Origin: Bacillota bacterium | GTDB lineage: Bacteria > Planctomycetota > UBA8108 > UBA1146 | Assembly: GCA_003973385.1 (NCBI GenBank) | Contig: QNYK01000108.1 | Location: 3,511 to 67,510 of the forward strand | Direction: 5' to 3' | DNA length: 64,000 nt | Shown here: piece after piece, positions 1 through 64,000 of the stretch | Numbering within the stretch: position 1 is the stretch's first letter | Layout: each line of letters opens with the position of its first letter | Notes under the pieces: model-generated | What the model was told of the DNA's origin: nothing | What the model saw: only the letters and a program-made list of their open reading frames with translations | Database searches by the model: none | Made by a program: the position numbers and the translations under genes

Positions 1-1
1 C

Positions 2-490
2 CGCCGTGTATTTGCACAGAGCGTCGAACAGAAGGCCCGTGAACTGGTTTCCCAGCAGTGCGAAACCTTGCCACAAACACTGGCCGCCGCCATCGAGGAG
101 TTTTCTCGATGCTGGAAAGACACGATAGAAGAAACACGGCGTGACACCGTGAAATTAGCCCGTGGGATCGCTCAAAGGGTGCTCCGTCGCGAGATCGAGG
201 ACTTGCCATCGGTGGTAGTAGAAAACATCGAACTTGCAGTGCAGAGAATCGGTGATCGATGTCAGATCGTCGTCGAGGTCAACCCTGCAGACCTCACTGC
301 TGTTGTCCAGTTCCTTCCGATTCTAGGACAGAAGTTTGAAGGTGCAGAGGGTGCCGAGATTGTAGGTGAAGAGTCCATCACGCGCGGCGGCTGCCGAGTT
401 CGCAGTCGCTCAGCGAGTGTGGATCTGACGATGGAAACGCAATTGGATCTGATCGAATCGGCACTGATCAAGGATACCCAGGAGAATTGA
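2..490 (+). CDS. fliH: Flagellar export ATPase regulator FliH (5'-truncated by window edge)
   Basis: Frame is open from position 2. C-terminal 'VEVNPADL...ESITRGGCRVRS...VDLTMETQL' is typical of FliH/SctL. Immediately upstream of fliI. Confidence 0.9.
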   Translation, partial: RRVFAQSVEQKARELVSQQCETLPQTLAAAIEEFSRCWKDTIEETRRDTVKLARGIAQRVLRREIEDLPSVVVENIELAVQRIGDRCQIVVEVNPADLTAVVQFLPILGQKFEGAEGAEIVGEESITRGGCRVRSRSASVDLTMETQLDLIESALIKDTQEN

Positions 491-1812
491 TGAATTTCAT
501 CGAAGCACTCGAGTCACTGAATACGGGTCAGATGGTGAGGGTGCGCGGCACAGTTGCTCGCGTTACAGGAGTGATCGTCGAGGCGCAAGGTCTGTCACTT
601 CCAGTGGGCGCTGAGTGCACCATCCGGACTCGAGAAGGTGATCAGGTGGTGGCAGAGGTGATCGGGTTCTCCGGCGATAGGTGCCACTTGCTTCCCGAGT
701 CGGGCATCTCAGGAATCGCTCCTCAAGATGTAGTGATTCACGACGGAGAAAAGCCCAGCGTCGAGGTTTCTCACCAGTTGCTGGGGCGCGTTATCAATGC
801 AAGGGGGATCCCCATCGATGGAATGGGACCTGTTCCCTGTGGTGAGAAGATGCCAATCCATGCAGATCCAATTCCGGCGCTTGAGCGTCAGAAGATTGAC
901 CGTGCAGTCCACACGGGTGTACGCGCGTTTGACTCGATCCTGACCGTGGGAGTGGGTCAGCGCCTGGGGATCTTCTCGGGAAGTGGTGTCGGCAAATCGA
1001 CCCTGCTCGGAATGATAGCAAGGAACACCGAACTGCCGATCAGGGTGATCGCGCTGGTCGGAGAACGAGGACGCGAGGTCCGAGAGTTCATCGATCGAGA
1101 CCTCGGGCCTGAAGGCCTTGCTCGAAGCGTTGTTGTGGTTGCGACAGGAGATGAAGCCGCAGTGATGAGACTGAGGGCAGCCAAGGTTGCGACCTCCATC
1201 GCGGAGTGGTTCAGGGATCAGGGAAATGATGTTCTGTTGCTGGTGGACTCCATCACGAGAGTGGCTCTTGCTCAGCGAGAAGTTGGTCTGTGCGCCGGGG
1301 AGCCTCCCACCACCCGGGGATACACACCCAGCGTCTTCGGCATGCTGCCACGGCTTCTCGAGCGAACTGGACCTGGCAAGGTTGGAAGCATCACCGCGTT
1401 TTATTCTGTCCTGGTCGAAGGGGATGACCTGCACGATCCGATAGGGGATGCGGTAAGAGGGATTCTCGATGGGCAGATCTGGTTGAGTAGAGATCTTGCG
1501 AACCGGGGCTGGTTCCCACCGGTAGACCCCTGTGCCAGCACCAGCAGGGCGATGAGTTCCGTGGTCGATCCTGAGCATCTCCTCGGTGCTCGCTCGCTGG
1601 TTGAACTGGTGGCGACACACCGGGAGATCGAGGACATGGTGCGTCTCGGTGCGTATGTCCGCGGTCAGGATCAGAGGTCCGATGCCGCTCTCGATGCGAT
1701 GCCATCCATCGAGGAGTTATTGCGTCAATTGCCTTCAGAAAAGAGTGAGTTCGAGCTCACCAGGAAGCGCCTGATCGATATCACCAGTAACTCCAGCAAG
1801 GAGGTTGCCTGA
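490..1812 (+). CDS. fliI: Flagellar export ATPase FliI
   Basis: Walker A GSGVGKS, 'ALVGERGREVREF', 'DSITRVALAQREVGL..GEPP', 'VRGILDGQIWLSRDLA'. TGATG overlap with fliH (ORF track starts at TTG 487). Confidence 0.96.
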   Translation: MNFIEALESLNTGQMVRVRGTVARVTGVIVEAQGLSLPVGAECTIRTREGDQVVAEVIGFSGDRCHLLPESGISGIAPQDVVIHDGEKPSVEVSHQLLGRVINARGIPIDGMGPVPCGEKMPIHADPIPALERQKIDRAVHTGVRAFDSILTVGVGQRLGIFSGSGVGKSTLLGMIARNTELPIRVIALVGERGREVREFIDRDLGPEGLARSVVVVATGDEAAVMRLRAAKVATSIAEWFRDQGNDVLLLVDSITRVALAQREVGLCAGEPPTTRGYTPSVFGMLPRLLERTGPGKVGSITAFYSVLVEGDDLHDPIGDAVRGILDGQIWLSRDLANRGWFPPVDPCASTSRAMSSVVDPEHLLGARSLVELVATHREIEDMVRLGAYVRGQDQRSDAALDAMPSIEELLRQLPSEKSEFELTRKRLIDITSNSSKEVA

Positions 1813-2270
1813 TGTCGACCGAAGAATTTCGACTCGATGCGCTGCTCAAATTGCGAAAGAAAGAAGCCAATCTGCAACAAGGAAAAATGAATGCTTGCAT
1901 CCGGAGACTGGAAGAACAGCACCAGGAAATGGACAGAACCAACCAGGAATACAACGCGGTGGTCACTCTCCTCCGGGAGGAGGATCAGATCGGAGCGACC
2001 CTCTCGGAACTGATGGTTCATCGCAGATATCTCGAACGGATGAGAGATCTGGCGAAGCAGCAGGGGGAACTCTCGGATGCATTGGCAGCGGATCTTGAAC
2101 AGGTTCGAGGTCATGTCATCGAGGCCATCCAACGATGTCGTGCGGTCGAAAAATTGAAGGAACGGTTTGTTGAGCGGGAATCAGAACGTGCCGAACGAAG
2201 CGAGCAGCGCTTCGTCGATGCCGAGACCAGCGCTCGGTTTGCGGCGGTGATCCAGGCGGAATCAGCCTGA
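1812..2270 (+). CDS. fliJ: Flagellar export chaperone/stalk FliJ
   Basis: 152-aa coiled coil starting 'FRLDALLKLR' and ending 'VEKLKER...EQRFVD', directly after fliI. Confidence 0.85.
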   Translation: MSTEEFRLDALLKLRKKEANLQQGKMNACIRRLEEQHQEMDRTNQEYNAVVTLLREEDQIGATLSELMVHRRYLERMRDLAKQQGELSDALAADLEQVRGHVIEAIQRCRAVEKLKERFVERESERAERSEQRFVDAETSARFAAVIQAESA

Positions 2271-2325
2271 CAGGGGCAGAGTCCTGCTCAGTAGCGAGCG
2301 GAACACAGTGGAAGGGAAACCAGCG

Positions 2326-2991
2326 ATGGAAAATCTCCGGAGTCGAAAAAGAAATGAACTCCGCTGGGTGAGAACAGTGGTGCTGTTGGCATTGTTGGTG
2401 ATCGTGGTCACCACATTCATCGATGCACAACAGTTTCCGGTTCCGAAAACAGCAACCAATAGTGATGTGTCAGGAACTCCTGTGCCAGACGAGCGTTTTG
2501 CCAATGGCGGCGTCATTGCTGCTGCAAGTTCCGGCAGTTCCTCTGCGCCATGGAAAACAATTCAGGCACTTGGGGCAATTCTCGTCATCACAGGAGTGGG
2601 AATCGGTGGGTACATATTGATTCGTAAATATGCGCCAGGAGCGATTCCGGGGACGGATTCTCGCATGAAGGTTCTGATGCGGATGCCCATCGGGAATCGC
2701 CAAAGCATCATCATCCTTCGGGTAGGTGACAGGGTGCTTGTTGTGGGCGCTTCCTCCGGCGGCATGAAGTGCCTCAGCGAGATCACCGATCAACATGAAG
2801 TTGAAAACCTCAGCTACGGTGTGGAGTTCTCACGGGAACGGAGAAAAGTAAACGAATTGGTAGATAGCGAGGATCTCGGCGACTTTGTCGAGGACGATGA
2901 GAAAACCAGCGATGTGCAACATGAGATCGAGTGGCTTCGTGACCGCCTGGATGGTTACGGAGAGAAGGTCGAAGGAAAGGTGCGTACGTGA
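2326..2991 (+). CDS. fliO: Flagellar biosynthesis protein FliO/FliZ
   Basis: TM helix followed by 'MKVLMRMPIGNRQSIIILRVGDRVLVVGAS..GMKCLSEI' (FliO beta domain); precedes fliP. Alternative GTG start at 2308. Confidence 0.85.
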   Translation: MENLRSRKRNELRWVRTVVLLALLVIVVTTFIDAQQFPVPKTATNSDVSGTPVPDERFANGGVIAAASSGSSSAPWKTIQALGAILVITGVGIGGYILIRKYAPGAIPGTDSRMKVLMRMPIGNRQSIIILRVGDRVLVVGASSGGMKCLSEITDQHEVENLSYGVEFSRERRKVNELVDSEDLGDFVEDDEKTSDVQHEIEWLRDRLDGYGEKVEGKVRT

Positions 2992-3833
2992 TCAACGTCC
3001 GGCGTTCACTGATTCTGGGAGTCCTCGTGGCGTTTGCGATCTTGTTCATCGCAGCGCCGGAAGCGATGGCGAACGCCGATGATGGTGCAGAGGTAGGAAT
3101 CATCGATCGTATTCTGAGTGGATCTCCGGGCGATGTAGATGTTTCTATCAAGTTGATCTTGCTGACAACAGTTCTCGCCATAGCACCGGCACTGTTGATG
3201 CTGACGACCTGCTTTACGCGAATCATCGTGGTGTTGGGATTTGTCAGGCGAGCCATTGGCACCCAGGATTCGCCACCCAACCAGGTTCTCGTGGGACTCG
3301 CCTTCCTGCTCACGCTGGCAGTGATGGGGCCGGTCTGGAGCGATATCTACACCAATGCGATCCAGCCCTATGCAGACCAGACTCCGATGCCGACCACCGG
3401 GAAGGTGCCTACAGGGGAAGAAGCGTACGCTTACGCAGATTCGAAGATGCGGGAGTTCATGTACCACGCCATCGACGAGGGTGACCTGCTCTTGATGGCC
3501 AGGGTAGGCGCAGCAAAAACTGTCGAGGAACAATACGAGGAAGACGGGATCATCAGCGCTGAATTCGTCGATTCATTACCGACCACGGTGATCATCCCGG
3601 CGTTTGTCCTCAGCGAGCTGAGGCGAGCCTTCGAGATGGGATTCATGATCTACATCCCATTTGTCGTCATCGACCTGGTGGTCTCCGCATTGCTGGTCTC
3701 GATGGGGATGTTGATGCTTCCACCGGTGGTTGTGTCGCTCCCCTTCAAGGTGCTGGTTTTCGTGCTGGTGGACGGTTGGGGACTGGTAGTCGAGCAGCTG
3801 TTGTTCTCCTCGATGGTGACGGTGACCGGATGA
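2988..3833 (+). CDS. fliP: Flagellar export gate protein FliP
   Basis: 'FTRIIVVLGFVRRAIGTQDSPPNQVLVGLA', 'PAFVLSELRRAFEMGFMIYIPFVVIDLVV', 'MGMLMLPP..SLPFK..FVLVDGW'. Confidence 0.96.
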   Translation: MINVRRSLILGVLVAFAILFIAAPEAMANADDGAEVGIIDRILSGSPGDVDVSIKLILLTTVLAIAPALLMLTTCFTRIIVVLGFVRRAIGTQDSPPNQVLVGLAFLLTLAVMGPVWSDIYTNAIQPYADQTPMPTTGKVPTGEEAYAYADSKMREFMYHAIDEGDLLLMARVGAAKTVEEQYEEDGIISAEFVDSLPTTVIIPAFVLSELRRAFEMGFMIYIPFVVIDLVVSALLVSMGMLMLPPVVVSLPFKVLVFVLVDGWGLVVEQLLFSSMVTVTG

Positions 3834-4108
3834 CCCGATTAGATGTAGCACTGGATTTCCTCCAGCAGGCGTTGCTCGTTGCACTGCAACTGTCGGTGCC
3901 AATATTGTTGGTGATGATGATTGTCGGAATTGCCGTGAGTCTCATCCAGGCAATGACTCACCTACAGGATCAAACTCTCACCTTCGTTCCGAAGATCCTT
4001 GCCGTCGCCATGGCTCTGTTACTGCTGATGCCACTGCTATTGGGATGGGCGACCGAGTTCACCAGGGAAATGATCCAGGCCTCCGCCGTCGCGCTGGGTG
4101 GGGGGTGA
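3830..4108 (+). CDS. fliQ: Flagellar export gate protein FliQ
   Basis: 'VGIAVSLIQAMTHLQDQTLTFVPKI'. ATG 3830 overlaps the fliP stop. Confidence 0.95.
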   Translation: MTRLDVALDFLQQALLVALQLSVPILLVMMIVGIAVSLIQAMTHLQDQTLTFVPKILAVAMALLLLMPLLLGWATEFTREMIQASAVALGGG

Positions 4109-4114
4109 TCCAGG

Positions 4115-4948
4115 ATGGCTGAGCTTTTCGAATACTCCATCTCCTCATGGACCGGCTGGTTCCTCGTATTCATGAGGATCTCGGGAGCGATGATGGTGCT
4201 TCCCATCTTCTCTTCTCGCACTATTCCTGCCCGGATCAAGGCCGCGATTGCGGCGCTGATCGCGCTCTGCGTGGCGCCACTGGCCATCGCAGATCCTTCC
4301 GGAACCGGCGCCAGGGAGATGGGGGAGTTGATGGCGACACCGCTGGTTGGCGCCGTCTCCATCTGTGGTGAGCTGGCTCTTGGCTGGGTCCTGGGCGCCA
4401 CTGCAGCGGTATTGATGTGGGGCGCGCACCTCGGAGGACAGTTGATTGGACAGGATTCTGGGCTGGCGTTTGGTCAGGTGGTCGACCCCACGACCGGGCA
4501 AGCGACGGCTCCGACGGCGACATTGATGATGATTTTCGCAGGACTTGCTTTTCTGGCACTGGAAGGTCATCGGCTGGTGATCCTGGCGCTGTGCGGCTCC
4601 TTCGATGCCGTTCCTCCCGGATCCATCGGCAATATCCTGATACACGGGGTTCCCCTCACCACCGCTGCTCGCATCACGAGCGAGATCGGCTCGCAAACCT
4701 GGATGCTTGGACTTCAGATCGCTTTCCCGGCCAGTATCGCGCTGCTGGTGACGACCTTGGGCCTCGGTTTGATGGCCCGGATGATTCCCGAGATGAATGT
4801 GTTTGCGGTTGGCTTTGCAGTGCGTACAGGGGTTGGAATGCTGGCCCTCTTCATGACACTTCCCTTCATCGCTGATCTGTTTGGTGCTGTCGTCTCAACG
4901 GGCCTCCAGGGATCGCAGATGATCCTCAATGGACTCGGAGGGAACTGA
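4115..4948 (+). CDS. fliR: Flagellar export gate protein FliR
   Basis: 'FMRISGAMMVLPIFS...IPARIKA', 'GQLIGQDSGLAFGQVVDP', 'GLMARMIPEMNVFAVGFAVR'. Confidence 0.95.
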   Translation: MAELFEYSISSWTGWFLVFMRISGAMMVLPIFSSRTIPARIKAAIAALIALCVAPLAIADPSGTGAREMGELMATPLVGAVSICGELALGWVLGATAAVLMWGAHLGGQLIGQDSGLAFGQVVDPTTGQATAPTATLMMIFAGLAFLALEGHRLVILALCGSFDAVPPGSIGNILIHGVPLTTAARITSEIGSQTWMLGLQIAFPASIALLVTTLGLGLMARMIPEMNVFAVGFAVRTGVGMLALFMTLPFIADLFGAVVSTGLQGSQMILNGLGGN

Positions 4949-4949
4949 A

Positions 4950-5789
4950 GTGATATTCCAGATGACTGACCACGGTGAGAAGACCGAAGCTCCGACGCGC
5001 AAACGACTGGAATCGGCTCGACTGGAGGGTCGGGTAGCACTCAGCACTGACCTGGTCGGATCCTTCGTGCTGACTTCTGGTTTCGGTTTCTTGCTTTTCT
5101 TCTCCGGGAGCATTTTTGCAGCGATCTTTTCAGGAACCAGGGCATCTCTGGGTTCCATCGGGAGTATCCGACTCGACGAGCAGGCAAGCCTCCAGTTGCT
5201 GACAGATGCGGTGGAACAATCCCTCGTCATCTTGCTGCCGATACTGATGACGTTATTTGCCGTCGCGGCAGTGGTGACATGGTTGCAGGTAGGCCTACGC
5301 ATCCGCACAGAGGAGGTGTTGCCGGATCTGCAAAGAGTCGATCCGATCCGAGCACTGATGAACATCATCGGCCTCGGAGGGCTGAGGCGAGTGGTTATGG
5401 GAGTGCTGAAATTGATCGCCGTGGGAATCGTGCTTGTTCCGGGTATCTGGGGCCTGATGGGGGACTCTGAAGTGATCCGCAGTGCTGCGGTGGTGGCAGC
5501 AGATGGATCTCTGGCTGCGGTCGGCGCGAAACTGGTCGAACTGATCCTGCAGGCATGTGGTGCCCTGCTGGTCGTTTCCGCGGTGGATTGGGCCTACAGG
5601 CGCTGGGTTTACGAGAGATCCCTGATGATGAGCCGGAGAGAAGTCGAGGACGAGAAGAGAGAAATGACCGGCGATCCTCACCTGAAAAGAAGACGCAAGC
5701 AGCGGCATCAGCAAATCCTGGCGAAGCGGGGGCCGGAGTTCACCGACGAGACGTTACTCCACGGCGGATCGACAGGTGATTCCCGATGA
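4950..5789 (+). CDS. flhB: FlhB, C-terminally truncated (no NPTH motif, no CC domain)
   Basis: 'EKTEAPTRKRLESARLEGRV', four TM segments and 'LMMSRREVEDEKREMTGDPHLKRRR'. About 279 aa from GTG 4950 (ATG 4962 alternative). The stop overlaps the flhA start. Confidence 0.92.
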   Translation: MIFQMTDHGEKTEAPTRKRLESARLEGRVALSTDLVGSFVLTSGFGFLLFFSGSIFAAIFSGTRASLGSIGSIRLDEQASLQLLTDAVEQSLVILLPILMTLFAVAAVVTWLQVGLRIRTEEVLPDLQRVDPIRALMNIIGLGGLRRVVMGVLKLIAVGIVLVPGIWGLMGDSEVIRSAAVVAADGSLAAVGAKLVELILQACGALLVVSAVDWAYRRWVYERSLMMSRREVEDEKREMTGDPHLKRRRKQRHQQILAKRGPEFTDETLLHGGSTGDSR

Positions 5790-7951
5790 ACGAGCACCAG
5801 ATGCAAACACTGACGCCAGCCTCCGGGTGGAAAAATACCATCCGCAGGAACCGGGATCTCGCAGTCGTGATGGCGCTCGCTGGGATCCTCATCGCCATCC
5901 TTGTGCCACTGCCCGGGCGATTGATGGACGGGTTGCTCGGCGCGAACATCGGCTTATCAGTGCTGGTGCTACTCACGGTGGTATTTCTGCGAAAGCCGCT
6001 CGAGTTCGCAGCATTTCCTTCCCTGTTGCTGCTGGCGACGCTGTACCGTCTCGCCCTCAACATCGCCACGACTCGATTGGTTCTCAGTCGTGCAGGAGAC
6101 GAAGGAGTTTCGGCAGCTGGAGATGTGGTGCACTTCTTCGGTGAGTTTGTTTCGGGATCCAATTTGATCGTCGGTTTCATCATCTTCTCGATACTCGTGG
6201 TGATCCAGTTTGTCGTTGTGACCAAGGGAGCCACTCGTATTGCAGAAGTGGCTGCTAGATTCACGCTCGACAGGATGCCGGGCGCTCAGATGGCCATCGA
6301 TGCCGATCTCAATGCGGGCAACATCACGGGAGACGAGGCGAGGACTGCAAGAGAGGAGCTCGCCGGACAGGCAGATTTTTACGGGGCGATGGATGGAGCC
6401 AGCAAGTTTGTCCGCGGAGATGCCATCGCCGCGATCATCATCACGATCATCAATATCGTTGGTGGATTCACCATCGGAGTCCTGCAGTACGGGATGACCT
6501 TTGCTGAAGCGGGAAGGGTATTCACGACCCTGACCATCGGAGATGGCCTGGTCACGCAGATTCCTGCACTTTTTATCAGCGTCGCTGCAGGGTTGATGGT
6601 CACCAGAGCATCGACGAAGGGGCAGATCGGAGACGCCGTCGTCGGGCAGTTGTTCGGAAACCCGAGGGCCCTGGCGATCACGGCTTTGATTCTGGTGGCC
6701 CTTGCCTTCACTGGTTTGCCTCCCGGTGTTCTTGGTGTTCTGGCTGTTTCACTGGCGGCTGTGGCTTACTGGTCGCGAAAACCGAACCAGGAGCAGATCG
6801 GTTCAGAGACTGCAGTGGCGGAGCCCTCCCTCGCCGAGACCGTCGCAACAACAGAAGACGCCAGGCAGGGGGGTAGGGCCAGCACGCGCCATTTCGAGTT
6901 CTCAGGCCAGCAACCGATTCGCATCGAACTCGGTTACGGCCTTCAGAGTCTTATTGAACCGGAATCATCAGGAGTTGCACTCAATGTTCGGGTTCAGCAA
7001 CTGAGAGAAGATCTTCAGAAAGAACTTGGATTCTGGATTCCCCCTGTACACGCCAGGGTGCAGATTCGCGGAATCCCGAGGCAAGAGTTCAGCATCCAGT
7101 TGAGAGAGATTCCCTGTTCGCGTGGTGTGTTGAGAGCAAGGAAGGCACTCATCGTTTCAGATCATCGGCGCTCCATAGATGGAATTGCAGGAGATGCTGC
7201 TGAACTGGAGATTCTTGAAGCACCCGCGAAGTGGGTATCGCTCGAAGAGGGTGATATGCGCAAGTCACTCGGATACCGGGTACTGACGGCGCAGGATGCG
7301 CTGATTCTTCACCTCCGAAACGTGATCATGGAACACATTCAGGAACTTCTGACCCAGAAGGAAACTCGCAGGATCCTTGAACGAGTTGGCGAGGAGTGCC
7401 GAACTCTCGTGGACGAAGTGGTTCCGGATCTGCTGCGAGTCGGAGAGATACAAAAAATTCTCCAGTCGCTACTCGCAGAGGGAGTCTCGATCCGGGATAT
7501 GGAGAAGATCCTCGAAACGCTGGGCGAGGAGGTGCAGCAACGTCCTGAAGCGCGCCAGGATCTCACAGCGCTGGCGGAGACGGTGCGAACAGTTCTCGGC
7601 CGCAGCATCTGTACTCAGTATCTGGATCAGCAGGGCAAGCTCCATGTCGTCACCCTGGATCCCCAGATCGAGAGTGTCTTGCTGGACGATCTGGAACCTG
7701 CCGATCGCGCCGGGAATGGCCCGTGTCTGTCACCACAGTTGCATGAGACGGTGATGGAAGCGCTGGTCATGGCGGTACACCAGCTGGTGGAGAATGACCA
7801 TCCTGCAGTCATCCTCACCTCGCCCCGGCTGAGGAGTCCGATCAAGAAGCTGCTGGAGAAGGAAGTGCCCACGGTGGCGGTCCTCTCCTACAATGAAGTT
7901 GGCCACGGTACCACCGTGGAATCTGGGGGGATGGCGAGAATCGTTGCCTGA
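5786..7951 (+). CDS. flhA: Flagellar export gate protein FlhA
   Basis: 'FPSLLLLATLYRLALNIATTR', FHIPEP 'RIAEVAARFTLD.MPG.QMAIDADL', 'DFYGAMDGASKFVRGDA', 'IGDGLVTQIPAL', full cytoplasmic domain ending 'VLSYNEV'. Confidence 0.97.
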   Translation: MNEHQMQTLTPASGWKNTIRRNRDLAVVMALAGILIAILVPLPGRLMDGLLGANIGLSVLVLLTVVFLRKPLEFAAFPSLLLLATLYRLALNIATTRLVLSRAGDEGVSAAGDVVHFFGEFVSGSNLIVGFIIFSILVVIQFVVVTKGATRIAEVAARFTLDRMPGAQMAIDADLNAGNITGDEARTAREELAGQADFYGAMDGASKFVRGDAIAAIIITIINIVGGFTIGVLQYGMTFAEAGRVFTTLTIGDGLVTQIPALFISVAAGLMVTRASTKGQIGDAVVGQLFGNPRALAITALILVALAFTGLPPGVLGVLAVSLAAVAYWSRKPNQEQIGSETAVAEPSLAETVATTEDARQGGRASTRHFEFSGQQPIRIELGYGLQSLIEPESSGVALNVRVQQLREDLQKELGFWIPPVHARVQIRGIPRQEFSIQLREIPCSRGVLRARKALIVSDHRRSIDGIAGDAAELEILEAPAKWVSLEEGDMRKSLGYRVLTAQDALILHLRNVIMEHIQELLTQKETRRILERVGEECRTLVDEVVPDLLRVGEIQKILQSLLAEGVSIRDMEKILETLGEEVQQRPEARQDLTALAETVRTVLGRSICTQYLDQQGKLHVVTLDPQIESVLLDDLEPADRAGNGPCLSPQLHETVMEALVMAVHQLVENDHPAVILTSPRLRSPIKKLLEKEVPTVAVLSYNEVGHGTTVESGGMARIVA

Positions 7952-8000
7952 CTTGCCGAGTCAGCTGGCGGTTTTTTCGCGGGGAAAGGGGAGCGTGCTC

Positions 8001-9431
8001 TTGAATGAGCCAACAGTACCCGGTGACGCGGGGCACACCCGCGTCGTAGCACCGGATTACGCATCTGCAGTTCGCATTCTTCAGGATCGATTCGGGAGTG
8101 ATTGGACAGTGGTCCATTCGCGAAAGGTTCGAAGGCCTGGATTTCTGGGATTGTTCGGCGTTTCTGATGTGGTCGTGATTGTCCGCACCGAGGAAGCGAT
8201 GCTATTCCAGCCTCAGGCAAATCCCGTCGTCTCCTCCAGTGGGAAACTGGCGCCATTGGCCAGAGAGTTGGGCGAGATTGATGTCCCTGTTTCGATCCCT
8301 GACCTCGTGCCGGTCACCGCAGGCAATTTCGAGCCGAGCAACGGAGCGGGGAATCTGGTGTATCGCCTCGAGGGTGCTCGCAGTCGCATCGCAGAGGAGT
8401 TGAAGGCGTATTCCAAATCGCTGGCAGGAGAATCGGCTACCGTTCCATGGAATCCAGTTCCGCCGAGAACTGACGAGGAATCACCGATCGAAATTGTGCG
8501 TCCCGGCGTTGCGATGCAGATGAAAACCGAAAGCGCTGCTTTCCTTGATGGGATGGCTGAGCCGATCGAGCCAGTGAGTACCGAAAAACTGATCGGCAAC
8601 AACATCGAGCAGAGTGAAGGCACGGATGTTGATCCCGCCTTCCTCGGTGCAGTGTTGACTCATTGCGATGTGGCTGGATTTCCTCCTGCGGCGCTGAAGA
8701 CCATCGTGCAGCAGGTTTGCGCCGATCCGATAGACGAGAGCCTGGGTCCCGAGGATTACCAGCAGATCGCCAGGGAAAGGATCGTTCGCTGCATCAAGGA
8801 GCGGATTCCTGACACGATGCAGATCGCAGGCGGATCGGTCGGCCAGCCGAGGGTGGTGGCTCTGGTCGGTCCCACGGGTGTCGGAAAGACCACGACGCTG
8901 GCGAAACTGGCGGCACATTTCCATCTGGTCGAGAAGAGGAGGGTCGGTCTTGTGACTCTCGATTGCTACAGAATCGGAGCCATCGAGCAACTGCGCCGAT
9001 TCGCCGAAATACTGGGCCTGCCTCTGAAAACAGTTTCCGAGACAGCAGGCGCGGCAGAGGCGATCGAGGGGTTCTCCGATTGCGATGTGATTCTGGTCGA
9101 TACAGCTGGCCGTAGTCAGCGCGACCAGGAACGCCTCATCGAGGTGAGGGATTCTCTCGCCAACATCGGAGACGTCGAGATACACCTGTGCCTGTCACTC
9201 GCTGCATCGCCGGAAGCGATCGTCGCCGCTGCGGAATCGTTTCGGATGGTCAAATACGACCGTGTCATCTTCACCAAACAAGATGAGTCGTATCGAAAGG
9301 GGTTCCTCTGGGACCTGTTCGGCGTGACTCCGGTTCCAGTCTCCTATGTCACCTGTGGGCAAGAGGTCCCCGAGGATATCCAGGCGGCTACCCGGGATTT
9401 GATCTGTGACATGATGATTCAGGGAAGATGA
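8001..9431 (+). CDS. flhF: SRP-type GTPase FlhF
   Basis: 'GPTGVGKTTTLAKLA', 'DCYRIGAIEQL', 'DTAGRS', 'TKQDE', 'GQEVPEDI'. Start probably TTG 8001 or GTG 7995; the track start at 7893 lies inside flhA. Confidence 0.93.
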   Translation: MNEPTVPGDAGHTRVVAPDYASAVRILQDRFGSDWTVVHSRKVRRPGFLGLFGVSDVVVIVRTEEAMLFQPQANPVVSSSGKLAPLARELGEIDVPVSIPDLVPVTAGNFEPSNGAGNLVYRLEGARSRIAEELKAYSKSLAGESATVPWNPVPPRTDEESPIEIVRPGVAMQMKTESAAFLDGMAEPIEPVSTEKLIGNNIEQSEGTDVDPAFLGAVLTHCDVAGFPPAALKTIVQQVCADPIDESLGPEDYQQIARERIVRCIKERIPDTMQIAGGSVGQPRVVALVGPTGVGKTTTLAKLAAHFHLVEKRRVGLVTLDCYRIGAIEQLRRFAEILGLPLKTVSETAGAAEAIEGFSDCDVILVDTAGRSQRDQERLIEVRDSLANIGDVEIHLCLSLAASPEAIVAAAESFRMVKYDRVIFTKQDESYRKGFLWDLFGVTPVPVSYVTCGQEVPEDIQAATRDLICDMMIQGR

Positions 9432-10312
9432 GAGACCAGGCCTGGCGACTTCGAAAAATGGTCGAAGAGAAGGTCTTCCCTGTCAGGGGTAGGGCGAGGG
9501 TGCTGGCCGTGACCAGTGGCAAGGGTGGTGTTGGAAAGACCAACATCTCGGTCGGGCTTGCCATCGCAGCCGCTGCATCTGGAATCCGCACCGTGCTGCT
9601 CGATGGAGATCTCGGCCTGGCCAATATCGATGTACTACTCGATCTCCATCCGAGAAAGCACCTGGGTCACCTGATCGATGGAGAGGCGTCTCTCGAAGAG
9701 GTGCTGATCGACTCACCAGGAGGAATCCAGGTACTCCCTGGTGCGAGCGGCTTGACCAGGGTTGCAGATCTTGGAAATGTTCAGAAACAGCGCCTGCTCG
9801 AAGCAGTGGCGAGGCTGGTGGAAGAATTCGATCTGGTCCTGATCGATACGGGGGCTGGAATTTCTCGTGCAGTACTCGATCTGTGCATATGCGCGGGAGA
9901 GGTGCTGGTGGTGACGACACCGGAACCAACTGCAATCGTCGACGCCTATGCGATGCTGAAAGTGTTTTCGACCGAGGCGTCTGCCCCCAAGAAATGGCTC
10001 GTGGTCAATCAGGTACTCTCTCGGGGAGAAGCTCAACAGGTTTCCAGTCGCATGATCGGTCTCGCCCAGCAATTCCTGGGCAGTGAGGTGAACGGTTGTG
10101 GTTCGGTGTTGCTGGATCCGCGTGTCAGGGCATCGGTACGCAGGAGGCAGCATTTCTCTCTGGCCTATCCTTCCTGCCCTGCGGCCAAGGGGGTCAAGGA
10201 AGTGGCTCACAATCTCGGCCTGGCGGGGCGAGCAGGGAGCCATGGCTTCCTCAACCGTCTGAAAGAAATATGGATCGGGGATCGGAGCAGGCCCCGGGAG
10301 CGTTCTATTTGA
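9428..10312 (+). CDS. flhG: MinD-like ATPase FlhG/FleN
   Basis: N-terminal 'DQAWRLR', deviant Walker A 'SGKGGVGKT', 'DGDLGLANID', 'DTGAGIS', 'TTPEPTAIVDAYA'. Confidence 0.95.
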   Translation: MRDQAWRLRKMVEEKVFPVRGRARVLAVTSGKGGVGKTNISVGLAIAAAASGIRTVLLDGDLGLANIDVLLDLHPRKHLGHLIDGEASLEEVLIDSPGGIQVLPGASGLTRVADLGNVQKQRLLEAVARLVEEFDLVLIDTGAGISRAVLDLCICAGEVLVVTTPEPTAIVDAYAMLKVFSTEASAPKKWLVVNQVLSRGEAQQVSSRMIGLAQQFLGSEVNGCGSVLLDPRVRASVRRRQHFSLAYPSCPAAKGVKEVAHNLGLAGRAGSHGFLNRLKEIWIGDRSRPRERSI

Positions 10313-10485
10313 GGGCCAATTACTCGAGATGAGAGACTTCTCGAGAGTGTGGCACGGAAGATGCCAATGGCTGTAGGGCCAGGGCACGCTGGCGGCTGAT
10401 CGTCGGTTCAAAGGGTGGCACCCTTGAGACGACACGGTGGCACCTGTAAGGGTAACGGTAAGAAACTCAGGAAGAGGAGATTCCA

Positions 10486-11331
10486 TTGGCGCAGATCGAG
10501 TCGGGAGAGACACGGCAAGCGATTCCTGCAAACGATTCCCTGGTCGGTAAGACTCGGATGCAGGATGACCCGGAACTCGAGCAGGTGTGGATCGAGTTCA
10601 AGAAATCTCAGAGTACGGACCTCAAGAATAATCTCCTGGAGAGGTATCTGCACATCGTTCGATACACTGCAGACCGTCTTCACATGAAATTACCGCAGCA
10701 GGTCGATGTAGAAGACCTGTACAGTGCGGGATTGTTCGGACTGATGGATGCGATCGATAACTACGATCTGACTCGCATGGTGAAGTTCGAGTCCTATTGC
10801 TCTATCAGGGTTCGAGGTTCGATTCTTGACTCTCTTCGCGCCCAGGACTGGGTGCCGCGCCTGGTTCGCTCAACGGCCAATCGCATCGATGCTGCCTGGA
10901 GGAAGTTCCAGAACGAGACGGGCAGAGAACCTACCGACTTCGAGATGGCTGAGCAACTGGGAGTGACCGACGAGGAATTCGAATCGATGCAGCGAGAAGC
11001 GTCCGCGGCTTCCATCGTCTCGATCTCGGATCAGATTTCTGACGATGGGGAGTCCAGATCACTGAGAAAGATCGATATTCTCAATGACAAGAAGGCCAAG
11101 TCTCCCGACGAAGATTCACTCCGAAATGCGATCAAGGAATTCATCTATGATCAACTGGATTGTCGTGAGCAGGCGATCATCGATGGCTACTACTTCCAGG
11201 GGAAGACGATGAAAAGCATCGGATTGGATCTTCATCTTTCAGAATCGAGAGTTTGCCAGCTCCACTCCCGGATCATGAGCCGATTGCGCCAGACCTGCGA
11301 CAAGCACCGACTCGACTTCATGCAGGATTGA
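10486..11331 (+). CDS. fliA: RNA polymerase sigma-28 factor FliA/WhiG
   Basis: 'DVEDLYSAGLFGLMDAI...KFESY..IRVRGSILDSLRAQDWVPR', 'LSESRVCQLHS'. AGGAGA upstream of the TTG start. Confidence 0.95.
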   Translation: MAQIESGETRQAIPANDSLVGKTRMQDDPELEQVWIEFKKSQSTDLKNNLLERYLHIVRYTADRLHMKLPQQVDVEDLYSAGLFGLMDAIDNYDLTRMVKFESYCSIRVRGSILDSLRAQDWVPRLVRSTANRIDAAWRKFQNETGREPTDFEMAEQLGVTDEEFESMQREASAASIVSISDQISDDGESRSLRKIDILNDKKAKSPDEDSLRNAIKEFIYDQLDCREQAIIDGYYFQGKTMKSIGLDLHLSESRVCQLHSRIMSRLRQTCDKHRLDFMQD

Positions 11332-11372
11332 CGATACTGGCGTCCAGGCGGCAGACGCCGTAACTTGACGCC

Positions 11373-13148
11373 ATGAGCAACTCCGACCGGATCCCCACGG
11401 AACAAGCGCCGCCATCTGGCCACAAGCAACCGCTGCCGAGATGGATGTTCCTCGTCGCAGTGTTGCTCGCCTCTCTCGCAGCGTCCCAGTTCTTGATGCG
11501 TAGCTGGACGCTGGTCGGATTCCCCCAGGAGATCCGCTACGGCGAGGCGGTCGTGCTCGATCAGGCACGCAGGGTGATGGCTGAGCCAGGCCTCTACCCC
11601 GAGATAGGCAAGGAGCCGTGGCTCCTCGACCAGTACGCACCCTTCTATCCATTTCTCGCTCACATCGTCGGTAAGTTTTCTTCTTCACCATACGGTGGCG
11701 GGCGAGCCATCTCGATGTTGGCGACCCTCCTCTCGGCAGTGATGTTGACTCTGATCGTGCGCAGATCATCTGGGATCGCCGCAGGGCTGCTCTGCGGAGC
11801 AGCGATGCTGACGATGATGGAGTTCCTTCGCTTCGGATTCTTGATGAGGGTCGATCCACTCGCATTGTCGCTGGCGATGATCGGAGTCTGGTGCAACCTG
11901 CATCAGAAAACCTCGGTCAGAATTTTCGGTGCGGCTGCTTTCTTCTTTGCCGTCTATACGCGTCAGACGACGGTGGCACTACTGCTGGTGAGTTACATAC
12001 AGATGTGGCGTCAGGAGGGCAGAGTGGCTCTTCGTTGGCCACTATCGCTGCTTGCGGTAGGGCTGCTCTTCTACGGATTTCTTGTTCTGGTGACTGACGG
12101 TGCATTTCATCATCACGCCGTGATGTCGAATCTGTTTCATTTCGAGTGGGCAGAGGGACTGAAGAAAGCATTTTCAAGTTTCATGCCCTGGAGGGCACCA
12201 CTTTTCATCGGCATCTTCCTGGCATTGATCCCGGGCCCTGAACCTGGTGCAATCCGACCCCGCAGAGCCCGCACCGCTGGATTCCTGGTGATGGGGCTGG
12301 CTCTGGGATGCTGTGTTCAGGCACTGATACAGTTCGTGGTTCCCATCAGCGATCCAGCAGTGGTCAACAAATGGATTTGCTACGGACATGTTGTGTTGTT
12401 TGGCTATGCGACCTGGACCATCTTTCGTGGCACCAGCGCCACCAGGGGGGATGGCATCGGGATCGATGGCGTCAGGATCGTGATGGCGCTCGCATCGATG
12501 ATCCTCATCGGGCGCATCGGATCCGATCTGAACTACCTGTTCGAGGCGGGGATCCTGATGCTGCTGGTGTGTGGAGGAGCCATCGGCAGGGTCGCACCAC
12601 CAAGGGCTCTGATCATCTCGTTGTTGCTGGCGATTCAGGTGCTGGGTGGGTTCTATCTGAGCGGTCTGCAACTGGAGTTTCAACCGGAGCGATTGCTGGA
12701 GATGAAGGAACGCCATCGCATCATCGATCACCTCGAGGTTTATCCAGATCCGGTCCTCAGCGAGGAGCCATGGGCATTGGCACAAACTGGACGACCGCTG
12801 ATGCTGGGACCCTACACCGCAAGACAGATGTACGACATCGGACTGTGGGATGGCAAGGACCTGATCGCAGCTCTCGATGCCCAGAGATATTCCGCCATCG
12901 TTCGGGCGAAGCAGAGAAGTTATGCCGGTCTGGAGCATGACGTGAATGGCAACGTCATCATCGCTGCGGACGGATTGCCGATACCGTACTTCGGCCCCTG
13001 GACATTCAACTCGGTCAGGTCGTTACCACTGGAGATCCAGCAAGCCATCGAGGGGAATTATCAGCAAGCACCAGGGACCACCATGATCGAGAGGGTGACG
13101 AAGTACTATCTCGAAGGAAGAGAGATCTGGGTACCGATCCCTCGCTGA
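11373..13148 (+). CDS. Polytopic membrane protein, GT-C (ArnT/PMT-like) glycosyltransferase
   Basis: Many TM helices, first loop 'YGEA...YAPFYP..A', 'GGRAISMLA', 'RVDPLAL', 'YTRQT', and a soluble C-terminal domain. Confidence 0.6.
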   Translation: MSNSDRIPTEQAPPSGHKQPLPRWMFLVAVLLASLAASQFLMRSWTLVGFPQEIRYGEAVVLDQARRVMAEPGLYPEIGKEPWLLDQYAPFYPFLAHIVGKFSSSPYGGGRAISMLATLLSAVMLTLIVRRSSGIAAGLLCGAAMLTMMEFLRFGFLMRVDPLALSLAMIGVWCNLHQKTSVRIFGAAAFFFAVYTRQTTVALLLVSYIQMWRQEGRVALRWPLSLLAVGLLFYGFLVLVTDGAFHHHAVMSNLFHFEWAEGLKKAFSSFMPWRAPLFIGIFLALIPGPEPGAIRPRRARTAGFLVMGLALGCCVQALIQFVVPISDPAVVNKWICYGHVVLFGYATWTIFRGTSATRGDGIGIDGVRIVMALASMILIGRIGSDLNYLFEAGILMLLVCGGAIGRVAPPRALIISLLLAIQVLGGFYLSGLQLEFQPERLLEMKERHRIIDHLEVYPDPVLSEEPWALAQTGRPLMLGPYTARQMYDIGLWDGKDLIAALDAQRYSAIVRAKQRSYAGLEHDVNGNVIIAADGLPIPYFGPWTFNSVRSLPLEIQQAIEGNYQQAPGTTMIERVTKYYLEGREIWVPIPR

Positions 13149-13205
13149 TCCAGTAATCAGTCCTGGAACGGTGGTGACTGCACGGTGGGAGTGCAGGAAA
13201 AAAAG

Positions 13206-13303
13206 TGGCGGGGGTGCATCGGAATCGAACCGACCTACGACGTTGTTCGCGCCGCACCATGGGTTTGAAGCCCAGGAGGCCCACCAGGTGCCCATTCACC
13301 CCC
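13206..13303 (-). tRNA. selC: tRNA-Sec (anticodon TCA)
   Basis: Minus strand GGGGGTGA...TGGG-CTTCAAA-CCCA...long variable arm...GTCGGTTCGATTCCGAT-GCACCCCC-G-CCA. 98 nt, G discriminator, encoded CCA, directly downstream of selD. Confidence 0.96.
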
Positions 13304-13368
13304 GACGGACCTGAGAGTGTCCCAATTCACGCGCGCGGGATCAAGTTGCTCGGAGATGTTACCGGAGA

Positions 13369-14421
13369 TTACCCCAGTATTCGCACTTGAGTGGAACCCT
13401 CAGCAGGTTTGACCTCGCCGATGATGCAGTATCTCTGGACACTCTCTCGCTCCATCGTCTCTGCAAGAGCCCCGAGGTTTTCAGGAGCGATGGCCATCAG
13501 AAGGCCTCCAGAAGTTTCTGAATCGAGAGCCAGATTGAGCAGGTGCGACGGTATATCACCGGACAATTGCAGATGATCACCGAGGTGGGTGCGGTTTCGC
13601 TTCGAGCCACCGGAGACCAGTTCCCTGCGAGCAAGATCTTCGGCTCCCGACAGGATCGGCAGATCTGAAGCGACGAACTCCAGAGTCACGCCGCTGGCAG
13701 CCGCCATCTCGGCGGCGTGTCCACAAAGCCCGAAGCCAGTGACATCGGTGACGGAATGTGCATCGAGTGCAATGGCAGCCTGTGCTGCGCCAGCGTTGAG
13801 GGTAGACATCGATGATGTAGCACTACTCAGCACATCTGCATCCGCTTGTCCCTTGTTGAGAGCGGTGCTCACGGTTCCTGTCCCGAGGGCTTTGGTGAGC
13901 ACCAAGATGTCTCCAGCGCGAGCACCTCCGTTGGTGAGTATTTTCGCAGGATCGATGGTGCCGGTCACTGCGAGTCCATATTTCACCTCGGAGTCGCGGA
14001 CGCTATGTCCGCCCAGCAAGGCGCAGTTGGCTTCCACCAACTTCTCCGCTCCCCCGGCGAGGATCTCACCGAGCAGAGAAATCGGAAGTTCCTGAGGAAA
14101 CCCCACGATGTTGAGCGCGCTCAGTGGTGATCCACCCATGGCGTAGATGTCCGACAGACTGTTGGCTGCTGCGATACGGCCAAAATCCCCGGGGTCATCG
14201 ACGATCGGCGGAAAGAAATCTACCGTCTGGACGATGCAGTGATTGGTCCCGGGAATCTGGATGACCCCGGCGTCATCCAGGGTGCCTGGACCGTGGAGAA
14301 CCTCGGAGCGTGTCGGTAGCTGCAGGTTGGAGAGGACCTCGACCAGGTCCCCCGGAGGGAGCTTGGACGCTCAGCCTGCACAGGATGCGTATTGTGTGAG
14401 TCGAATCTGTTCATCAGACAC
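13369..14421 (-). CDS. selD: Selenide, water dikinase SelD (selenoprotein, Sec at codon 17)
   Basis: GTG at 14421 (AAGGAG upstream) reads MSDEQIRLTQYASCAG-(TGA 14373..14371)-ASKLPPGDL...DDAG...QTVDFFPPIVDDP..FGRIAAANSLSDIYAMGG, in frame with track ORF 13369..14139 (GGHS, TDVTGFGL, ETSGGLL). 350 aa. Confidence 0.96.
14332..14352 (-). promoter_or_regulatory. Bacterial SECIS-like hairpin in selD
   Basis: GGGGACCT-GGTCG-AGGTCCTC (8-bp stem with one G-U pair, G-led loop) begins 18 nt 3' of the in-frame UGA. Confidence 0.7.
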
Positions 14422-14477
14422 TGGTGCTGCTCCTTCCCGGATGAGCGAGGATCACACCACATGAGGATGGCGTCAAG

Positions 14478-15887
14478 TCAGGCTCCCGAAGCGATCTCAG
14501 CAATTCGTGCAGCGATTAACTCAACCTCGTCATCCGAGATGGTCCTCACATCGATAATGACCGAGTCAGCGTGAATGGTAGGGAGCACCGCCGGATCTCC
14601 AGTTCTCAATCTCCTCGCCAGGTCCTCCGCAGTCCAGCCAGACAGTGTCAACTGGGCGGCACGACTTTCGATTGGCCGCCCGGGCAACGAACCGCTTCCG
14701 GCATACCCATCGTGAGAAAGTGCCGTTGCTGAAGCGCCGGGGATGGCAATGATACTCTCGACCAGTCGAGCCAGGCGCGTTTCCAGTTGCTCCGTGGTTG
14801 CCAGAACCCGCTGCAGTGCGGGGATTCGTGCTATCGCTTCTTCCTCGCCACGCAGGTAGATTCGCAGGGTCTCCTCGAGCGCGATGTAAGTCATCCTGCC
14901 AGGCCTCAGTGCGCGGTATAGCGGGTGCTTTCGACAGCGCTCGACCAGTTCGGTGGATCCCACGATGATTCCTGCTTGCGGACCTCCAAGCAACTTGTCG
15001 CCACTGAAGCAGACCAGGCCGCAGCCGTGGGAAATGCTCTCGCGTACGTACGACTCGCCTGTCATGCCCCGGGCAGCGAGATCGACCATGCACCCCGATC
15101 CCATGTCATGGACCACGGGGACACCGTGCTTTCGTCCAATTTCACACAGTTCCTCGATGGTCGTCTCCTCGGTGAAGCCGACGACGCGGTAATTGGAGGT
15201 GTGAACCTTGAGGATCATCGCTGATTTCGCATGGCACGCCTCGTCGTAATCGGCGGCACGTGTTCTGTTGGTAGTGCCGACAGCACACAACTGAGCGCCT
15301 CCCTGCTCCATGATGTCAGGAACACGGAAGGAACCGCCGATTTCCACCAGCTCACCGTGGGAGACGAGAACTTCCTTACCCTCAGCGAGCGCAGAAATTA
15401 GCAACAGTGTTGCACCGGCGTTGTTGTTGACGACGGTTGCATCTTCGGCACCCGTGAGTTCCTTCAGGAGCTTTGCCGCTCCCTCATCCCTGCCGCCTCT
15501 CTCTCCACTTTCGAGGTCGACCTCGACGCGGACAGGGTGTCTGAGCGTCTCGACCAGGACATCTGCTACACCTGGTGGCAGCGGGGCTCGACCCAGTCCC
15601 GTATGAAGCACAACTCCAGTCGCATTCACAACACGTCGGTAATAGGGCTGGATGCGGTGCTCGAGGCGAGCGTCAAGAGCCAGGACGATGCGGTCCTCCT
15701 CAAGCTCGGCAGCATCCACCTCTCCATTGAGTGCCCGGGCACGGAGCGAGTCAAAGAGCGATCTGCACTCGGAAAGCACCAGTGCACGTGAATGACGAGC
15801 ACAGAGTGTGCACACGTCTTCTCGTTGCAGCAGCCGATCGATCTGTGGAAGCCGTCGCAGCAGCTCACCGGTATCGGGACGGTTCAT
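14478..15887 (-). CDS. selA: L-seryl-tRNA(Sec) selenium transferase SelA
   Basis: 'VVNATGVVLHTGLGRAPL', 'VVNNNAGA', 'GELVEIGGSFRVPDIM', 'VGTTNRT', 'KVHTSNY', PLP lysine motif 'FSGDKLLGGPQAG'. Confidence 0.97.
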   Translation of the reverse strand: MNRPDTGELLRRLPQIDRLLQREDVCTLCARHSRALVLSECRSLFDSLRARALNGEVDAAELEEDRIVLALDARLEHRIQPYYRRVVNATGVVLHTGLGRAPLPPGVADVLVETLRHPVRVEVDLESGERGGRDEGAAKLLKELTGAEDATVVNNNAGATLLLISALAEGKEVLVSHGELVEIGGSFRVPDIMEQGGAQLCAVGTTNRTRAADYDEACHAKSAMILKVHTSNYRVVGFTEETTIEELCEIGRKHGVPVVHDMGSGCMVDLAARGMTGESYVRESISHGCGLVCFSGDKLLGGPQAGIIVGSTELVERCRKHPLYRALRPGRMTYIALEETLRIYLRGEEEAIARIPALQRVLATTEQLETRLARLVESIIAIPGASATALSHDGYAGSGSLPGRPIESRAAQLTLSGWTAEDLARRLRTGDPAVLPTIHADSVIIDVRTISDDEVELIAARIAEIASGA

Positions 15888-16992
15888 CGAGGACCGTCCA
15901 GTGATTTATCAGACTCCTGATTGGAGATGGCGGAATGTCGAGCCTGGACCACTGCAGCGTCACCGACAGAAATCAGTTCGATGCGAGCTTTCAGGTTCAG
16001 GTAGGCAAACGGCAGCATCCCCTCGATCAGCACAGGACGTCCCGATTGCGAGTCGAACCAGACGCGCAGGGTACCGTGAATCCCGAACAGCCCCTCAAAC
16101 CGCTTCTTCTCGTTGCCGTCGCTGGGAATCGGGTTGAGCGCCATCTCGATGGCATCGTAATCGCCCTCCTTGACCGAGATCTGTTGTCTGCGCTGGGGTT
16201 GGACCTGCACATACCAGCGAGAGTCGTCATTGACGACTGGAATGATCATTGGCTCATCTCCGGCAGGGAACTGTGCAGTTCTGGCGACATAGATCGCAGT
16301 CAAGAGATCTACATACGGTTCCTCTACCTCGTGATCCTTGACGTGAATCCAGTTCTCGTGCAGGGCGATCTCGCAGTCCTTGCTGGCACAATGTGCTTGC
16401 TTGGTTCCCCAGGGAATGGGGCCTTTCCATGCCACCTCGGAGACGAGGTGATGCTTGTTCTTGCAATCAGAGATCCGGCAGTGAGACCGCTTTGAGAAAG
16501 AGATCTTGTTTTCTTCAAAGATCAATTTCTTCGTGTGGTGTTCAGTTCCTCGCTGAGTATTCATGAAACTGATGGGCTGCTTTCCCCCGGCTTCCATCGT
16601 GCTGACGATCCGTTGATCGATGGAATAGCCAAACCTCTGTCCGCGCCCTCGAGCGTGAATGATCATTCTGGAATCTGATTCCTCCCAGGTGGCCAGTTCC
16701 AGGTAGCCGACGAGAACGCTGGCGCCTTGCCACTCGACGGTGGCCAGGAATAACAACCTCTCACCGAGCGGGAGGGCCGAGGGGACGATCTGGGCCAGAT
16801 CCTCGATGGCGATGCCAGGCACCAGGCTCGAGGGATCATCCGGCGATTTCTGAGAGTGAGGGGTTGGGCTGTCTGCACCCGTGACCTGCTGGGGAGGAGC
16901 CTGAGGAGGCTCTCCAGCCTGTACGGCCACGAGCAGTAGAGCGGTCAAGAATCCGGATACCATCGTCACTCCCAACGCGAAGACGCGGGCCA
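15884..16992 (-). CDS. Exported DUF3108-like protein with duplicated HC-x4-C-x4-H motif
   Basis: Signal-like N-terminus, 'GERLLF', 'DLLTAIYVAR', 'ISVKEGDYDAI', 'LRVWFDS..GRPVLIE...ARIEL'. Its stop overlaps the selA ATG. Start uncertain (17029/16992). Confidence 0.6.
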
Positions 16993-17338
16993 TCGGGGCC
17001 ACAATCGCCCCAACGGTCCCCCCTGCCACCGATGGTATACCGAGGTCTCGATATTGCCAACGCCAGAACCCCCCTATCCGGGTTCCCGAGTGACTATCGT
17101 TGATTTCCCCTTGGGAATCTTCCCCTCATCGGTTCCCACGTCCTCTCTGAACTCCCATACTGGCTCGGCCTCGAGGAGGCGTTTTCCGCGGGGTTGTGCA
17201 GGATCCGCCGTGGTCCTGATATTCAATGCGGGGGTGGAGTTTCGACGAGTGGTGAGCAATGCCTCTTTTCTCGTCGGAGGTCTCTGGTCCCAATTTTTCC
17301 GGTGTTTAGCAGTAGTACACTCGCAGAAAGGGGTACAC

Positions 17339-17608
17339 ATGAACAAGGCCGAACTGGTTGGTGCCGTTCAAAAGAGTCTCGATGATTCCAAAGCCGGTGC
17401 CGAGCGTGCGGTGAATGCGGTGATCGATGCCATCAAGACTGGCGTCAAGAAGGACAAGTCGGTGCAGGTTGTAGGATTCGGAACTTTCAGCGTCCGCAAG
17501 CGCGCAGCTCGTGATGGCCGTAATCCTCAGACCGGAGAAACCATCAAGATCAAAGCCTCTCGCAGTGTTGCCTTCAAGCCTTCCAAGACCTTCAAGGATA
17601 TGGTCTAG
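17339..17608 (+). CDS. hup: Histone-like DNA-binding protein HU
   Basis: 'MNKAELV...GFGTFSVRKRAARDGRNPQTGETIKIKA...FKPSK'. AAAGGGG RBS; true start 17339. Confidence 0.97.
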   Translation: MNKAELVGAVQKSLDDSKAGAERAVNAVIDAIKTGVKKDKSVQVVGFGTFSVRKRAARDGRNPQTGETIKIKASRSVAFKPSKTFKDMV

Positions 17609-17637
17609 AAGACAGATCTGATTCAAGACTGACAATT

Positions 17638-17674
17638 TCGGGTGTGCCTCGTTTGCGAGGCACACCCGATTTCT
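17638..17674 (+). terminator. Intrinsic terminator between convergent hup and priA
   Basis: Perfect 14-bp stem TCGGGTGTGCCTCG-tttg-CGAGGCACACCCGA followed by TTTCT. Confidence 0.8.
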
Positions 17675-17680
17675 ATTCTG

Positions 17681-19897
17681 CTACAGGAGGTTCTGCGGGT
17701 CGATGTCGAGGGTGATCCTGGTGGAGGCCCATCTGGGCTTCTGTGCCTGTGCAGCTCTGGCGACCTCGCGCAGTGGTCCGCGTTCAACACTCTTGATGAG
17801 CATGTGCTGGCGAAACCTACCGCGCAAGCGCTCGATCGGAGCGGGTGCTGGTCCGAGGATCTCGACCTCTGGATGATTCATCTCCTTCATCATCTCGGCC
17901 AGCGACATGGCGCTCTCCCTGGCCTTTTTCTCATCTTCGTCCTCGCAGAGCAGCCGAGCGAGATGGCCATGGGGGGGATATTTCAGCATCCTTCTGATCG
18001 AATCTTCCTCGTCGAGTAATCCGTCCAGATCCTGCCGGGAAGCACAACACAGCGCGTAATGTTCCGGCTGCTTGGTCTGGAGCACGACATGTCCTGGCGA
18101 TTCTCCTCTTCCTGCTCTCCCTGCTACCTGGCAGAGCAGTTGTGCAGTTCTCTCCGCGGAGCGGAAGTCAGGAAGCCCCAGTGCGATGTCCGCATCGAGG
18201 ACTCCTACCAGCGTGACCCCGGGAATGTCATGCCCCTTGGCGACCATCTGCGTGCCGACCAGGATCTGAGTCTCACCATCCCTGAATCGTCGTAGAATCG
18301 CCTCCATCCGGGAGGTACTGGTCACGGTATCCCTGTCGAGGCGGTCGATCTTTACCCCCGGGAACAGCGAATTGAGAGAATCCTCGATCCTCTCCGTTCC
18401 GGGAGAACGCTGCTGGATTCCGGTGAATTGGCAGTCGGGGCACTTTGAAGGGATCGGCCGATGCTCACCGCAGTAGTTGCACTGCGAACGCGACTTACCC
18501 TTGTGGAAGGTCAGCGGAATATCGCACTGATGGCACCGCAGATTAAAACCGCAGCGAGGACAGTGAATGTTGCGAGCGAAACCTCTTCGATTGAGGAACA
18601 GCAGCACCTGCTCATCTCGCTCAAGAGTGGCGCGGATCCTATCTATGAGAGGAATGGAAAACAGTCCGCCTCCGCCTACCGACTTGGCCTCCGCGCGGCG
18701 GTCGATCACCTCGACGGTGGCCAGAGGCCTGCCATTGGCTCGCTCGTCCAGCCGAAGTCGCTCGAATCTTCCGCGTCGAACATTTTCCAGAGACTCCATC
18801 GATGGAGTTGCCGATCCGAGTACACACGGGACCCCGAGGCGATGAGCACGCATCACTGCAACATCTCGTGCGTGATATCGAGGCGAGTTCTCCTGCTTGT
18901 ATGAGGACTCATGAGATTCGTCGACGATGATGATTCCCAGATCGGTGACGGGTGCAAAGACCGCACTCCGCGCACCCAGTGCGATCTTCACCTCTCCTTG
19001 TCGGAGTCGTTCGTAATGCACTGCTCGCTCCGAATCGGGAAGCATGGAGTGCAAGATGGCGACGGGCCCCAGCCGCTCTGTGAATCGTTCAACCGCCTGA
19101 GGCGTCAGTGCGATCTCCGGCAACAAGACGAGAGCGCCGCGACCCATCTCCAGCGCTCGCTGGACGCAGCGTATGTATACTTCGGTCTTGCCGCTGCCGG
19201 TGACGCCGTGGAGGAGGTAGGTCTGGTACTCCGGTTTTGACACCGAGGAACTGATCTTCTCGATGGCATCGATCTGCTGCTGATTCGGATCAAAGCTCGG
19301 GGAGATCAGGACAGTGGACGATCCGTTATCCTCACATCCGGGAGTGCCAAACTCAGGGGGCAGAGCATCGAAGATCTCGACAAGACCCCGACGAGCGAGA
19401 GTTTTCACGGGGCTGTCGCTGACGGAGCACTCGTCGACGAGCCGTTGCATCTGCCTGGGTGTCGCGGATTGACGAAGATGCTCGAGTACCTTCCTCCGCG
19501 CCTCGGGGACTTCACGGGTCAACTCGACTTGTTTTCCCTCGGGAGTCAACTTGACCCAGCGAACCGTTCGCACCCGACGAGTGCGCACCGGCCTGGGGAG
19601 AGCACACTCGATCACCTCGCCGATGCCGCAGAGGTAGTAATCGGCGGTCCACCGTAACAGATCGAGCAGTTCCGCCTCGATCTCTGCACCTTGAGCCACG
19701 ATCCCATCGATGTCGCGAAGCCTCGGATGAGGTGAGTGATCGGTCAAGTCGACGACCCAGCCGTGTCGCTTGGTGGGTCCGAATGGGACGAGGACCTGAA
19801 TACCGGGTCGGATCTTATCCTTCAGTGACTCGGGGATCCGGTAATCAAAGGGCTCGTGAAGGGGGATCGGCACTGCCACGCGTGCGATGCTGGTCAT
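17681..19897 (-). CDS. priA: Primosomal protein N' (replication restart helicase)
   Basis: 'FDYRIP', 'LHGVTGSGKTEVY', 'LLPEIALTPQ', 'DESHESSYKQ', four CxxC pairs, 'GTQMVAKGHD', 'QVAGRAGR'. ATG 19897 has an RBS; the track's N-terminal extension to 20272 is spurious. Confidence 0.97.
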   Translation of the reverse strand: MTSIARVAVPIPLHEPFDYRIPESLKDKIRPGIQVLVPFGPTKRHGWVVDLTDHSPHPRLRDIDGIVAQGAEIEAELLDLLRWTADYYLCGIGEVIECALPRPVRTRRVRTVRWVKLTPEGKQVELTREVPEARRKVLEHLRQSATPRQMQRLVDECSVSDSPVKTLARRGLVEIFDALPPEFGTPGCEDNGSSTVLISPSFDPNQQQIDAIEKISSSVSKPEYQTYLLHGVTGSGKTEVYIRCVQRALEMGRGALVLLPEIALTPQAVERFTERLGPVAILHSMLPDSERAVHYERLRQGEVKIALGARSAVFAPVTDLGIIIVDESHESSYKQENSPRYHARDVAVMRAHRLGVPCVLGSATPSMESLENVRRGRFERLRLDERANGRPLATVEVIDRRAEAKSVGGGGLFSIPLIDRIRATLERDEQVLLFLNRRGFARNIHCPRCGFNLRCHQCDIPLTFHKGKSRSQCNYCGEHRPIPSKCPDCQFTGIQQRSPGTERIEDSLNSLFPGVKIDRLDRDTVTSTSRMEAILRRFRDGETQILVGTQMVAKGHDIPGVTLVGVLDADIALGLPDFRSAERTAQLLCQVAGRAGRGESPGHVVLQTKQPEHYALCCASRQDLDGLLDEEDSIRRMLKYPPHGHLARLLCEDEDEKKARESAMSLAEMMKEMNHPEVEILGPAPAPIERLRGRFRQHMLIKSVERGPLREVARAAQAQKPRWASTRITLDIDPQNLL

Positions 19898-20083
19898 CTG
19901 ACAATCTCCCCTTCCCTCAGAACTGGATTCCTCGGCAATTTCCAGCCGTATCGTCACCGATGACAGATACTTGCGGCAAGGGGGAAGGGATTCCTTGAGA
20001 AGCGAGGCCTGGCGCGAGATGATGACAGATGCGTGAGATCCCCCCGATCGGGAGGAAGCGCACTGGCTACCCGGGAGATGATC

Positions 20084-20851
20084 ATGAGTCACGAGCCTGC
20101 GACCGCAAATGCCTGGTATCTCGACGCCTTTCGGGCGGAGTATCTGGAGGTCTATCCGTGGCGCGATCAGGCCTCCGCAGAGCAAGAGGTCGACCGCGCC
20201 CTGGAATGGCTCTCGGTCTCCCCTCAGGATCGAGTACTCGACCTCTGTTGTGGCGCTGGGCGGCATAGCCACTGGATCAGAAACAACTGTTCGCTGCTCT
20301 ATTCCCTCGATCTCTCGGAGAGCCTCTTGAAACGAGCCCGCTCGCAGCTGGGCCGTGATGCGGCGCTGGTGCGAGCCGATGTCCGCACCCTCCCCTTCGT
20401 CGATGCCAGTTTTGACCAGGTGCTGATGTTCTTCACTTCCTTTGGTTACTTCGCCACCGATGAAGAAAATGGATCGGTGCTGAAGGAGGTGGCGAGGGTG
20501 GTCCGGGTCGATGGTGGGTTACTTCTCGATCTGCCCGATAGAGATTCAACCATCGAGGGCCTGGTGGCGAGCAGCCACCGCAGCGAGGGGGATCTATCGA
20601 TCGAGGAGCATCGTTCTCTCTCTGTCGATGGCAAGAGAGTGGAGAAGTCGGTGGTTCTGGAGCGCGGTGGGAATGAACGTCGGTACACCGAATCGGTTCG
20701 GTTGTATCACTTCGATGAGATGGAGACGCTGTTGATTCAGGCTGGCTGGAAGATCTCAAATTGCCACGGCGACTGGCAAGGAGGTCGTTACATCTGCGGA
20801 GAATCTCCCCGCATGATCATGGTGGCCATGCGACAGGATGAAGATCGATGA
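20084..20851 (+). CDS. Class I SAM-dependent methyltransferase, candidate bacillithiol N-methyltransferase (NmbA-like)
   Basis: 'WY..AF..EYLEVY..RD', 'VLDLCCGAGRHS', 'FTSFGYF..DEEN..VL', 'ESVRLY'. Its stop overlaps the bshC start. Confidence 0.8.
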   Translation: MSHEPATANAWYLDAFRAEYLEVYPWRDQASAEQEVDRALEWLSVSPQDRVLDLCCGAGRHSHWIRNNCSLLYSLDLSESLLKRARSQLGRDAALVRADVRTLPFVDASFDQVLMFFTSFGYFATDEENGSVLKEVARVVRVDGGLLLDLPDRDSTIEGLVASSHRSEGDLSIEEHRSLSVDGKRVEKSVVLERGGNERRYTESVRLYHFDEMETLLIQAGWKISNCHGDWQGGRYICGESPRMIMVAMRQDEDR

Positions 20852-22425
20852 AGCACCACGACCCGCATCCACTGCTCGAGATTCTCCGTGGTTCCGACCG
20901 GGCGGCCAGCACCGCGCTCGGGATCGTCTCCATCGATCCTGACGAACTGGTGCAACGGACCAGAAGCAGAGAGCCGGACCCGACTCGGCGCGAGCAATTC
21001 CTGGAAGCGGTGCGCCCGAGGTGGGCAGGATTGGAACTTCCGCCCGCCGCCCGGGCAGCGGCGAGTCGGCTCGAGGATCCAGCGACCCGAATCGTCATCG
21101 CCGGCCATCAACCCGCGCTCTGGGGAGGACCACTGCTGGTGATCTCCAAGATTCTCTCGCTGTTGCACCTGGCAATCCAGATGGAGGCGGCAGGGATCCC
21201 GACGGTGCCGATCTTCTGGGTCGCTGACGATGATCACGACGGATCAGAACTCGATCCCGGGTCGTTCCACGATGAGAAGCAACTGGAGCAACCCTTTGCG
21301 AGCGGGCGACGCCCCATCTTCGACCTGAAGCATCCTCAGTTGCCAGCAGAGCGGTTAGCAGCACTCTCCGATGCTCTGGGAACGGCCCCTCATGCTCAGC
21401 AGGCGCTTCGCCTCGCATCTGGATCGATCTGTGCTTCCCCGGCGGAAGAGTTCATTTCATTCATCTCACACGTACTTCCTGATGCCGCGCTGTTGCCGGT
21501 GGTGCCGAGGTGGTTGCGCAGCTTGCAGACTCCCGTGATCGAGCAGGTACTCGATGATGTCGACCTCTACCGAGACCTGATCCAGCGATCCATCGATGAA
21601 CAGATCCAGTCGGGGGTCCCGGCACCGGTCCCGGCTCCGCGGGGAATGCCACTATTTGTCATCGACTCCGATGGCCTGCGGCGTCGGCCCGAGGAACAAG
21701 GGCTGTCGATCGACGATGTGCGGAGCATCGATCCGGATCGGATCTCCCCCGATGCGCTGCTGAGGACGGTGGTGCAGGACCAGGTGATCGACCCGGCTGC
21801 GGTGGTCCTGGGTCCTACCGAACTCTGCTACGCCATCGAGACACGCGCGGTTCGTCAACACCACGGTTGGTCCAGTCCGATGTGGCTGCCCAGACCACGG
21901 CTTCGCCCCGTCTCGTTGGCGCTGATCGAGCAACTCGTCGACGAGGGAGTCGACAGGGATCAGATCCACCCCGGGGCGGTTGCAGCCGATCTGATCCGCT
22001 GTGAGGTAGCGACACGGGAGGCGACCCAGATCGCCAGTCTCGGTCAGGACCTGATCCAGAAGGTCGAGGGGCTCGTATCGAACCCGGATGCGACCGCTGC
22101 GCTGCGCCGTCGTGCGCGCCGGCTGGTCAGGACCTGGAGGCGCCAGTTCCAGCGCCTGGAGACCTCGGTCGAGGGGCAATTGGTCGGACCGACCGTCGAG
22201 GTGAAGCGCCAGAGGGTCACCGCGCTGCTCGAACTGCTGTTTCCGGATGGCCGCGAGCCGGAGCGATGCCGCAACATTCTCGATCTGATCGGTCACCATG
22301 GAATCGATGTGATCGAGCGAATGAGGCGTGCGTTGGAGATGGAGGATTCGCCCTGGGATGGGGCGATTCTCGAGTTCCCGGGCGAGAAGGTGACGGATAA
22401 GGAGAATCTCGATGTGCAGTGTTGA
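20848..22425 (+). CDS. bshC: Bacillithiol biosynthesis cysteine-adding enzyme BshC
   Basis: 'AGHQPALWGGPL...K', 'PIFWVADDDHD', 'SPDALLR..VQD......V.GPTELCY', 'PRP', 'LFPDG..PER'. Adjacent to bshB1 and bshA. Confidence 0.85.
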   Translation: MKHHDPHPLLEILRGSDRAASTALGIVSIDPDELVQRTRSREPDPTRREQFLEAVRPRWAGLELPPAARAAASRLEDPATRIVIAGHQPALWGGPLLVISKILSLLHLAIQMEAAGIPTVPIFWVADDDHDGSELDPGSFHDEKQLEQPFASGRRPIFDLKHPQLPAERLAALSDALGTAPHAQQALRLASGSICASPAEEFISFISHVLPDAALLPVVPRWLRSLQTPVIEQVLDDVDLYRDLIQRSIDEQIQSGVPAPVPAPRGMPLFVIDSDGLRRRPEEQGLSIDDVRSIDPDRISPDALLRTVVQDQVIDPAAVVLGPTELCYAIETRAVRQHHGWSSPMWLPRPRLRPVSLALIEQLVDEGVDRDQIHPGAVAADLIRCEVATREATQIASLGQDLIQKVEGLVSNPDATAALRRRARRLVRTWRRQFQRLETSVEGQLVGPTVEVKRQRVTALLELLFPDGREPERCRNILDLIGHHGIDVIERMRRALEMEDSPWDGAILEFPGEKVTDKENLDVQC

Positions 22426-23191
22426 GCAGAAACTGGACCTGCTGGTCATCGCGGCTCATCCAGACGATGCAGAGATCGCCATGGGGGGGACGATCCTCGC
22501 CACCATCGCCAGTGGTGCGAGGGTCGGCATCGTGGACCTGACCCGAGGAGAACTGTCGAGTCGAGGTACTCCCGAACTGCGCGCCGAGGAGACGGCGCGA
22601 GCGACAGAGATGCTCGGGGTTCATTGGCGAAGTTGCCTCGGTTTTGCCGACGGATCGGTTCGAGACGACGACCCATCTCGCGAGGCTCTCGTCGAGGTGA
22701 TGCGTCAGACGAGACCCAGGGTTGTGCTGGCTCCCTGGAAGGACGATCTGCATCCAGATCATGCCGGAGCCGGGCTGCTCGCATACCGCAGCCTCTATCT
22801 GGGAGGCGTTCGCCTCTATCCGTCAGGAACCGGGAGTCATCTTCAGCACCGGGCGTCTGCGCTCGGTTACTACATGTGCCATACCCCATTCGAGCCAGGC
22901 GTGATCGTCGATGTCAGCGAGTACTGGAATCGCAAGATGGAGGTGGTGAACTGCTATCGATCTCAGTTCTACGACCCGTCTCACCAGGGAGTGCCGACCA
23001 AGATCTCCCAGCCCGGTTTCATGGCTGCCGTCGAAGGTCGAGCTCGTGAACTCGGTACCCGTGCGGGAGTAGAACTGGGCGAGGCGATCGTGTGGCAGGA
23101 TCCACCTGCAGTGGCCAACCCAGTCGATCTTGTCGTCGGCAAGGGACTCTCTTCGAACCGCGAAGAGGACACCATGGGTGGCGATCGATGA
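22412..23191 (+). CDS. bshB1: GlcNAc-malate deacetylase BshB1 (PIG-L family)
   Basis: 'AAHPDDAE..MGGT', 'DLTRGELSSRGT', 'DLHPDH', 'YRSQF', 'TKIS...F'. Confidence 0.92.
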   Translation: MCSVEQKLDLLVIAAHPDDAEIAMGGTILATIASGARVGIVDLTRGELSSRGTPELRAEETARATEMLGVHWRSCLGFADGSVRDDDPSREALVEVMRQTRPRVVLAPWKDDLHPDHAGAGLLAYRSLYLGGVRLYPSGTGSHLQHRASALGYYMCHTPFEPGVIVDVSEYWNRKMEVVNCYRSQFYDPSHQGVPTKISQPGFMAAVEGRARELGTRAGVELGEAIVWQDPPAVANPVDLVVGKGLSSNREEDTMGGDR

Positions 23192-24312
23192 AGATAGCGA
23201 TGGCGTGTCATCCGACTCATGGCGGTAGTGGTGTAGTAGCGGCAGAACTGGGCATGAGACTCGCAGCCCGTGGCAACGAGGTCCATTTCGTCTCCTACGA
23301 AAGGCCCTTTCGCCTCGATCCCCTGACCCGGGGCATTCATTTTCACGAGGTCGAGGTTTCCTCCTATCCACTGTTTCGCTATCCCCCCTATGCGCTGGCG
23401 CTGGCCAACGAGTTGCTTCAGGTGGTCAAGTGCGAGGGAGTCGAGATCATCCATGCTCATTACGCCATCCCGCACTCGCTGGCCGCAGTGCTGGCACGAA
23501 GCATGATTCCGGAAAGCGGAGTGAAGGTGGTCACGACGCTTCATGGCACCGACATCACGCTGGTCGGGTCAGATCCATCCTACGCAGGGATCACGCGCTG
23601 GGCGATCGAGCAGAGTGATCGGGTGACGGTGGTCAGCGATTGGCTCGCCAGTGCCACGCATGAAAAACTGGCTCCAGACCAGAATCTCAAGACGATTCCC
23701 AATGCTGTAGATTCCAAGATCTTCTCGCCGCAACAGGCAAATCCGCAGTTGCGGGCGCGCTTTGCCGCGCCGGAGGAACTGCTGGTGGCTCATGTCAGTA
23801 ATTTTCGACCGGTCAAGAGAGTCCAGGATGTTGTCAGCGCCTTCGCACGTGCGACGCGAGATAGTTCCGCAAGACTGCTGATGATCGGCCAGGGTCCAGA
23901 TCTATCGCTGGCTCAGGATCAGGCCCGCAAACTGGGAGTTTCCGAGAAGATCTGCTGGCTTGGCCCCATCGATGACATCGCCTCTCTACTGGCTTGCTGT
24001 GATCTGTTTCTGCTGCCGAGTGAAAGCGAATCCTTCGGCCTGGCAGCATTGGAGGCGATGGCATCGGGACTACCGGTGGTGTCGACTCTATCGGGGGGAA
24101 TACCCGATGTCGTCACTGCGGGAGAAACGGGATACCTGGCCGAGGTGGGTGATGTGGATTCGCTCGCAGAGCATTGCCGGGTGTTACTCACAGATGCACA
24201 ACTGCGAGCGAAGATGTCAGAAACAGCACGACTGAAGGCGACCGAGCAATTCGGCTGGGATCAGGTGTTGAGAGAATACGAGAAGACCTACGAAGAACTG
24301 CTCTCTCCATGA
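23188..24312 (+). CDS. bshA: GlcNAc-malate synthase BshA (GT4)
   Basis: 'CHPTHGGSGVVAAELG', 'YPLFRYPPY', 'HAHYAIPH', 'TTLHGTDITLVG', 'SNFRPVKR', 'ESFGLAALEAM'. ATG 23188 overlaps the bshB1 stop. Confidence 0.96.
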   Translation: MKIAMACHPTHGGSGVVAAELGMRLAARGNEVHFVSYERPFRLDPLTRGIHFHEVEVSSYPLFRYPPYALALANELLQVVKCEGVEIIHAHYAIPHSLAAVLARSMIPESGVKVVTTLHGTDITLVGSDPSYAGITRWAIEQSDRVTVVSDWLASATHEKLAPDQNLKTIPNAVDSKIFSPQQANPQLRARFAAPEELLVAHVSNFRPVKRVQDVVSAFARATRDSSARLLMIGQGPDLSLAQDQARKLGVSEKICWLGPIDDIASLLACCDLFLLPSESESFGLAALEAMASGLPVVSTLSGGIPDVVTAGETGYLAEVGDVDSLAEHCRVLLTDAQLRAKMSETARLKATEQFGWDQVLREYEKTYEELLSP

Positions 24313-24830
24313 GGGTGAGGAGATTCGGCAGCGTCCCTGGTCTTTCCGATGGATCCACCGGCGATCTCGACTGCATGGGGAATGGCGGGCCAGATCGCCT
24401 CCAGACATTCGTCGACCGCCTTCGGATTGCCCGGGAGATTGATGACCAGGCAACTGTCGATCAAGCCCGCTGCTGCGCGTGACAGGATGGCGGTCGGTAC
24501 CGCTTCCCAACTTGCTGCTCTCATCTTCTCGCCGAAGCCGGGCAGCATCCGATCGCAGCACAGAGTCATCGCTTCGGGTGTGATGTCCCTGGGGCCGATG
24601 CCAGTACCGCCGGTGGTCACCACCAGTGCGCAACGGGTGGCCATGTCATTGAGGCACTCACACACCTGATCGAGTTCATCGGGAACCGTGACCTGCTCGA
24701 ACTCGATCGGATCGAGCAGCCTGGGCTGCAGCCAGTGGCAGACCGCCGGACCTCCCAGGTCCTCGTATTCGCCTTGAAAAACCCGATCCGAGACGGTCAA
24801 GACCCCGATGGGGCCGAACTTCGCTGACAT
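24288..24830 (-). CDS. mog: Molybdopterin adenylyltransferase MogA
   Basis: 'LTVSDR...YEDLGG', 'VPDE', 'TTGGTGIGPRDITPEA', 'PGFGE.MR', 'LSRA', 'INLPGNPKA'. Its 3' end overlaps the bshA 3' end by 25 nt. Confidence 0.92.
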   Translation of the reverse strand: MSAKFGPIGVLTVSDRVFQGEYEDLGGPAVCHWLQPRLLDPIEFEQVTVPDELDQVCECLNDMATRCALVVTTGGTGIGPRDITPEAMTLCCDRMLPGFGEKMRAASWEAVPTAILSRAAAGLIDSCLVINLPGNPKAVDECLEAIWPAIPHAVEIAGGSIGKTRDAAESPHPHGESSSS

Positions 24831-25063
24831 ATTCAATCCTCCGGGAAAGATCGTAAATCAGGATGAGAAAAGGAGAAAGGGGCCTCAGGGTGGGTCACTC
24901 TCGGACCAATTCTGTCAAGATGGAAGAAAATCGGGCTTTTGGGGGGGAATTTCAGTTCCAACGGCGTCATCCTGGTAACTACTGAGGTGGTAGACCCCGT
25001 GGTGCTCCCTGGCGGGTACTGGCTGTTCCGGATCAGGGTCGACTTCTCGGAGGAAGGATACTC

Positions 25064-25744
25064 ATGCGTGCTTTCAGTCTGATTCTCGCCATTGCCTTTG
25101 TCGTGACGACCACCGGCTGGATCGTTGGTCAGTCCAATGAGGGTGCCCGTAGACCTCTCGATCTCCCATCCGGCGGCGCTGGAGATGGCGACGACGATGA
25201 GGATGCCCCCGAGACGATCAATTTCTGGGGTGGAGAATACGAGGGCGATGCCTTCTTCTGGTGCCTCGACAAGTCGTGCTCGATGGGCTGGAACGGTGAG
25301 ATCCAGCAGCTCAAGCAGGAGTTCACCCAGACCCTCAACTCCCTCTCTTCCCAGGCGGAGTTCGGAGTTGTGGCCTTCTCCGAGGGGCACATCTCGTGGA
25401 ATCCGTCGCCTCAGCGGGCCAACCCGGCCAACAAGGGATCCGCCACCGCATGGGTGCTGGCTCTCAACGCTGCGGGTTGGACCTGCATCGGTCCTGCTGG
25501 AGTCGAGACTCTCAACATCGCCAATCAGTGTTCGAAGCAGATGAAGCAGGTGCTGATACTCTCCGATGGCGAGCCGTACTGCAACGGTGCCAATACGGCG
25601 ACGCAGAGTCTGGCCGACATCACCGCTGCGAACTGGCAGCGAATTCCCGTCAATACCATCTACATCGCGACCGACAACGGCGGCATCACATTCATGCAAC
25701 AGTTGGCGTCGCAGAACAACGGAACCTTCTTCCAGCCGCAGTAA
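25064..25744 (+). CDS. Exported stand-alone vWA domain protein (paralog 1)
   Basis: Signal peptide, MIDAS 'LDKSCSM', 'GWT', 'ILSDGEP', 'FMQQLASQNNGTF'. GGAGG RBS. Confidence 0.85.
   Translation: MRAFSLILAIAFVVTTTGWIVGQSNEGARRPLDLPSGGAGDGDDDEDAPETINFWGGEYEGDAFFWCLDKSCSMGWNGEIQQLKQEFTQTLNSLSSQAEFGVVAFSEGHISWNPSPQRANPANKGSATAWVLALNAAGWTCIGPAGVETLNIANQCSKQMKQVLILSDGEPYCNGANTATQSLADITAANWQRIPVNTIYIATDNGGITFMQQLASQNNGTFFQPQ
25256..25291 (+). repeat. Near-identical DNA block shared by the two vWA paralogs (second copy 27398..27433)
   Basis: TTCTGGTGCCTCGACAAGTC-nn-GCTCGATGGGCTGG at both sites. Confidence 0.8.
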
Positions 25745-25860
25745 TCTGCAGCCAGAGAGAAGGAAGTACCCAGGAATAACGGGTCGGCACTGATCTGGTG
25801 CCGACCCGTTCTTCACATCTGCTGATCCGAGGAACCGAGGAACCGAACCGAGGAATCGAA

Positions 25861-26811
25861 ATGGGTCAGAAGATCTTCTGCTTCGGCGCCGTGGTGGTGG
25901 ATCTCATCGCCCAGGATGTTGCCGTGATTCCCGGTCCCGGCGACTCTGCACGGAGCGGATCCATCCATCTGGCCATCGGTGGCTGCGCCGCCAATACCGC
26001 AACCGGCCTGGCTCGCCTCGGACATCAGGTGCGACTCTGCGGAGCCGTCGGAGATGATCATCTGGGCGACTTTCTGCGAGGGGGTCTGGAGCAGGAGGGT
26101 GTGGATCTGAGACATTTCTCGGTTCACCCGGGGGTGCAGACGGGAGCCACCTTTGTCATCAATGTCGAGGGCGAGGACCGCCGTTTCATCTCCGCAACCG
26201 GAGCCAACGACGAACCCTGGCCCGAGAAGTTTGACACCGCCGCCCTCGAAGATGCTGCAGTCGTATCCTTCCACGCTTATGGACTGGCAAGGCGACCGGA
26301 TGTCGAGGACGCGAGCCGCATCCTGAAGGCTGCTCGCTCTGTGGGCGCCATCACACTGCTGGATGTGATCGTGATTCCAGGAGAGGACCTGTTGCCCGAC
26401 CTGAGAGTACTCTTGCCACTGGTCGATGGTTTCTTCCCCAATGATGATGAAGCGAGGCGGCTGACAGGCAGAGCCGATCCCGCGCAAGCGGCAGCCTGTC
26501 TCAGGGATCTGGGAGCCTCCACGGTGGTCGTGACCTGCGGAGATCGTGGGCTGGTTTGGCACTCCCCGGAGGGATGCGGGTCGCTGGCAGCGCTGACTGT
26601 CGAGACCGTCGATGCGACCGGATGTGGAGATGCGTTTGGTGCAGGTTTCATCGACGCGCATCTTCGCGATGGTGCCCTGAAGGAGAAATTGATCTGTGGC
26701 ACCGTCCTGGGAGCCGCCGTTGCGACCGCCTCAGGTGCCATCGATGGCCTGCCTGATCGATCTCGATTCGACTCGATGATGCAGGCCGGGGTGCCTCACC
26801 TCGTCAGTTGA
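25861..26811 (+). CDS. PfkB family carbohydrate kinase
   Basis: 'GGCAANTATGLARLG', 'GAVGDDHLG', 'PNDDEA', 'VDATGCGDAFGAGF'. Confidence 0.92.
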   Translation: MGQKIFCFGAVVVDLIAQDVAVIPGPGDSARSGSIHLAIGGCAANTATGLARLGHQVRLCGAVGDDHLGDFLRGGLEQEGVDLRHFSVHPGVQTGATFVINVEGEDRRFISATGANDEPWPEKFDTAALEDAAVVSFHAYGLARRPDVEDASRILKAARSVGAITLLDVIVIPGEDLLPDLRVLLPLVDGFFPNDDEARRLTGRADPAQAAACLRDLGASTVVVTCGDRGLVWHSPEGCGSLAALTVETVDATGCGDAFGAGFIDAHLRDGALKEKLICGTVLGAAVATASGAIDGLPDRSRFDSMMQAGVPHLVS

Positions 26812-26820
26812 CCCGAGCCC

Positions 26821-26843
26821 GCATCGGCAATTCCTGCCGATGC
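26821..26843. terminator. Stem-loop after the pfkB-family gene (no U-tract)
   Basis: GCATCGGCA-attcc-TGCCGATGC, perfect 9-bp stem 10 nt after the stop. Confidence 0.4.
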
Positions 26844-27124
26844 CAGATCGCCCCGATTCCGCGCTGGTGAACCAAATCACCATGGCGCAATTATCGTGCC
26901 CGGAATCGGACAAAATCGCTCGGTACAGAGGGGCCAAAAGCGCAAGAATAGGGGATCTTTACTGGCCGGCGAGACACACCGGATCTGCTCTTCCAGACAG
27001 ACAAGACGATTCAGTCCGCTGGGCTGAGACCGCGATCTCTCGAGATGGCGCATCTCCCACGCATCCGGGCTGTCGTCGGTGAAAACAGAAGAGACGGTCC
27101 GAGCCGTCCCGAAAAGGAATCAAC

Positions 27125-27889
27125 ATGAATGCGTCGCGAAACTCAACGGCTTCTGGCCAGGCGGAGATCTCACGGTGGTTCTTCTCGAAACGGTTCGAGG
27201 CAACATGGTTGCACGTGTTGCTGTTGATGATACCGCTGCTGCTGATGAGCAGTCTGTGGCTCTTTTCAGCGCAAGGCGATGGAACTTACGTTCGACCCCT
27301 CGACATGCCATCCGGTGGTGGGGGCCATGCCGATGACGATGAGAACGCTCCAGAAACCATCATCTTCTATGGCATGAACTATGAGGGTGACGCGTTTTTC
27401 TGGTGCCTCGACAAGTCCGGCTCGATGGGCTGGGGCGGAGCGATGGAGGATCTGAAACAAGAAGTGACCGGGGCAGTGCTGTCGTTGAGCCCGGCTGCTG
27501 AGTTCAGTGTTGTTGCCTTCAGCACCAATACCGTGGTCTGGTCCCTGACACCGAAACCCGCACGACTGGCTGAAAAGGTTGCCGCACTTGCCTGGGTCAA
27601 TGCTTTGACCCCGGACGGCTGGACATGCATGGCACCAGCAGCCGTCCAGACCCTCGGGATCTGTAACATGTCGTCGAAGCAGTACCGTCAGATCATACTA
27701 CTCAGTGACGGAGCGCCATTTTGCAACGATGTAGACACATCGACTCAGGCACTCTCGGAGATTTCGCTGGCCAACTGGCAACAGGTTCCCATCCACACCG
27801 TCTTCATCGGATCGGACACCGCTGGAATCGATTTCATGCAAACCCTGGCTGCAATGAATCAGGGGACATTTCACATCTGCGACAATTGA
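27125..27889 (+). CDS. Exported stand-alone vWA domain protein (paralog 2)
   Basis: Hydrophobic N-terminal segment, MIDAS 'LDKSGSM', 'GWT', 'LLSDGAP'. Colinear with 25064..25744. Confidence 0.85.
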   Translation: MNASRNSTASGQAEISRWFFSKRFEATWLHVLLLMIPLLLMSSLWLFSAQGDGTYVRPLDMPSGGGGHADDDENAPETIIFYGMNYEGDAFFWCLDKSGSMGWGGAMEDLKQEVTGAVLSLSPAAEFSVVAFSTNTVVWSLTPKPARLAEKVAALAWVNALTPDGWTCMAPAAVQTLGICNMSSKQYRQIILLSDGAPFCNDVDTSTQALSEISLANWQQVPIHTVFIGSDTAGIDFMQTLAAMNQGTFHICDN

Positions 27890-27953
27890 ACCTGAATCAA
27901 GAGATCCGGATCGAGGGCTGCAGGGAGAGATCCCCGTGGCCCTCAATCCACTT

Positions 27954-29558
27954 CTAGGGGCTTACTTCTGCGACTCGGGCGGCGTTCGCCAGAATCCGAC
28001 AACTGGCAGCTTCCCGAGGCCGGTCCAGCCTGGCGTAGATGGAGGCGAGCGTGTCGTACGCTGCCGAGAGATCGGGATGGCGAGGATCGTCAGATCGCAG
28101 CCGCTCGACTCCCTGCTCGAGCCAGACCTGAGCACCCAGAAGCAACTGGTGCTGCCGATCAGCGTCGACCTGCGGCAGCTCTGAGCGCGCCTGGAGTGCC
28201 TGCAGGTGTGCCCGGGCATTGGCGATGGGATGGGACCAGCTGGGTTGGGTGGAGAACGGGCCGCTGGCGAAGAACCATCCTGCGACAGTGATGATCAGCA
28301 GCAGCAGGACCATCCGTGCCAGCCTGCGGCGATGGCGGTCGAACAGGCGCCGAAAAAGTGGATCCTCGCGATGATGATGCAGGACACGGATCCGGTCGTT
28401 GATCGAAGGGTGGCGCCAGCCACTCCTCGACATCGTTGTCCCCGAGATGCGGGCGATGTGAGCCAGTGTCTGGGCGATGGCCCCCGGTTTTCCGGTCAGT
28501 TCGTCGCTGACGATATCGGCGTGATGTTCCAGATGCCGAGACAGGCGGCCGAAAAATATCCACCCTGAAACCGTCAACAGAGTCACCAGTGGGAACGCTA
28601 TGACATCATCATGGGACTCCAGAACAAGAAATATGGCGAGCAGGAAACCGCAACCAGTTGCCAGGAACAGCCAGATGTGATGCTGGCGAGCGTGTGCCAA
28701 CTCATGGGCGAAGGCAGCATCGATCTCATCGTTGGTCATGTTCATGATGAAGAGATCGGTGAGGAAGAACCGCCGCCCGAAGGGCAGGAGTCCGACGATC
28801 ATCGCAGTGATGAGGGGCTGAGAGCCGGTCATCCAGATCCGAGGAATACCGCTACGAACACCAGAACCGGCAGCGATGCAGAGGAGGCGTTCTCGCAGAG
28901 GCCCTGGGGGGATCGGGCGCGATGGCACCATGCGACCGACAAAAGCGGGCAAGATGAAGACGATGACGATGAGCAGCATCCAGTCGCGAGATACCGGCGA
29001 GTAACCCTCCAGGGTCAGCCCATGGTCTGGATTGAGGAAGATCCAGCTGTCGATTCCGCTCAGCACCGCGATCGGGAGAAGTACGATCAGGCTCAGTCGC
29101 AACTGCTCGATGAAGATCGAGAGCAACATCGTTGCCGATCGTGTGTGCGGATCCCAGTTCAGCGGCAGGGCGCAGAGAGCACTGGCCACCATCAAGGGCA
29201 TGAACGTGAGCAAGGGAGCCACTGCGTGCCACTGCGCGGGCAACCTGGACGCTGCCAGTTGGTGCCAGTTCGCCAGTAGCAGGATCGCTAGCCACGTCAG
29301 CAGCAACACGATGCGTCGGATCCTGAGACCGCGCTGCAGGAGAGTGTGACCGGGAACCCCCCTGCGTGAGGCGATCCATCGGTATCCAAGCACGACGGTG
29401 AATGGAACCAGCAGTTGAAGAAGCACCGGGCCGAGCAGTTCTCCGGGATGAAGCCAGGACGTGGCCCAGTGGGAGACAAAAGTGGGGATTTGAGGAGAGA
29501 TCTCGCCGACGCAGATCCACATCAGGATCGCAGCGATCATCGTCAGCAGATCGAGCAT
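27954..29558 (-). CDS. M48 family (Ste24/HtpX-like) membrane zinc metalloprotease
   Basis: Multiple TM helices, 'AAFAHELAH', 'SRHLEHHAD', 'WRHPSINDRI', helical/TPR-like C-terminus. Confidence 0.85.
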   Translation of the reverse strand: MLDLLTMIAAILMWICVGEISPQIPTFVSHWATSWLHPGELLGPVLLQLLVPFTVVLGYRWIASRRGVPGHTLLQRGLRIRRIVLLLTWLAILLLANWHQLAASRLPAQWHAVAPLLTFMPLMVASALCALPLNWDPHTRSATMLLSIFIEQLRLSLIVLLPIAVLSGIDSWIFLNPDHGLTLEGYSPVSRDWMLLIVIVFILPAFVGRMVPSRPIPPGPLRERLLCIAAGSGVRSGIPRIWMTGSQPLITAMIVGLLPFGRRFFLTDLFIMNMTNDEIDAAFAHELAHARQHHIWLFLATGCGFLLAIFLVLESHDDVIAFPLVTLLTVSGWIFFGRLSRHLEHHADIVSDELTGKPGAIAQTLAHIARISGTTMSRSGWRHPSINDRIRVLHHHREDPLFRRLFDRHRRRLARMVLLLLIITVAGWFFASGPFSTQPSWSHPIANARAHLQALQARSELPQVDADRQHQLLLGAQVWLEQGVERLRSDDPRHPDLSAAYDTLASIYARLDRPREAASCRILANAARVAEVSP

Positions 29559-29593
29559 GCGGCGTGACCCTTTCGGCTACGCCGCACTCACCA

Positions 29594-30058
29594 TCAGCGG
29601 CGTACTTGTGAACGGATCAGGTACTTCATCACCTGATCCTGGTCTTCCTTTTCGATGTCGGTAAATCGAAGTCCGATGGTGCAGCGGTCGCGATTTTCAG
29701 GGATCTCCTCGATCCAGGACACCTGACAAAGACCCTTGATGGCATGGTCGAGGGAAGGCAGCAACAGATTCACACCGACATGGATCTTTCCCATCAGCAG
29801 TGCCGGGATCCAGTTGAAACTCGGGATCTTGCCGTGAAGCATCAAACCGCCACCGCCGATCTGCGAGGTCGAGCCCTCGAAAACGACGTCTTCAGCGATT
29901 TCGACCTCCTTGGAGAGGAACTTGTAGCGGACTGGAATTTCGGTGGGGAGCCGCACGAATTCACGGCGTTGGGAAAAACTCTCGATGGCTGCGGTCACTT
30001 GTGCCTCCTGGTGCTGTGGGGGGGAAGGGAGACCCGGGGTGGGGTTTCCTTCCATCAT
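29594..30058 (-). CDS. Stand-alone PilZ domain protein
   Basis: 'QRREFVR', 'SQIGGGGL', 'CQVSW', 'IGLRFTDIEKEDQDQVMKYL'. Confidence 0.8.
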   Translation of the reverse strand: MMEGNPTPGLPSPPQHQEAQVTAAIESFSQRREFVRLPTEIPVRYKFLSKEVEIAEDVVFEGSTSQIGGGGLMLHGKIPSFNWIPALLMGKIHVGVNLLLPSLDHAIKGLCQVSWIEEIPENRDRCTIGLRFTDIEKEDQDQVMKYLIRSQVRR

Positions 30059-30115
30059 GAGAATAGGATGTGGAGGTCACTTCGACCAATTGGCGGCCAC
30101 GGAAAAACCAGGAAA

Positions 30116-34733
<4,618 letters not shown>

Positions 34734-34884
34734 CCATCGATTCCAGCGACCACATCCGCGACTGGAACCGCATCGTGTGCCACCACGGCCTGTCCAGATC
34801 TGGTGTGATACCCGGCAGCATCCGGGCAATCTGGAAAAGCCCTTCATACATCGCTGGCATGGTCCGAAGAGAGATCATGAACCG

Positions 34885-35193
34885 GTGACCCGCCGGAGAC
34901 AGAGGACCCAGTCAGGCCTGGAAGGACCCAGATCGGTGCCGTTGCTCGCCCGCATCCTCGAAACTGCCCGCATCCAGGCCCTGCTCGGGGGACTGATCCA
35001 GATCACTCGCATCGAGATGCGAGTCGGGAGCGATAGCGATGTGGTTCCCGAGGCGATCTGTGCGGCACTGAAGGAGCGATGTCAGGGGGATCTGCTCGAT
35101 CGATGCGAGGTCAGCATCGAACTGGTAGAGGGTGATCAGGTCGAACTCAAGAGCATCGTGGGAATCCCCTTCAGCGCCAGGGATGCGATCTGA
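34885..35193 (+). CDS. Small HypA-like protein lacking the MHE and zinc-finger motifs
   Basis: 'ARILETAR..A..GG...ITRIEMRVG.DSDVVPEAI..AL.....G.......VSIE...GDQVELKSI' follows the HypA Ni-domain pattern. Start uncertain (GTG 34885 or 34936). Confidence 0.5.
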   Translation: MTRRRQRTQSGLEGPRSVPLLARILETARIQALLGGLIQITRIEMRVGSDSDVVPEAICAALKERCQGDLLDRCEVSIELVEGDQVELKSIVGIPFSARDAI

Positions 35194-35262
35194 AGCACTG
35201 GACAGGGGACCGGTGACATCGCAGCATCGTGGTCAGGCCAACTCTCTGGCCAGGAGGACCCG

Positions 35263-37065
35263 ATGCATCGCAATCTGGGCAGTTTTCTCGAAGCGCTGCG
35301 CCGATCGGGAGATCTGGTCGAGGTCGATGCCCGCGTCGATCCGCGACTTGAGGTTGCGGAGATCCATCGCCGAGTCATCGCAGGCGGCGGACCTGCACTC
35401 CTTTTTCACAATCCGGTAGGTTCCAGTTTTCCCATCGTGACCAATCTGTTCGGAACCCAGCGAAGGGTTCAGATCGGCTTTGGTGACCACGGTCAAAAGT
35501 TCCTGAGCAGGCTCGTACACCTCGCCGAGACGATGGTTCCTCCGAGTCTCCCCAAGATGTGGGGAGCGCGAGATGTCGCCGGGACCTTGCTCAAGGTTGG
35601 CATGAGAAAAAGGCGTGCCGGTGCGGTCCTGGAGGTGCAGGATCCTCAACTCGATCTGGATGCCTTGCCCATCATCACCTGCTGGCCAGAAGATGGGGGT
35701 CCCTTCATCACGTTGCCACTGGTCTATACCGAGCACCCTGTCGATGGGCGCCACAATCTCGGCATCTACAGGCTGCAGCGCCACGATTCCGAACATCTGG
35801 GGCTTCACTTCCAGATACACAAGGGGTCTGGTTATCACCTGATGGAGGCGGAACGACTGCAGCGTCCCTTCCCTGTCACCTGTCTGCTCGGCGGCCCTCC
35901 TGCTCTGATCGCAAGCGCAGTGGCTCCACTTCCTGAAAATGTCGGGGAGCTATTACTCGCATCGCTGTTGCAGGGAGCTCCGCTGCGGATGGCGCAAGCA
36001 GAGGGAGTCGCTCACCCCTTTGTCGCCGAGTGCGAGTTTGCCATCCACGGCAGTGCGATCCCGGGTGTGAGATGGCCAGAAGGCCCATTCGGTGACCACT
36101 ACGGCTACTACTCCCTGCAGCATGATTACCCCGTGATGAAGGTCGACGGGATCACCCACCGTCGTGGTGCGATCTATCCTGCGACAGTGGTTGGCAAACC
36201 GCGCCAGGAAGATTTCTTCCTCGGAGACTTTCTTCAAGAACTTCTCTCGCCGCTGTTCCCGCTCGTGATGCCAACGGTCCGGAAACTCTGGTCCTACGGG
36301 GAGACCGGGTACCATTCGCTGGCAGCGGCCACGGTGACAGATCGGTACCCTCGTGAAGCGATGGTGTCTGCATTCAGGATTCTCGGAGAGGGTCAACTGT
36401 CACTGACGAAGTTTCTGTTGCTCACAGATGGAGCTGTCGACCTTCACGACTTCCCTGCAACGCTCGAGTACATCCTGGCGCGAGCAGATTTCCGCAGCGA
36501 TCTGCATATCATCGCATGCACCAGCATGGATACCCTCGACTACTCCGGGCCCAGCGTGAATGAGGGGTCGAAGGGATTTCTGCTCGGTCTCGGCGATCCC
36601 ATCCGGGAACTTTCCCGGGAGTTTGAGGGCCAACTTCCCGCAGGGTTCCCTCAAGCCAAGGTGTATTGCCCCGGTTGCCTGGTGATCGAGGGGCCACCCC
36701 ATGCAGATCAACCTCAAGCGGCACAGGGGTTGCTCGAGGGATCGGCTCTTGAGGAGTGGCCGCTGGTGGTTCTGGTCGATGATGCAGTGGCTGCCACTCG
36801 ATCCGATGCGAGGTTCTTGTGGACCACCTTCACTCGCTTCGAGCCAGCTGCAGATATCTACTCGAGCGCAAGTGAGGTGGTCAGGAACCACCTCGCTCAC
36901 CATCCCCCCGTGGTCATCGATGCGAGGATGAAGGCGGGCTACCCCGATGAACTGTTCTGCGACCCGGAGACATCCGCTACGGTCGAGAGCAGATGGAGCG
37001 AGTACTTCCCCGCCGGGGGAGTCGAGATGGGAGATAGCGATGGGGGGCACCTCGATCAGCTTTGA
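35263..37065 (+). CDS. ubiD: UbiD family prFMN-dependent decarboxylase, long form (MqnL-like)
   Basis: 'GGPALLFHN', 'WPEDGGPFITLP', 'NLGIYRLQ', 'EGPFGDHYGYYS', 'TVVGKPRQED', 'DTLDYSG', 'WTTFTRFEPAADI'. Confidence 0.92.
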   Translation: MHRNLGSFLEALRRSGDLVEVDARVDPRLEVAEIHRRVIAGGGPALLFHNPVGSSFPIVTNLFGTQRRVQIGFGDHGQKFLSRLVHLAETMVPPSLPKMWGARDVAGTLLKVGMRKRRAGAVLEVQDPQLDLDALPIITCWPEDGGPFITLPLVYTEHPVDGRHNLGIYRLQRHDSEHLGLHFQIHKGSGYHLMEAERLQRPFPVTCLLGGPPALIASAVAPLPENVGELLLASLLQGAPLRMAQAEGVAHPFVAECEFAIHGSAIPGVRWPEGPFGDHYGYYSLQHDYPVMKVDGITHRRGAIYPATVVGKPRQEDFFLGDFLQELLSPLFPLVMPTVRKLWSYGETGYHSLAAATVTDRYPREAMVSAFRILGEGQLSLTKFLLLTDGAVDLHDFPATLEYILARADFRSDLHIIACTSMDTLDYSGPSVNEGSKGFLLGLGDPIRELSREFEGQLPAGFPQAKVYCPGCLVIEGPPHADQPQAAQGLLEGSALEEWPLVVLVDDAVAATRSDARFLWTTFTRFEPAADIYSSASEVVRNHLAHHPPVVIDARMKAGYPDELFCDPETSATVESRWSEYFPAGGVEMGDSDGGHLDQL

Positions 37066-37209
37066 TGGGGAATCACTGGAGAGAAACCCGGAGACCTGTC
37101 GAATTATCGAGGATTCAATCCCTCACGGTGGACATCTCACGCTTAGACTCCCGAGTGCACTGCTGTATGATGGAGAGGTCCGTCAGTTTCTCAAAATAGA
37201 GGAGTGCAG

Positions 37210-38976
37210 ATGATCAGGCTCCGAGCAAGATCCACCCTGGCGATGGCTTTGCTATCGTTTGCCGTGCTGTTTTCGGGAACAGTCGTTGTTGAGGCGCAGC
37301 CAGGAAGCCTTGGAGTTCTCGGTACGTATCCCGATAGCAACGCGCTGACCGCGCCGATCGCAACCTCGATCTGGATCAATTTCCTTGAACCGATCGATCC
37401 AGCCAGCGTCAGCAACGGGTCGTTCTGGGCCTTTGGACGCTGGAGTGGTCCGGCGGAGGGGATACTGGAGGTGGTCGGTGGCGGATCCTCCATTCGACTC
37501 ACTCCCGACAATCCCTTCTCTGCGGGTGAGCAGGTGATGGTGATCCTTTCCGAGCAGATCACTGCAGTCAGCGGAGCGTCGATCCAGCAGGGGGGGTACA
37601 GCTTTCTGTTCTGGACAGCATCTGCTTCTACAACATTGCAACTGGATCAAACAGCCAACTGGTCGACCCGTTCCAATCCCAATGTATCGACGCGCAGTTA
37701 CGGGGGAGTCGGTTCTGACCTCAACAATGATGGCAACCTCGACATCACGGTCATCAACGAAGACACCGCTGATGTGCGTTGCTACCTCAATCAAGGCAAT
37801 GACAGCGGAGAATTTGGCCCGATGGTCAATCCCCCGAGTTCTGTGAATCTGCAGGCGAGTCCCAATGAGCCAGCAGACTTCAACCGAGATGGATTTGTCG
37901 ATCTGGTGGTCTGCAACATCGCCACCGATACGGTTTCGGTGCTGCTGGGTAATGGCGATGGCACCTTCGCTCCTCAGCAGCAGATCAATGTTGGAATCGC
38001 TCCCAGAGGAGTCGCCGTGCTCGATGTCGATGGGGATGGTGACATGGATGTGGTCAATACCAACTACGGCAACGGAAACCTGTCGATCTTGCTCAACAAT
38101 GGCAATGGAGTATTTGGGGCGCCGACATTTTTCGAGGGGGGCGGTGCTGGAGAGCGTTCCCTGGCAACGGGAGACATGAACGGGGATGGTCTGCTCGATC
38201 TGGTGATCGGCATGCTCAACAGCGGTGAGATCGTCGTGAACCTGAACAATGGTGACGGAACCTTCACCGAATCCGGATCTGAACCGGCGGTGAGTGGCAC
38301 CTGGATGCTGGCACTGGGCGATCTCAATGGCGATGGTCATCTCGATGTGACCAGCGTCAATGCCAGCCAGGACAATTGCACCACCAACTTTGGCAACGGA
38401 GATGGCACCATCACTCCAGCCATTGCATATCCGACAGATAATTATCCTCTATCCACGGATGTGGGTGATCTCGATGGAGATGGCGATCTCGACTGGGTCA
38501 TCTCCAGCTACCTTGGCGATTGGTACATCTACCTCAATGATGGTGATGGTAACTTCACGTTTTTTCTGGAGATACTCGCACCCATTGCCGCCAGTTGTGC
38601 CGTCATGATGGATATCGACAACGACCTCGATCTCGATCTGGTTCTCATCGACGAACTCGCCGATGTTGTGATCATCTACAAGCAGGAGGGTGTGCCACCT
38701 CCGCAGTTCATCCGGGCAGATGCGAACTGGGATGGAATCGTCGACATCGGAGATGTGGTCAAGCAATTGAGTAGTCTGTTCGGTTGTACGGCAGTCTGCT
38801 CCTGTCCCGATGTGCTCGATTCCAACGATGATGGCTCCAATGACATCTCCGATCCGATCTACCTGTTGATGTACCTGTTCAGTAATGGATTGGCACCACC
38901 GGCACCCTATCCCTCCTGCGGAGCGGACCCGACGCTGGATACTCTCGATTGCTTGTTCCAGCCACCATGTCTTTGA
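37210..38976 (+). CDS. Secreted FG-GAP/VCBS repeat protein with N-terminal Ig-like (Big_5) and C-terminal dockerin-like domains
   Basis: Signal peptide; about seven 'DxNxDGxxD' repeats; C-terminal 'FIRADANWDG..DIGD...DSNDDG.NDISDPIY.L.YLF...CGADPT.D...C'. Confidence 0.85.
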   Translation: MIRLRARSTLAMALLSFAVLFSGTVVVEAQPGSLGVLGTYPDSNALTAPIATSIWINFLEPIDPASVSNGSFWAFGRWSGPAEGILEVVGGGSSIRLTPDNPFSAGEQVMVILSEQITAVSGASIQQGGYSFLFWTASASTTLQLDQTANWSTRSNPNVSTRSYGGVGSDLNNDGNLDITVINEDTADVRCYLNQGNDSGEFGPMVNPPSSVNLQASPNEPADFNRDGFVDLVVCNIATDTVSVLLGNGDGTFAPQQQINVGIAPRGVAVLDVDGDGDMDVVNTNYGNGNLSILLNNGNGVFGAPTFFEGGGAGERSLATGDMNGDGLLDLVIGMLNSGEIVVNLNNGDGTFTESGSEPAVSGTWMLALGDLNGDGHLDVTSVNASQDNCTTNFGNGDGTITPAIAYPTDNYPLSTDVGDLDGDGDLDWVISSYLGDWYIYLNDGDGNFTFFLEILAPIAASCAVMMDIDNDLDLDLVLIDELADVVIIYKQEGVPPPQFIRADANWDGIVDIGDVVKQLSSLFGCTAVCSCPDVLDSNDDGSNDISDPIYLLMYLFSNGLAPPAPYPSCGADPTLDTLDCLFQPPCL

Positions 38977-38983
38977 GATAGAG

Positions 38984-39493
38984 ATGTCTCGATTGCCCGA
39001 AATTCGTGAAGCGAAGGAAGGGGACATCCAGCAGTTGCTTGCCCTGCGCCTGGAGGCACTGCAGCAACATCCTCTCGCATTTTCCTCTTCTCCCGATGAC
39101 GATCGCCTCGACCTGGAGCATCTTCAGAATGTCATTTCAGAGGATAAGCAGGTCATTTTCTGTGCAGCCCATGGCGAGAACATCGTGGGCATGGTGGGCG
39201 CCTTTGTGCAGCCCCAGAGAAAGTTGAGCCACCGTTGCGATGTGTGGGGTGCTTATCTGAGGGCCTCCGAGCGGGGCCATGGAGTGGGTCGTCAGTTGAT
39301 GGAGGCAGTTGTCGATCGAGCGCGATCGTGGAACTGTGAATCTATCGATGTGGGTGTTACTTCAGGATCCAAGGAGGCGATCGGTTTGTACCAATCGCTG
39401 GGATTCGTCAGTTGCGGAATCGTAGCGCGCGCCATCGTCGATGGTGAGCATGCTACCAGCGAGCACATCATGGTGCTCCATCTCGAGAAGTAG
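38984..39493 (+). CDS. GNAT family N-acetyltransferase
   Basis: 'LRLEAL..HP.AFSS', 'VWGAYL...ERGHGVGRQLM', 'AIGLYQSLGF'. Confidence 0.9.
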   Translation: MSRLPEIREAKEGDIQQLLALRLEALQQHPLAFSSSPDDDRLDLEHLQNVISEDKQVIFCAAHGENIVGMVGAFVQPQRKLSHRCDVWGAYLRASERGHGVGRQLMEAVVDRARSWNCESIDVGVTSGSKEAIGLYQSLGFVSCGIVARAIVDGEHATSEHIMVLHLEK

Positions 39494-39525
39494 CTGTCAG
39501 CCAGGTGACTACCACCCGATATCCG

Positions 39526-40962
39526 TCAAAGTGCGGTGCCGCGCGCTGACTTCTTCTTGGCTGGCTCGATCGGGCGCAATCCGAAATGATCAGGGGAGAT
39601 CCAGGGAGCGCGGAATATCGCCCCGCCGCGGGCACCGGCGCCACGAACTCCTGCGCCTTGCTCGCCAAAACCGCTCTTGTTGATGTGCTCCCAGACGATG
39701 TTTCCGCTGCGGGTCACCTCGAAGATTCGACCCGTGGACCCGCTGCAGATCAGCGTGTTGCCGCCAGGCAATCGTTCGGCGCCTGAGATGTTAGAGGAGA
39801 AGAAATTTCCCGGATCCTCATACTTCCAGATCGGCTCTGGAGGCGAGAACGCGCCGTCCGTCTCGCGCAGGTACTTCCCATCCGAGGAGATCGGAGGGGC
39901 CAGTTCAAGAACCGTCGAGTAGTTGCCTCGACGACCCTGGCCGTTGTTGAAGATCATGATGTTGCCTTGCCCTGGTAGGTCCGGAGAGATCCATTGCGCA
40001 TCGTGTTGCTTGAAGAGCTCTCGATCCGAGTCACTGCCTCTGCCATAGGTTTGCGGGTTTCCCCAGCGCCACAGGATTCCTGGGTTATCGGTGCCTGAAG
40101 TGGAGTGATCGATGACCCACACCTCGTCGAAACCGTGGACGCTCAGGATGATCTGGTCGAGTTCGGGGTTGTAGTCGACAGAGTTGGTGTGCATCCAGTC
40201 CGGCTGCCCCAGTTCCCGGCTCTGAAATGCAACATAATTGACGTCGATCTTCTCCGGGTGATCCGATGCCCTTCCGTAATTTGGAAGTTCTGCATCGATA
40301 TCCTGGATCAAGTGATCCCACGGACTCCAGCGCCAGACCACCTCTCCGCCAGACTCTCCGGTCGGCTTGATCTCGACGACAGCATCGACCCACAACTCGT
40401 CGGCGGGAAGCAGGGCGGGATGACGACCCGCCGCAAGGCACTCTTGTTTCCCTTTTCGCTCCCAGCAGACCAGCAGAAAATTGCCATCGGGGAGCGGTTC
40501 GATGTCATGGTGTTGAAGGTGAGCATCACTGGCCCAGTCCAGTTTCCAGGTGACCTCGCCATCCCAGGTCACTCTCTCGATGACGCCACCGGCACCTCCG
40601 CCCTGAAATCCAAACGCGCCTCGTCGTCCGATGGCACCGGTTCTGAGCAAAGAACCGTCATCGAGGAGGTAGACCGAGTGCCCGGGCCGCCTTTCTCCGC
40701 GCCAGACATGGATCGGCGCACCTGTTCTGTCGATGATCTGCACGTCGGTGCTTCCCAGGGGTGCCAGCAACAGAAATCCACCTTCATGTGATTCTGATTC
40801 CTGCCTCCCGGGCTCGGGTGCCTCTGCAGGAGCCGCTTCTGGTGTTCCGGTCGGTGGTTCGGAAATCTGGCACAGCGCGAGAGCCGGCAGTGCCCAGCTG
40901 CTCACCAGGACCACGGTGAGCCACTGCAGGCGAGTCAAAATACCGAGAGAATTCGATGACAT
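39526..40962 (-). CDS. Exported arylsulfotransferase (ASST)-like beta-propeller
   Basis: 'QHHDIEPLPDGN', 'DWMHTNSVDYNP..DQIILS', 'QHDAQWI', 'IFNNG', 'SGAERLPGGNTLIC.G..GRIFEVT..G.IVWE'. Confidence 0.85.
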   Translation of the reverse strand: MSSNSLGILTRLQWLTVVLVSSWALPALALCQISEPPTGTPEAAPAEAPEPGRQESESHEGGFLLLAPLGSTDVQIIDRTGAPIHVWRGERRPGHSVYLLDDGSLLRTGAIGRRGAFGFQGGGAGGVIERVTWDGEVTWKLDWASDAHLQHHDIEPLPDGNFLLVCWERKGKQECLAAGRHPALLPADELWVDAVVEIKPTGESGGEVVWRWSPWDHLIQDIDAELPNYGRASDHPEKIDVNYVAFQSRELGQPDWMHTNSVDYNPELDQIILSVHGFDEVWVIDHSTSGTDNPGILWRWGNPQTYGRGSDSDRELFKQHDAQWISPDLPGQGNIMIFNNGQGRRGNYSTVLELAPPISSDGKYLRETDGAFSPPEPIWKYEDPGNFFSSNISGAERLPGGNTLICSGSTGRIFEVTRSGNIVWEHINKSGFGEQGAGVRGAGARGGAIFRAPWISPDHFGLRPIEPAKKKSARGTAL

Positions 40963-41006
40963 GGAGTACCTCCCACTGCTCCAGGATACACGCAATCGCG
41001 CCCTGG

Positions 41007-42116
41007 ATGATTCCACTTCCGCACTGGATTCGATGGCCATCGCGTGTTGCCATCGTCACGGCCGAAGCCAGGATCTGGAGGGGGAGTTCCATCTCAACGT
41101 CACATCTGCGAGTTCTGTTGCTGCTATTGCTCTCATCTCATGGCCTGCTGGTCGCAGCGGACCCGGTAACAATCGCACCGCTGAGACTCCAGGATCCCGA
41201 AGTGGATCCAGATGATCCCGTCCAGACGATAATAAATGCACTCGATGAGGACATCGAATTGCCGAGAAGGCTTTCCGTCATGCATCAGGAGATCGGCGAT
41301 CGAGTTCTTGAGCTGAGTGATCGGATCGATGACTTTTTTGGCGATCCCCGGCTGGAAACAGAGGCTGGCAAGACTCGTTACAGGGTTCGTTCCGAGTGGA
41401 GAATCGAAGAAGAGGGAGAGTCGACCATTGGCGTCAAGGTTCGTGGACATGCGGTACTTCCCCGGACTCGACAACGACTCGGCTTCTTTCTGGAGTCGTT
41501 TCGAGACGATGTGCTGACAGATCTCGACGATTTACTCGGCGATCCCGCTGATGACACCGATTCATTGACTGCAGCCGAGGACGTCTCGGGATTGCGCGCA
41601 GCACTCTTCTCCAATAAGCGTGGAAGATTGTCCCTCGACGGTGGAGTGAAACTGTCGAAGAGTCCACAGGCCCGAGTCAAACTTCGATGGCAAGAGGATC
41701 ACGAACTGGAAAATCTGTGGAGCCTCAGGCTGATCCAGAGTCTCGAGTATCGAGGTGAGGAAGGATACGGCGAGCGCACCCAGTTGCGTTTCGAAAGAGC
41801 CATCGATGAGAAATTGCTCAGATTTGGAATCGAAGGCGTCTGGTTCGAAGAGCAGGATTTCAAGGCGCTGCTGACCACCAGTTTTTTCGTTCCCTTCGAT
41901 TCACGCAGTGTGATTCGCCTGAGTGGGCAAATGACCGCAGACCTCGGAGATGCGCCAGCGCGTACCGGCGTTGGAGTGGGAGTCGGGTTTCGCCGAAGGC
42001 TCTACAGCGACTGGCTCTTCGGAGAGATCGCTCCTCATGTGTTCTGGCCTCAGAAGTCCTTCGATGGCAGTGAAGTGTCCCTGATGCTGGTGACCGAGGT
42101 GATCTTCGGCCGTTGA
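41007..42116 (+). CDS. Putative outer-membrane beta-barrel protein
   Basis: Signal-like hydrophobic stretch, amphipathic beta strands, 'IDDFFGDPR', 'RRRLYSDWLFGEIAP', terminal 'LVTEVIFG'. Start uncertain. Confidence 0.55.
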   Translation: MIPLPHWIRWPSRVAIVTAEARIWRGSSISTSHLRVLLLLLLSSHGLLVAADPVTIAPLRLQDPEVDPDDPVQTIINALDEDIELPRRLSVMHQEIGDRVLELSDRIDDFFGDPRLETEAGKTRYRVRSEWRIEEEGESTIGVKVRGHAVLPRTRQRLGFFLESFRDDVLTDLDDLLGDPADDTDSLTAAEDVSGLRAALFSNKRGRLSLDGGVKLSKSPQARVKLRWQEDHELENLWSLRLIQSLEYRGEEGYGERTQLRFERAIDEKLLRFGIEGVWFEEQDFKALLTTSFFVPFDSRSVIRLSGQMTADLGDAPARTGVGVGVGFRRRLYSDWLFGEIAPHVFWPQKSFDGSEVSLMLVTEVIFGR

Positions 42117-42178
42117 TTCCTTGCATGTTGTCTCGCTGCCACCAAGGCGTATTCTCTGCGGAGGAAGAGGAGGCCCCG

Positions 42179-43276
42179 ATGCTCAGAGCAGATCCGAAGT
42201 GCGATCCCGAGGGCAAGGGGACCCGCTATGGAATCCTCGCCATGCTGCTGGTGGGAGCGGGTTGTGGCACTCTGATCTACCTGGGAAATCCAGGGAACAT
42301 GGGGATCTGTGGTGCCTGCTTCCTGCGCGATTCTGCCGGAGCCTTGCATCTCTTCGACAAGCCTGCTTCTCTTCCCTACCTTCGCCCGGAGATCTTCGGA
42401 GTGGTCTTTGGAGCTCTGTTGTGGATGGCCATCCGGGGCAAGTGGCAGGCGAGATCGGGAAGCCATGCCGCGACCAGGTTTTTCTTTGGCATCTGGATGG
42501 GAATCGGATCACTGGTCTTTCTCGGCTGCCCATTTCGGATGCTGCAGCGACTCGGTGGTCTCGATCTGACCGCCTGGATCGCCCTGCCCGGATTCATCGC
42601 CGGTGTCGGAGTGGGACTGTACTTCGAGAAGCGTGGCTACAGTGTTGGAAAAACGCAAGCAGCACCTGCCCCGGTGGGCTTGCTGTTTCCGGGGTTGATG
42701 CTGCTGGCGGGTGTGCTCTGGTTCCAGGGACAGCTGGCGGGACCGGGACAGGATGGGGGTCCTCCCCCGCCTCATGCGCCCTGGATGTACTCGCTGGGTA
42801 TCGCTCTGGTGGCTGGAATACTCCTCTCGGCTACCCGTTTCTGTGCCGTGACTGCCGGCAGGCAAGTGTTTCTGAAGGATCGTCGAATGCTGCTGGCTTC
42901 GCTGGCGATGCTGATCGGATTCGGACTCGTGGTTCTGACGACCGGCAAGGCCGTTCCTGGAATTGAGGGCCAACCTTTGGCGCACACGGACCACCTGTGG
43001 TCGGCGCTGGCACTGGCCCTGGTCGGGCTCTGCGGCTGCCTCGCTGGCGGCTGCCCCGTGCGTCAACTGGTGATGACCGGTGAAGGAAACGCCGATGCAG
43101 CGATGGCGGTTGCGGGCATTCTGGTCGGCGGCGCTCTCAGCCACGGGTTCGCGCTCGCTTCCAGTGGCGCAGGCACCACGGAATCAGGACGTCTGGCCAT
43201 CGTCGTGGGGCTTGCCATCGCAGTGGTCTACGGTGCATCCCGATCGATGCTGGCCAGTGCGAAGGGATCCGCATGA
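42179..43276 (+). CDS. yedE: YedE/YeeE family transporter, selenium-metabolism subfamily
   Basis: 'GNPGNMGICGACFLRDSAGAL', 'YLRPEI.G', 'LVFLGCPFR.L.RLGG.D', 'TRFC', 'GGCPVRQLV.TGEG..DA'. GAGGAGG RBS. Confidence 0.88.
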   Translation: MLRADPKCDPEGKGTRYGILAMLLVGAGCGTLIYLGNPGNMGICGACFLRDSAGALHLFDKPASLPYLRPEIFGVVFGALLWMAIRGKWQARSGSHAATRFFFGIWMGIGSLVFLGCPFRMLQRLGGLDLTAWIALPGFIAGVGVGLYFEKRGYSVGKTQAAPAPVGLLFPGLMLLAGVLWFQGQLAGPGQDGGPPPPHAPWMYSLGIALVAGILLSATRFCAVTAGRQVFLKDRRMLLASLAMLIGFGLVVLTTGKAVPGIEGQPLAHTDHLWSALALALVGLCGCLAGGCPVRQLVMTGEGNADAAMAVAGILVGGALSHGFALASSGAGTTESGRLAIVVGLAIAVVYGASRSMLASAKGSA

Positions 43277-44445
43277 CGACTTCTCGACCGGTACTTCTGA
43301 TCATCGCCGGGTTCTGGGCTGTTGCTTCCATCTCCGCGCAGGATGTCCCGAAACAACCATCCACGACCGACAAACCACTGCCGCCCGGCTACTCCATTCC
43401 GATCGTCGACCTCACAGACGATGTCGACGGGGTGATCACCATCGATCGTGAGAAGGGTCAATATCTTGGTCATCCGACTGCGGTATTGCTCGAGGATGAT
43501 CGCACCATCTTGTGTGTGTACCCGAAGGGGCACGGCCGTGGAGCGATCGTCTACAAGAAGAGCACCGATGGTGGCAAGACATGGAGTGGTCGGCTACCGA
43601 CACCTGAAAACTGGGCCTCTTCAAAAGAGGTTCCGACGATTCATCGAGTCGTCGATGGAGATGGAAACAAGAGATTGATCGTCTGGTCCGGTCTGTATCC
43701 AGCGCGGATCGCCGTCAGTGATGATGATGGCAAATCCTGGAGCCCGCTGAAGCCAGCGGGACAGTGGGGGGGAATCGTCGTCATGGGGTCGGTAGCGAGA
43801 CTCTCCGATGGTCGGTACGCGGCCTGGTTCCATGACGATGGTCGTTTTTTCAGATCCAGGCGCGGCCCTGCCCGCTTCGATGTATTTCAGACCCTATCCA
43901 TCGATGGAGGATTGACCTGGTCGGAACCGGTCTCGATAGCTCATCGCCCCGATGTTCACCTCTGTGAGCCTGGTTTCATACGATCCCCGGATGGAAAGAC
44001 CATCGCCTTGCTGATGCGAGAGAACAGCCGCACCAGAAACTCGTTTGTCATCTTCAGTGAAGATGAAGGTCGCAGTTGGTCCGACCCGAGAGAACTTCCT
44101 GCTGCTCTGACGGGCGATCGTCACACGGCCACACACACCAGCGATGGGCGTCTCTTCATCTCGTTCCGGGATACAACGAGAGAGAGTGACACCAAGGGGG
44201 ATTGGGTCGGTTGGGTCGGTCAATGGCAAGACATCGTGGATGGAACAGAGGGCCAGTATCGCGTTCGATTGATGGACAACCACGTCAGCGGTGATTGCGC
44301 CTACCCCGCCGTATTGCAGCAGCAAGATGGCACCATCATCGCCATCACATACGGTCACTGGACAGCGGGAGAAAAACCCTGGATCGCCTGTCGACGCTTC
44401 ACCATGGCACAACTCGATGCCAGGTTGGATGCGGCCAAGGAATAA
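43273..44445 (+). CDS. Exported sialidase-like BNR/Asp-box protein
   Basis: Asp-boxes STDGGKTWS, SDDDGKSWS, SIDGGLTWS, SEDEGRSWS; 'LCEP', 'DCAYP'; signal peptide. Confidence 0.85.
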   Translation: MTTSRPVLLIIAGFWAVASISAQDVPKQPSTTDKPLPPGYSIPIVDLTDDVDGVITIDREKGQYLGHPTAVLLEDDRTILCVYPKGHGRGAIVYKKSTDGGKTWSGRLPTPENWASSKEVPTIHRVVDGDGNKRLIVWSGLYPARIAVSDDDGKSWSPLKPAGQWGGIVVMGSVARLSDGRYAAWFHDDGRFFRSRRGPARFDVFQTLSIDGGLTWSEPVSIAHRPDVHLCEPGFIRSPDGKTIALLMRENSRTRNSFVIFSEDEGRSWSDPRELPAALTGDRHTATHTSDGRLFISFRDTTRESDTKGDWVGWVGQWQDIVDGTEGQYRVRLMDNHVSGDCAYPAVLQQQDGTIIAITYGHWTAGEKPWIACRRFTMAQLDARLDAAKE

Positions 44446-44448
44446 CGA

Positions 44449-45120
44449 CTACCGGGTGAGGAGTTCCAGGATTTCCACGGCTCGCTGCAGAAACTCCTCG
44501 AACTGGCCCTGCTCTTTTGCGTACTTCCCGGGCTTGTAGATCAGGATCTGCTGCTCCTTGATGTCGACGTGGATCATGTCGTTGTTCTCGAAGTACTCCC
44601 TCACCTCCGGGCGAAACAGATCACGGATGGAGTCTTCATCGGTTCCCCTGAGACGGTACTTCTTGCTGAAGGCCGGATGTGCGCTGAAGTCGAAGTCCTG
44701 AGCACCGAAGTACTCCTTGAAACGATCGAGCACACCCTCTGCACACAGTTCCAGATCGGGAAGGCTCTTGCTGTTTTCCAGGATCACCACGGTCTGGCGC
44801 ACGGTGTGAGAAGATTTGCCGGTGCTGACGACATAACTGAATTCGAAGGCGACCAGCGGGTGACCCCTGTATGACCCTCGAGCCACGCTTCGGGCGCCCT
44901 TGGCAGATCCCCATTTTCCCAGAGGGTGTGGTGCTAGCAACTCGCCTGCGGAAGGGTCAGAGTCGCCCTGAAAGGACAGTCCGAGACGCTCTACCTCGAT
45001 ACCAATTCTAGCAGAGTGCATTTTTTCTGTCTTTTTCTGGTGCCTGACCAGCCACCACACCAACAAGATCACGCCGACGAAGCCGAGCGAGAGATACGTG
45101 ATTTTTTCAACTTCACCCAC
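44449..45120 (-). CDS. Hypothetical protein with single N-terminal TM helix
   Basis: 223-aa ORF, 'DFDF..HP.FSKKY.L.G.DE..IR.LF'. No family assigned. Confidence 0.7.
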   Translation of the reverse strand: MGEVEKITYLSLGFVGVILLVWWLVRHQKKTEKMHSARIGIEVERLGLSFQGDSDPSAGELLAPHPLGKWGSAKGARSVARGSYRGHPLVAFEFSYVVSTGKSSHTVRQTVVILENSKSLPDLELCAEGVLDRFKEYFGAQDFDFSAHPAFSKKYRLRGTDEDSIRDLFRPEVREYFENNDMIHVDIKEQQILIYKPGKYAKEQGQFEEFLQRAVEILELLTR

Positions 45121-45126
45121 CGGAGA

Positions 45127-45750
45127 TCATCTCTTGCAGTGATAAGCAAAGGCCGGGGGAAGGTTGCGCCAGGCGAGCGGAGTGCGATCGACCTGGCTGA
45201 AGCAGGCCTCGAGACGGTCTCGAAAGGCTCGGGCCTTGGGCAACAGGTGCACGCCACCGTATGCAAAGGTCACGAATCGACCCTTCGGAGCCAGGACGTC
45301 ATGAACCTCGGACAGGATGCGCTCCTGAACCGTTTCGGGAAAAGCTGCCCAGGGCAGCCCCGAGATGACGACATCGACAGCATCGATACCTCGGTGGTGT
45401 AGCAAGTGAACCAGGTTTTCAGCATCACCCTCGATGATCTCGAGGTTGCCAAAGTTGTAGCGCAATTCGGCGAGGAATACGGGGTTCTTCTCGATCACGA
45501 TGAACTTCGCTTCCGAGGAGATGCGCAGCAGGATCTCGGCGGTGAAGGCACCTGTGCCCGGACCCAGTTCGACCACCGTGGTGGCTTTCTCCAGCGAGAT
45601 GCCGTCGAGCATCCTGGAAGCCAGTATTCGACCGCTGGCAGCCACCGCTCCTATCGAACCTGGATTGGAGATGTATTCCCTGAGGAAGTTGATCTTTGCG
45701 CCCATCGAGAGTCGCCTCATCCATCCGAGATCCGGAAATTCACTTTTCAC
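45127..45750 (-). CDS. Phospholipid/ornithine-lipid N-methyltransferase (Sinorhizobium PmtA/OlsG-like)
   Basis: 'PGSIGAVAASG..LA..M', 'VVELGPGTGAFT', 'VISGLPW', 'GRFVTFAY', 'WRNLPPAF.Y'. Confidence 0.8.
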   Translation of the reverse strand: MKSEFPDLGWMRRLSMGAKINFLREYISNPGSIGAVAASGRILASRMLDGISLEKATTVVELGPGTGAFTAEILLRISSEAKFIVIEKNPVFLAELRYNFGNLEIIEGDAENLVHLLHHRGIDAVDVVISGLPWAAFPETVQERILSEVHDVLAPKGRFVTFAYGGVHLLPKARAFRDRLEACFSQVDRTPLAWRNLPPAFAYHCKR

Positions 45751-45901
45751 CCTCAGGTAACAGAATCACGAGAGTGCCATTGTCGGCCCTGGATTTCAAG
45801 AAAACTTCAGTCAGTACCTGGGAAGAATTGTCTCGGGTACCATTCAGAAAGCAGCATGCTAGTGCATCCGGTGATCGATGGGAGATTGCGAAGGAGAGAC
45901 G

Positions 45902-46798
45902 ATGCCACCAACTGTGGGTTGGATTGGTTGCGGTGTGATGGGCTCCTCGATGGTGAAGAACCTGCTCGCCGAGAAGTACGAAGTCGGTCTGTATACACGC
46001 ACCGAATCGAAAGCGCAGGCATTGCTGGATTCGGGAGCGAGGTGGTTCGAGTCTCCTGCACAACTGGCCGTGCATCACGACATCGTGATCTCGATGGTGG
46101 GTTACCCCGAGGATGTCGAGTCGGTGTATCTGGGTGAAACTGGCATTCTGTCGAAACCATCTGGAGACCGAAGATGCACCTGTGTCATCGACATGACCAC
46201 GAGCCAGCCGACGCTGGCGTGCAAGATAGCTGAAGTTGCCAGTCGACAGGGCATCGCCTCGCTCGATGCGCCCGTCTCTGGCGGTGATGTGGGAGCCAGG
46301 GATGCAACGCTGAGCATCATGGTAGGAGGAGATACGGATGCATTCGCCAGAGCGCAGCCCATCTTCGGTGTGCTGGGAAAGCAGGCAATTCTCCAGGGAG
46401 GGCCCGGTGCAGGCCAACACGCGAAGATGGTCAATCAGATCATCATCGCCAGCACCATGATCGGAATGTGTGAAGGGCTGCTCTATGCCAGGCGATCAGG
46501 TCTCGATGCGCAGAAGGTACTGGGAAGTGTTTCGGAGGGTGCTGCCGGGTCATGGTCCCTCTCTAATCTGGCACCCCGTATTCTTCAGGGAGATTTTCAA
46601 CCTGGATTTTTCGTCGAGCACTTCGTCAAAGACATCGGGATCGCTTTGGCCGAATGTGAACAGATGGGAATCGACCTCGAGGGGTTGAAGTTGGCGCGTC
46701 GGCTGTACGATGAAGTTCTACAGGCCGGAGGCGGGCGGCTGGGAACCCAGGCGCTCTACAGAGCCATTGATAACGAAAGGGAACGAGATGGATCCTGA
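45902..46798 (+). CDS. Beta-hydroxyacid dehydrogenase (3-hydroxyisobutyrate/tartronate semialdehyde reductase family)
   Basis: 'GWIGCGVMG', 'LDAPVSGGDVGA', 'GAGQHAKMVNQI', 'PGFFVEHFVKD'. Confidence 0.92.
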   Translation: MPPTVGWIGCGVMGSSMVKNLLAEKYEVGLYTRTESKAQALLDSGARWFESPAQLAVHHDIVISMVGYPEDVESVYLGETGILSKPSGDRRCTCVIDMTTSQPTLACKIAEVASRQGIASLDAPVSGGDVGARDATLSIMVGGDTDAFARAQPIFGVLGKQAILQGGPGAGQHAKMVNQIIIASTMIGMCEGLLYARRSGLDAQKVLGSVSEGAAGSWSLSNLAPRILQGDFQPGFFVEHFVKDIGIALAECEQMGIDLEGLKLARRLYDEVLQAGGGRLGTQALYRAIDNERERDGS

Positions 46799-47219
46799 TC
46801 TGGTCGTGAATCAGGGAGACATTGGGTTATGGGTTGTTGCGGCAGTCGTACTTGTCATAGGAATTCGAATCGTTGCCGGGATTCTCGACAAGCAGCGCCT
46901 TGAATCAGAGATCAGTGCCAAGGGGGGGCAGGTCGAATCGATTCGCTGGACTCCGTTTGCCAAAGGCTGGCTCGGATCGAAGAACGAACGCCTCTACGAG
47001 GTGAAATGGACCGACAGTTCGGAAGTCCAGCATCGGGCCACTGCCAAGACAGCGATGCTGGCGGGCAATTACTTCGCCGATTCGGAGACATCGGGTCAGG
47101 GAGCAGGTCACGATTCACGTCACGAAGGTGCTGATCTTTTGGCCGAAAATCAGCGACTGAAACGCGAGAATGAAAAACTTCGATGTGACCTCGATCAACT
47201 GCGCGAGGATCGGTCCTGA
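46788..47219 (+). CDS. Hypothetical membrane protein with C-terminal coiled coil
   Basis: One TM helix, 'IRWTPFAKGW....ERLYEV', 'LLAENQRLKRENEKL'. Confidence 0.65.
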   Translation: MDPDLVVNQGDIGLWVVAAVVLVIGIRIVAGILDKQRLESEISAKGGQVESIRWTPFAKGWLGSKNERLYEVKWTDSSEVQHRATAKTAMLAGNYFADSETSGQGAGHDSRHEGADLLAENQRLKRENEKLRCDLDQLREDRS

Positions 47220-47816
47220 GTGGTGGTCACCAAGGACAACTGGCTACTGGAGCAGGCAGATAGCATCCTCGAGGAGATTCGAGGGGGATTCCCCCGGTAT
47301 CGATCTGCCCTGGAGGGGGTGGAGATCCGGATCAGTCGGAGGCTCACCCGAAGTGCAGGTAACGTATGTGTGAAGACCCGAGTCGTGGGAATCAGTGAAC
47401 CAATATTCACCGTTGAAGAAAATTTCCCCCAGTTTCGCAACACAGTCTTGCACGAACTTGCTCATGTGATCGCAGGTGACGAAGTTCGGCCTCACGGATC
47501 ACGTTGGCGAAATATCTTTCTCGAAATTGGCGGAAACGGGGAGCGGTGTCATGTGATGCGCGCGCGAGGCCAGCATCATCTTCACAGGGCAGGGTGTGAT
47601 CGATGCGATGAGGAAGTCGAGGTCGGCACAAGGGTCTGGAATCGCTTGAAAGCCGGGAGTCGTGAGTATTTCCATCAGGGTTGTGGTGGAGTTGTGACGG
47701 CGGCTCCTGGAGCAGGCGCCCCGGCCAGAGAAAATGGAACCAGGGGTGACCTGTTGCGGCAGATCGGACTCAAACTCAGGCAGGCGTTGCTGTTCGGATC
47801 TTCCGAGAAGTCCTAG
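47220..47816 (+). CDS. SprT-like zinc metalloprotease domain protein
   Basis: 'SRRLTRSAG', 'TVLHELAH', 'HG.RW', C-terminal CxxC...C zinc-binding remnant. Confidence 0.85.
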   Translation: MVVTKDNWLLEQADSILEEIRGGFPRYRSALEGVEIRISRRLTRSAGNVCVKTRVVGISEPIFTVEENFPQFRNTVLHELAHVIAGDEVRPHGSRWRNIFLEIGGNGERCHVMRARGQHHLHRAGCDRCDEEVEVGTRVWNRLKAGSREYFHQGCGGVVTAAPGAGAPARENGTRGDLLRQIGLKLRQALLFGSSEKS

Positions 47817-48520
47817 AAGGGGAGTTCCTCGTCCTCTTCGCTCTCTTCATCTTCATCCTTCTTCGGCTGCGGCTTGCGATTCTTCAGATCATGAGTCGCA
47901 TCATATTTCTTCCAGCGAGGATCGAGCAGCATGATCTCCACTGCTTCAAGCTTGCGGTTTTTCCTGTCCGAATCGTCGAGGTAGCCGCTGAGGAAGATCT
48001 TCTGGCGCTTCTTGAGAAAGCTCGCTTTCCGGCGCTCGATCAGCAGCACCTCGGTGCCGAGTGAGGTGCCGAGACGGTAGTTTGCCACCTCTCGCTCGCG
48101 GCCACTCTCTACAGATTTCAGCGAGCCGGAGACCCAACTGAAGCCCTGACCTGAAAATTTCGCAGGTACTGCAGGGGGGCGGAAGGACCCGGCAACGATG
48201 GCCTGGATCTGGATCAGCATCGGGGGATAGCGCGCTCCCCCTGTACCGAGTTGCTCCGCTTGCTTCCGAGCCAGGATGTGAAGAGTGGATCCAGGGATCA
48301 GGTCCTTGATCGATGAGATCCTGTGTGACTCGATCAGGGTGTCTGAGCCCAACTGGACATCGAGAGTACCCTTCTTGTCACGGGCGACCAGTTTCTTGCC
48401 GGCCTCCTCATCTTTTCCCACTGATTTGATGGAACCAGTGGCAATGAAGGGTTTGGCGACCTTGGCATCGTCGGTAGCGGGGAGGATCAGTGCCATCCAT
48501 GTGACAACGGTGATGATCAT
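47813..48520 (-). CDS. Hypothetical exported protein (repeated OB-fold/DUF5666-like)
   Basis: Signal-like N-terminus, two 'GS(I/L)KSV' units, acidic tail. Confidence 0.5.
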   Translation of the reverse strand: MIITVVTWMALILPATDDAKVAKPFIATGSIKSVGKDEEAGKKLVARDKKGTLDVQLGSDTLIESHRISSIKDLIPGSTLHILARKQAEQLGTGGARYPPMLIQIQAIVAGSFRPPAVPAKFSGQGFSWVSGSLKSVESGREREVANYRLGTSLGTEVLLIERRKASFLKKRQKIFLSGYLDDSDRKNRKLEAVEIMLLDPRWKKYDATHDLKNRKPQPKKDEDEESEEDEELPF

Positions 48521-48542
48521 CGTTTCACTCCGGTTCGTTTCG

Positions 48543-50255
48543 CTAGAAGAGTCCCTCCGGAAGCCCTTCATTGTCGATGTCGATCTGGAGCAGGGCCGGA
48601 TTTGACCCCAGTCCGGGCATCGTCATGATGTCCCCGGTCAGAGCGTAAAGAAACCCAGCACCTGCAGACAGGCGGACATCGCGGACAGTGATACGGAAAC
48701 CGTCAGGAGCCCCAACACGTCTGGGATCATCGGAGAAGGAATACTGCGTCTTTGCCATGCATACAGGCAGATGTCCCAATCCCATTTTTTCGAAGCGTTT
48801 GATCGACTTTCGAGCAGCGGGTTTGAAGTTGACTCCATCTGCGCGGTAAATCTCCTGGCAAACAGTGGCAATTTTTTCAGTCACGGGGATATCGTCGGCA
48901 TACAGGGTGTTGAACTTGGCAGGGGCATCATCGCAGGCTCGAACAACGGCATCAGCGAGTGCCGCACCTCCCGCGCCACCATTGGCATGCACATCCGAGA
49001 TCACGGCATCGAAGGCACCCGCTGCGCGGGAGAGGTTGAGGGCCGCTTCGACCTCGCCGTCAGTATCGGAAGAGAATCGGTTGAGCGCGACCACCACGGA
49101 AACACCAAACTTGCCGACATTCTCTATATGGCGCCTGAGGTTGCAGATTCCGTCCTCGACGGCGGAGATATCCTCTTCGAGAATCCCTGCCGGCAGCGGT
49201 TTCCCCGGGCTCACCTTGTATCGGCCACTGTGAACCTTCAGGGCCCTGATGGTGACGACCATCACGGCAGCATCGGGGTGCAGCCCGCTCACCCTGCATT
49301 TGATGTTGAAGAACTTTTCCGCCCCCATATCAGCCCCGAAACCGCTCTCCGTGACGACATAGTCAGCAAGTTTCAGTGCGATGCGATCCGCAACGATCGA
49401 CGAGTTTCCGTGCGCGATGTTGGCGAACGGTCCGGTGTGTACGAAGCAGCCAGTACCTTCCAGTGTCTGCATGAAGTTGGGATGGATCGCATCCTTGAGC
49501 ACCACTGCCATGGCACCTGCGGCACCTATTTGCTCTGCGGTGACTGGTTCGCTGTCACCATCGAGTCCGACCACGATGCGCCCGAGGCGTTTCCTGAGAT
49601 CCCGGGCATCTCTTGAGAGTCCAAGTATCGCCATCACCTCGCTGGCGCTGGTGATGTCAAAACCTGTTTCCCTCGGGACGCCATTGCTCGGGCCACCGAG
49701 GCCGACAATCATCTGCCTCAAGCTTCGATCATTGACATCGAGGCAGCGCTTCCAGGTCACCTTCTGGGGATCGATCTGGTACGGATTCCCCTTCAGGATC
49801 GAGGTGTCGACCCAGGCAGCCAGCAAATTGTTCGCCAGCCCCACTGCGTGGGTGTCCCCGGTCAGGTGCAGATTGAAGTCCTCCATCGGGATTACCTGAC
49901 TGCGGCCTCCCCCGGCAGCGCCTCCCTTGATTCCGAACACCGGTCCCATCGAAGGCTGACGGATGGTGGAGACTGCCCGCTTGCCTATGTGGTTCAGTCC
50001 CATACCCAGTCCGATGGTGGTGACGGTTTTCCCTTCTCCCAGTGGAGTGGGGTTGATGGCCGTGACATCGATGTACTTCCCGTGCGGGCGATCCTTGATC
50101 TGATCGAGAATCGACAGGTGGACCTTCGAGATGTACTTGCCATGAAGGATCAGGTGCTCTTCATCGAGGTCATATTTTGCTGCGACTTCCCGGATGTCGA
50201 GCAATGGGGTAGCCCTTGCGATGGCTAGATCAGAAGACGATTTCTGGGCAGCCAA
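48543..50255 (-). CDS. fhs: Formate--tetrahydrofolate ligase
   Basis: 'TAINPTPLGEGKTVT', 'RQPSMGPVFGIKGGAAGGG', 'GPFANIAHG', 'ESGFGADMGAEKF', 'CMAKTQYSFSD', 'MTMPGL'. TTG 50255 has an RBS. Confidence 0.97.
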   Translation of the reverse strand: MAAQKSSSDLAIARATPLLDIREVAAKYDLDEEHLILHGKYISKVHLSILDQIKDRPHGKYIDVTAINPTPLGEGKTVTTIGLGMGLNHIGKRAVSTIRQPSMGPVFGIKGGAAGGGRSQVIPMEDFNLHLTGDTHAVGLANNLLAAWVDTSILKGNPYQIDPQKVTWKRCLDVNDRSLRQMIVGLGGPSNGVPRETGFDITSASEVMAILGLSRDARDLRKRLGRIVVGLDGDSEPVTAEQIGAAGAMAVVLKDAIHPNFMQTLEGTGCFVHTGPFANIAHGNSSIVADRIALKLADYVVTESGFGADMGAEKFFNIKCRVSGLHPDAAVMVVTIRALKVHSGRYKVSPGKPLPAGILEEDISAVEDGICNLRRHIENVGKFGVSVVVALNRFSSDTDGEVEAALNLSRAAGAFDAVISDVHANGGAGGAALADAVVRACDDAPAKFNTLYADDIPVTEKIATVCQEIYRADGVNFKPAARKSIKRFEKMGLGHLPVCMAKTQYSFSDDPRRVGAPDGFRITVRDVRLSAGAGFLYALTGDIMTMPGLGSNPALLQIDIDNEGLPEGLF

Positions 50256-50374
50256 GGAGGCTCCTTCCAGGAGTTCGCCGCCAGGCGTGAAGCGGGCGTA
50301 CATCCATACGCAAAACGGTATCGCAGAGGATCTCGAATGGCAACGGAACCGCTACAGTGGCGCTTCTGGAGGCT

Positions 50375-51352
50375 CTATCGACTCCTCACAAGAATTCCGG
50401 ATTCGATCCCGAGGGTCTTGCGGGCGCCGTCGACCTCTCCGATGAAACGGCCTGCATCCAGAGGATAGCCAGCCGTGGGCTTGAGATCGGGAACGTGGGT
50501 CGACCACCATCGGTTGAGGAGCACCATGTGAAGTTCTCTGAGGTATTTTGCTGTCATCGATGCGAGGGCGGTGCAGAAACAGTGCTGTTCGCAATCCTTG
50601 CGGAAATGGACCTCGATGACCCGCTTTCCATCATCTGAAACCGCTCGGTACGATTGCCGCTCCCGATCCTGTTCAAGGATCTTGAATCTTGACCCGGTGA
50701 AGAGGGGGATCAGCAGCGGGCTGTAGCGCTCCGTGCCTCCGAGCCGATCGGTCCACACCTCCATCTGAGCACGATCCTCCTGCTGCCACAGCCAGCGAAG
50801 AAATCGGCCCATCGCCCAGGCATCGACCTTGCCCTTGCTACCTCGTGCTCTGACCTCGGCATTGAATTCTCTGACCTCGAGAGGGATCGCTCGGACCTCG
50901 CCGACTTCGATGGATGTGCGAGCGAGGGTCCGGGTGAGGCGACGAATCTTGCCGGACAGATCGACCATGGAGGCTGAATACGGCAGTTCAAGGTCGATCC
51001 CTCGATACCAGGGGTATTGATCCAGATATCCAGATCTCCCCGCTGTGCAGTGATCGATCAGTTCGCGAAAGGTGCGAGGTAAATCTCCTCGCTCCGCAGC
51101 GATGAAGGCGAGAACTCCCTCCTCAAGACGCGTGAGGTCGCCGGTGCCCGGGCGATGGAGTTTCTTGGAATCGGCGACTGAAACGATGCCCTTTTCCCTG
51201 CGTCCAGCTGCCCCGATGACGGATCCGAGCATCTTCCAGGGTGCTTGTGCTGCTGTCTTTTCGCGGCAGCGAAGCGATGTCATTCCGATCACCATCGGTC
51301 CCAACCTGGGCCCGTATCCCGCCTCGTCGATGCCCGCCAACCAGTACGTCAT
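50375..51352 (-). CDS. Ribonuclease HII-like protein
   Basis: 'GIDEAGYGP.LGPMV', 'DSKKL', 'TDRLGG', 'ALASMTAKYLRE', 'GYP.D'. Confidence 0.8.
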   Translation of the reverse strand: MTYWLAGIDEAGYGPRLGPMVIGMTSLRCREKTAAQAPWKMLGSVIGAAGRREKGIVSVADSKKLHRPGTGDLTRLEEGVLAFIAAERGDLPRTFRELIDHCTAGRSGYLDQYPWYRGIDLELPYSASMVDLSGKIRRLTRTLARTSIEVGEVRAIPLEVREFNAEVRARGSKGKVDAWAMGRFLRWLWQQEDRAQMEVWTDRLGGTERYSPLLIPLFTGSRFKILEQDRERQSYRAVSDDGKRVIEVHFRKDCEQHCFCTALASMTAKYLRELHMVLLNRWWSTHVPDLKPTAGYPLDAGRFIGEVDGARKTLGIESGILVRSR

Positions 51353-51948
51353 CGAGCATCCCCTTCAGTTCTGGAAGGGCGATGAGTTGTTGCTCTGGAA
51401 CCCTCCCAGGGAGTTGGATCAGCAAGCGAAAGCCATTGCCGTCTGATTTCTGACAGCACGATGCCCGCGGATGTCGCAACGTTGTGGGAGTGTTTCGAGC
51501 CGAACATTGGAATCTCGATGGTGCCGTCGCACAGGTGGATCACCTGCTCGTCCACTCCGACCACCTCGTGTCCCACCACGATGGCCAGCGGATGCGGGAA
51601 CTCCTTGTCATAGATCGGCAGGGAGTCCTTGGTTTGTTCCAGGGCCAGCACAGTGACGGAGTCATTCTGGAGAATCCTCACAGCCATCGCAGGATCCTCG
51701 AGTTGCTCCCACTCGGTCGTCTCTTCGGCGCCCAGCGAGATCTTTGTGATTTCTGGTCTCGGCGGTGCGGGAGTGATGCCGCAGAGATAGATCTTCTTGA
51801 CGCCGAAACCATCTGCGGCTCGAAAGATGGAGCCGACATTGGTGAGGCTCCGAATGTTGTCCAGTATCAGAAACAGATCGGGCCGCCTTCGATGCTGGCG
51901 ACCATCGGCATCCGCTCGGTGTTGATCGATCCGTCTTTTTCGAGGCAT
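51349..51948 (-). CDS. TrmH/SpoU family RNA 2'-O-methyltransferase
   Basis: 'LDNIRS..NVGSIFRAAD', 'GHEVVGV', 'IEIPMFG.KHS.NVA'. Confidence 0.9.
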   Translation of the reverse strand: MPRKRRIDQHRADADGRQHRRRPDLFLILDNIRSLTNVGSIFRAADGFGVKKIYLCGITPAPPRPEITKISLGAEETTEWEQLEDPAMAVRILQNDSVTVLALEQTKDSLPIYDKEFPHPLAIVVGHEVVGVDEQVIHLCDGTIEIPMFGSKHSHNVATSAGIVLSEIRRQWLSLADPTPWEGSRATTHRPSRTEGDAR

Positions 51949-52153
51949 CCGTCCCCCCCCGAGTGACCATGCAGATGAATCTTGAAGTGGAGAGACTAGC
52001 CCGAGCAGCAGTGAGAAGCGATGCAGATCCGATGCTGAGACTGCATCAATACTGTTGAGGCTCTCGCTCACCACGACATTCGGGCGTACCCTGTAAGGCC
52101 AATCCAGAAGGCAACTGGAGTCCATCTGGACCCTGCAGTGAAGGAGAGTAGCG

Positions 52154-52840
52154 GTGTCTGATCCGATCGTCCTCGATGAACGCCAGCAGCGGGTCATCGG
52201 AGTCCTCATCGAAAAATCGCTCGCCACTCCTCAGTACTACCCATTGACGCTCAATCAGGTGGTTACCGGTTGCAACCAGAAGTCAAACCGGGAACCGATG
52301 GTCTCCTGGATGGAAGATGAGGTCGATGATGTGCTCACGAACCTCGCCCGGGCAGGGTTCACCAGCCAGGTGCATGCCGCCGGTTCCCGGGTCGGTAAGT
52401 GGCGCCAGGAGTTGACGGGGCAACTGGGTCTGAGCGGCCAGGCGATGGCCGTGGTTGCCGAACTCTTGCTTCGAGGCCCCCAGACACTTGGAGAACTGCG
52501 AACCAGAGCCTCGAGGATGAAAGACATCCCTGATCTGGCCATCCTCGAGCAGGTCCTGGCCGATCTCGCAGGTCGCCAGCCAGCCCTGGCTGCCCGGTTC
52601 AGTCCCGATGGTGTGCGCAGGGGGATTCGATGGGGGCACCTTCTTCAATCGCAGCAGGCCATCCAGAGTCAGAGGGTCGCCCAGGAGACAGGCGTCACCT
52701 TCACAGATACTCCTGCAAGCCCTGGAACTTCATCCATGCCGAATGAAAGCCTGGAGCGGGTGGATAGACTCGACCAGGTGGAAGAAATGGTCCGGAAATT
52801 GCTTGAGCGGATAGAGGCGCTGGAGCGCAATCAGACCTGA
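52154..52840 (+). CDS. YceH/DUF480 family protein
   Basis: 'RVIGVLIEK..ATP.YYPLTLN....GCNQKSNREP', 'ELLLRGPQT.GELRTR..RM'. Confidence 0.92.
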   Translation: MSDPIVLDERQQRVIGVLIEKSLATPQYYPLTLNQVVTGCNQKSNREPMVSWMEDEVDDVLTNLARAGFTSQVHAAGSRVGKWRQELTGQLGLSGQAMAVVAELLLRGPQTLGELRTRASRMKDIPDLAILEQVLADLAGRQPALAARFSPDGVRRGIRWGHLLQSQQAIQSQRVAQETGVTFTDTPASPGTSSMPNESLERVDRLDQVEEMVRKLLERIEALERNQT

Positions 52841-52928
52841 TCATTGCAATGATGAGGTCGGATCATGGACGCTGTCAGGCTCACTTGGTTGCGTACACCT
52901 CGACATATTGCCCCTGTAAGGAGGATCG

Positions 52929-54812
52929 ATGGATATGGGTCTCATGAAACGGTGGTTTCCCATCTGGATGCTGGCATCGGTACTCGGCTGCCTGGCAGCA
53001 GTGCCCGCTGACTTGCTGGCTTCGAATGGAGTATCGCTGGCCCCAGATGGGGTGATCGGTGAGGTGACCTCGGTCACGCTTTACTCGAGGCACGCCAGAG
53101 TCGAGCGAACCCTGGCCGTCGCCGCTGGCGAAGTGGGTCTGCGGTCGATGCAGATCGGGCCGCTTCCCTATTCGATCATCGATAGTTCCATCGAGATCGA
53201 GGGCACTGCCGGACTCTCTTCAGTATCGGTCCAGGTCAACCGAAGCAGCGGGGAGCCTGTCGAGTCGGAGGCGGTGCAGGCCAACAGGCGGTTGCTGAAG
53301 GAGCGCGAGCAGAAGCTGCTGGCTCTGCAACGGAAAGACCAATCTTTGCAGCAGATGCGCAGCAGATTCGCCAGGATCCTGCCTCAGTTAGACGACGAGG
53401 ATGAGACTTCTGACCTGATCAATCTGGTCAAATGGCAAGGGATGCTCGACCTGGTGCAACAGGGGATGCTCGGTGCCGCTCGATCCAGGGATGAACTGGC
53501 GCCACAACTTCGAGAATCTATGCAGCAGGTCGAGCAAACCCGAAGAGAACTCGATGAACTGATCGATGAAGGACTGCGTTCGAGGGCGGTCATCAATGCT
53601 GGAATCCAGGATCTGACTGGCGAAGGAGGAGTGATCCGGGTTCGATATCTGATTCCAAGGGCGTTCTGGTACCCGCATTACGAGGTCGATGTGGATGCAG
53701 AAAGCGGAACGATGCAACTGAGAGCGTTCGCCATCGTGAAACAGTCCACGGGCGAAGATTGGCCTGAAGTTCCTGTTCATTTCTCAACTTCGACACCGGA
53801 ACAGGGTTCGGATCTTCCTGAACTGGCATCTCTCATCTTGAAACGAGATCGCTACCTGGCTCCCGATGATTCGCGTGTTCTTGATCTTCGTATTCAAGCC
53901 AGGCCAAGGATGGAAGCTCGAAGGGCGCTGAAACCGGCTGCAGGATTTTATACGGTAGAAGATCTCGAACTTTCCTTCGCTGAGGTAGATAAGCTGGGGG
54001 ATATGGATCTCCCGCAACTCAGGGGGGGTAGAGGTCGTTTCGATGGTTTATTGGACGAGCAAATTATGCATGGCTTTGCTTTGCGAGGCATCGATGAGAA
54101 GCAGGTCATGCAAATTGCGGCGCCCACGCAGCTACTGCTGCCGATGATGTCAAACAGGGGTTTCTTGAGGGTGTTCCAGTCGGTGAAGCCGGAGGCGATT
54201 CCGTCCGATGGGCAATCTCATCGGCTGCTTTATTCGGTCAAGAACCTCAATTTTACCGAAGAACGGCTCTGTATCCCCGAGTTGAGTCTGGCAGTTTTTC
54301 GGAGAATCATCGCCTCCCTGTCTGGCACAGACCCGCTACTGAGGGGCACCGTTTCGGTGTTTCTTGGCGAGGATTACCTGGGGCAGGCAGTCATCGATAC
54401 CACTGCTCCTGGAGAGAATCTTGAACTCGACCTGGGAGTGGACGGACAACTGGTCGTCGAGAGGATTCAACGGGAATCAGAAGACGAGATCGGGCTATTT
54501 TCGAAGGCCGCTCTGTTTGATACAGACCTCGAACTGACGGTCAGCAACTACCACACCGAATCAGTGAAGTTGCTGTTACGCGAGCGGATCCCGTTCACCG
54601 AATCGGATTCACTGAAGATCCGGATTGATCGAACCAAGAGCGTCCCATTGCCAGAAGGATTGGATTCCGATGATGGTCTCCTTTCCTGGGAAATCGAATT
54701 GCAAGCCGGGGAGTCGGAACAAATCCGGTTGAAATGGTCGATAGAGGCTCCCGTCGATGTGGAGTTGCTGAGGCGAGAAGCTCCTGAGCGCAGCGGTCAG
54801 GAGGGAAGATGA
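52929..54812 (+). CDS. DUF4140/DUF4139 (MuiA-like) exported protein 1
   Basis: 'VTLYSRHARVER', coiled coil, 'AFWYPHY', 'QSTGEDW......ST', 'IPSDG', 'LDLGVD', 'DGLLSW'. Confidence 0.88.
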   Translation: MDMGLMKRWFPIWMLASVLGCLAAVPADLLASNGVSLAPDGVIGEVTSVTLYSRHARVERTLAVAAGEVGLRSMQIGPLPYSIIDSSIEIEGTAGLSSVSVQVNRSSGEPVESEAVQANRRLLKEREQKLLALQRKDQSLQQMRSRFARILPQLDDEDETSDLINLVKWQGMLDLVQQGMLGAARSRDELAPQLRESMQQVEQTRRELDELIDEGLRSRAVINAGIQDLTGEGGVIRVRYLIPRAFWYPHYEVDVDAESGTMQLRAFAIVKQSTGEDWPEVPVHFSTSTPEQGSDLPELASLILKRDRYLAPDDSRVLDLRIQARPRMEARRALKPAAGFYTVEDLELSFAEVDKLGDMDLPQLRGGRGRFDGLLDEQIMHGFALRGIDEKQVMQIAAPTQLLLPMMSNRGFLRVFQSVKPEAIPSDGQSHRLLYSVKNLNFTEERLCIPELSLAVFRRIIASLSGTDPLLRGTVSVFLGEDYLGQAVIDTTAPGENLELDLGVDGQLVVERIQRESEDEIGLFSKAALFDTDLELTVSNYHTESVKLLLRERIPFTESDSLKIRIDRTKSVPLPEGLDSDDGLLSWEIELQAGESEQIRLKWSIEAPVDVELLRREAPERSGQEGR

Positions 54813-56479
54813 AGATCTTGATCATCAACTCAGTGCTGATGCTATCGTTATTCATGGTGGTTCCAGAAACTTCCGCAGCCACCAATCAGGTGAAGGTAGT
54901 GGTGGCTCCGGATGCCGTGACCGTGTTCGAGAATCGTGCTCGCGTCCATCGTAGGCTCGAAGTCGAGATGCAGGTTGGTTCGATGGAAGTGGTTTTTGAT
55001 GGCTTGCCTTCGAGTCTTGATCCAGCCAGTGTTCGAGCCAAATTGCTGGGAGTTGAAGGACTTGTGCTCGGCGTCCGGATGAAGCAAGAAGTCCATGAGC
55101 AGGAGGTCCAGCAACAAGTTCGACAAATTTCCCGGGCGCTGGAAGAAATCGGTGACCAGCTCAGCGGCATCGATGCTCGACTGGAAGAACTGCATCGACT
55201 CGAGGTTCTGACCACGAGTCTTTCCGTGATTCTCGAGGAAACCGTCTCGGATGCCGGGCAAGGTGGAATCCTGGGGGCTGCCACAGTCGGCCAGATCATC
55301 GAGGCACAGCAATGGATTGCCGATCGCCAGCTGGAGCAATCGCTGACGAGAGATCGGCTGATATCAGAGAAAAAGACGATCCTGACCCGGCGCAGTGATT
55401 TGCGGGCAGACATGGCGCCGTTGAAACTACGAAGGGACCGTACAACCTGGTCGGCGATCGTCTTGATACAGGCACAGCAGCCGGGAAGTGCGACGGTTGA
55501 ACTGGCTCACGATGTCCCGGGAGCACGGTGGGTGCCTGTTCATGAGGCGAGGCTAGACGAATCGAAGGCGACGGTTGCCTGGACTGCGCGAGCTCAGGTA
55601 TTGCAGCAGAGCGGTGAGGCGTGGAGTGATGTGAAATTGACACTCTCGACGGCACGCTCTTCACTCGGCCTGACTCCACCTTCACTGGTGCCCGTCCGGT
55701 TGGAGGCGGTGGTTGTTGTGGCCAGAAAGAGCGCCGAGCTCACATCTGATATGAGGGCCCCTGTCGCGTCCGCTGGCATCGATAGGGGCGTAACCAGTGC
55801 CCCCTCTGAAGAGGCTTGGGGGACAAATCTTGAAGGCGCAGAGTTGGTCTCGGGTTCTGGACCGGTCCGGTTTGAAATCCGTGCACCTGCGACCATCCCC
55901 TCCGATGGGAGCGTCCATTCGGTCACCATCTCCCAGAAGTCTTTTGCTGCTGAGCTCGATTTCCAGAGCATTCCTCTGATGAGTCCACATGTGTTCCGTC
56001 GTGCGAAGTTGAGTAACCCCGCCGGGGCGCCGCTACTGGCTGGTCCTGTGAGTTGTTTTCGTGAGGGTGCCTATGTCGGAGATGGACGGGTGAATCGTAT
56101 TGCCGGGGGGCAGTCATTTTCTCAGCACTTTGGTTCAGAGGGGAGAATCAGGGTTCGCAAGGAAGAGATCGATGATCATTCCGGTTCTGCAGGTAGTTTC
56201 AGCAAGAATCTGAAACTGGAGAAAGCATTCCGTATCACCGTGGAATCAGTGCTTCCCGACTCCGTTCCCTTCGAACTGGTGGACCGGATTCCGGTCAGCG
56301 CTGTTCCAGGTATCGAGATCAATATGGGGGATGAGACCACCGCTGATCCAGCGGTGGATGAAGACGGTATAGTGCGGTGGGTCATGACCCTTGAAGCATC
56401 GGGAAAGAGCGAGTTCATCCTGCACTGGGAAGCCACTGCAGACCCGGAGCACGGTGCTCTACTGGAACAACTACGGTGA
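54809..56479 (+). CDS. DUF4140/DUF4139 (MuiA-like) exported protein 2
   Basis: 'VTVFENRARVHR', 'ARWVPVH', 'QQSGEAW..V.LTLST', 'IPSDG', 'PLLAGPV', 'DRIPVS', 'DGIVRW'. ATGA overlap with protein 1. Confidence 0.88.
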   Translation: MKILIINSVLMLSLFMVVPETSAATNQVKVVVAPDAVTVFENRARVHRRLEVEMQVGSMEVVFDGLPSSLDPASVRAKLLGVEGLVLGVRMKQEVHEQEVQQQVRQISRALEEIGDQLSGIDARLEELHRLEVLTTSLSVILEETVSDAGQGGILGAATVGQIIEAQQWIADRQLEQSLTRDRLISEKKTILTRRSDLRADMAPLKLRRDRTTWSAIVLIQAQQPGSATVELAHDVPGARWVPVHEARLDESKATVAWTARAQVLQQSGEAWSDVKLTLSTARSSLGLTPPSLVPVRLEAVVVVARKSAELTSDMRAPVASAGIDRGVTSAPSEEAWGTNLEGAELVSGSGPVRFEIRAPATIPSDGSVHSVTISQKSFAAELDFQSIPLMSPHVFRRAKLSNPAGAPLLAGPVSCFREGAYVGDGRVNRIAGGQSFSQHFGSEGRIRVRKEEIDDHSGSAGSFSKNLKLEKAFRITVESVLPDSVPFELVDRIPVSAVPGIEINMGDETTADPAVDEDGIVRWVMTLEASGKSEFILHWEATADPEHGALLEQLR

Positions 56480-56769
56480 CTCTGGATGATCTGATCGACG
56501 GAGTTCTCACTTCCAGGGGTCGGGAGCAGAAGAACCTGCTCAAGCAGGCCATCGCTCTCGATCCCGGCAAGGAAGCCGCGATACGTCTCGCTCCGGCTCT
56601 TCGCGACCCCAGCCCCAGAGTTTCGGCACGGATCACTGCTCTGCTGGCCAGGCATCAACTGCGAGAGTTGTTCGAGAAGCAGTTGGATGGTCTCAAGCGG
56701 GGAAAGATCAGTATTCTGCGGGCACACTTCGACAGGATCAGCGCAAGAGGAGAAGGTCAGAATAGATGA
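56476..56769 (+). CDS. Small helical (HEAT-like) hypothetical protein
   Basis: 'LAPALRDPSPRVSARITALL' resembles one HEAT/PBS repeat. GTGA overlap with the upstream gene. Confidence 0.55.
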   Translation: MTLDDLIDGVLTSRGREQKNLLKQAIALDPGKEAAIRLAPALRDPSPRVSARITALLARHQLRELFEKQLDGLKRGKISILRAHFDRISARGEGQNR

Positions 56770-56782
56770 AGCGCTGGGAGCA

Positions 56783-57295
56783 CTATCCCTGCTCTTCTTG
56801 AGGTCCTTCACTCAGTTCTTCGTAATCGTTGCTCGGTACCAGCATCACTGCTTCCACATCTGCGGTACCGATCACCTCGGTCCTGTCGAAGACAACCTCC
56901 CAGGTATAGCGGCCTGGTTCGGAAAATACCATCGGTGGTAACTCGAAGATGCACTCGTGATGCTCTCTGCGATCTCCATGTTCGAGAGGGAATTCCGGGC
57001 TCTCCTCGATGACGGAATCGTCATTGAGTCGCTTGAAGCGGAAGGAAACGGTGTGCTGCCCCGAGAAGTCGCTCAAATTCAGGTATAGCGACGCTGGTTG
57101 GTATTCGCAGGGGAAATCCACAAGCGGGATCTGATTGAATGTTCCGGCGAGAACACACTTACGAGTCTCGTCATCCTTGTATACGCGGTCGCATAGGATG
57201 ATCGCCTGGACGAGAGGAAGCAGGGGACGATTCACGGGAGAGGCCTGCCCTTCATTGAGGTTGTGCAAATCAAACCTTCGGTTGAACCAGTGCAT
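56783..57295 (-). CDS. Hypothetical Ig-like protein (DUF6941-like)
   Basis: 'AIILCDRV..D..T.K..L.GTFN.I', 'F.EPGRY.WEV'. Start may be GTG 57235. Confidence 0.65.
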   Translation of the reverse strand: MHWFNRRFDLHNLNEGQASPVNRPLLPLVQAIILCDRVYKDDETRKCVLAGTFNQIPLVDFPCEYQPASLYLNLSDFSGQHTVSFRFKRLNDDSVIEESPEFPLEHGDRREHHECIFELPPMVFSEPGRYTWEVVFDRTEVIGTADVEAVMLVPSNDYEELSEGPQEEQG

Positions 57296-57508
57296 GAGAG
57301 TTTCGACTCAACACGCGAGATGGACCCGCGGGTAATACCGAGCCAACTGGATTGTCGCAGAGAGATTCCTCCATGTCATCCGATCTGAGAGCGTCAGTCT
57401 TGACCGTCCCGGGCGTGAGACACAGAATGCTCGACGCTGGGGTCGGGCCAGGGGATCTCCTGTCAGGAGAGGACTCGCCGATGATTCCGAAGAAGGGCTC
57501 TGGATAGC

Positions 57509-57979
57509 TTGCGAATACTCTCTGCACGGGAAACTGCCTGGTTCAACATCGGCCCCGACACCACCTGGGATTCGATCCAGCGCCTTGAGGACTGGCCGAG
57601 GTGGTGTGACGGCCTGATCGAAGCGAGCTGGAGACTGGGTGAGCCGTGGACAGTGGGTTCCAGGTTTTCTCTCGACTGGGGCGTAGCAGCGGATTCTCCT
57701 CTGGCAGGGGGAGTGATTCTGGAGGTCGATGCGGCCCCCGAGGAGGAAGAAGGCTCATTGCGAAGCATTTCCTGGGTTGCTGGCATCGGGCCGGCCCGCA
57801 GTGAGGCGCAACTGATGATCTTGCAGGACGGATCAGGCTCGTTGGTCGAGTTCGTGACATCCTGGAAGGGCTGGGCATCGCCACTGTTTCGAAATCGTGC
57901 AACCCGGTGTGCAAATCGACAGAGAGATTGGCTCGCCAGTCTCAGGGAAATTCTTGAACGGGTGGGTAGCAGCGGATGA
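57509..57979 (+). CDS. SRPBCC/polyketide cyclase-like protein
   Basis: 'PDTTWDSIQRLEDWPRW', 'W.VGSRF', C-terminal helix 'WLASLREILE'. Confidence 0.7.
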   Translation: MRILSARETAWFNIGPDTTWDSIQRLEDWPRWCDGLIEASWRLGEPWTVGSRFSLDWGVAADSPLAGGVILEVDAAPEEEEGSLRSISWVAGIGPARSEAQLMILQDGSGSLVEFVTSWKGWASPLFRNRATRCANRQRDWLASLREILERVGSSG

Positions 57980-59367
57980 CCAGAGAAACAACCCGGATGA
58001 AAACGCTCTGGTACATGGGTGCCAAGACCAGACTGTGCGAGGAATTTCTCGACGGTGCAGTCAGGGACCTGCTTTCACCAGGGGGCACACTTCTTGACGC
58101 GTGTTGTGGAACAGCTGCAGTGGCGCGCTGGTTTGCCCCGGGCTACAGGATTCTCGCCAATGATTCGCAGCAGTTCTCCTCTGTCATTGCCAGAGCTCAT
58201 CTCGAAGGAGATGGAGAGTGGACTCAAGAACTGGATCGTCTGGAGCCGCAACAGGATCTCGGACTCGCCATCCGCGAGAATCAGCGACTTCTCGACGGGC
58301 TGGTTCCGAAGGCATTGGAACTGGAAGATTCAATTCTCTCCCAGGTAATAGATGCGGTGACCGGGCCTGATGAGTCACCCGAATTGCTGGATCGATACAG
58401 AGCATTCGTCTCGGAAGCACCCCTCCCTGACGGATCAGCTGCTGATATGCACATCTCATCGCTTCACCAACCGCTCGCGATGCGAATGCCGGAATTGCTG
58501 GAGCAGCGGATGCAGGATCCGAGTAAGGCTCCAGCACTGATGTGTACGGCGTACTGGGCTCATGTTTACTTCGGGATCCGGCAGGCTACCCGGATCGATT
58601 CGATCCGTCATGCGATAGATCAGATTCCCATGGATGACCCGCATCGCTGCCGTAAGCAGACACTCTATCTGGCGGCACTCCTGCATGCAGTTTCGGTCAG
58701 CACATCCGGAACCAGCCACTTCGCTCAACCTCGATCCATCGCAAGGGATTCGGAACTGGTTGCGGTAGCAAGGCGCCGCATGATCGACATCGATGTTCAA
58801 TTTGAACTCGCCCTCGATGCGATCCGGACAGAATGGTTAGAGTCGCCGAGACTCGATGGGAACAAGGTGTACTGTTCTGACATCCACAGGTTACTAGAGG
58901 CTGGTAGTCCACTTGACGAGGAAGATGTGGACCTTGTCTACCTCGATCCTCCTTACACCGCCGATAACTATTCTCGCTTTTATCATGTGCTGGAAACTCT
59001 CGTGGAGTACGACTATCCGCAGTTGCAGACCAGGGGAGGCGAGTTGACGCGCGGGCGGTATCCAGGCCAGGAGAAGAGATTTACTTCCGACTTTTGCAGC
59101 AGCATCAAGGCAGAGGATGCTTTTCGCAGTGTCGCCAGGTCCTGCAAGGAGCGTGGTGCCAGTCTGCTCATCTCGTACTCGACAGATACAGGATTGCTGA
59201 CACGAAAGTGGAGAAACCTGGGCGATGAGAATCCCGCCAGTAGATTTCGAAATATGCTTCTTGAATATTATGGCAGAGTCGAGATCCGAGAGAAGACCCT
59301 GATGCATTCTGGCCAGGGGGATTCGAACCGCTCGGTTCGAGAACTCCTATTGCTCTGCGAGGGTTGA
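57976..59367 (+). CDS. D12-class N6-adenine DNA methyltransferase 1
   Basis: 'YMGAKTRL', motif I 'DACCGTAAV', 'ANDSQ.FS', 'YFG..QA..IDSIR', motif IV 'YLDPPY', 'YSRFYHVLETL', 'LISYS'. Confidence 0.88.
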   Translation: MTRETTRMKTLWYMGAKTRLCEEFLDGAVRDLLSPGGTLLDACCGTAAVARWFAPGYRILANDSQQFSSVIARAHLEGDGEWTQELDRLEPQQDLGLAIRENQRLLDGLVPKALELEDSILSQVIDAVTGPDESPELLDRYRAFVSEAPLPDGSAADMHISSLHQPLAMRMPELLEQRMQDPSKAPALMCTAYWAHVYFGIRQATRIDSIRHAIDQIPMDDPHRCRKQTLYLAALLHAVSVSTSGTSHFAQPRSIARDSELVAVARRRMIDIDVQFELALDAIRTEWLESPRLDGNKVYCSDIHRLLEAGSPLDEEDVDLVYLDPPYTADNYSRFYHVLETLVEYDYPQLQTRGGELTRGRYPGQEKRFTSDFCSSIKAEDAFRSVARSCKERGASLLISYSTDTGLLTRKWRNLGDENPASRFRNMLLEYYGRVEIREKTLMHSGQGDSNRSVRELLLLCEG

Positions 59368-59368
59368 A

Positions 59369-60565
59369 TTGCGCTGGCTTGGTAACAAGACTCCGCTGCT
59401 GGAAGAGATATTGCTCGCTGCAGAGCGCGCTGGATTTCAGGGCGGGACCGTATGTGACCTGTTTGCAGGAAGTGGTGCGGTGGGACGTTTCTTCCGGTCG
59501 AGGGGGTTTCATGTCGTTTCCACTGACCTGATGCACTGCTCTCTGGCCTTTCAGAAGGTGTATCTGGAGTGCCCGGGACCCCCCTCGTTTCTGGGTGTTC
59601 AGCAATTCTGGGACCAGCTGGAGCCGATCGATGCCAGCAGGCTCCACGATGCAGAGCCGCAGGACATTTCGTCGTGGACTCCGTTTCTGAAGCTCATCCG
59701 ATACCTCGAGGAGGAACTTCCAGCAATGGAGGGAATCCTGGTCAGGCAATTCTCCCCCGCTGGTGCGGCAGGAAGAGGCTACCTGACCCCCGAAAACGCA
59801 GCGCGTATCGATGCGATCATCCATCAGATTCGCTCATGGCGTATCTCAGGTCTTCTCGATGAGTCAGAGATCTGGTTACTGATCGTCAGCGTCATCGATG
59901 CGGCGGATCGGGTAGCCAACATCTCAGGAACCTATGGGGCGTATCTCAAGAGTTGGCAGCAGAACTCACTCCATGACCTGAAACTGCGCATTCCGTCAAC
60001 CGTCGAGGGCCCGGTTGGAGAGGCCCATCGATGTGATGCCAGCGATTGGATCGAGCAGGTGGATTGTGATCTTCTCTATCTTGATCCGCCTTATAATCAA
60101 CGACAATACGGTGCCAACTATCACCTCCCAGAAGTCCTGTCCTTGTTGCCGATGGAAGAATCAGATGATTCCATCGAAGCGCAACTGTACGGAAAGACGG
60201 GTCTGTTGCCCTGGAAGGATGTGGCATCGCCACTGTGTAGCCGGCGCGGTACCGAGTGCAGAGATTCGATGGAGACCGTCATCCAGAGAGCACGAGCCAG
60301 AGGAATAGTGTTCTCATACAGTGAGGAAGGCATCCTCTCCAGAGACCAGATCGAGCAGATGCTGTACAGGTGGGCCGTGCAAGAGCACCCGAGCGACGCT
60401 TCTGTTGCATCCAGAGCAAATATTCTGCACGAGATCCCCTATCGAAGATTCAAGAGCGACCGGAGTGGCTCAGCGCGTAACTTTCGTCCAGCGGAGGGCC
60501 GTACTGAAGACGAGGTTCACGAGTGGCTCTTCGCCATCCGCAGGGTTCAGGAGGAGCGATGCTGA
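59369..60565 (+). CDS. D12-class N6-adenine DNA methyltransferase 2 (M.FokI N-domain/M.NlaIII-like)
   Basis: 'RWLGNK..LL', 'DLFAGSGAVG', 'ENAARIDAI', 'ANISGTYGAYLK', 'YLDPPYNQRQYGANYHL', 'YGKTGL', 'SYSEEG'. Confidence 0.9.
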   Translation: MRWLGNKTPLLEEILLAAERAGFQGGTVCDLFAGSGAVGRFFRSRGFHVVSTDLMHCSLAFQKVYLECPGPPSFLGVQQFWDQLEPIDASRLHDAEPQDISSWTPFLKLIRYLEEELPAMEGILVRQFSPAGAAGRGYLTPENAARIDAIIHQIRSWRISGLLDESEIWLLIVSVIDAADRVANISGTYGAYLKSWQQNSLHDLKLRIPSTVEGPVGEAHRCDASDWIEQVDCDLLYLDPPYNQRQYGANYHLPEVLSLLPMEESDDSIEAQLYGKTGLLPWKDVASPLCSRRGTECRDSMETVIQRARARGIVFSYSEEGILSRDQIEQMLYRWAVQEHPSDASVASRANILHEIPYRRFKSDRSGSARNFRPAEGRTEDEVHEWLFAIRRVQEERC

Positions 60566-60930
60566 GTCGTATCGGATGGTCCAGGATCGCCTACGGGATG
60601 GCGGCGATCGCAGTCAGCTGTGGTGCGGTGGGGTCCCACCTGCTGGACGACGTGCTCGAGGGAAATGCAGCGAATCAGTGGCAGATTGCCACCCGCATGC
60701 TGTTCTGGCATGCGCTGGGCCTCTGGATCTGCGCCAGCACGGCAAGATACCGCCAGGGAGCCCTGATGCTGATCTCGGTGCTCATCTTCTGCGGGTCGGT
60801 ATTTTCTCTTTCGCTGGGGGGGCCAGGCTGGATGGGAATGGTCGCTCCTCTGGGCGGAGCCGGGATGGTCGTCTCGTGGCTGTGGCTAGCGGTGGGAAAG
60901 GCGCCAGAATGGCCAGCACCAGCCAGATAG
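60559..60930 (+). CDS. DUF423 (YgdD/TMEM256) small membrane protein
   Basis: 'AV..GA.GSH', 'W..ATR....HALG', 'IFCGS.F.L', 'G.VAPLGG'. Confidence 0.85.
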   Translation: MLSRIGWSRIAYGMAAIAVSCGAVGSHLLDDVLEGNAANQWQIATRMLFWHALGLWICASTARYRQGALMLISVLIFCGSVFSLSLGGPGWMGMVAPLGGAGMVVSWLWLAVGKAPEWPAPAR

Positions 60931-60984
60931 GAGCATTCTGCGACTGATGTTAGTCACAAGTGGCTATCAAGACATTTTCGGGGA

Positions 60985-61080
60985 TAACTCTTACTATCGG
61001 CCTTCGGTTTTGTACAATCTCAGTGCAGACTCTCGATCATATACATATTGACTTTGTATTGTTGCGTTCAGTTATTGCTC
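60985..61080 (+). promoter_or_regulatory. AT-rich putative promoter region of the protease gene
   Basis: Conspicuously AT-rich. TACAAT at 61013, TTGACT at 61048, and a short inverted repeat ATACA-N9-TGTAT at 61041..61059. Confidence 0.35.
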
Positions 61081-61158
61081 ATTTGAGCGGCCTTGCTCAA
61101 AAGGGATCAGGCAACCGAAATAGGTAATTATTTCGGATCCCAAACCAGGAAGAAAAAG

Positions 61159-63981
61159 ATGACTTCTGAAATGGACTGGGATGACCAGAATCCTGCTTCA
61201 GGTCTCTCAGGGGGTTTCCACCGGGCCGGCATCAGACCGGCAGCGTTGATCCTCATCACGAGTCTATTCGCTCTCAGCTGTGGACCCCTCTACCCGGCTG
61301 AAATTTACGATGGAAGTCGCCGGGGACCCGCTATGGAGACTGTGCAGGGTGCCATCCTGAGGGATCTGGAACGGGTTCTCGGAGATGAAGCCGCTTCCAC
61401 CATGACCCTTTCATGGATGCGCCAGCCCACCGAGAGCAGGGTTTTTGCAGGTTGGGTACAGGAGATCGAGGGGATTCCGGTTCGTGGAGGAGTGGGCCGA
61501 AGCATGGCCCTCAAGGATCCGAGTACGGGTCAATGGTCAGTCCACTACCGAGCATTCAGATATGCATCTCCTGAAAAAGTTCCGCTTCCGGTCCTCGACT
61601 CTAGCGCTGCGCTGGAGATCGCCAGTGTAGGCCACACGAAACGACTGTGGTCAATTCCGCGACTGGAACTCGCTCCTGGAAAAGATGGTGATCCGACACT
61701 GTGCTGGGTCATCGATGGCACATCGACCATCCCGGGACATTACAGCAGCATCAGGATCGATGTCGATGCCTGTTTCGGGCTGGTGGTCGCCGTCGAGGAG
61801 CAGATCTGTGAGATCGACATTCCAGGGACCTTGGACACCTTCCGGACCGCGGGAACGGGTCCCCAGAATGCGTCCACAACGGTAAGTTTTCCTCTCGGGG
61901 GTGCACAGGTCAGCGGAGCAGGAGCCAGCACCTATTCTGCTCTCGACGGTTCATTCTTGCTCGCAAATGTGCCGGATAGCAACTTCACCGTGCTGGCAGG
62001 ATTGCAAGCAGAGTGGGGGCTGGTCAGCAGTGCCATAGCACCCGATGCCGTCGACTCTGCGGCAGCAGATCCCGCTGGTGTGTCGCTGGTCATCAACGAT
62101 CCACCCACCATCGAAGGTACGGCTCAGGCCAATGCGTTTCATTACATGGATCAAGGGATTCGATTCTTTGTAGACTCTCCAGGTGGGTTTCCCGCGATGG
62201 TGACACCGGTCACAGCCACAACATCACTTGCAGGCAGCTGCAACGCTTACTATGACCCAGCTCTGACGATGCTACGTTTCCTTCAGGCTGGAGGCGGATG
62301 CGTGGATAGTGCCTATTCCTCGGTGGTGCTGCACGAATTTGGCCACCATGTTGTCGCTTCGCTGGGGCTGGCGCAGCAGGCTTTTGGTGAGGGGTACGGC
62401 GACTCCCTCTCGGTGGTAATTCTGGGCGAAGGAATCATCGGCAGGGATTTCACAGGTCCCGGAACTTCCGTCCGTGATATTCAGAATGCCGGCGTTACGA
62501 TCCCCTGTTCAGGGGGAATACACTTCTGTGGCCAAGCACTGGCAGGATTCTGGTTGGATCTGCGTGAGTCGATGATATCGCAATATGGACAGAGCGAAGG
62601 CATCGCCATGACGTGGGAACTGTTCGTGGACTGGAGTAGTCTGACACTGGGTGGTTCCAACGCGCAACCCTTCCACTTCAACATGCTCACCGAGATGCTC
62701 ACCGTCGATGACAACGATGGGGATCTGGGAAATGGGACCCCGAACTTCGATGTGATCTGTGCTGCAGCACTGGGACATGGAGTGGAGAGCCCGGAGTTGA
62801 CGACGCTGCTCTTGACCCTGGAGACGGGACCAGGCGAAGCAATTCCTCCATCCCCAGCGACCACGGTCAGGGTGCTTGTTGAAGAGATCCTTGCCAGCCC
62901 ATTGCCCAACGGTGCCTATGTAATTTTTCGGTTTGAGGGGGGACCTTGGCAATCATTCTTCCTGATCGAGACATCGCCAGGAATCTATGAGGGTAATTTT
63001 CCGCCGCTGGACTGCCTCGATTCCTTCGAGTGGTTCGTCAGTGTTCAAGATGATGCTGGAATCACCACCACTCTTCCTCCCGATGCCATCTCACTTCCCT
63101 ACTCGACAGTTGTCGTGACAGAGATCACAACGACGATGCAGGAAACCTTCGCTCAGGATCCCGGCTGGAGCATCGCTGCGCCTGACGACACGGCGACAGC
63201 TGGAAGATGGGAGTGGGGGGATCCCTACGCTTCCGTTGCACAGCCGAGCGCAGGTGTCCCGGGACCGCAGGGGGACCTGACCTGCTACATGACGGGGCTC
63301 GGCGGAATCGGTCAATCACAGGGTGCTCACGATGTAGACGGAGGGGATACGACCCTCACCAGCACCTCATATCCGATTTCAGACAGTGGCCTGCACAAGG
63401 TTTCATACTGGCGCTGGTTTTCAAATGCGACCTCCATCACGACTCCGGACGATTCACTTATTGTCTACAAGAGCCTCGATGGAGGAACTTCCTGGCAGCT
63501 GATCGAAGAGATTGGCAGAGGACATCCGGAGGCTCTTGGAGGCTGGTACGTGAATTACTTCTGGATTTCCGAGGGGGCTTCCCCCACAGGCAGTGTGATG
63601 TTGCGCTTCCACACTGGCGACGAGGGTGTTGGCAATGTGGTCGAGGCGGGAGTGGACATGCTAACGATCGAGCAATTGATTTGTTCTGGAACCCCGCCAC
63701 CTCCTGTTGTCGAGAACGATTTCATCAGAGGAGATTGCAATGTTGACGGCAACCGCGATCTCAGCGATGCGGTCCAGATGCTGGATGTTCTCTTTGGCAG
63801 TGGGGCCGTATTTGCCTGTGAGGATGCCTGCGATGTCGATGATGGCGGGCAGGTGAACCTCGGCGATGTGATCGGGTATCTGAATGAACTGTTTCTGGGA
63901 GGACCGGGAAACTCATCTGTCTGCGGAGTAGACACTACCTCCGATACCATAGGGTGTGATCAGGGGCTGATCTGTCCCTGA
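61159..63981 (+). CDS. Large secreted M4/M36-like zinc metalloprotease with beta-sandwich and C-terminal dockerin-like domains
   Basis: Propeptide-like 'QEIEGIPV' and 'VDA..G.VV', 'CNAYY', 'VVLHEFGH...AFGEGYGD', 'IH..GQ...GFW', MAM-like region, 'FIRGDCNVDG' tail. Possible lipobox 'ALSC'. Confidence 0.85.
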   Translation: MTSEMDWDDQNPASGLSGGFHRAGIRPAALILITSLFALSCGPLYPAEIYDGSRRGPAMETVQGAILRDLERVLGDEAASTMTLSWMRQPTESRVFAGWVQEIEGIPVRGGVGRSMALKDPSTGQWSVHYRAFRYASPEKVPLPVLDSSAALEIASVGHTKRLWSIPRLELAPGKDGDPTLCWVIDGTSTIPGHYSSIRIDVDACFGLVVAVEEQICEIDIPGTLDTFRTAGTGPQNASTTVSFPLGGAQVSGAGASTYSALDGSFLLANVPDSNFTVLAGLQAEWGLVSSAIAPDAVDSAAADPAGVSLVINDPPTIEGTAQANAFHYMDQGIRFFVDSPGGFPAMVTPVTATTSLAGSCNAYYDPALTMLRFLQAGGGCVDSAYSSVVLHEFGHHVVASLGLAQQAFGEGYGDSLSVVILGEGIIGRDFTGPGTSVRDIQNAGVTIPCSGGIHFCGQALAGFWLDLRESMISQYGQSEGIAMTWELFVDWSSLTLGGSNAQPFHFNMLTEMLTVDDNDGDLGNGTPNFDVICAAALGHGVESPELTTLLLTLETGPGEAIPPSPATTVRVLVEEILASPLPNGAYVIFRFEGGPWQSFFLIETSPGIYEGNFPPLDCLDSFEWFVSVQDDAGITTTLPPDAISLPYSTVVVTEITTTMQETFAQDPGWSIAAPDDTATAGRWEWGDPYASVAQPSAGVPGPQGDLTCYMTGLGGIGQSQGAHDVDGGDTTLTSTSYPISDSGLHKVSYWRWFSNATSITTPDDSLIVYKSLDGGTSWQLIEEIGRGHPEALGGWYVNYFWISEGASPTGSVMLRFHTGDEGVGNVVEAGVDMLTIEQLICSGTPPPPVVENDFIRGDCNVDGNRDLSDAVQMLDVLFGSGAVFACEDACDVDDGGQVNLGDVIGYLNELFLGGPGNSSVCGVDTTSDTIGCDQGLICP

Positions 63982-64000
63982 TCATGTCGCAGTTTGATTT

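Follow-up and report, generated by a model that had tools for sequence, protein, structure and literature searches.

The operon that enters the 64-kb window analysed here (the whole stretch of DNA under study, G000:C5:3511-67510, from the metagenome-assembled genome [MAG] G000) is, with a probability of about 0.55, derived from a polar flagellum and still functional but non-rotary, only the parts in or under the cytoplasmic membrane being left. It begins with fliF, 5' of the window, continues as fliH-I-J-O-P-Q-R-flhB-flhA-flhF-flhG-fliA, and is followed by a 591-aa gene for a GT-C-fold glycosyltransferase, with fliH to fliA on the + strand per ORF listing and Pfam.

Layout and identity of the retained operon

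The features are as follows, in window positions except for fliF.

C5:1125-3188, outside the window: fliF, 687 aa (YscJ_FliF match)
2-490, +: fliH, 3' part, 162 codons (Pfam FliH, E=1.3e-19; orthologue alignment)
487-1812, +: fliI, export ATPase (Pfam ATP-synt_ab, E=1.3e-79, and T3SS_ATPase_C)
1812-2270, +: fliJ (Pfam FliJ, E=6.2e-8; 33.4 bits, above the 28.4 cut-off)
2271-2307, +: fliJ-fliO spacer (sequence inspection)
2308-2991, +: fliO, 227 aa from GTG 2308, alternative ATG 2326 (Pfam FliO, E=1e-10)
2988-3833, +: fliP (Pfam FliP, E=1.3e-70)
3830-4108, +: fliQ, 92 aa from ATG 3830 (Pfam Bac_export_3, E=1.1e-22)
4115-4948, +: fliR (Pfam Bac_export_1, E=3.6e-55)
4929-5789, +: flhB, 286 aa, without the C-terminal autocleaving (NPTH) domain (Pfam Bac_export_2)
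5786-7951, +: flhA, full length including the cytoplasmic domain (Pfam FHIPEP, E=4.5e-220, model 1-654/657)
7893-9431, +: flhF, SRP-type GTPase (Pfam SRP54, E=4.7e-38)
9428-10312, +: flhG, MinD/ParA-type ATPase (Pfam ParA and AAA_31)
10350-10364, +: putative sigma-54-type promoter in the flhG-fliA gap, TGGCAC-N5-ATGC (conserved motif)
10486-11331, +: fliA, sigma-28 (Pfam sigma-70 regions 2, 3 and 4)
11373-13148, +: GT-C-fold membrane glycosyltransferase, 591 aa, 41 nt 3' of fliA

The complete fliH encodes 271 aa from a start at C5:3185, 5' of the window, and no fliG lies between fliF and fliH on the same contig. Genes overlap at most junctions, since the gaps from fliH to the GT-C gene are mostly negative (-4, -1, +37, -4, -58 and +6 for the first six; -20, -4, -59, -4, +173 and +41 for the remaining six). 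The fliP/fliQ value becomes -4 instead of -58 if fliQ starts at ATG 3830, which overlaps the fliP stop; the longest fliQ ORF begins at TTG 3776, and FliQ of G009, the nearest flagellated relative, is 92 aa long. A preliminary description of this DNA had reported a mostly coupled fliH-to-fliA series in which fliJ runs straight into fliO with no scar, and the ORFs, Pfam matches and gaps agree with it on both counts: the fliJ stop lies at 2268-2270, the spacer to fliO measures 37-55 nt depending on the start codon, and reading its sequence revealed neither an ORF nor a scar. The assembly join at 2270-2326 that it had raised as a possible artefact was checked and none was found, the same junction recurring in six of nine independently assembled relatives (L002, L003, L004, L006, L007 and L008). 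In L009 and L010, the fliI-fliO distance of about 530 nt leaves space for a fliJ-sized gene only, one that tblastn missed there, while L005 starts at flhA and is uninformative on this junction. Gene order is identical in 8/9 related loci, and the ninth ends at a contig edge.

The core proteins score as flagellar in type. FlhA, FliI, FliP, FliQ and FliR all score higher with flagellar than with injectisome NCBIfam models; for instance, FliI reaches 540.7 bits with FliI_clade1 versus 502.9 with SctN, FlhA 704 with TIGR01398 versus 570 with SctV, and FliP 221.9 with TIGR01103 (cut-off 217.45) versus only 171.8 with SctR. FliA exceeds its cut-off (TIGR02479 FliA_WhiG, 215.1 bits against 189.6); FlhF falls slightly below its own (TIGR03499, 169.8 against 174.15) and carries the GPTGVGKT, DTAG and TKQD motifs. 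The Walker A (GSGVGKST) and Walker B (LLLVDS) motifs of FliI are intact, FlhG has a KGGVGKT motif, and FliO has two hydrophobic segments like its G009 counterpart. FlhG occupies the same operon position as G009 FlhG and is 54% identical to it; the corresponding identities are 46% for FlhA, 58% for FliI and 51% for FliP.

Missing flagellar genes and the relatives

In G009, which belongs to the same GTDB family, the operon is collinear, and fliG separates fliF from fliH there. Its fliJ-fliO interval holds a 237-aa ORF, fliK, flgD and flgE, then a 250-aa ORF at the motA position (assigned by position only), motB, a 198-aa ORF and fliN, so that the fliK-to-fliN block that the preliminary description had expected there is real. 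That description was right that this block is gone from G000, and it understated the loss, which extends to fliG, fliE and flgB/C. The two loci share the order of their common genes and the FlhF/FlhG/FliA module, a likeness to a polar flagellum, and G009 additionally has flgB (with some doubt), flgC, fliE, fliG, fliK, flgD, flgE, motB, fliN and a full-length FlhB with NPTH, and, at another locus, flgF/G, H, I, K and L, fliW, csrA, two flagellins, flaG and fliD.

Whether the missing genes lie elsewhere in the genome, as the preliminary description had allowed, was addressed by searching the host genome with profiles and tblastn and the other reduced-clade genomes with profiles, and they were found in none of these. 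Host-genome profile searches returned no flagellin, rod, FliMN_C, FliG_C, FlgM or FliS match, and none of the known fT3SS substrates or chaperones, FlgM and FliS included, turned up with profiles and tblastn combined. In tblastn, the 48 ORFs of the two G009 flagellar loci retrieved 12 retained genes, three regulator or unrelated paralogues and nothing else, with null results for the 824-aa FlgE, the flagellins, FlgK, FliD, FlgI and FliG. Two MotA_ExbB matches were rejected as MotA, both adjoining exbD genes.

Among 28 species genomes of the family, FHIPEP was matched in 28/28, Flagellin_N, Flg_bb_rod, FliG_C and MotB_plug in four each, and FliMN_C and FliE in five each. Of these, 23 genomes in three genera carry the reduced operon, and G011 is reduced less far. 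None of the 23 has a detectable gene for rod, hook, filament, L/P-ring, stator, FliM/N or FliG_C. All genomes are MAGs, 79-95% complete, and the absences mean "not found"; chance loss is nevertheless very unlikely because 23 genomes agree and the junctions are contiguous. The reduced clade forms a single group in the FlhA tree (support 100/100) on a long stem, with FlhA identity across the three genera down to 52%, and its genomes measure 2.6-3.7 Mb versus 3.5-5.4 Mb in flagellated relatives.

Altered parts, the added gene and selection

The Pfam Bac_export_2 match of FlhB spans model positions 1-243 of 335, and in an alignment with the 364-aa, NPTH-containing G009 FlhB the protein ends just before NPTH in all five usable sequences (G000, L002, L003, L007 and L009), as expected from the earlier claim that it lacks the switch domain. 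When G009 FlhB was run by tblastn against the whole genome, only query residues 5-261 matched anywhere. In flagella, the lost domain docks early substrates, so the gate might export nothing.

FliF of the reduced clade has gained a cytoplasmic tail of about 180 aa, which may be FliG-like: a VIA-align search returned FliG chains at Z 5-6.5, intermixed with unrelated helical repeats, and no FliG was recovered when the A1 profile was run against 1.84 billion representatives, both of which weaken this reading. The preliminary description included neither this tail nor the linked GT-C gene, and the absence of fliG lay outside its view.

The GT-C protein has a Pfam match to PMT_2 at E=0.0045 only, and its AF2 model (pLDDT 71, pTM 0.70) retrieved ArnT (5ezm, E=4.5e-5) as the best Foldseek hit, followed by AftA, PglB, ALG12 and STT3. 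Enzymes of the GT-C family work at the periplasmic face with lipid-linked sugars. In the reduced clade the gene is found in 23/23 genomes, always 3' of fliA; G011 has a fragment of it and the flagellated relatives none (0/4), absence in G009 meaning no gene detectable with the 591-aa query. A search of 5.8 billion proteins matched 16 clusters only. The gene is clade-specific and invariably operon-linked, and it is synteny and co-occurrence that would tie it to the machine.

Within the otherwise variable flhG-fliA spacer, GG-N10-GC is kept in 10/10 aligned loci; the sigma-54-type motif has a single match in the 64-kb window, with 0.34 expected by chance, and the genome has two rpoN genes. Scans for sigma-28 promoters gave no usable match. 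Short metatranscriptome contigs from RNA libraries of three studies, 95-99% identical, match parts of the operon, on fliH and on fliI through fliA; these contigs are strandless, and DNA carry-over is possible.

Purifying selection, which the preliminary description had named as a check on the gate, acts on all retained genes: four unsaturated pairs gave dN/dS values of 0.03-0.38 across the 14 genes, with three neighbouring housekeeping genes at 0.10-0.28 as controls. Values are 0.03-0.06 for FliI, 0.04-0.11 for FliP, 0.06-0.09 for FliR, and 0.12-0.14 and 0.14-0.30 for the TM part and C-terminal cytoplasmic domain of FlhA. FlhF, FlhG and FliA (0.03-0.26) are among the best-conserved genes, and FliF, FliH, FliJ and FliO (0.13-0.38) evolve faster than the others.

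Proposed role, alternatives and known systems

By analogy with flagella, FlhF and FlhG would place the complex at the pole and FliF would form a ring housing the export gate, FliPQR-FlhB-FlhA assisted by FliO. Driven by the proton motive force and aided by the FliH-I-J ATPase complex, this gate would pass unfolded protein through the cytoplasmic membrane. As the channel is not prolonged by FliE or a rod, and the locus encodes no secretin, the substrate would exit into the periplasm, and without the FlhB C-terminal domain and FliK there would be no substrate switch and a single substrate class. Expression of fliA and of the GT-C gene would come from the conserved sigma-54-type promoter. The co-transcribed enzyme may modify either what is exported or the envelope at the export site. 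The terms "secretion" and "pole-targeted" are carried over from the roles of these families elsewhere.

We consider it unlikely, though deserving of some weight, that the job is polar and non-secretory. The complex might mark the pole, it might organise division or the cell cycle through FlhF, the FliF ring and FlhG, which is MinD-like, or it might be an assembly checkpoint feeding into the sigma-54 to sigma-28 cascade, as polar flagellates have; the gate would then be kept merely for ring assembly. The strong conservation of FlhF, FlhG and FliA, the conserved promoter 5' of fliA, the lost FlhB docking domain and the lack of a known substrate or chaperone among the host-genome matches all fit such a role, as does the precedent of Campylobacter, where activation of the flagellar two-component system is described as needing the MS ring, rotor and T3SS (PMC3760246). 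However, the energy-coupling and channel parts (FliI, FliP, FliR and the FlhA cytoplasmic domain) are the most constrained, and this constraint, together with the intact Walker motifs of FliI, makes the absence of any transport hard to explain; FliH, FliI and FliJ would also be superfluous for a pure landmark.

That the export core supports membrane tubes or vesicles as their platform is very improbable. In the account of Bhattacharya et al. 2019 (PMC6456723), a CORE of FliOPQR-FlhB-FlhA is proposed to nucleate Bacillus subtilis nanotubes and persists in some bacteria without most flagellar or injectisome genes, with Myxococci, Chloracidobacterium and Succinatimonas as examples. The present operon is alike in that an export core survives without the rest of the flagellum, and the main text of that paper names no Planctomycetota. 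However, the function is contested, nanotubes being presented in PMC7532143 as a manifestation of cell death, and FliF, FliHIJ, FlhF/G and FliA are kept here although none belongs to the proposed CORE.

An ordinary split flagellar regulon, its remaining genes unassembled or too divergent, is scarcely credible: all genomes are MAGs, with G000 at 92% completeness over 108 contigs, and small proteins may escape detection since FliJ, seen by Pfam, was missed by tblastn, but in eight independent assemblies the deletions sit within one contiguous operon, the large conserved proteins were tblastn-negative as well, and seven family profiles gave E-values of 1e-10 to 1e-44 in four same-family relatives and nothing in the 23 reduced genomes. 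A relic decaying towards loss, which the small genomes and the faster FliF, FliH, FliJ and FliO would suit, is just as hard to credit when all 13 flagellar genes are intact and in the same order across three divergent genera, dN/dS is within the range of housekeeping neighbours, the FliF tail and GT-C gene were gained and fixed, and RNA-library contigs match the operon.

Going by its published description, the closest analogue of the secretory machine favoured here is the reduced "Myxo" non-flagellar T3SS of Myxococcales, which per Abby & Rocha 2012 (PMC3459982) is without FlgBCDEK, FliE, FliG, FlgH, MotAB, secretin and needle, is conserved in several genomes with no decay, and is argued to support at most protein translocation to the periplasm; the same account gives Planctomycetes flagella only. 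In contrast to that system as described, the Planctomycetota operon is collinear with its own relatives' flagellar operon, keeps FliF (not SctJ/SctD), FliO, FlhF, FlhG and FliA, and differs further in its truncated FlhB, its FliF tail and its GT-C partner. Given the collinearity, the flagellum-specific parts and the flagellar-model scores, it looks like an independent and more recent reduction.

Buchnera aphidicola is described as having lost flagellin and motor genes while expressing the export apparatus, with a protein-transport role proposed, and as retaining the rod (flgB, C, F, G), flgH and the hook part flgD, E, K (PMC8109811); its channel therefore crosses the envelope, whereas the present system is without any axial or outer-ring protein. 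Buchnera is also an endosymbiont, whereas the Planctomycetota MAGs are free-living marine, judged by record titles and run labels. In Lysobacter enzymogenes OH11, a bacterium without flagella, leftover flagellar T3SS genes are reported to be expressed as an "FT3SS-like system", and a fliI mutant to secrete less of certain proteins; OH11 keeps flgE, flgC, flgG, flgH, flgI, fliN and flgD, and fliH and fliJ were not found by its authors (PMC7688988). The Planctomycetota operon is the converse, with a complete ATPase complex and no hook-basal body.

The reduced operon appears to be a variant of the known T3SS reduction that arose independently of the Myxococcales case. Because the core is intact, under selection and in one operon, with a GT-C gene added, the flagellar core of these small-genome marine Planctomycetota seems to have been retained for another job.

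The reduced operon and its flagellated relatives

The flagellar genes lie at the start of the window, in a metagenome-assembled genome (MAG) of 2.98 Mb in 108 contigs (92% complete), and ORF listing combined with Pfam searches resolved them as follows:

2-490, + strand: FliH, truncated by the window start, at the head of a series that continues with FliI, FliJ, FliO, FliP, FliQ, FliR, FlhB, FlhA, FlhF, FlhG and FliA to 11331
11373-13148, + strand: a 591-aa membrane protein, directly 3' of fliA

Eight of the 11 junctions within the fliH-fliA series overlap, and the positive gaps are fliJ-fliO (37 nt, with no ORF on inspection of the sequence), fliQ-fliR (6 nt) and flhG-fliA (173 nt); a further 41 nt separate fliA from the 591-aa gene. 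The 3.5 kb upstream of the window on the same contig encode a 687-aa FliF and, before it in divergent orientation, a CNNM gene. The fliF stop codon overlaps the start of fliH, and there is no fliG in this stretch. The genes beyond the 591-aa gene are on the opposite strand, and the remainder of the window consists of housekeeping genes. Since the 12 intrinsic terminators in 1-14500 compare with 9.1 expected, the end of the operon cannot be called.

Several neighbors were noted in passing. Adjoining the operon on the minus strand (13369-15887) are an AIR-synthase-related gene, possibly selD-like, and a gene for selenocysteine synthase SelA, so the organism probably uses selenocysteine. Farther along are a small PilZ-domain protein (29594-30058, minus strand), which hints that this genome, devoid of a flagellar motor, has c-di-GMP signalling, two adjacent DUF4140/DUF4139 proteins (52929-56479), two adjacent D12-class adenine methyltransferase genes (57976-60565), and a 962-aa ORF (61093-63981, plus strand) that matches no Pfam family at E<=1e-5.

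The preliminary description, made from the sequence alone, had proposed that a block from fliK to fliN was excised from between fliJ and fliO. A flagellated relative from a different genus of the same GTDB family (G009) carries just that block at the same place. Its operon is collinear, and begins with a histidine kinase, a sigma-54 activator, a 186-aa ORF, FlgC and FliE, followed by FliF (580 aa), FliG (357 aa), FliH, FliI and FliJ. Between FliJ and FliO it encodes a 237-aa ORF, FliK, FlgD, an 824-aa FlgE, a 250-aa ORF at the motA position, MotB, a 198-aa ORF and FliN, and it then continues with FliO, FliP, FliQ, FliR, a 364-aa FlhB with the NPTH site, FlhA, FlhF, FlhG, a 109-aa ORF and FliA. 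A second locus holds FlgF/G, FlgH, FlgI, FlgK, FlgL, FliW, CsrA, two flagellins, FlaG and FliD. Beyond the fliK-to-fliN block, the source genome also lacks fliG, fliE and flgC.

To look beyond the window, the 48 ORFs of the two G009 flagellar loci were searched by tblastn against the whole source assembly. Fifteen matched, of which 12 were the retained operon genes and three were paralogues of the histidine kinase and sigma-54 activator plus one unrelated ORF; the other 33 had no match at E<=0.01. FliJ, which Pfam does find in the window, was among the misses, showing that tblastn can overlook small proteins. Queries with both G009 FliC proteins, FliD, FlgK and FlgL gave no match in the source genome, and neither did the rod and hook proteins. 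Profile searches of the same genome for Flagellin_N, Flg_bb_rod, FliMN_C, FliG_C, FlgM and FliS were likewise without matches. Two MotA_ExbB matches were found, each with exbD genes 3', which marks both as ExbB/TolQ-type rather than stator proteins.

Seven profiles were then counted across the 28 species genomes of the GTDB family.

Profile matches among the 28 species genomes of the family
FHIPEP (FlhA): 28/28
Flagellin_N: 4/28
Flg_bb_rod: 4/28
FliG_C: 4/28
MotB_plug: 4/28
FliMN_C: 5/28
FliE: 5/28

The four are always G009, G010, G013 and G016, and the fifth genome, with FliMN_C and FliE, is G011. The remaining 23 genomes, from genera g1 (n=9), g5 (n=6) and g7 (n=8), have sizes of 2.6-3.7 Mb at a completeness of 79-95%. 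In this reduced clade Flagellin_N is found in 0/23 genomes (4/4 in the flagellated relatives), as are the rod and hook families Flg_bb_rod and FliE, the torque-generating MotB_plug and FliG_C, and FliMN_C of the C ring. Of the marks of a flagellum, namely filament, rod and hook, stator with FliG_C, and FliMN_C, none was found in the reduced clade. From fliF through the 591-aa gene, the operon has the same order in eight of nine related loci from public MAGs, at FlhA identities from 90% down to 52%, and the ninth ends at flhA with its contig. The shared order and the family-wide counts exclude an assembly join and an ordinary split regulon. CheW was set aside as non-discriminating: no CheW domain was found in any of the 28 genomes, including the four with complete flagella, whose motility may therefore do without chemotaxis.

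A second, milder reduction is seen in G011 (genus g4, 82% complete; contig C7, 1-20000). Its operon encodes a sigma-54 activator, FliE, FliF (519 aa), a 234-aa FliG with N and M domains only, FliI, FliJ, FliN, FliO, FliP, FliQ, FliR, FlhB, FlhA, FlhF, FlhG and FliA. The fliK-to-fliL block is missing here as well, and hook, filament, stator and FliG_C were not found in this genome; FliE, FliN and a full-length FlhB with its switch domain are retained. In a 28-row FlhA tree, with ten outgroup rows hand-picked from 71 more distant loci, G011 is a long branch grouped with the flagellated relatives, while the reduced clade forms one group with support 100/100 and a long stem. G011 may be an intermediate stage or a separate loss.

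The retained proteins, their regulation and their conservation

The core of a flagellar type III secretion system (FlhA, FliP, FliQ, FliR, FliO and FliH/I/J) is present, and its proteins are nearer to the flagellar than to the injectisome models. They are nevertheless divergent, as FliP alone passes its equivalog cut-off.

NCBIfam scores of retained export proteins (flagellar vs injectisome model, bits)
FlhA: 704 vs 570
FliI: 541 vs 503
FliP: 222 vs 172 (above equivalog cut-off)
FliQ: 75 vs 59
FliR: 148 vs 99

The operon contains no ORF for the secretin SctC, for SctD or for the needle protein SctF, per ORF listing and Pfam, and the five secretin genes of the genome are on contigs C1, C3 (two), C9 and C28, none of them on the operon contig C5. 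FlhB, for which the FlhB and SctU models are near-tied (155.7 vs 158.8 bits), had been described as switch-less, and this held. The protein has 286 aa and matches Bac_export_2 at 1-243 of 335 only. In all five usable clade sequences (the L008 and L010 rows were disregarded, as the fliR ORF had been picked instead) it ends 7-25 residues past the conserved basic stretch, before the NPTH site that is kept in G009 and G011, and tblastn found no separate C-terminal piece in the source genome.

FliF has changed in the other direction, with about 180 additional cytoplasmic residues past the second membrane segment that G009 FliF does not have. Three sequence searches give weak signals of FliG for this tail: Pfam FliG_N (E=0.031), TIGR00207 fliG (E=0.009), and an hhalign comparison with an eight-sequence FliG alignment (E=0.0026, probability 11%, 40 columns on FliG_N). 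With an AF2 model of the tail (mean pLDDT only 61), the best nine Foldseek matches in the PDB were all FliG chains at E 0.01-0.35, none reaching E<=0.001. VIA-align gave FliG chains Z scores of 5-6.5 amid unrelated helical repeats of up to 7.2, with no separation. A profile search of 1.84 billion proteins recovered the clade's FliF proteins and no FliG, BLASTP of the tail against G009 FliG and hhalign against the truncated G011 FliG (E=0.24) gave no match, and a feature search of the ESM Atlas gave no usable one. On balance, we consider a FliG origin of the tail somewhat more likely than not. The tail profile also matches, weakly (E=2.3e-4) and in five repeated stretches, a 1569-aa protein (P0024).

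FliA scores 215.1 bits against TIGR02479 (cut-off 189.6), which places it with the FliA/WhiG sigma-28 factors. Sites of the form TAAA-N14-16-GCCGATAA-like number zero in the source genome and zero in the flagellar loci of G009, the regions upstream of the relatives' flagellin genes contain no usable sigma-28 motif, and a looser scan returned 64 mostly intragenic matches that are not interpretable as a FliA regulon. The flhG-fliA spacer contains a sigma-54-type promoter whose GG-N10-GC core is kept in 10/10 loci; at 10350-10364, it is the sole match in the window, vs 0.34 expected by chance. Two rpoN (sigma-54) genes are present in this 3-Mb genome (C70:8960-9436 and C35:5509-5985). A second, good sigma-54-type promoter (TGGCA-N-CTGC spacing) is found some 90 nt before fliF begins in two loci of genus g7 (L009 and L010), and none is evident before fliF in the source genome.

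Selection was measured as dN/dS (Nei-Gojobori) in four sequence pairs whose dS (0.1-0.44) is not saturated; L007/L008 and L009/L010 were left out as saturated (dS >1 or undefined), and the FliF value of L007/L008 is an extraction artefact. Across all 14 genes, the export gate included, dN/dS was 0.03-0.38, lowest in FliI, FliP, FliR and FlhG and highest in FliF, FliH, FliJ and FliO; purifying selection on the gate is what the preliminary description had named as support for its claim. Three nearby housekeeping genes gave 0.10-0.28, the FlhA cytoplasmic domain 0.14-0.30 and the FliF tail 0.16-0.38. Additionally, the Walker A and B motifs are present in FliI, and nucleotide-binding motifs in FlhF and FlhG. 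Contigs from RNA libraries of three studies (150-680 nt, 95-99% identity) map to fliH, fliI, fliP, fliQ, fliR, flhA, flhF, flhG and fliA; as they are unstranded and may stem from DNA carry-over, their support for transcription is weak. The region 12007-13340, the 3' part of the 591-aa gene, has no such contigs, a gap that is uninformative with data of this kind.

A glycosyltransferase-like partner

The 591-aa protein has, by its AF2 model (pLDDT 71, pTM 0.70), a GT-C fold, with a multi-pass membrane domain and a periplasmic domain. Foldseek matched it to ArnT (5ezm, E=4.5e-5; 5f15, E=3.8e-4) and AftA (8if8, E=4.2e-4), and further to PglB, ALG12, DPY19 and STT3 at probability 1.00, with TM-scores of only 0.3-0.45. 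Pfam PMT_2 scores 17.7 bits, below its cut-off of 26.1; among the homologues, two have precomputed PF13231 matches and one carries the name "glycosyltransferase family 39". Past the first helix, the acidic residues E53, E58, D63, E81 and D86 are invariant in 10 sequences, and are candidates for the catalytic acidic residue of the first periplasmic loop.

The gene is present in 23/23 reduced-clade genomes, always within a few kb of flhA, and in 0/4 flagellated relatives. A search of 5.8 billion proteins gave just 16 matching clusters, and those with a named source all come from Planctomycetota MAGs. In G011, a GT-C-like fragment lies at a contig end near the operon, past an ornithine decarboxylase gene. 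As the spacer after fliA is too short to accommodate a promoter, fliA and the GT-C gene probably share a transcript. Within this spacer in the source genome is an inverted repeat (11339-11359; 6-nt arm, 9-nt loop, complementary 6-nt arm), which is less clear in other genera.

Known systems and the likely role of the locus

Other reduced flagella differ in what they keep. Buchnera retains its rod and rings along with part of the hook (PMC8109811), and Lysobacter OH11 retains hook-basal-body genes, fliH and fliJ not having been found by its authors (PMC7688988). The closest analogue by gene content is the reduced type III system of Myxococcales, which Abby & Rocha regarded as a possible translocator to the periplasm; the Planctomycetes appear there with flagella only (PMC3459982). 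The nanotube "CORE" idea is a further precedent (PMC6456723), and a disputed one (PMC7532143). Collinearity with the relatives' flagellar operon and the higher flagellar model scores argue that its origin was probably independent of the Myxococcales group. Among the titles and abstracts searched, none describes this Planctomycetota system, though a description may exist elsewhere.

The missing block reported in the preliminary description was thus confirmed, and its reading of the locus as a non-rotary, pole-targeted secretion machine was supported in all that could be tested. In our reading, the locus encodes a flagellar export core that is non-rotary, kept by selection and paired with a GT-C enzyme specific to the clade; most likely it moves protein into the periplasm at a pole (probability about 0.55). 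The main rival is a non-secretory role, polar or regulatory, which we judge improbable.

A bolder extension of the translocation reading is that the clade independently re-ran, in free-living bacteria, what has been proposed as the first step from flagellum to injectisome. A flagellum stripped to MS ring, gate and ATPase would have become a polar cytoplasm-to-periplasm protein translocase, the recruited GT-C enzyme would glycosylate unfolded substrates on emergence, in a manner similar to PMT enzymes at the Sec translocon, and the cytoplasmic platform, in place of the C ring, would be a remnant of FliG fused to FliF. Taken jointly, these steps make a tentative and rather doubtful reading.

Deep trees are the usual source of inference on the passage from motility organelle to secretion system. 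In the present case, a single family comprises three stages: a full polar flagellum in four species genomes, the partly stripped G011, and a minimal form fixed in 23. With these stages one can test in which order parts were lost, how the retained parts changed (FlhB truncation, the FliF tail and faster FlhA evolution) and how the GT-C gene was gained, and they raise the functional question of what a flagellar type III system exports once every known substrate is gone. As the clade is marine and has matches in hydrothermal-plume RNA libraries, it may be possible to obtain material for proteomics and cryotomography. If the locus indeed encodes a translocase that is directed to the periplasm and coupled to glycosylation, it would represent a new protein export route in diderm bacteria.

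Follow-up and report, generated by a model that had tools for sequence, protein, structure and literature searches.

We show that FlhB encoded in a 64,000-nucleotide stretch of DNA from a marine planctomycete (the window, to which all positions refer) is a natural form of this protein that keeps the membrane domain and the linker helix and lacks the autocleavage site and the entire CC (switch) domain. FlhB/SctU carrying the NPTH motif and the CC domain is treated as part of the universal core of type III secretion. This planctomycete and many of its relatives have lost the flagellum and have kept an export core with a switch-less FlhB under selection. As the best explanation, which we hold with somewhat better than even confidence, we propose that the CC-less FlhB acts in a selected, flagellum-derived type III exporter with a single substrate class, permanently set to the 'late' mode, with a FlgM-like protein as the best candidate substrate. 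In the literature searched, i.e. open-licence PMC papers and bioRxiv, we found neither a natural CC-less FlhB nor a reduced planctomycete export gate.

The flhB gene occupies positions 4929 to 5789 on the plus strand, as do all genes of the window described here, and its reading frame from the ATG at 4929 encodes 286 amino acids. The GTG at 4950, favoured as the start in a first-pass annotation of this DNA, fits better, being placed 7 nt 3' of a GGAGGG and agreeing better with the 277-278-aa orthologues than the ATG at 4929, so that the product probably comprises 279 amino acids. Aligned to the FlhB/SctU family, only the membrane part is matched: Pfam Bac_export_2 (PF01312) aligns with profile positions 1-243 of 335 (E 1.5e-52) and nothing is matched past position 243, the CC domain corresponding to positions of about 260-335; the NCBIfam FlhB and SctU equivalogs align with model positions 1-249 only and score below their cut-offs (TIGR00328, 155.7 bits versus 349.25; TIGR01404, 158.8 bits versus 358); and alignments with solved FlhB chains stop at their residues 251-253. 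The C-terminal end reads ...GDPHLKRRRKQRHQQILAKRGPEFTDETLLHGGSTGDSR, followed by the stop. When 16 full-length relatives are aligned with FlhB, its tail PEFTDETLLHGGS is placed over ..DVPQADVVITNP.. of these proteins; this bears out the earlier claim that the protein stops where NPTH would be expected, and the NPTH autocleavage motif is absent from the sequence. Both the N-terminal motif and the four-helix membrane domain wrapping the FliPQR base are present (PF01312, 6s3l_K), the loop residues Q120 and P139 are invariant in 12 truncated homologues, and the gene sits between fliR and flhA, the order fliP-fliQ-fliR-flhB-flhA being found here and in 10 related loci. The AlphaFold model of FlhB has a pLDDT of 75, dropping below 50 in the tail 270-286, and a fold comparison gave a single significant match, the FlhB chain of the FliPQR-FlhB complex (6s3l_K; E 5.7e-4, TMt 0.75).

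At the 3' end of the gene, the flhB stop codon TGA (5787-5789) overlaps with the flhA ATG at 5786, forming an ATGA at positions 5786-5789. Because FlhA starts immediately (FHIPEP, E 4.5e-220), no frame can hold a CC domain, so that the ORF listing and the FHIPEP match agree with what had been read from this overlap; a CC-coding remnant 3' of flhB is likewise absent because flhA begins within the flhB stop codon. The purine-rich final codons of flhB are predicted to be the ribosome-binding region of flhA. In the first-pass annotation the tidy coupling to flhA had been taken to argue for a fixed, selected state. The state is indeed fixed and selected (9/9 genomes of the genus, dN/dS 0.14), but such a coupling is not confined to this junction: ATGA couplings occur elsewhere in the operon (487-490, 2988-2991, 3830-3833 and 9428-9431), and an ATGA at flhB/flhA is also found in one full-length relative. 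Truncated and full-length forms have the overlap and the purine-rich final codons in common and their end-points vary by lineage, a comparison suggesting that the CC domain was lost by in-frame deletion rather than by a nonsense mutation. The coupling appears to be ancestral and retained through this deletion, and for this reason it is by itself no evidence of selection.

The gene belongs to a 13-gene operon, fliF-H-I-J-O-P-Q-R-flhB-flhA-flhF-flhG-fliA, which is the sole flagellar machinery found in the genome. The window opens with the 3' part of fliH (68-490; PF02108, E 9.7e-20), whose start precedes the window on contig C5, followed by the export ATPase gene fliI (487-1812; ATP-synt_ab, E 1.3e-79; T3SS_ATPase_C, E 3.9e-19), fliJ (1812-2270; PF02050, E 6.2e-8; TIGR02473, E 3.8e-12, below its cut-off), fliO (2308-2991; PF04347, E 1e-10), fliP (2988-3833; PF00813, E 1.3e-70), fliQ (3830-4108; PF01313, E 1.1e-22) and fliR (4115-4948; PF01311, E 3.6e-55). 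The longest reading frame of fliQ begins at 3776; its start is likely the ATG at 3830, which forms an ATGA overlap with the fliP stop. Downstream of flhB, flhA (5786-7951) is complete and retains its cytoplasmic domain intact, matching FHIPEP positions 1-654 of 657 and TIGR01398 (E 1.7e-211), and its C-terminal 381 amino acids align lengthwise with solved FlhA-C structures. The operon continues with flhF for an SRP-type GTPase (7893-9431; SRP54, E 4.7e-38; TIGR03499, E 1.2e-49), flhG for a MinD/ParA-type ATPase (9428-10312; ParA/CbiA families and MinD-type models), whose place after flhF is conserved in every cluster compared, and fliA for sigma-28 (10486-11331), which exceeds the cut-off of TIGR02479 FliA/WhiG (215.1 versus 189.6 bits). 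3' of fliA lies orf591 (11373-13148), encoding a polytopic membrane protein without a Pfam or NCBIfam match, which adjoins fliA in the reduced clusters of the genera g1 (the window's genus), g5 and g7. It is an uncertain member of the export system and was rejected as a part specific to the reduced system, homologues being present also near the flagellar clusters of three flagellated genomes (G027, G028 and G029).

This operon is under purifying selection and syntenic in several genera of the planctomycete class. Compared with a 90%-identical relative (L053), dN/dS ranges from 0.044 to 0.264 in all 12 genes scored, at an unsaturated dS of 0.12-0.44, with values of 0.142 for FlhB, 0.058 for FliI and 0.044 for FliP; conservation is strongest in FliI, FliH, FliJ, FliP, FliQ and FliR. 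The genera g1, g5, g7 and g4 preserve the synteny, with intact reading frames and an unchanged gene order across genera sharing 40-80% protein identity. Contigs from metatranscriptome libraries of two studies match parts of the operon, which is only a hint at expression because such libraries can hold DNA; these contigs leave parts of the operon uncovered, e.g. the flhB 3' end at 5412-5813, and such gaps are uninformative on expression.

The loss reaches far beyond switching. The comparison set comprises 41 genomes of the window's class; since the window genome has a completeness of 92% and every relative is a draft, every gene absence reported here means 'not found'. Flagellin (PF00669), FliK (PF02120) and rod/hook proteins (PF00460) gave no match in the window genome and in 28 other genomes with a reduced system, whereas 11 of the 41 have flagellin, 12 have FliK and 12 have the N-terminal domain of rod/hook proteins, all of them without a truncated FlhB. 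In the window genome, FliM/FliN (PF01052) remained without a match up to E 1, the FliG_C torque domain (PF01706) gave only E 0.7, and FliE (PF02049) gave no match. C-ring proteins are also missing in most of the 23 genomes with a truncated FlhB; FliN is kept in g4 and in the family f7, FliG_C in g14 and f7. Because filament, rod/hook, FliE and C-ring parts are missing, the system is no longer a flagellum. The C ring normally docks FliH, and FliE opens the FliPQR gate in flagella. Searches for the usual late chaperones, FliS and FlgN, were negative as well, which together with the missing FliE and the C ring missing in the window's genus was counted against late-mode export.

Truncated FlhB proteins, defined by a profile end at or before position 250 and encoded by frames of 263-305 amino acids, are present in 23 of the 41 genomes, i.e. 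in 9/9 genomes of g1, so that the orthologues of the genus share the state, and in 14 genomes from five other genera (g5, 4/6; g7, 5/5; g16, 3/3; g17 and g19, one each). The reduced state without flagellin, FliK and rod/hook proteins is wider, comprising 29/41 genomes from at least four families. Three genomes (G011, G020 and G024) encode a full-length FlhB with a degenerate NPTH motif (SPGR, AGDL and AGPS, respectively); flagellin, FliK and rod proteins are missing from these three as well. G018 encodes a 304-aa form with a low-complexity remnant. A tree of the FlhB membrane domain requires 4 changes of the truncated state (bootstrap range 4-5), and in it the full-length forms with a degenerate motif fall within the truncated forms of g5; taken by themselves, the strongly supported branches are compatible with a single origin of the truncation. 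Since sister lineages keep the CC domain with a degenerate NPTH and the deletion end-points differ, the domain probably disappeared by in-frame deletion on several occasions. A homologous-protein search with FlhB returned at least 23 matches, the five close ones having 278-303 amino acids. Among the best 150 FlhB representatives, 60 proteins have 306 amino acids or less, which may comprise complete genes as well as contig-end fragments, and several short ones ending within ..ADVV.TNPT.. or within the linker may be fragments. Phylum-wide, PF01312 matches in 174 of 301 genomes; among the matches listed and judged by the best E-value, G043, G060 and G156 are the only possible short forms outside the window's class.

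We identified a candidate for a divergent FlgM-like anti-sigma factor outside the window (G000:C28:20297-20617), designated P0173, with 107 amino acids. It is conserved in 18/41 genomes, belonging to exactly the genera g1, g5 and g7, in which Pfam FlgM was not found; the latter passes its cut-off in 19 other genomes, so that one or the other is present in 37/41. A profile-profile comparison of 15 P0173 orthologues with 7 canonical FlgM proteins gave a probability of 95% (E 4e-8, 59 columns). The FlgM export signal is N-terminal, and at the N-terminus of P0173 the residues M1, G8 and G10 are invariant in the 15 sequences. Counted against late-mode export was that P0173 gives no Pfam match even at E 10 and reaches only E 0.16 against a custom FlgM profile. 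In 16 of the 18 upstream regions of P0173 orthologues we found the motif T[CA]AAG-N16-[CT]CGA[AT] at a fixed distance (-128 to -158), which is sigma-28-like when compared with the consensus. A genome scan with a sigma-28-type motif, using crude gene calls and missing the promoter of P0173 itself, gave 88 matches, of which 6 are located between genes and precede an ORF; the motif is too degenerate for the scan to define a regulon.

In flagella, FlhB-CC is the docking site of early substrates of the rod/hook type and the target of FliK. This suggests a model according to which the axial proteins were lost first, and, as the comparison of genomes indicates, FlhB-CC would have become useless because its early substrates were gone. 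The NPTH motif would then have been lost, followed by in-frame deletions sparing the final codons with the flhA ribosome-binding site. The FliF ring, the gate formed by FliPQR, the FlhB membrane domain and FlhA, and the FliHIJ ATPase would still work as a type III exporter, with one substrate class and permanently in the 'late' mode, selecting substrates via FlhA-C and, because there is no rod, releasing them into the periplasm. The best candidate substrate would be the retained divergent FlgM-like anti-sigma factor, so that the machine would control the retained sigma-28 regulon by way of secretion and possibly also export other sigma-28-dependent proteins. The intact FlhA-C, FliA scoring above its family cut-off and the retention of P0173 are consistent with the late mode, an idea that we carry over from Salmonella, and the substrate is a putative one.

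Several other explanations have to be weighed against this model. A truncation produced by misassembly or by a recent nonsense mutation in one genome, in favour of which we found no point, has next to no probability: besides the identical end in 9/9 genomes of the genus and the lack of a CC remnant downstream of flhB, a cluster of 97%-identical 286-aa proteins has 69 member sequences, and an independent metagenome contig of 14,285 nt from another study (DNA run X5) spans positions 3000-9000 with 61 substitutions and 0 indels, showing the same flhB/flhA junction. These findings refute it. The first-pass annotation had left a choice between a loss of switching together with fliK and a naturally split FlhB. 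The former agrees with our data as far as it goes, FliK being found neither in the window genome nor in any of the 23 genomes with a truncated FlhB. A split FlhB, with a CC-like partner of the FlhX/YlqH type acting in trans and either diverged beyond detection or encoded in the unassembled 8% of the genome, gains some plausibility from the incomplete assembly and from the existence of stand-alone CC genes in 9/41 genomes of the class, yet all nine belong to the 18 genomes without a truncated FlhB (7/9 with a full-length FlhB, the other two being 79-81% complete), and Pfam detects a stand-alone CC in 0/23 truncated genomes (completeness 79-96%), including the window genome. Moreover, two custom CC profiles including these nine stand-alone domains, run at full sensitivity against 56,745 six-frame ORFs of the window genome, gave a best E of 1.7, and the CC partner FliK and all early substrates are missing too, so that we regard a split as very improbable. 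That the cluster is a non-functional remnant being lost, with the CC deletion as one step of decay, would fit the progressive erosion from a degenerate NPTH via the 304-aa remnant to the clean deletion and the shedding of different further parts, such as FliN and FliG_C, in different lineages. Purifying selection on 12/12 genes scored, the intact frames and gene order at 40-80% protein identity and the occurrence of the reduced state in at least four families argue against decay, making it improbable.

A more serious competitor, though in our view still an unlikely one, is that the machine has been retained for a purpose other than export, i.e. as a polar membrane landmark under the control of FlhF/FlhG, as an ion conductor based on FlhA or as a platform that sequesters FlgM or FliA and secretes nothing, with the FlhB membrane domain retained only for the assembly of FliPQR-FlhA. 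FlhF, FlhG and FliA are kept (dN/dS 0.26, 0.08 and 0.11), the system lacks FliE and the rod, by which the flagellar gate is opened and extended, the FlgM-like protein is the sole candidate secreted cargo identified, and the motif scan yields no regulon. Against this, the strongest conservation is seen in FliI, FliH, FliJ, FliP, FliQ and FliR, for which we know of no role besides export, and the FlgM-like protein has a conserved N-terminus. Tentatively, and with clearly less than even confidence, the late-mode exporter might be extended to the whole marine Planctomycetota class, in which the export apparatus would have turned into a free-standing inner-membrane type III exporter without rod, hook, filament, C ring and switch, fixed in the late mode by repeated deletion of FlhB-CC and exporting the FlgM-like factor, and perhaps other proteins of the sigma-28 regulon, to the periplasm. 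If true, this would represent a novel device for secretion-coupled signalling and for secretion, and nature itself would confirm that late export is set by removal of FlhB-CC.

The planctomycete genomes look like a natural version of the CC-removal experiment in Salmonella and provide a natural test bed for the role of the lone FlhB membrane domain and for the use of an export gate without a flagellum. For annotation, short FlhB proteins score under the NCBIfam equivalog cut-offs, and a prediction of motility by counting export-gate genes would wrongly label such organisms as flagellated.

Comparison with known systems sets the planctomycete machine apart in several respects. The injectisome resembles it in being a flagellum-derived export machine without a filament, and SctU is of the same family as FlhB, the SctU and FlhB models scoring its membrane domain alike. 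In contrast, injectisome SctU keeps NPTH and the CC domain and switches with a ruler protein, and the neighbours of the planctomycete flhB are flagellar (FliO, FlhF, FlhG and FliA), FlhA scoring 704 bits as FlhA versus 570 bits as SctV. Stand-alone FlhB-CC paralogues are FlhX of Helicobacter and YlqH of Bacillus, and Buchnera basal bodies represent a reduced flagellar set in a non-motile bacterium. An flhB' is listed for Legionella pneumophila (PMC5655016). As in these systems, the CC domain exists as a separate gene in flagellated relatives of the planctomycete; unlike in these systems, which hold a CC domain in the cell, none was found in the window genome or the other truncated genomes. According to excerpts of the respective reports, non-flagellated Legionella keep only FliA and FlgM (PMC5655016), a FliA-FlgM pair without a flagellum as proposed here, and 'half motors' are reduced or orphan flagellar gene sets (PMC12199754); a CC-less FlhB is reported for neither in these excerpts. 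Buchnera, Legionella and the half motors share with the planctomycete that partial flagellar genes are kept under selection after the loss of motility, but the planctomycete keeps the entire gate, the ATPase, FlhF/FlhG and FliA and has FlhB alone cut down.

Of the known cases, the engineered flhB-deltaCCD of Salmonella (Chevance et al., mBio 2026; PMC13344023) comes closest. In this construct the flhA ribosome-binding site and the last nine flhB codons were kept, a layout that is the natural one in the planctomycete, and a separate flhB stop at residue 258 was also recovered; like the window FlhB, both alleles end at or just before the NPTH position. In delta-flk Salmonella without rod/hook genes, both send FlgM-Bla to the periplasm via the type III secretion system independently of FliK, FlgE-Bla staying unexported, and the proposal made there is that the change to late export is brought about by physically removing the CC domain (PMC13344023). 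FlhB-deltaCCD worked only with basal-body genes overexpressed, and the second inhibitor, Fluke, had to be absent, which was counted against a transfer of the late mode to the planctomycete. Unlike this laboratory-made allele in a fully flagellated host with Fluke deleted and basal-body genes overexpressed (PMC13344023), the planctomycete state is natural, fixed and recurrent, and it goes along with the loss of the axial, filament and C-ring genes.

Judging by its membrane domain and operon position, the product of flhB (4929-5789, + strand; 286 aa counted from the ATG at 4929) belongs to the FlhB/SctU family, yet it fails two defining features of this family, the NPTH autocleavage site and the cytoplasmic switch domain (CC), and stays below the curated equivalog cut-offs. 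The GTG at 4950, taken as start by the first-pass annotation, has GGAGGG 7 nt before it and better fits the 277-278-aa orthologues. Pfam Bac_export_2 is matched from profile position 1 to 243 of 335 (E 1.5e-52), the NCBIfam FlhB and SctU equivalogs up to model position 245-249 with scores below half of their cut-offs, and solved FlhB chains up to chain residue 251-253. The counterpart of its residue 265 is residue 253 in an FlhB chain of 383 residues, and by simple extrapolation the C-terminus (...GDPHLKRRRKQRHQQILAKRGPEFTDETLLHGGSTGDSR) would fall near residue 274 of that chain. The AlphaFold model (12 homologues, pLDDT 75.4) is all-helical with a tail disordered from residue 270, and a fold search with it returned one significant match, the FlhB chain 6s3l_K of the FliPQR-FlhB complex (E 5.7e-4, TMt 0.75); the second-best match is at E 0.83. 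When it is aligned with 16 full-length relatives, its tail overlies ..DVPQADVVITNP.., so that in this genus the protein's end coincides with the NPTH-equivalent position. These comparisons agree on an N-terminal part only, bearing out the initial observation that FlhB ends at the NPTH position without CC.

We regard it as practically certain that CC is truly absent and that this state is fixed. Independent sequence support over the flhB junction comes from a seawater metagenome of a different study, in which a 14,285-nt contig spans window positions 3000-9000 unbroken with 61 substitutions and no insertion or deletion. A protein cluster of 286 aa and 97% identity comprises 69 member sequences, and the orthologues end alike, all nine genomes of the genus having a 277-288-aa frame that ends at profile position 243-250. 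The flhB TGA (5787-5789) overlaps the flhA ATG at 5786, as first described; the coupling had been read as evidence of a selected state, and while the coupling itself stands, its special status does not, since ATGA overlaps occur at five junctions and are thus the rule in this operon.

Full-length relatives likewise have the flhB stop overlapping or directly next to the flhA start (..GTATGA.. in G009), and the last approximately five flhB codons are purine-rich in all forms, serving as the flhA ribosome-binding region. Because this 3' end is shared by full-length and truncated forms, the truncated genes look like in-frame internal deletions, and a premature stop as the cause is disfavoured. The endpoints vary by lineage: the own genus (g1) keeps the sequence to the NPTH-equivalent position (277-286 aa), the main group of genus g5 ends about 20 residues earlier (262 aa), G018 has a 304-aa form with a low-complexity remnant, and genus g7 and families f6 and f7 each have tails of their own (265-274 aa). 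The truncated state needs four changes (bootstrap range 4-5) on a maximum-likelihood tree built from the shared FlhB part, and the two degenerate full-length g5 forms are nested among truncated ones; judged by the best-supported branches alone, one change would suffice. Since a deleted domain cannot easily return, we infer, short of proof, at least three CC deletions within g1 and g5 and further ones elsewhere. A search of 1.84 billion representatives with a profile built from 12 truncated forms gave two length peaks among its best 150 hits, 60 of 239-306 aa, some of which may be fragments, and 90 of 344-381 aa.

The first-pass annotation had left two explanations, a naturally split FlhB with CC supplied in trans, or a loss of switching together with FliK. 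A stand-alone CC gene does exist in nine of the 41 class genomes; seven of these also encode a full-length FlhB, the remaining two are 79% and 81% complete, and none is among the 23 genomes with a truncated FlhB. In the own genome (G000; 92% complete, 108 contigs) a whole-genome Pfam search to E 10 retrieved flhB and a chance FliR match with no separate CC, and two CC profiles, one of the 16 CC domains of full-length relatives and a second adding nine stand-alone CC proteins of relatives, found no CC in 56,745 six-frame ORFs with all filters off (best E 1.7). The split-gene reading is therefore not supported. A loss of switching together with FliK, as a fixed state, is what the class genomes support: the FliK C-domain (12/41), the flagellin N-domain (11/41) and the rod/hook N-terminal domain (12/41) occur in the same set of genomes, with no truncated-FlhB genome among them. 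The 29 genomes without any of the three comprise the 23 with truncated FlhB, three with full-length FlhB and a degenerate NPTH (SPGR in G011, AGPS in G024, AGDL in G020) and three of genus g14 with NPSE, a flagellated member of the same family having NPTE. The loss thus goes beyond switching and extends to the whole flagellum. FliE, FliMN_C, FliG_C, FliS and FlgN were not found in the G000 draft, and the reduction is lineage-dependent, FliN being kept in genus g4 and family f7 and FliG_C in g14 and f7. Each absence means not found, the drafts being 74-96% complete; the pattern is nevertheless consistent across many independent assemblies.

As separate observations, in five of the nine genomes with a stand-alone FlhB-CC this gene (G025:C12:67662-68173, locus L025; G026:C204:8101-8567, L030; G027:C16:33642-34122, L022; G010:C147:10583-11073, L028; G029:C40:108571-109051, L026) directly adjoins a large ORF (507-632 aa) that weakly matches the FliK C-domain (E 5e-5 to 5e-3), for which reason flagellated planctomycetes seem to have a second FliK-like and FlhB-CC-like gene pair apart from the main flagellar cluster. 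Upstream of the window, FliF (contig C5 of G000, ~1260-3185, + strand; 641 aa, YscJ_FliF E 5e-11) is extended at its C-terminus by about 150 aa with weak similarity to the FliG N-terminal domain (PF14842/FliG_N, E 0.027). Between fliF and fliH there is no gene for a separate FliG; the protein may represent a FliF-FliG_N fusion that persisted once the torque-generating part was lost.

What remains is very probably a maintained, flagellum-derived machine. The window opens within fliH, followed by fliI, fliJ, fliO, fliP, fliQ, fliR, flhB, flhA, flhF, flhG and fliA (sigma-28, above the TIGR02479 cut-off), and the order from fliF to fliA is identical in g1, g5, g7 and g4 with small differences in families f4, f6 and f7. 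Compared with L053, a relative with 90% identical FlhB, all 12 window genes have an unsaturated dS (0.12-0.44) and dN/dS from 0.044 (FliP) to 0.264 (FlhF), FlhB being at 0.142; within FlhB, dN is 0.041 in the membrane part, 0.066 in the linker helix and 0.091 in the 21-aa tail. Metatranscriptomic-library contigs from two studies cover portions of fliP-fliR, 5' flhB, flhA and flhF at 95-99%, only a hint of expression. Behind fliA in reduced clusters lies orf591 (11373-13148, + strand), a polytopic membrane protein gene with no match in Pfam or NCBIfam; homologues 26-37% identical occur within ~10 kb of flhB in the flagellated G027, G028 and G029, and the gene appears to be a long-standing, unnamed companion of the flagellar cluster in planctomycetes that has outlasted the reduction. 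Further along, a selD-like gene with AIRS domains (13369-14462, - strand) adjoins selA (14478-15887). It appears N-terminally short under table 11, and reading TGA as selenocysteine extends the frame upstream through ..TQYASCAGUASKLPPGDL.., the usual Sec active-site loop of selenophosphate synthetase. The gene therefore probably encodes a regular SelD selenoprotein whose Sec codon is an in-frame TGA. At 52929-56479 and 57976-60565 (both + strand) the window also has a tandem paralogous DUF4140/DUF4139 pair and, further on, two adjacent D12-class adenine methyltransferase-like genes.

Outside the window, contig C28 of G000 encodes a 107-aa FlgM-like protein, P0173, present in 8/9 g1, 6/6 g5 and 4/5 g7 genomes, exactly the genera without Pfam FlgM, which is above cut-off in 19 others, seven of them genomes with reduced systems. 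P0173 has no Pfam match and reaches E 0.16 with a custom FlgM profile; compared profile to profile, its group matches canonical FlgM with 95% probability (E 4e-8), and both groups have the N-terminal motif M-x-x-x-G-x-x-G-[IV]-G. A T[CA]AAG-N16-[CT]CGA[AT] motif, close to the sigma-28 consensus TAAA-N15-GCCGATAA, precedes the start by 128-158 nt in 16 of the 18 orthologues; of the two without it, one has its upstream region cut by a contig end. The leader of ~100 nt between promoter and start (C28 ~20165-20296; locus L076 ~1370-1500), present in orthologues too, has a 3' part (..CCTCGGAGGGAAGAGGGGTTTTCCCATG) nearly identical across genera whose coding sequences there are 35-58% identical, a possible conserved leader or translation-control element.

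Reduced flagellar gene sets and FliA/FlgM kept without flagella are already described (PMC12199754, PMC5655016); among open-access papers and bioRxiv we found neither a natural FlhB without CC nor a planctomycete system of this kind. The closest counterpart is experimental. In a 2026 Salmonella study, selecting for late secretion in a strain that lacked Fluke, the second export inhibitor, and the rod/hook genes yielded FlhB-CC mutants including a stop at residue 258, and a clean deletion of residues 270-383, designed to leave the last nine flhB codons and the flhA ribosome-binding site in place, behaved the same (PMC13344023). These mutants passed FlgM-Bla through the T3SS into the periplasm with FliK dispensable and lost export of the early substrate FlgE-Bla, from which the authors conclude that FlhB-CC keeps the machine in early mode and supplies the early-substrate docking site (PMC13344023). 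Anatomy, conservation and co-losses are shown for the planctomycete machine, whereas we infer that it exports, and which substrate, from its retention of the parts that late mode requires: a complete FlhA cytoplasmic domain, FliA (retained in G000) and a FlgM-like protein with a sigma-28-type promoter. The best, still tentative reading would be a rod-less type III exporter for a single substrate class, fixed in late mode, which would send at least the FlgM-like protein into the periplasm and thereby set sigma-28 activity. Counting against it, late export in Salmonella needed removal of Fluke and overexpressed basal-body genes (PMC13344023), and G000 shows no FliE, C ring or late chaperones. 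The planctomycete flhB has the same architecture as the Salmonella CC deletion; unlike the flhB-deltaCCD experiment it is natural and apparently recurrent, and its main interest lies in being such a counterpart.
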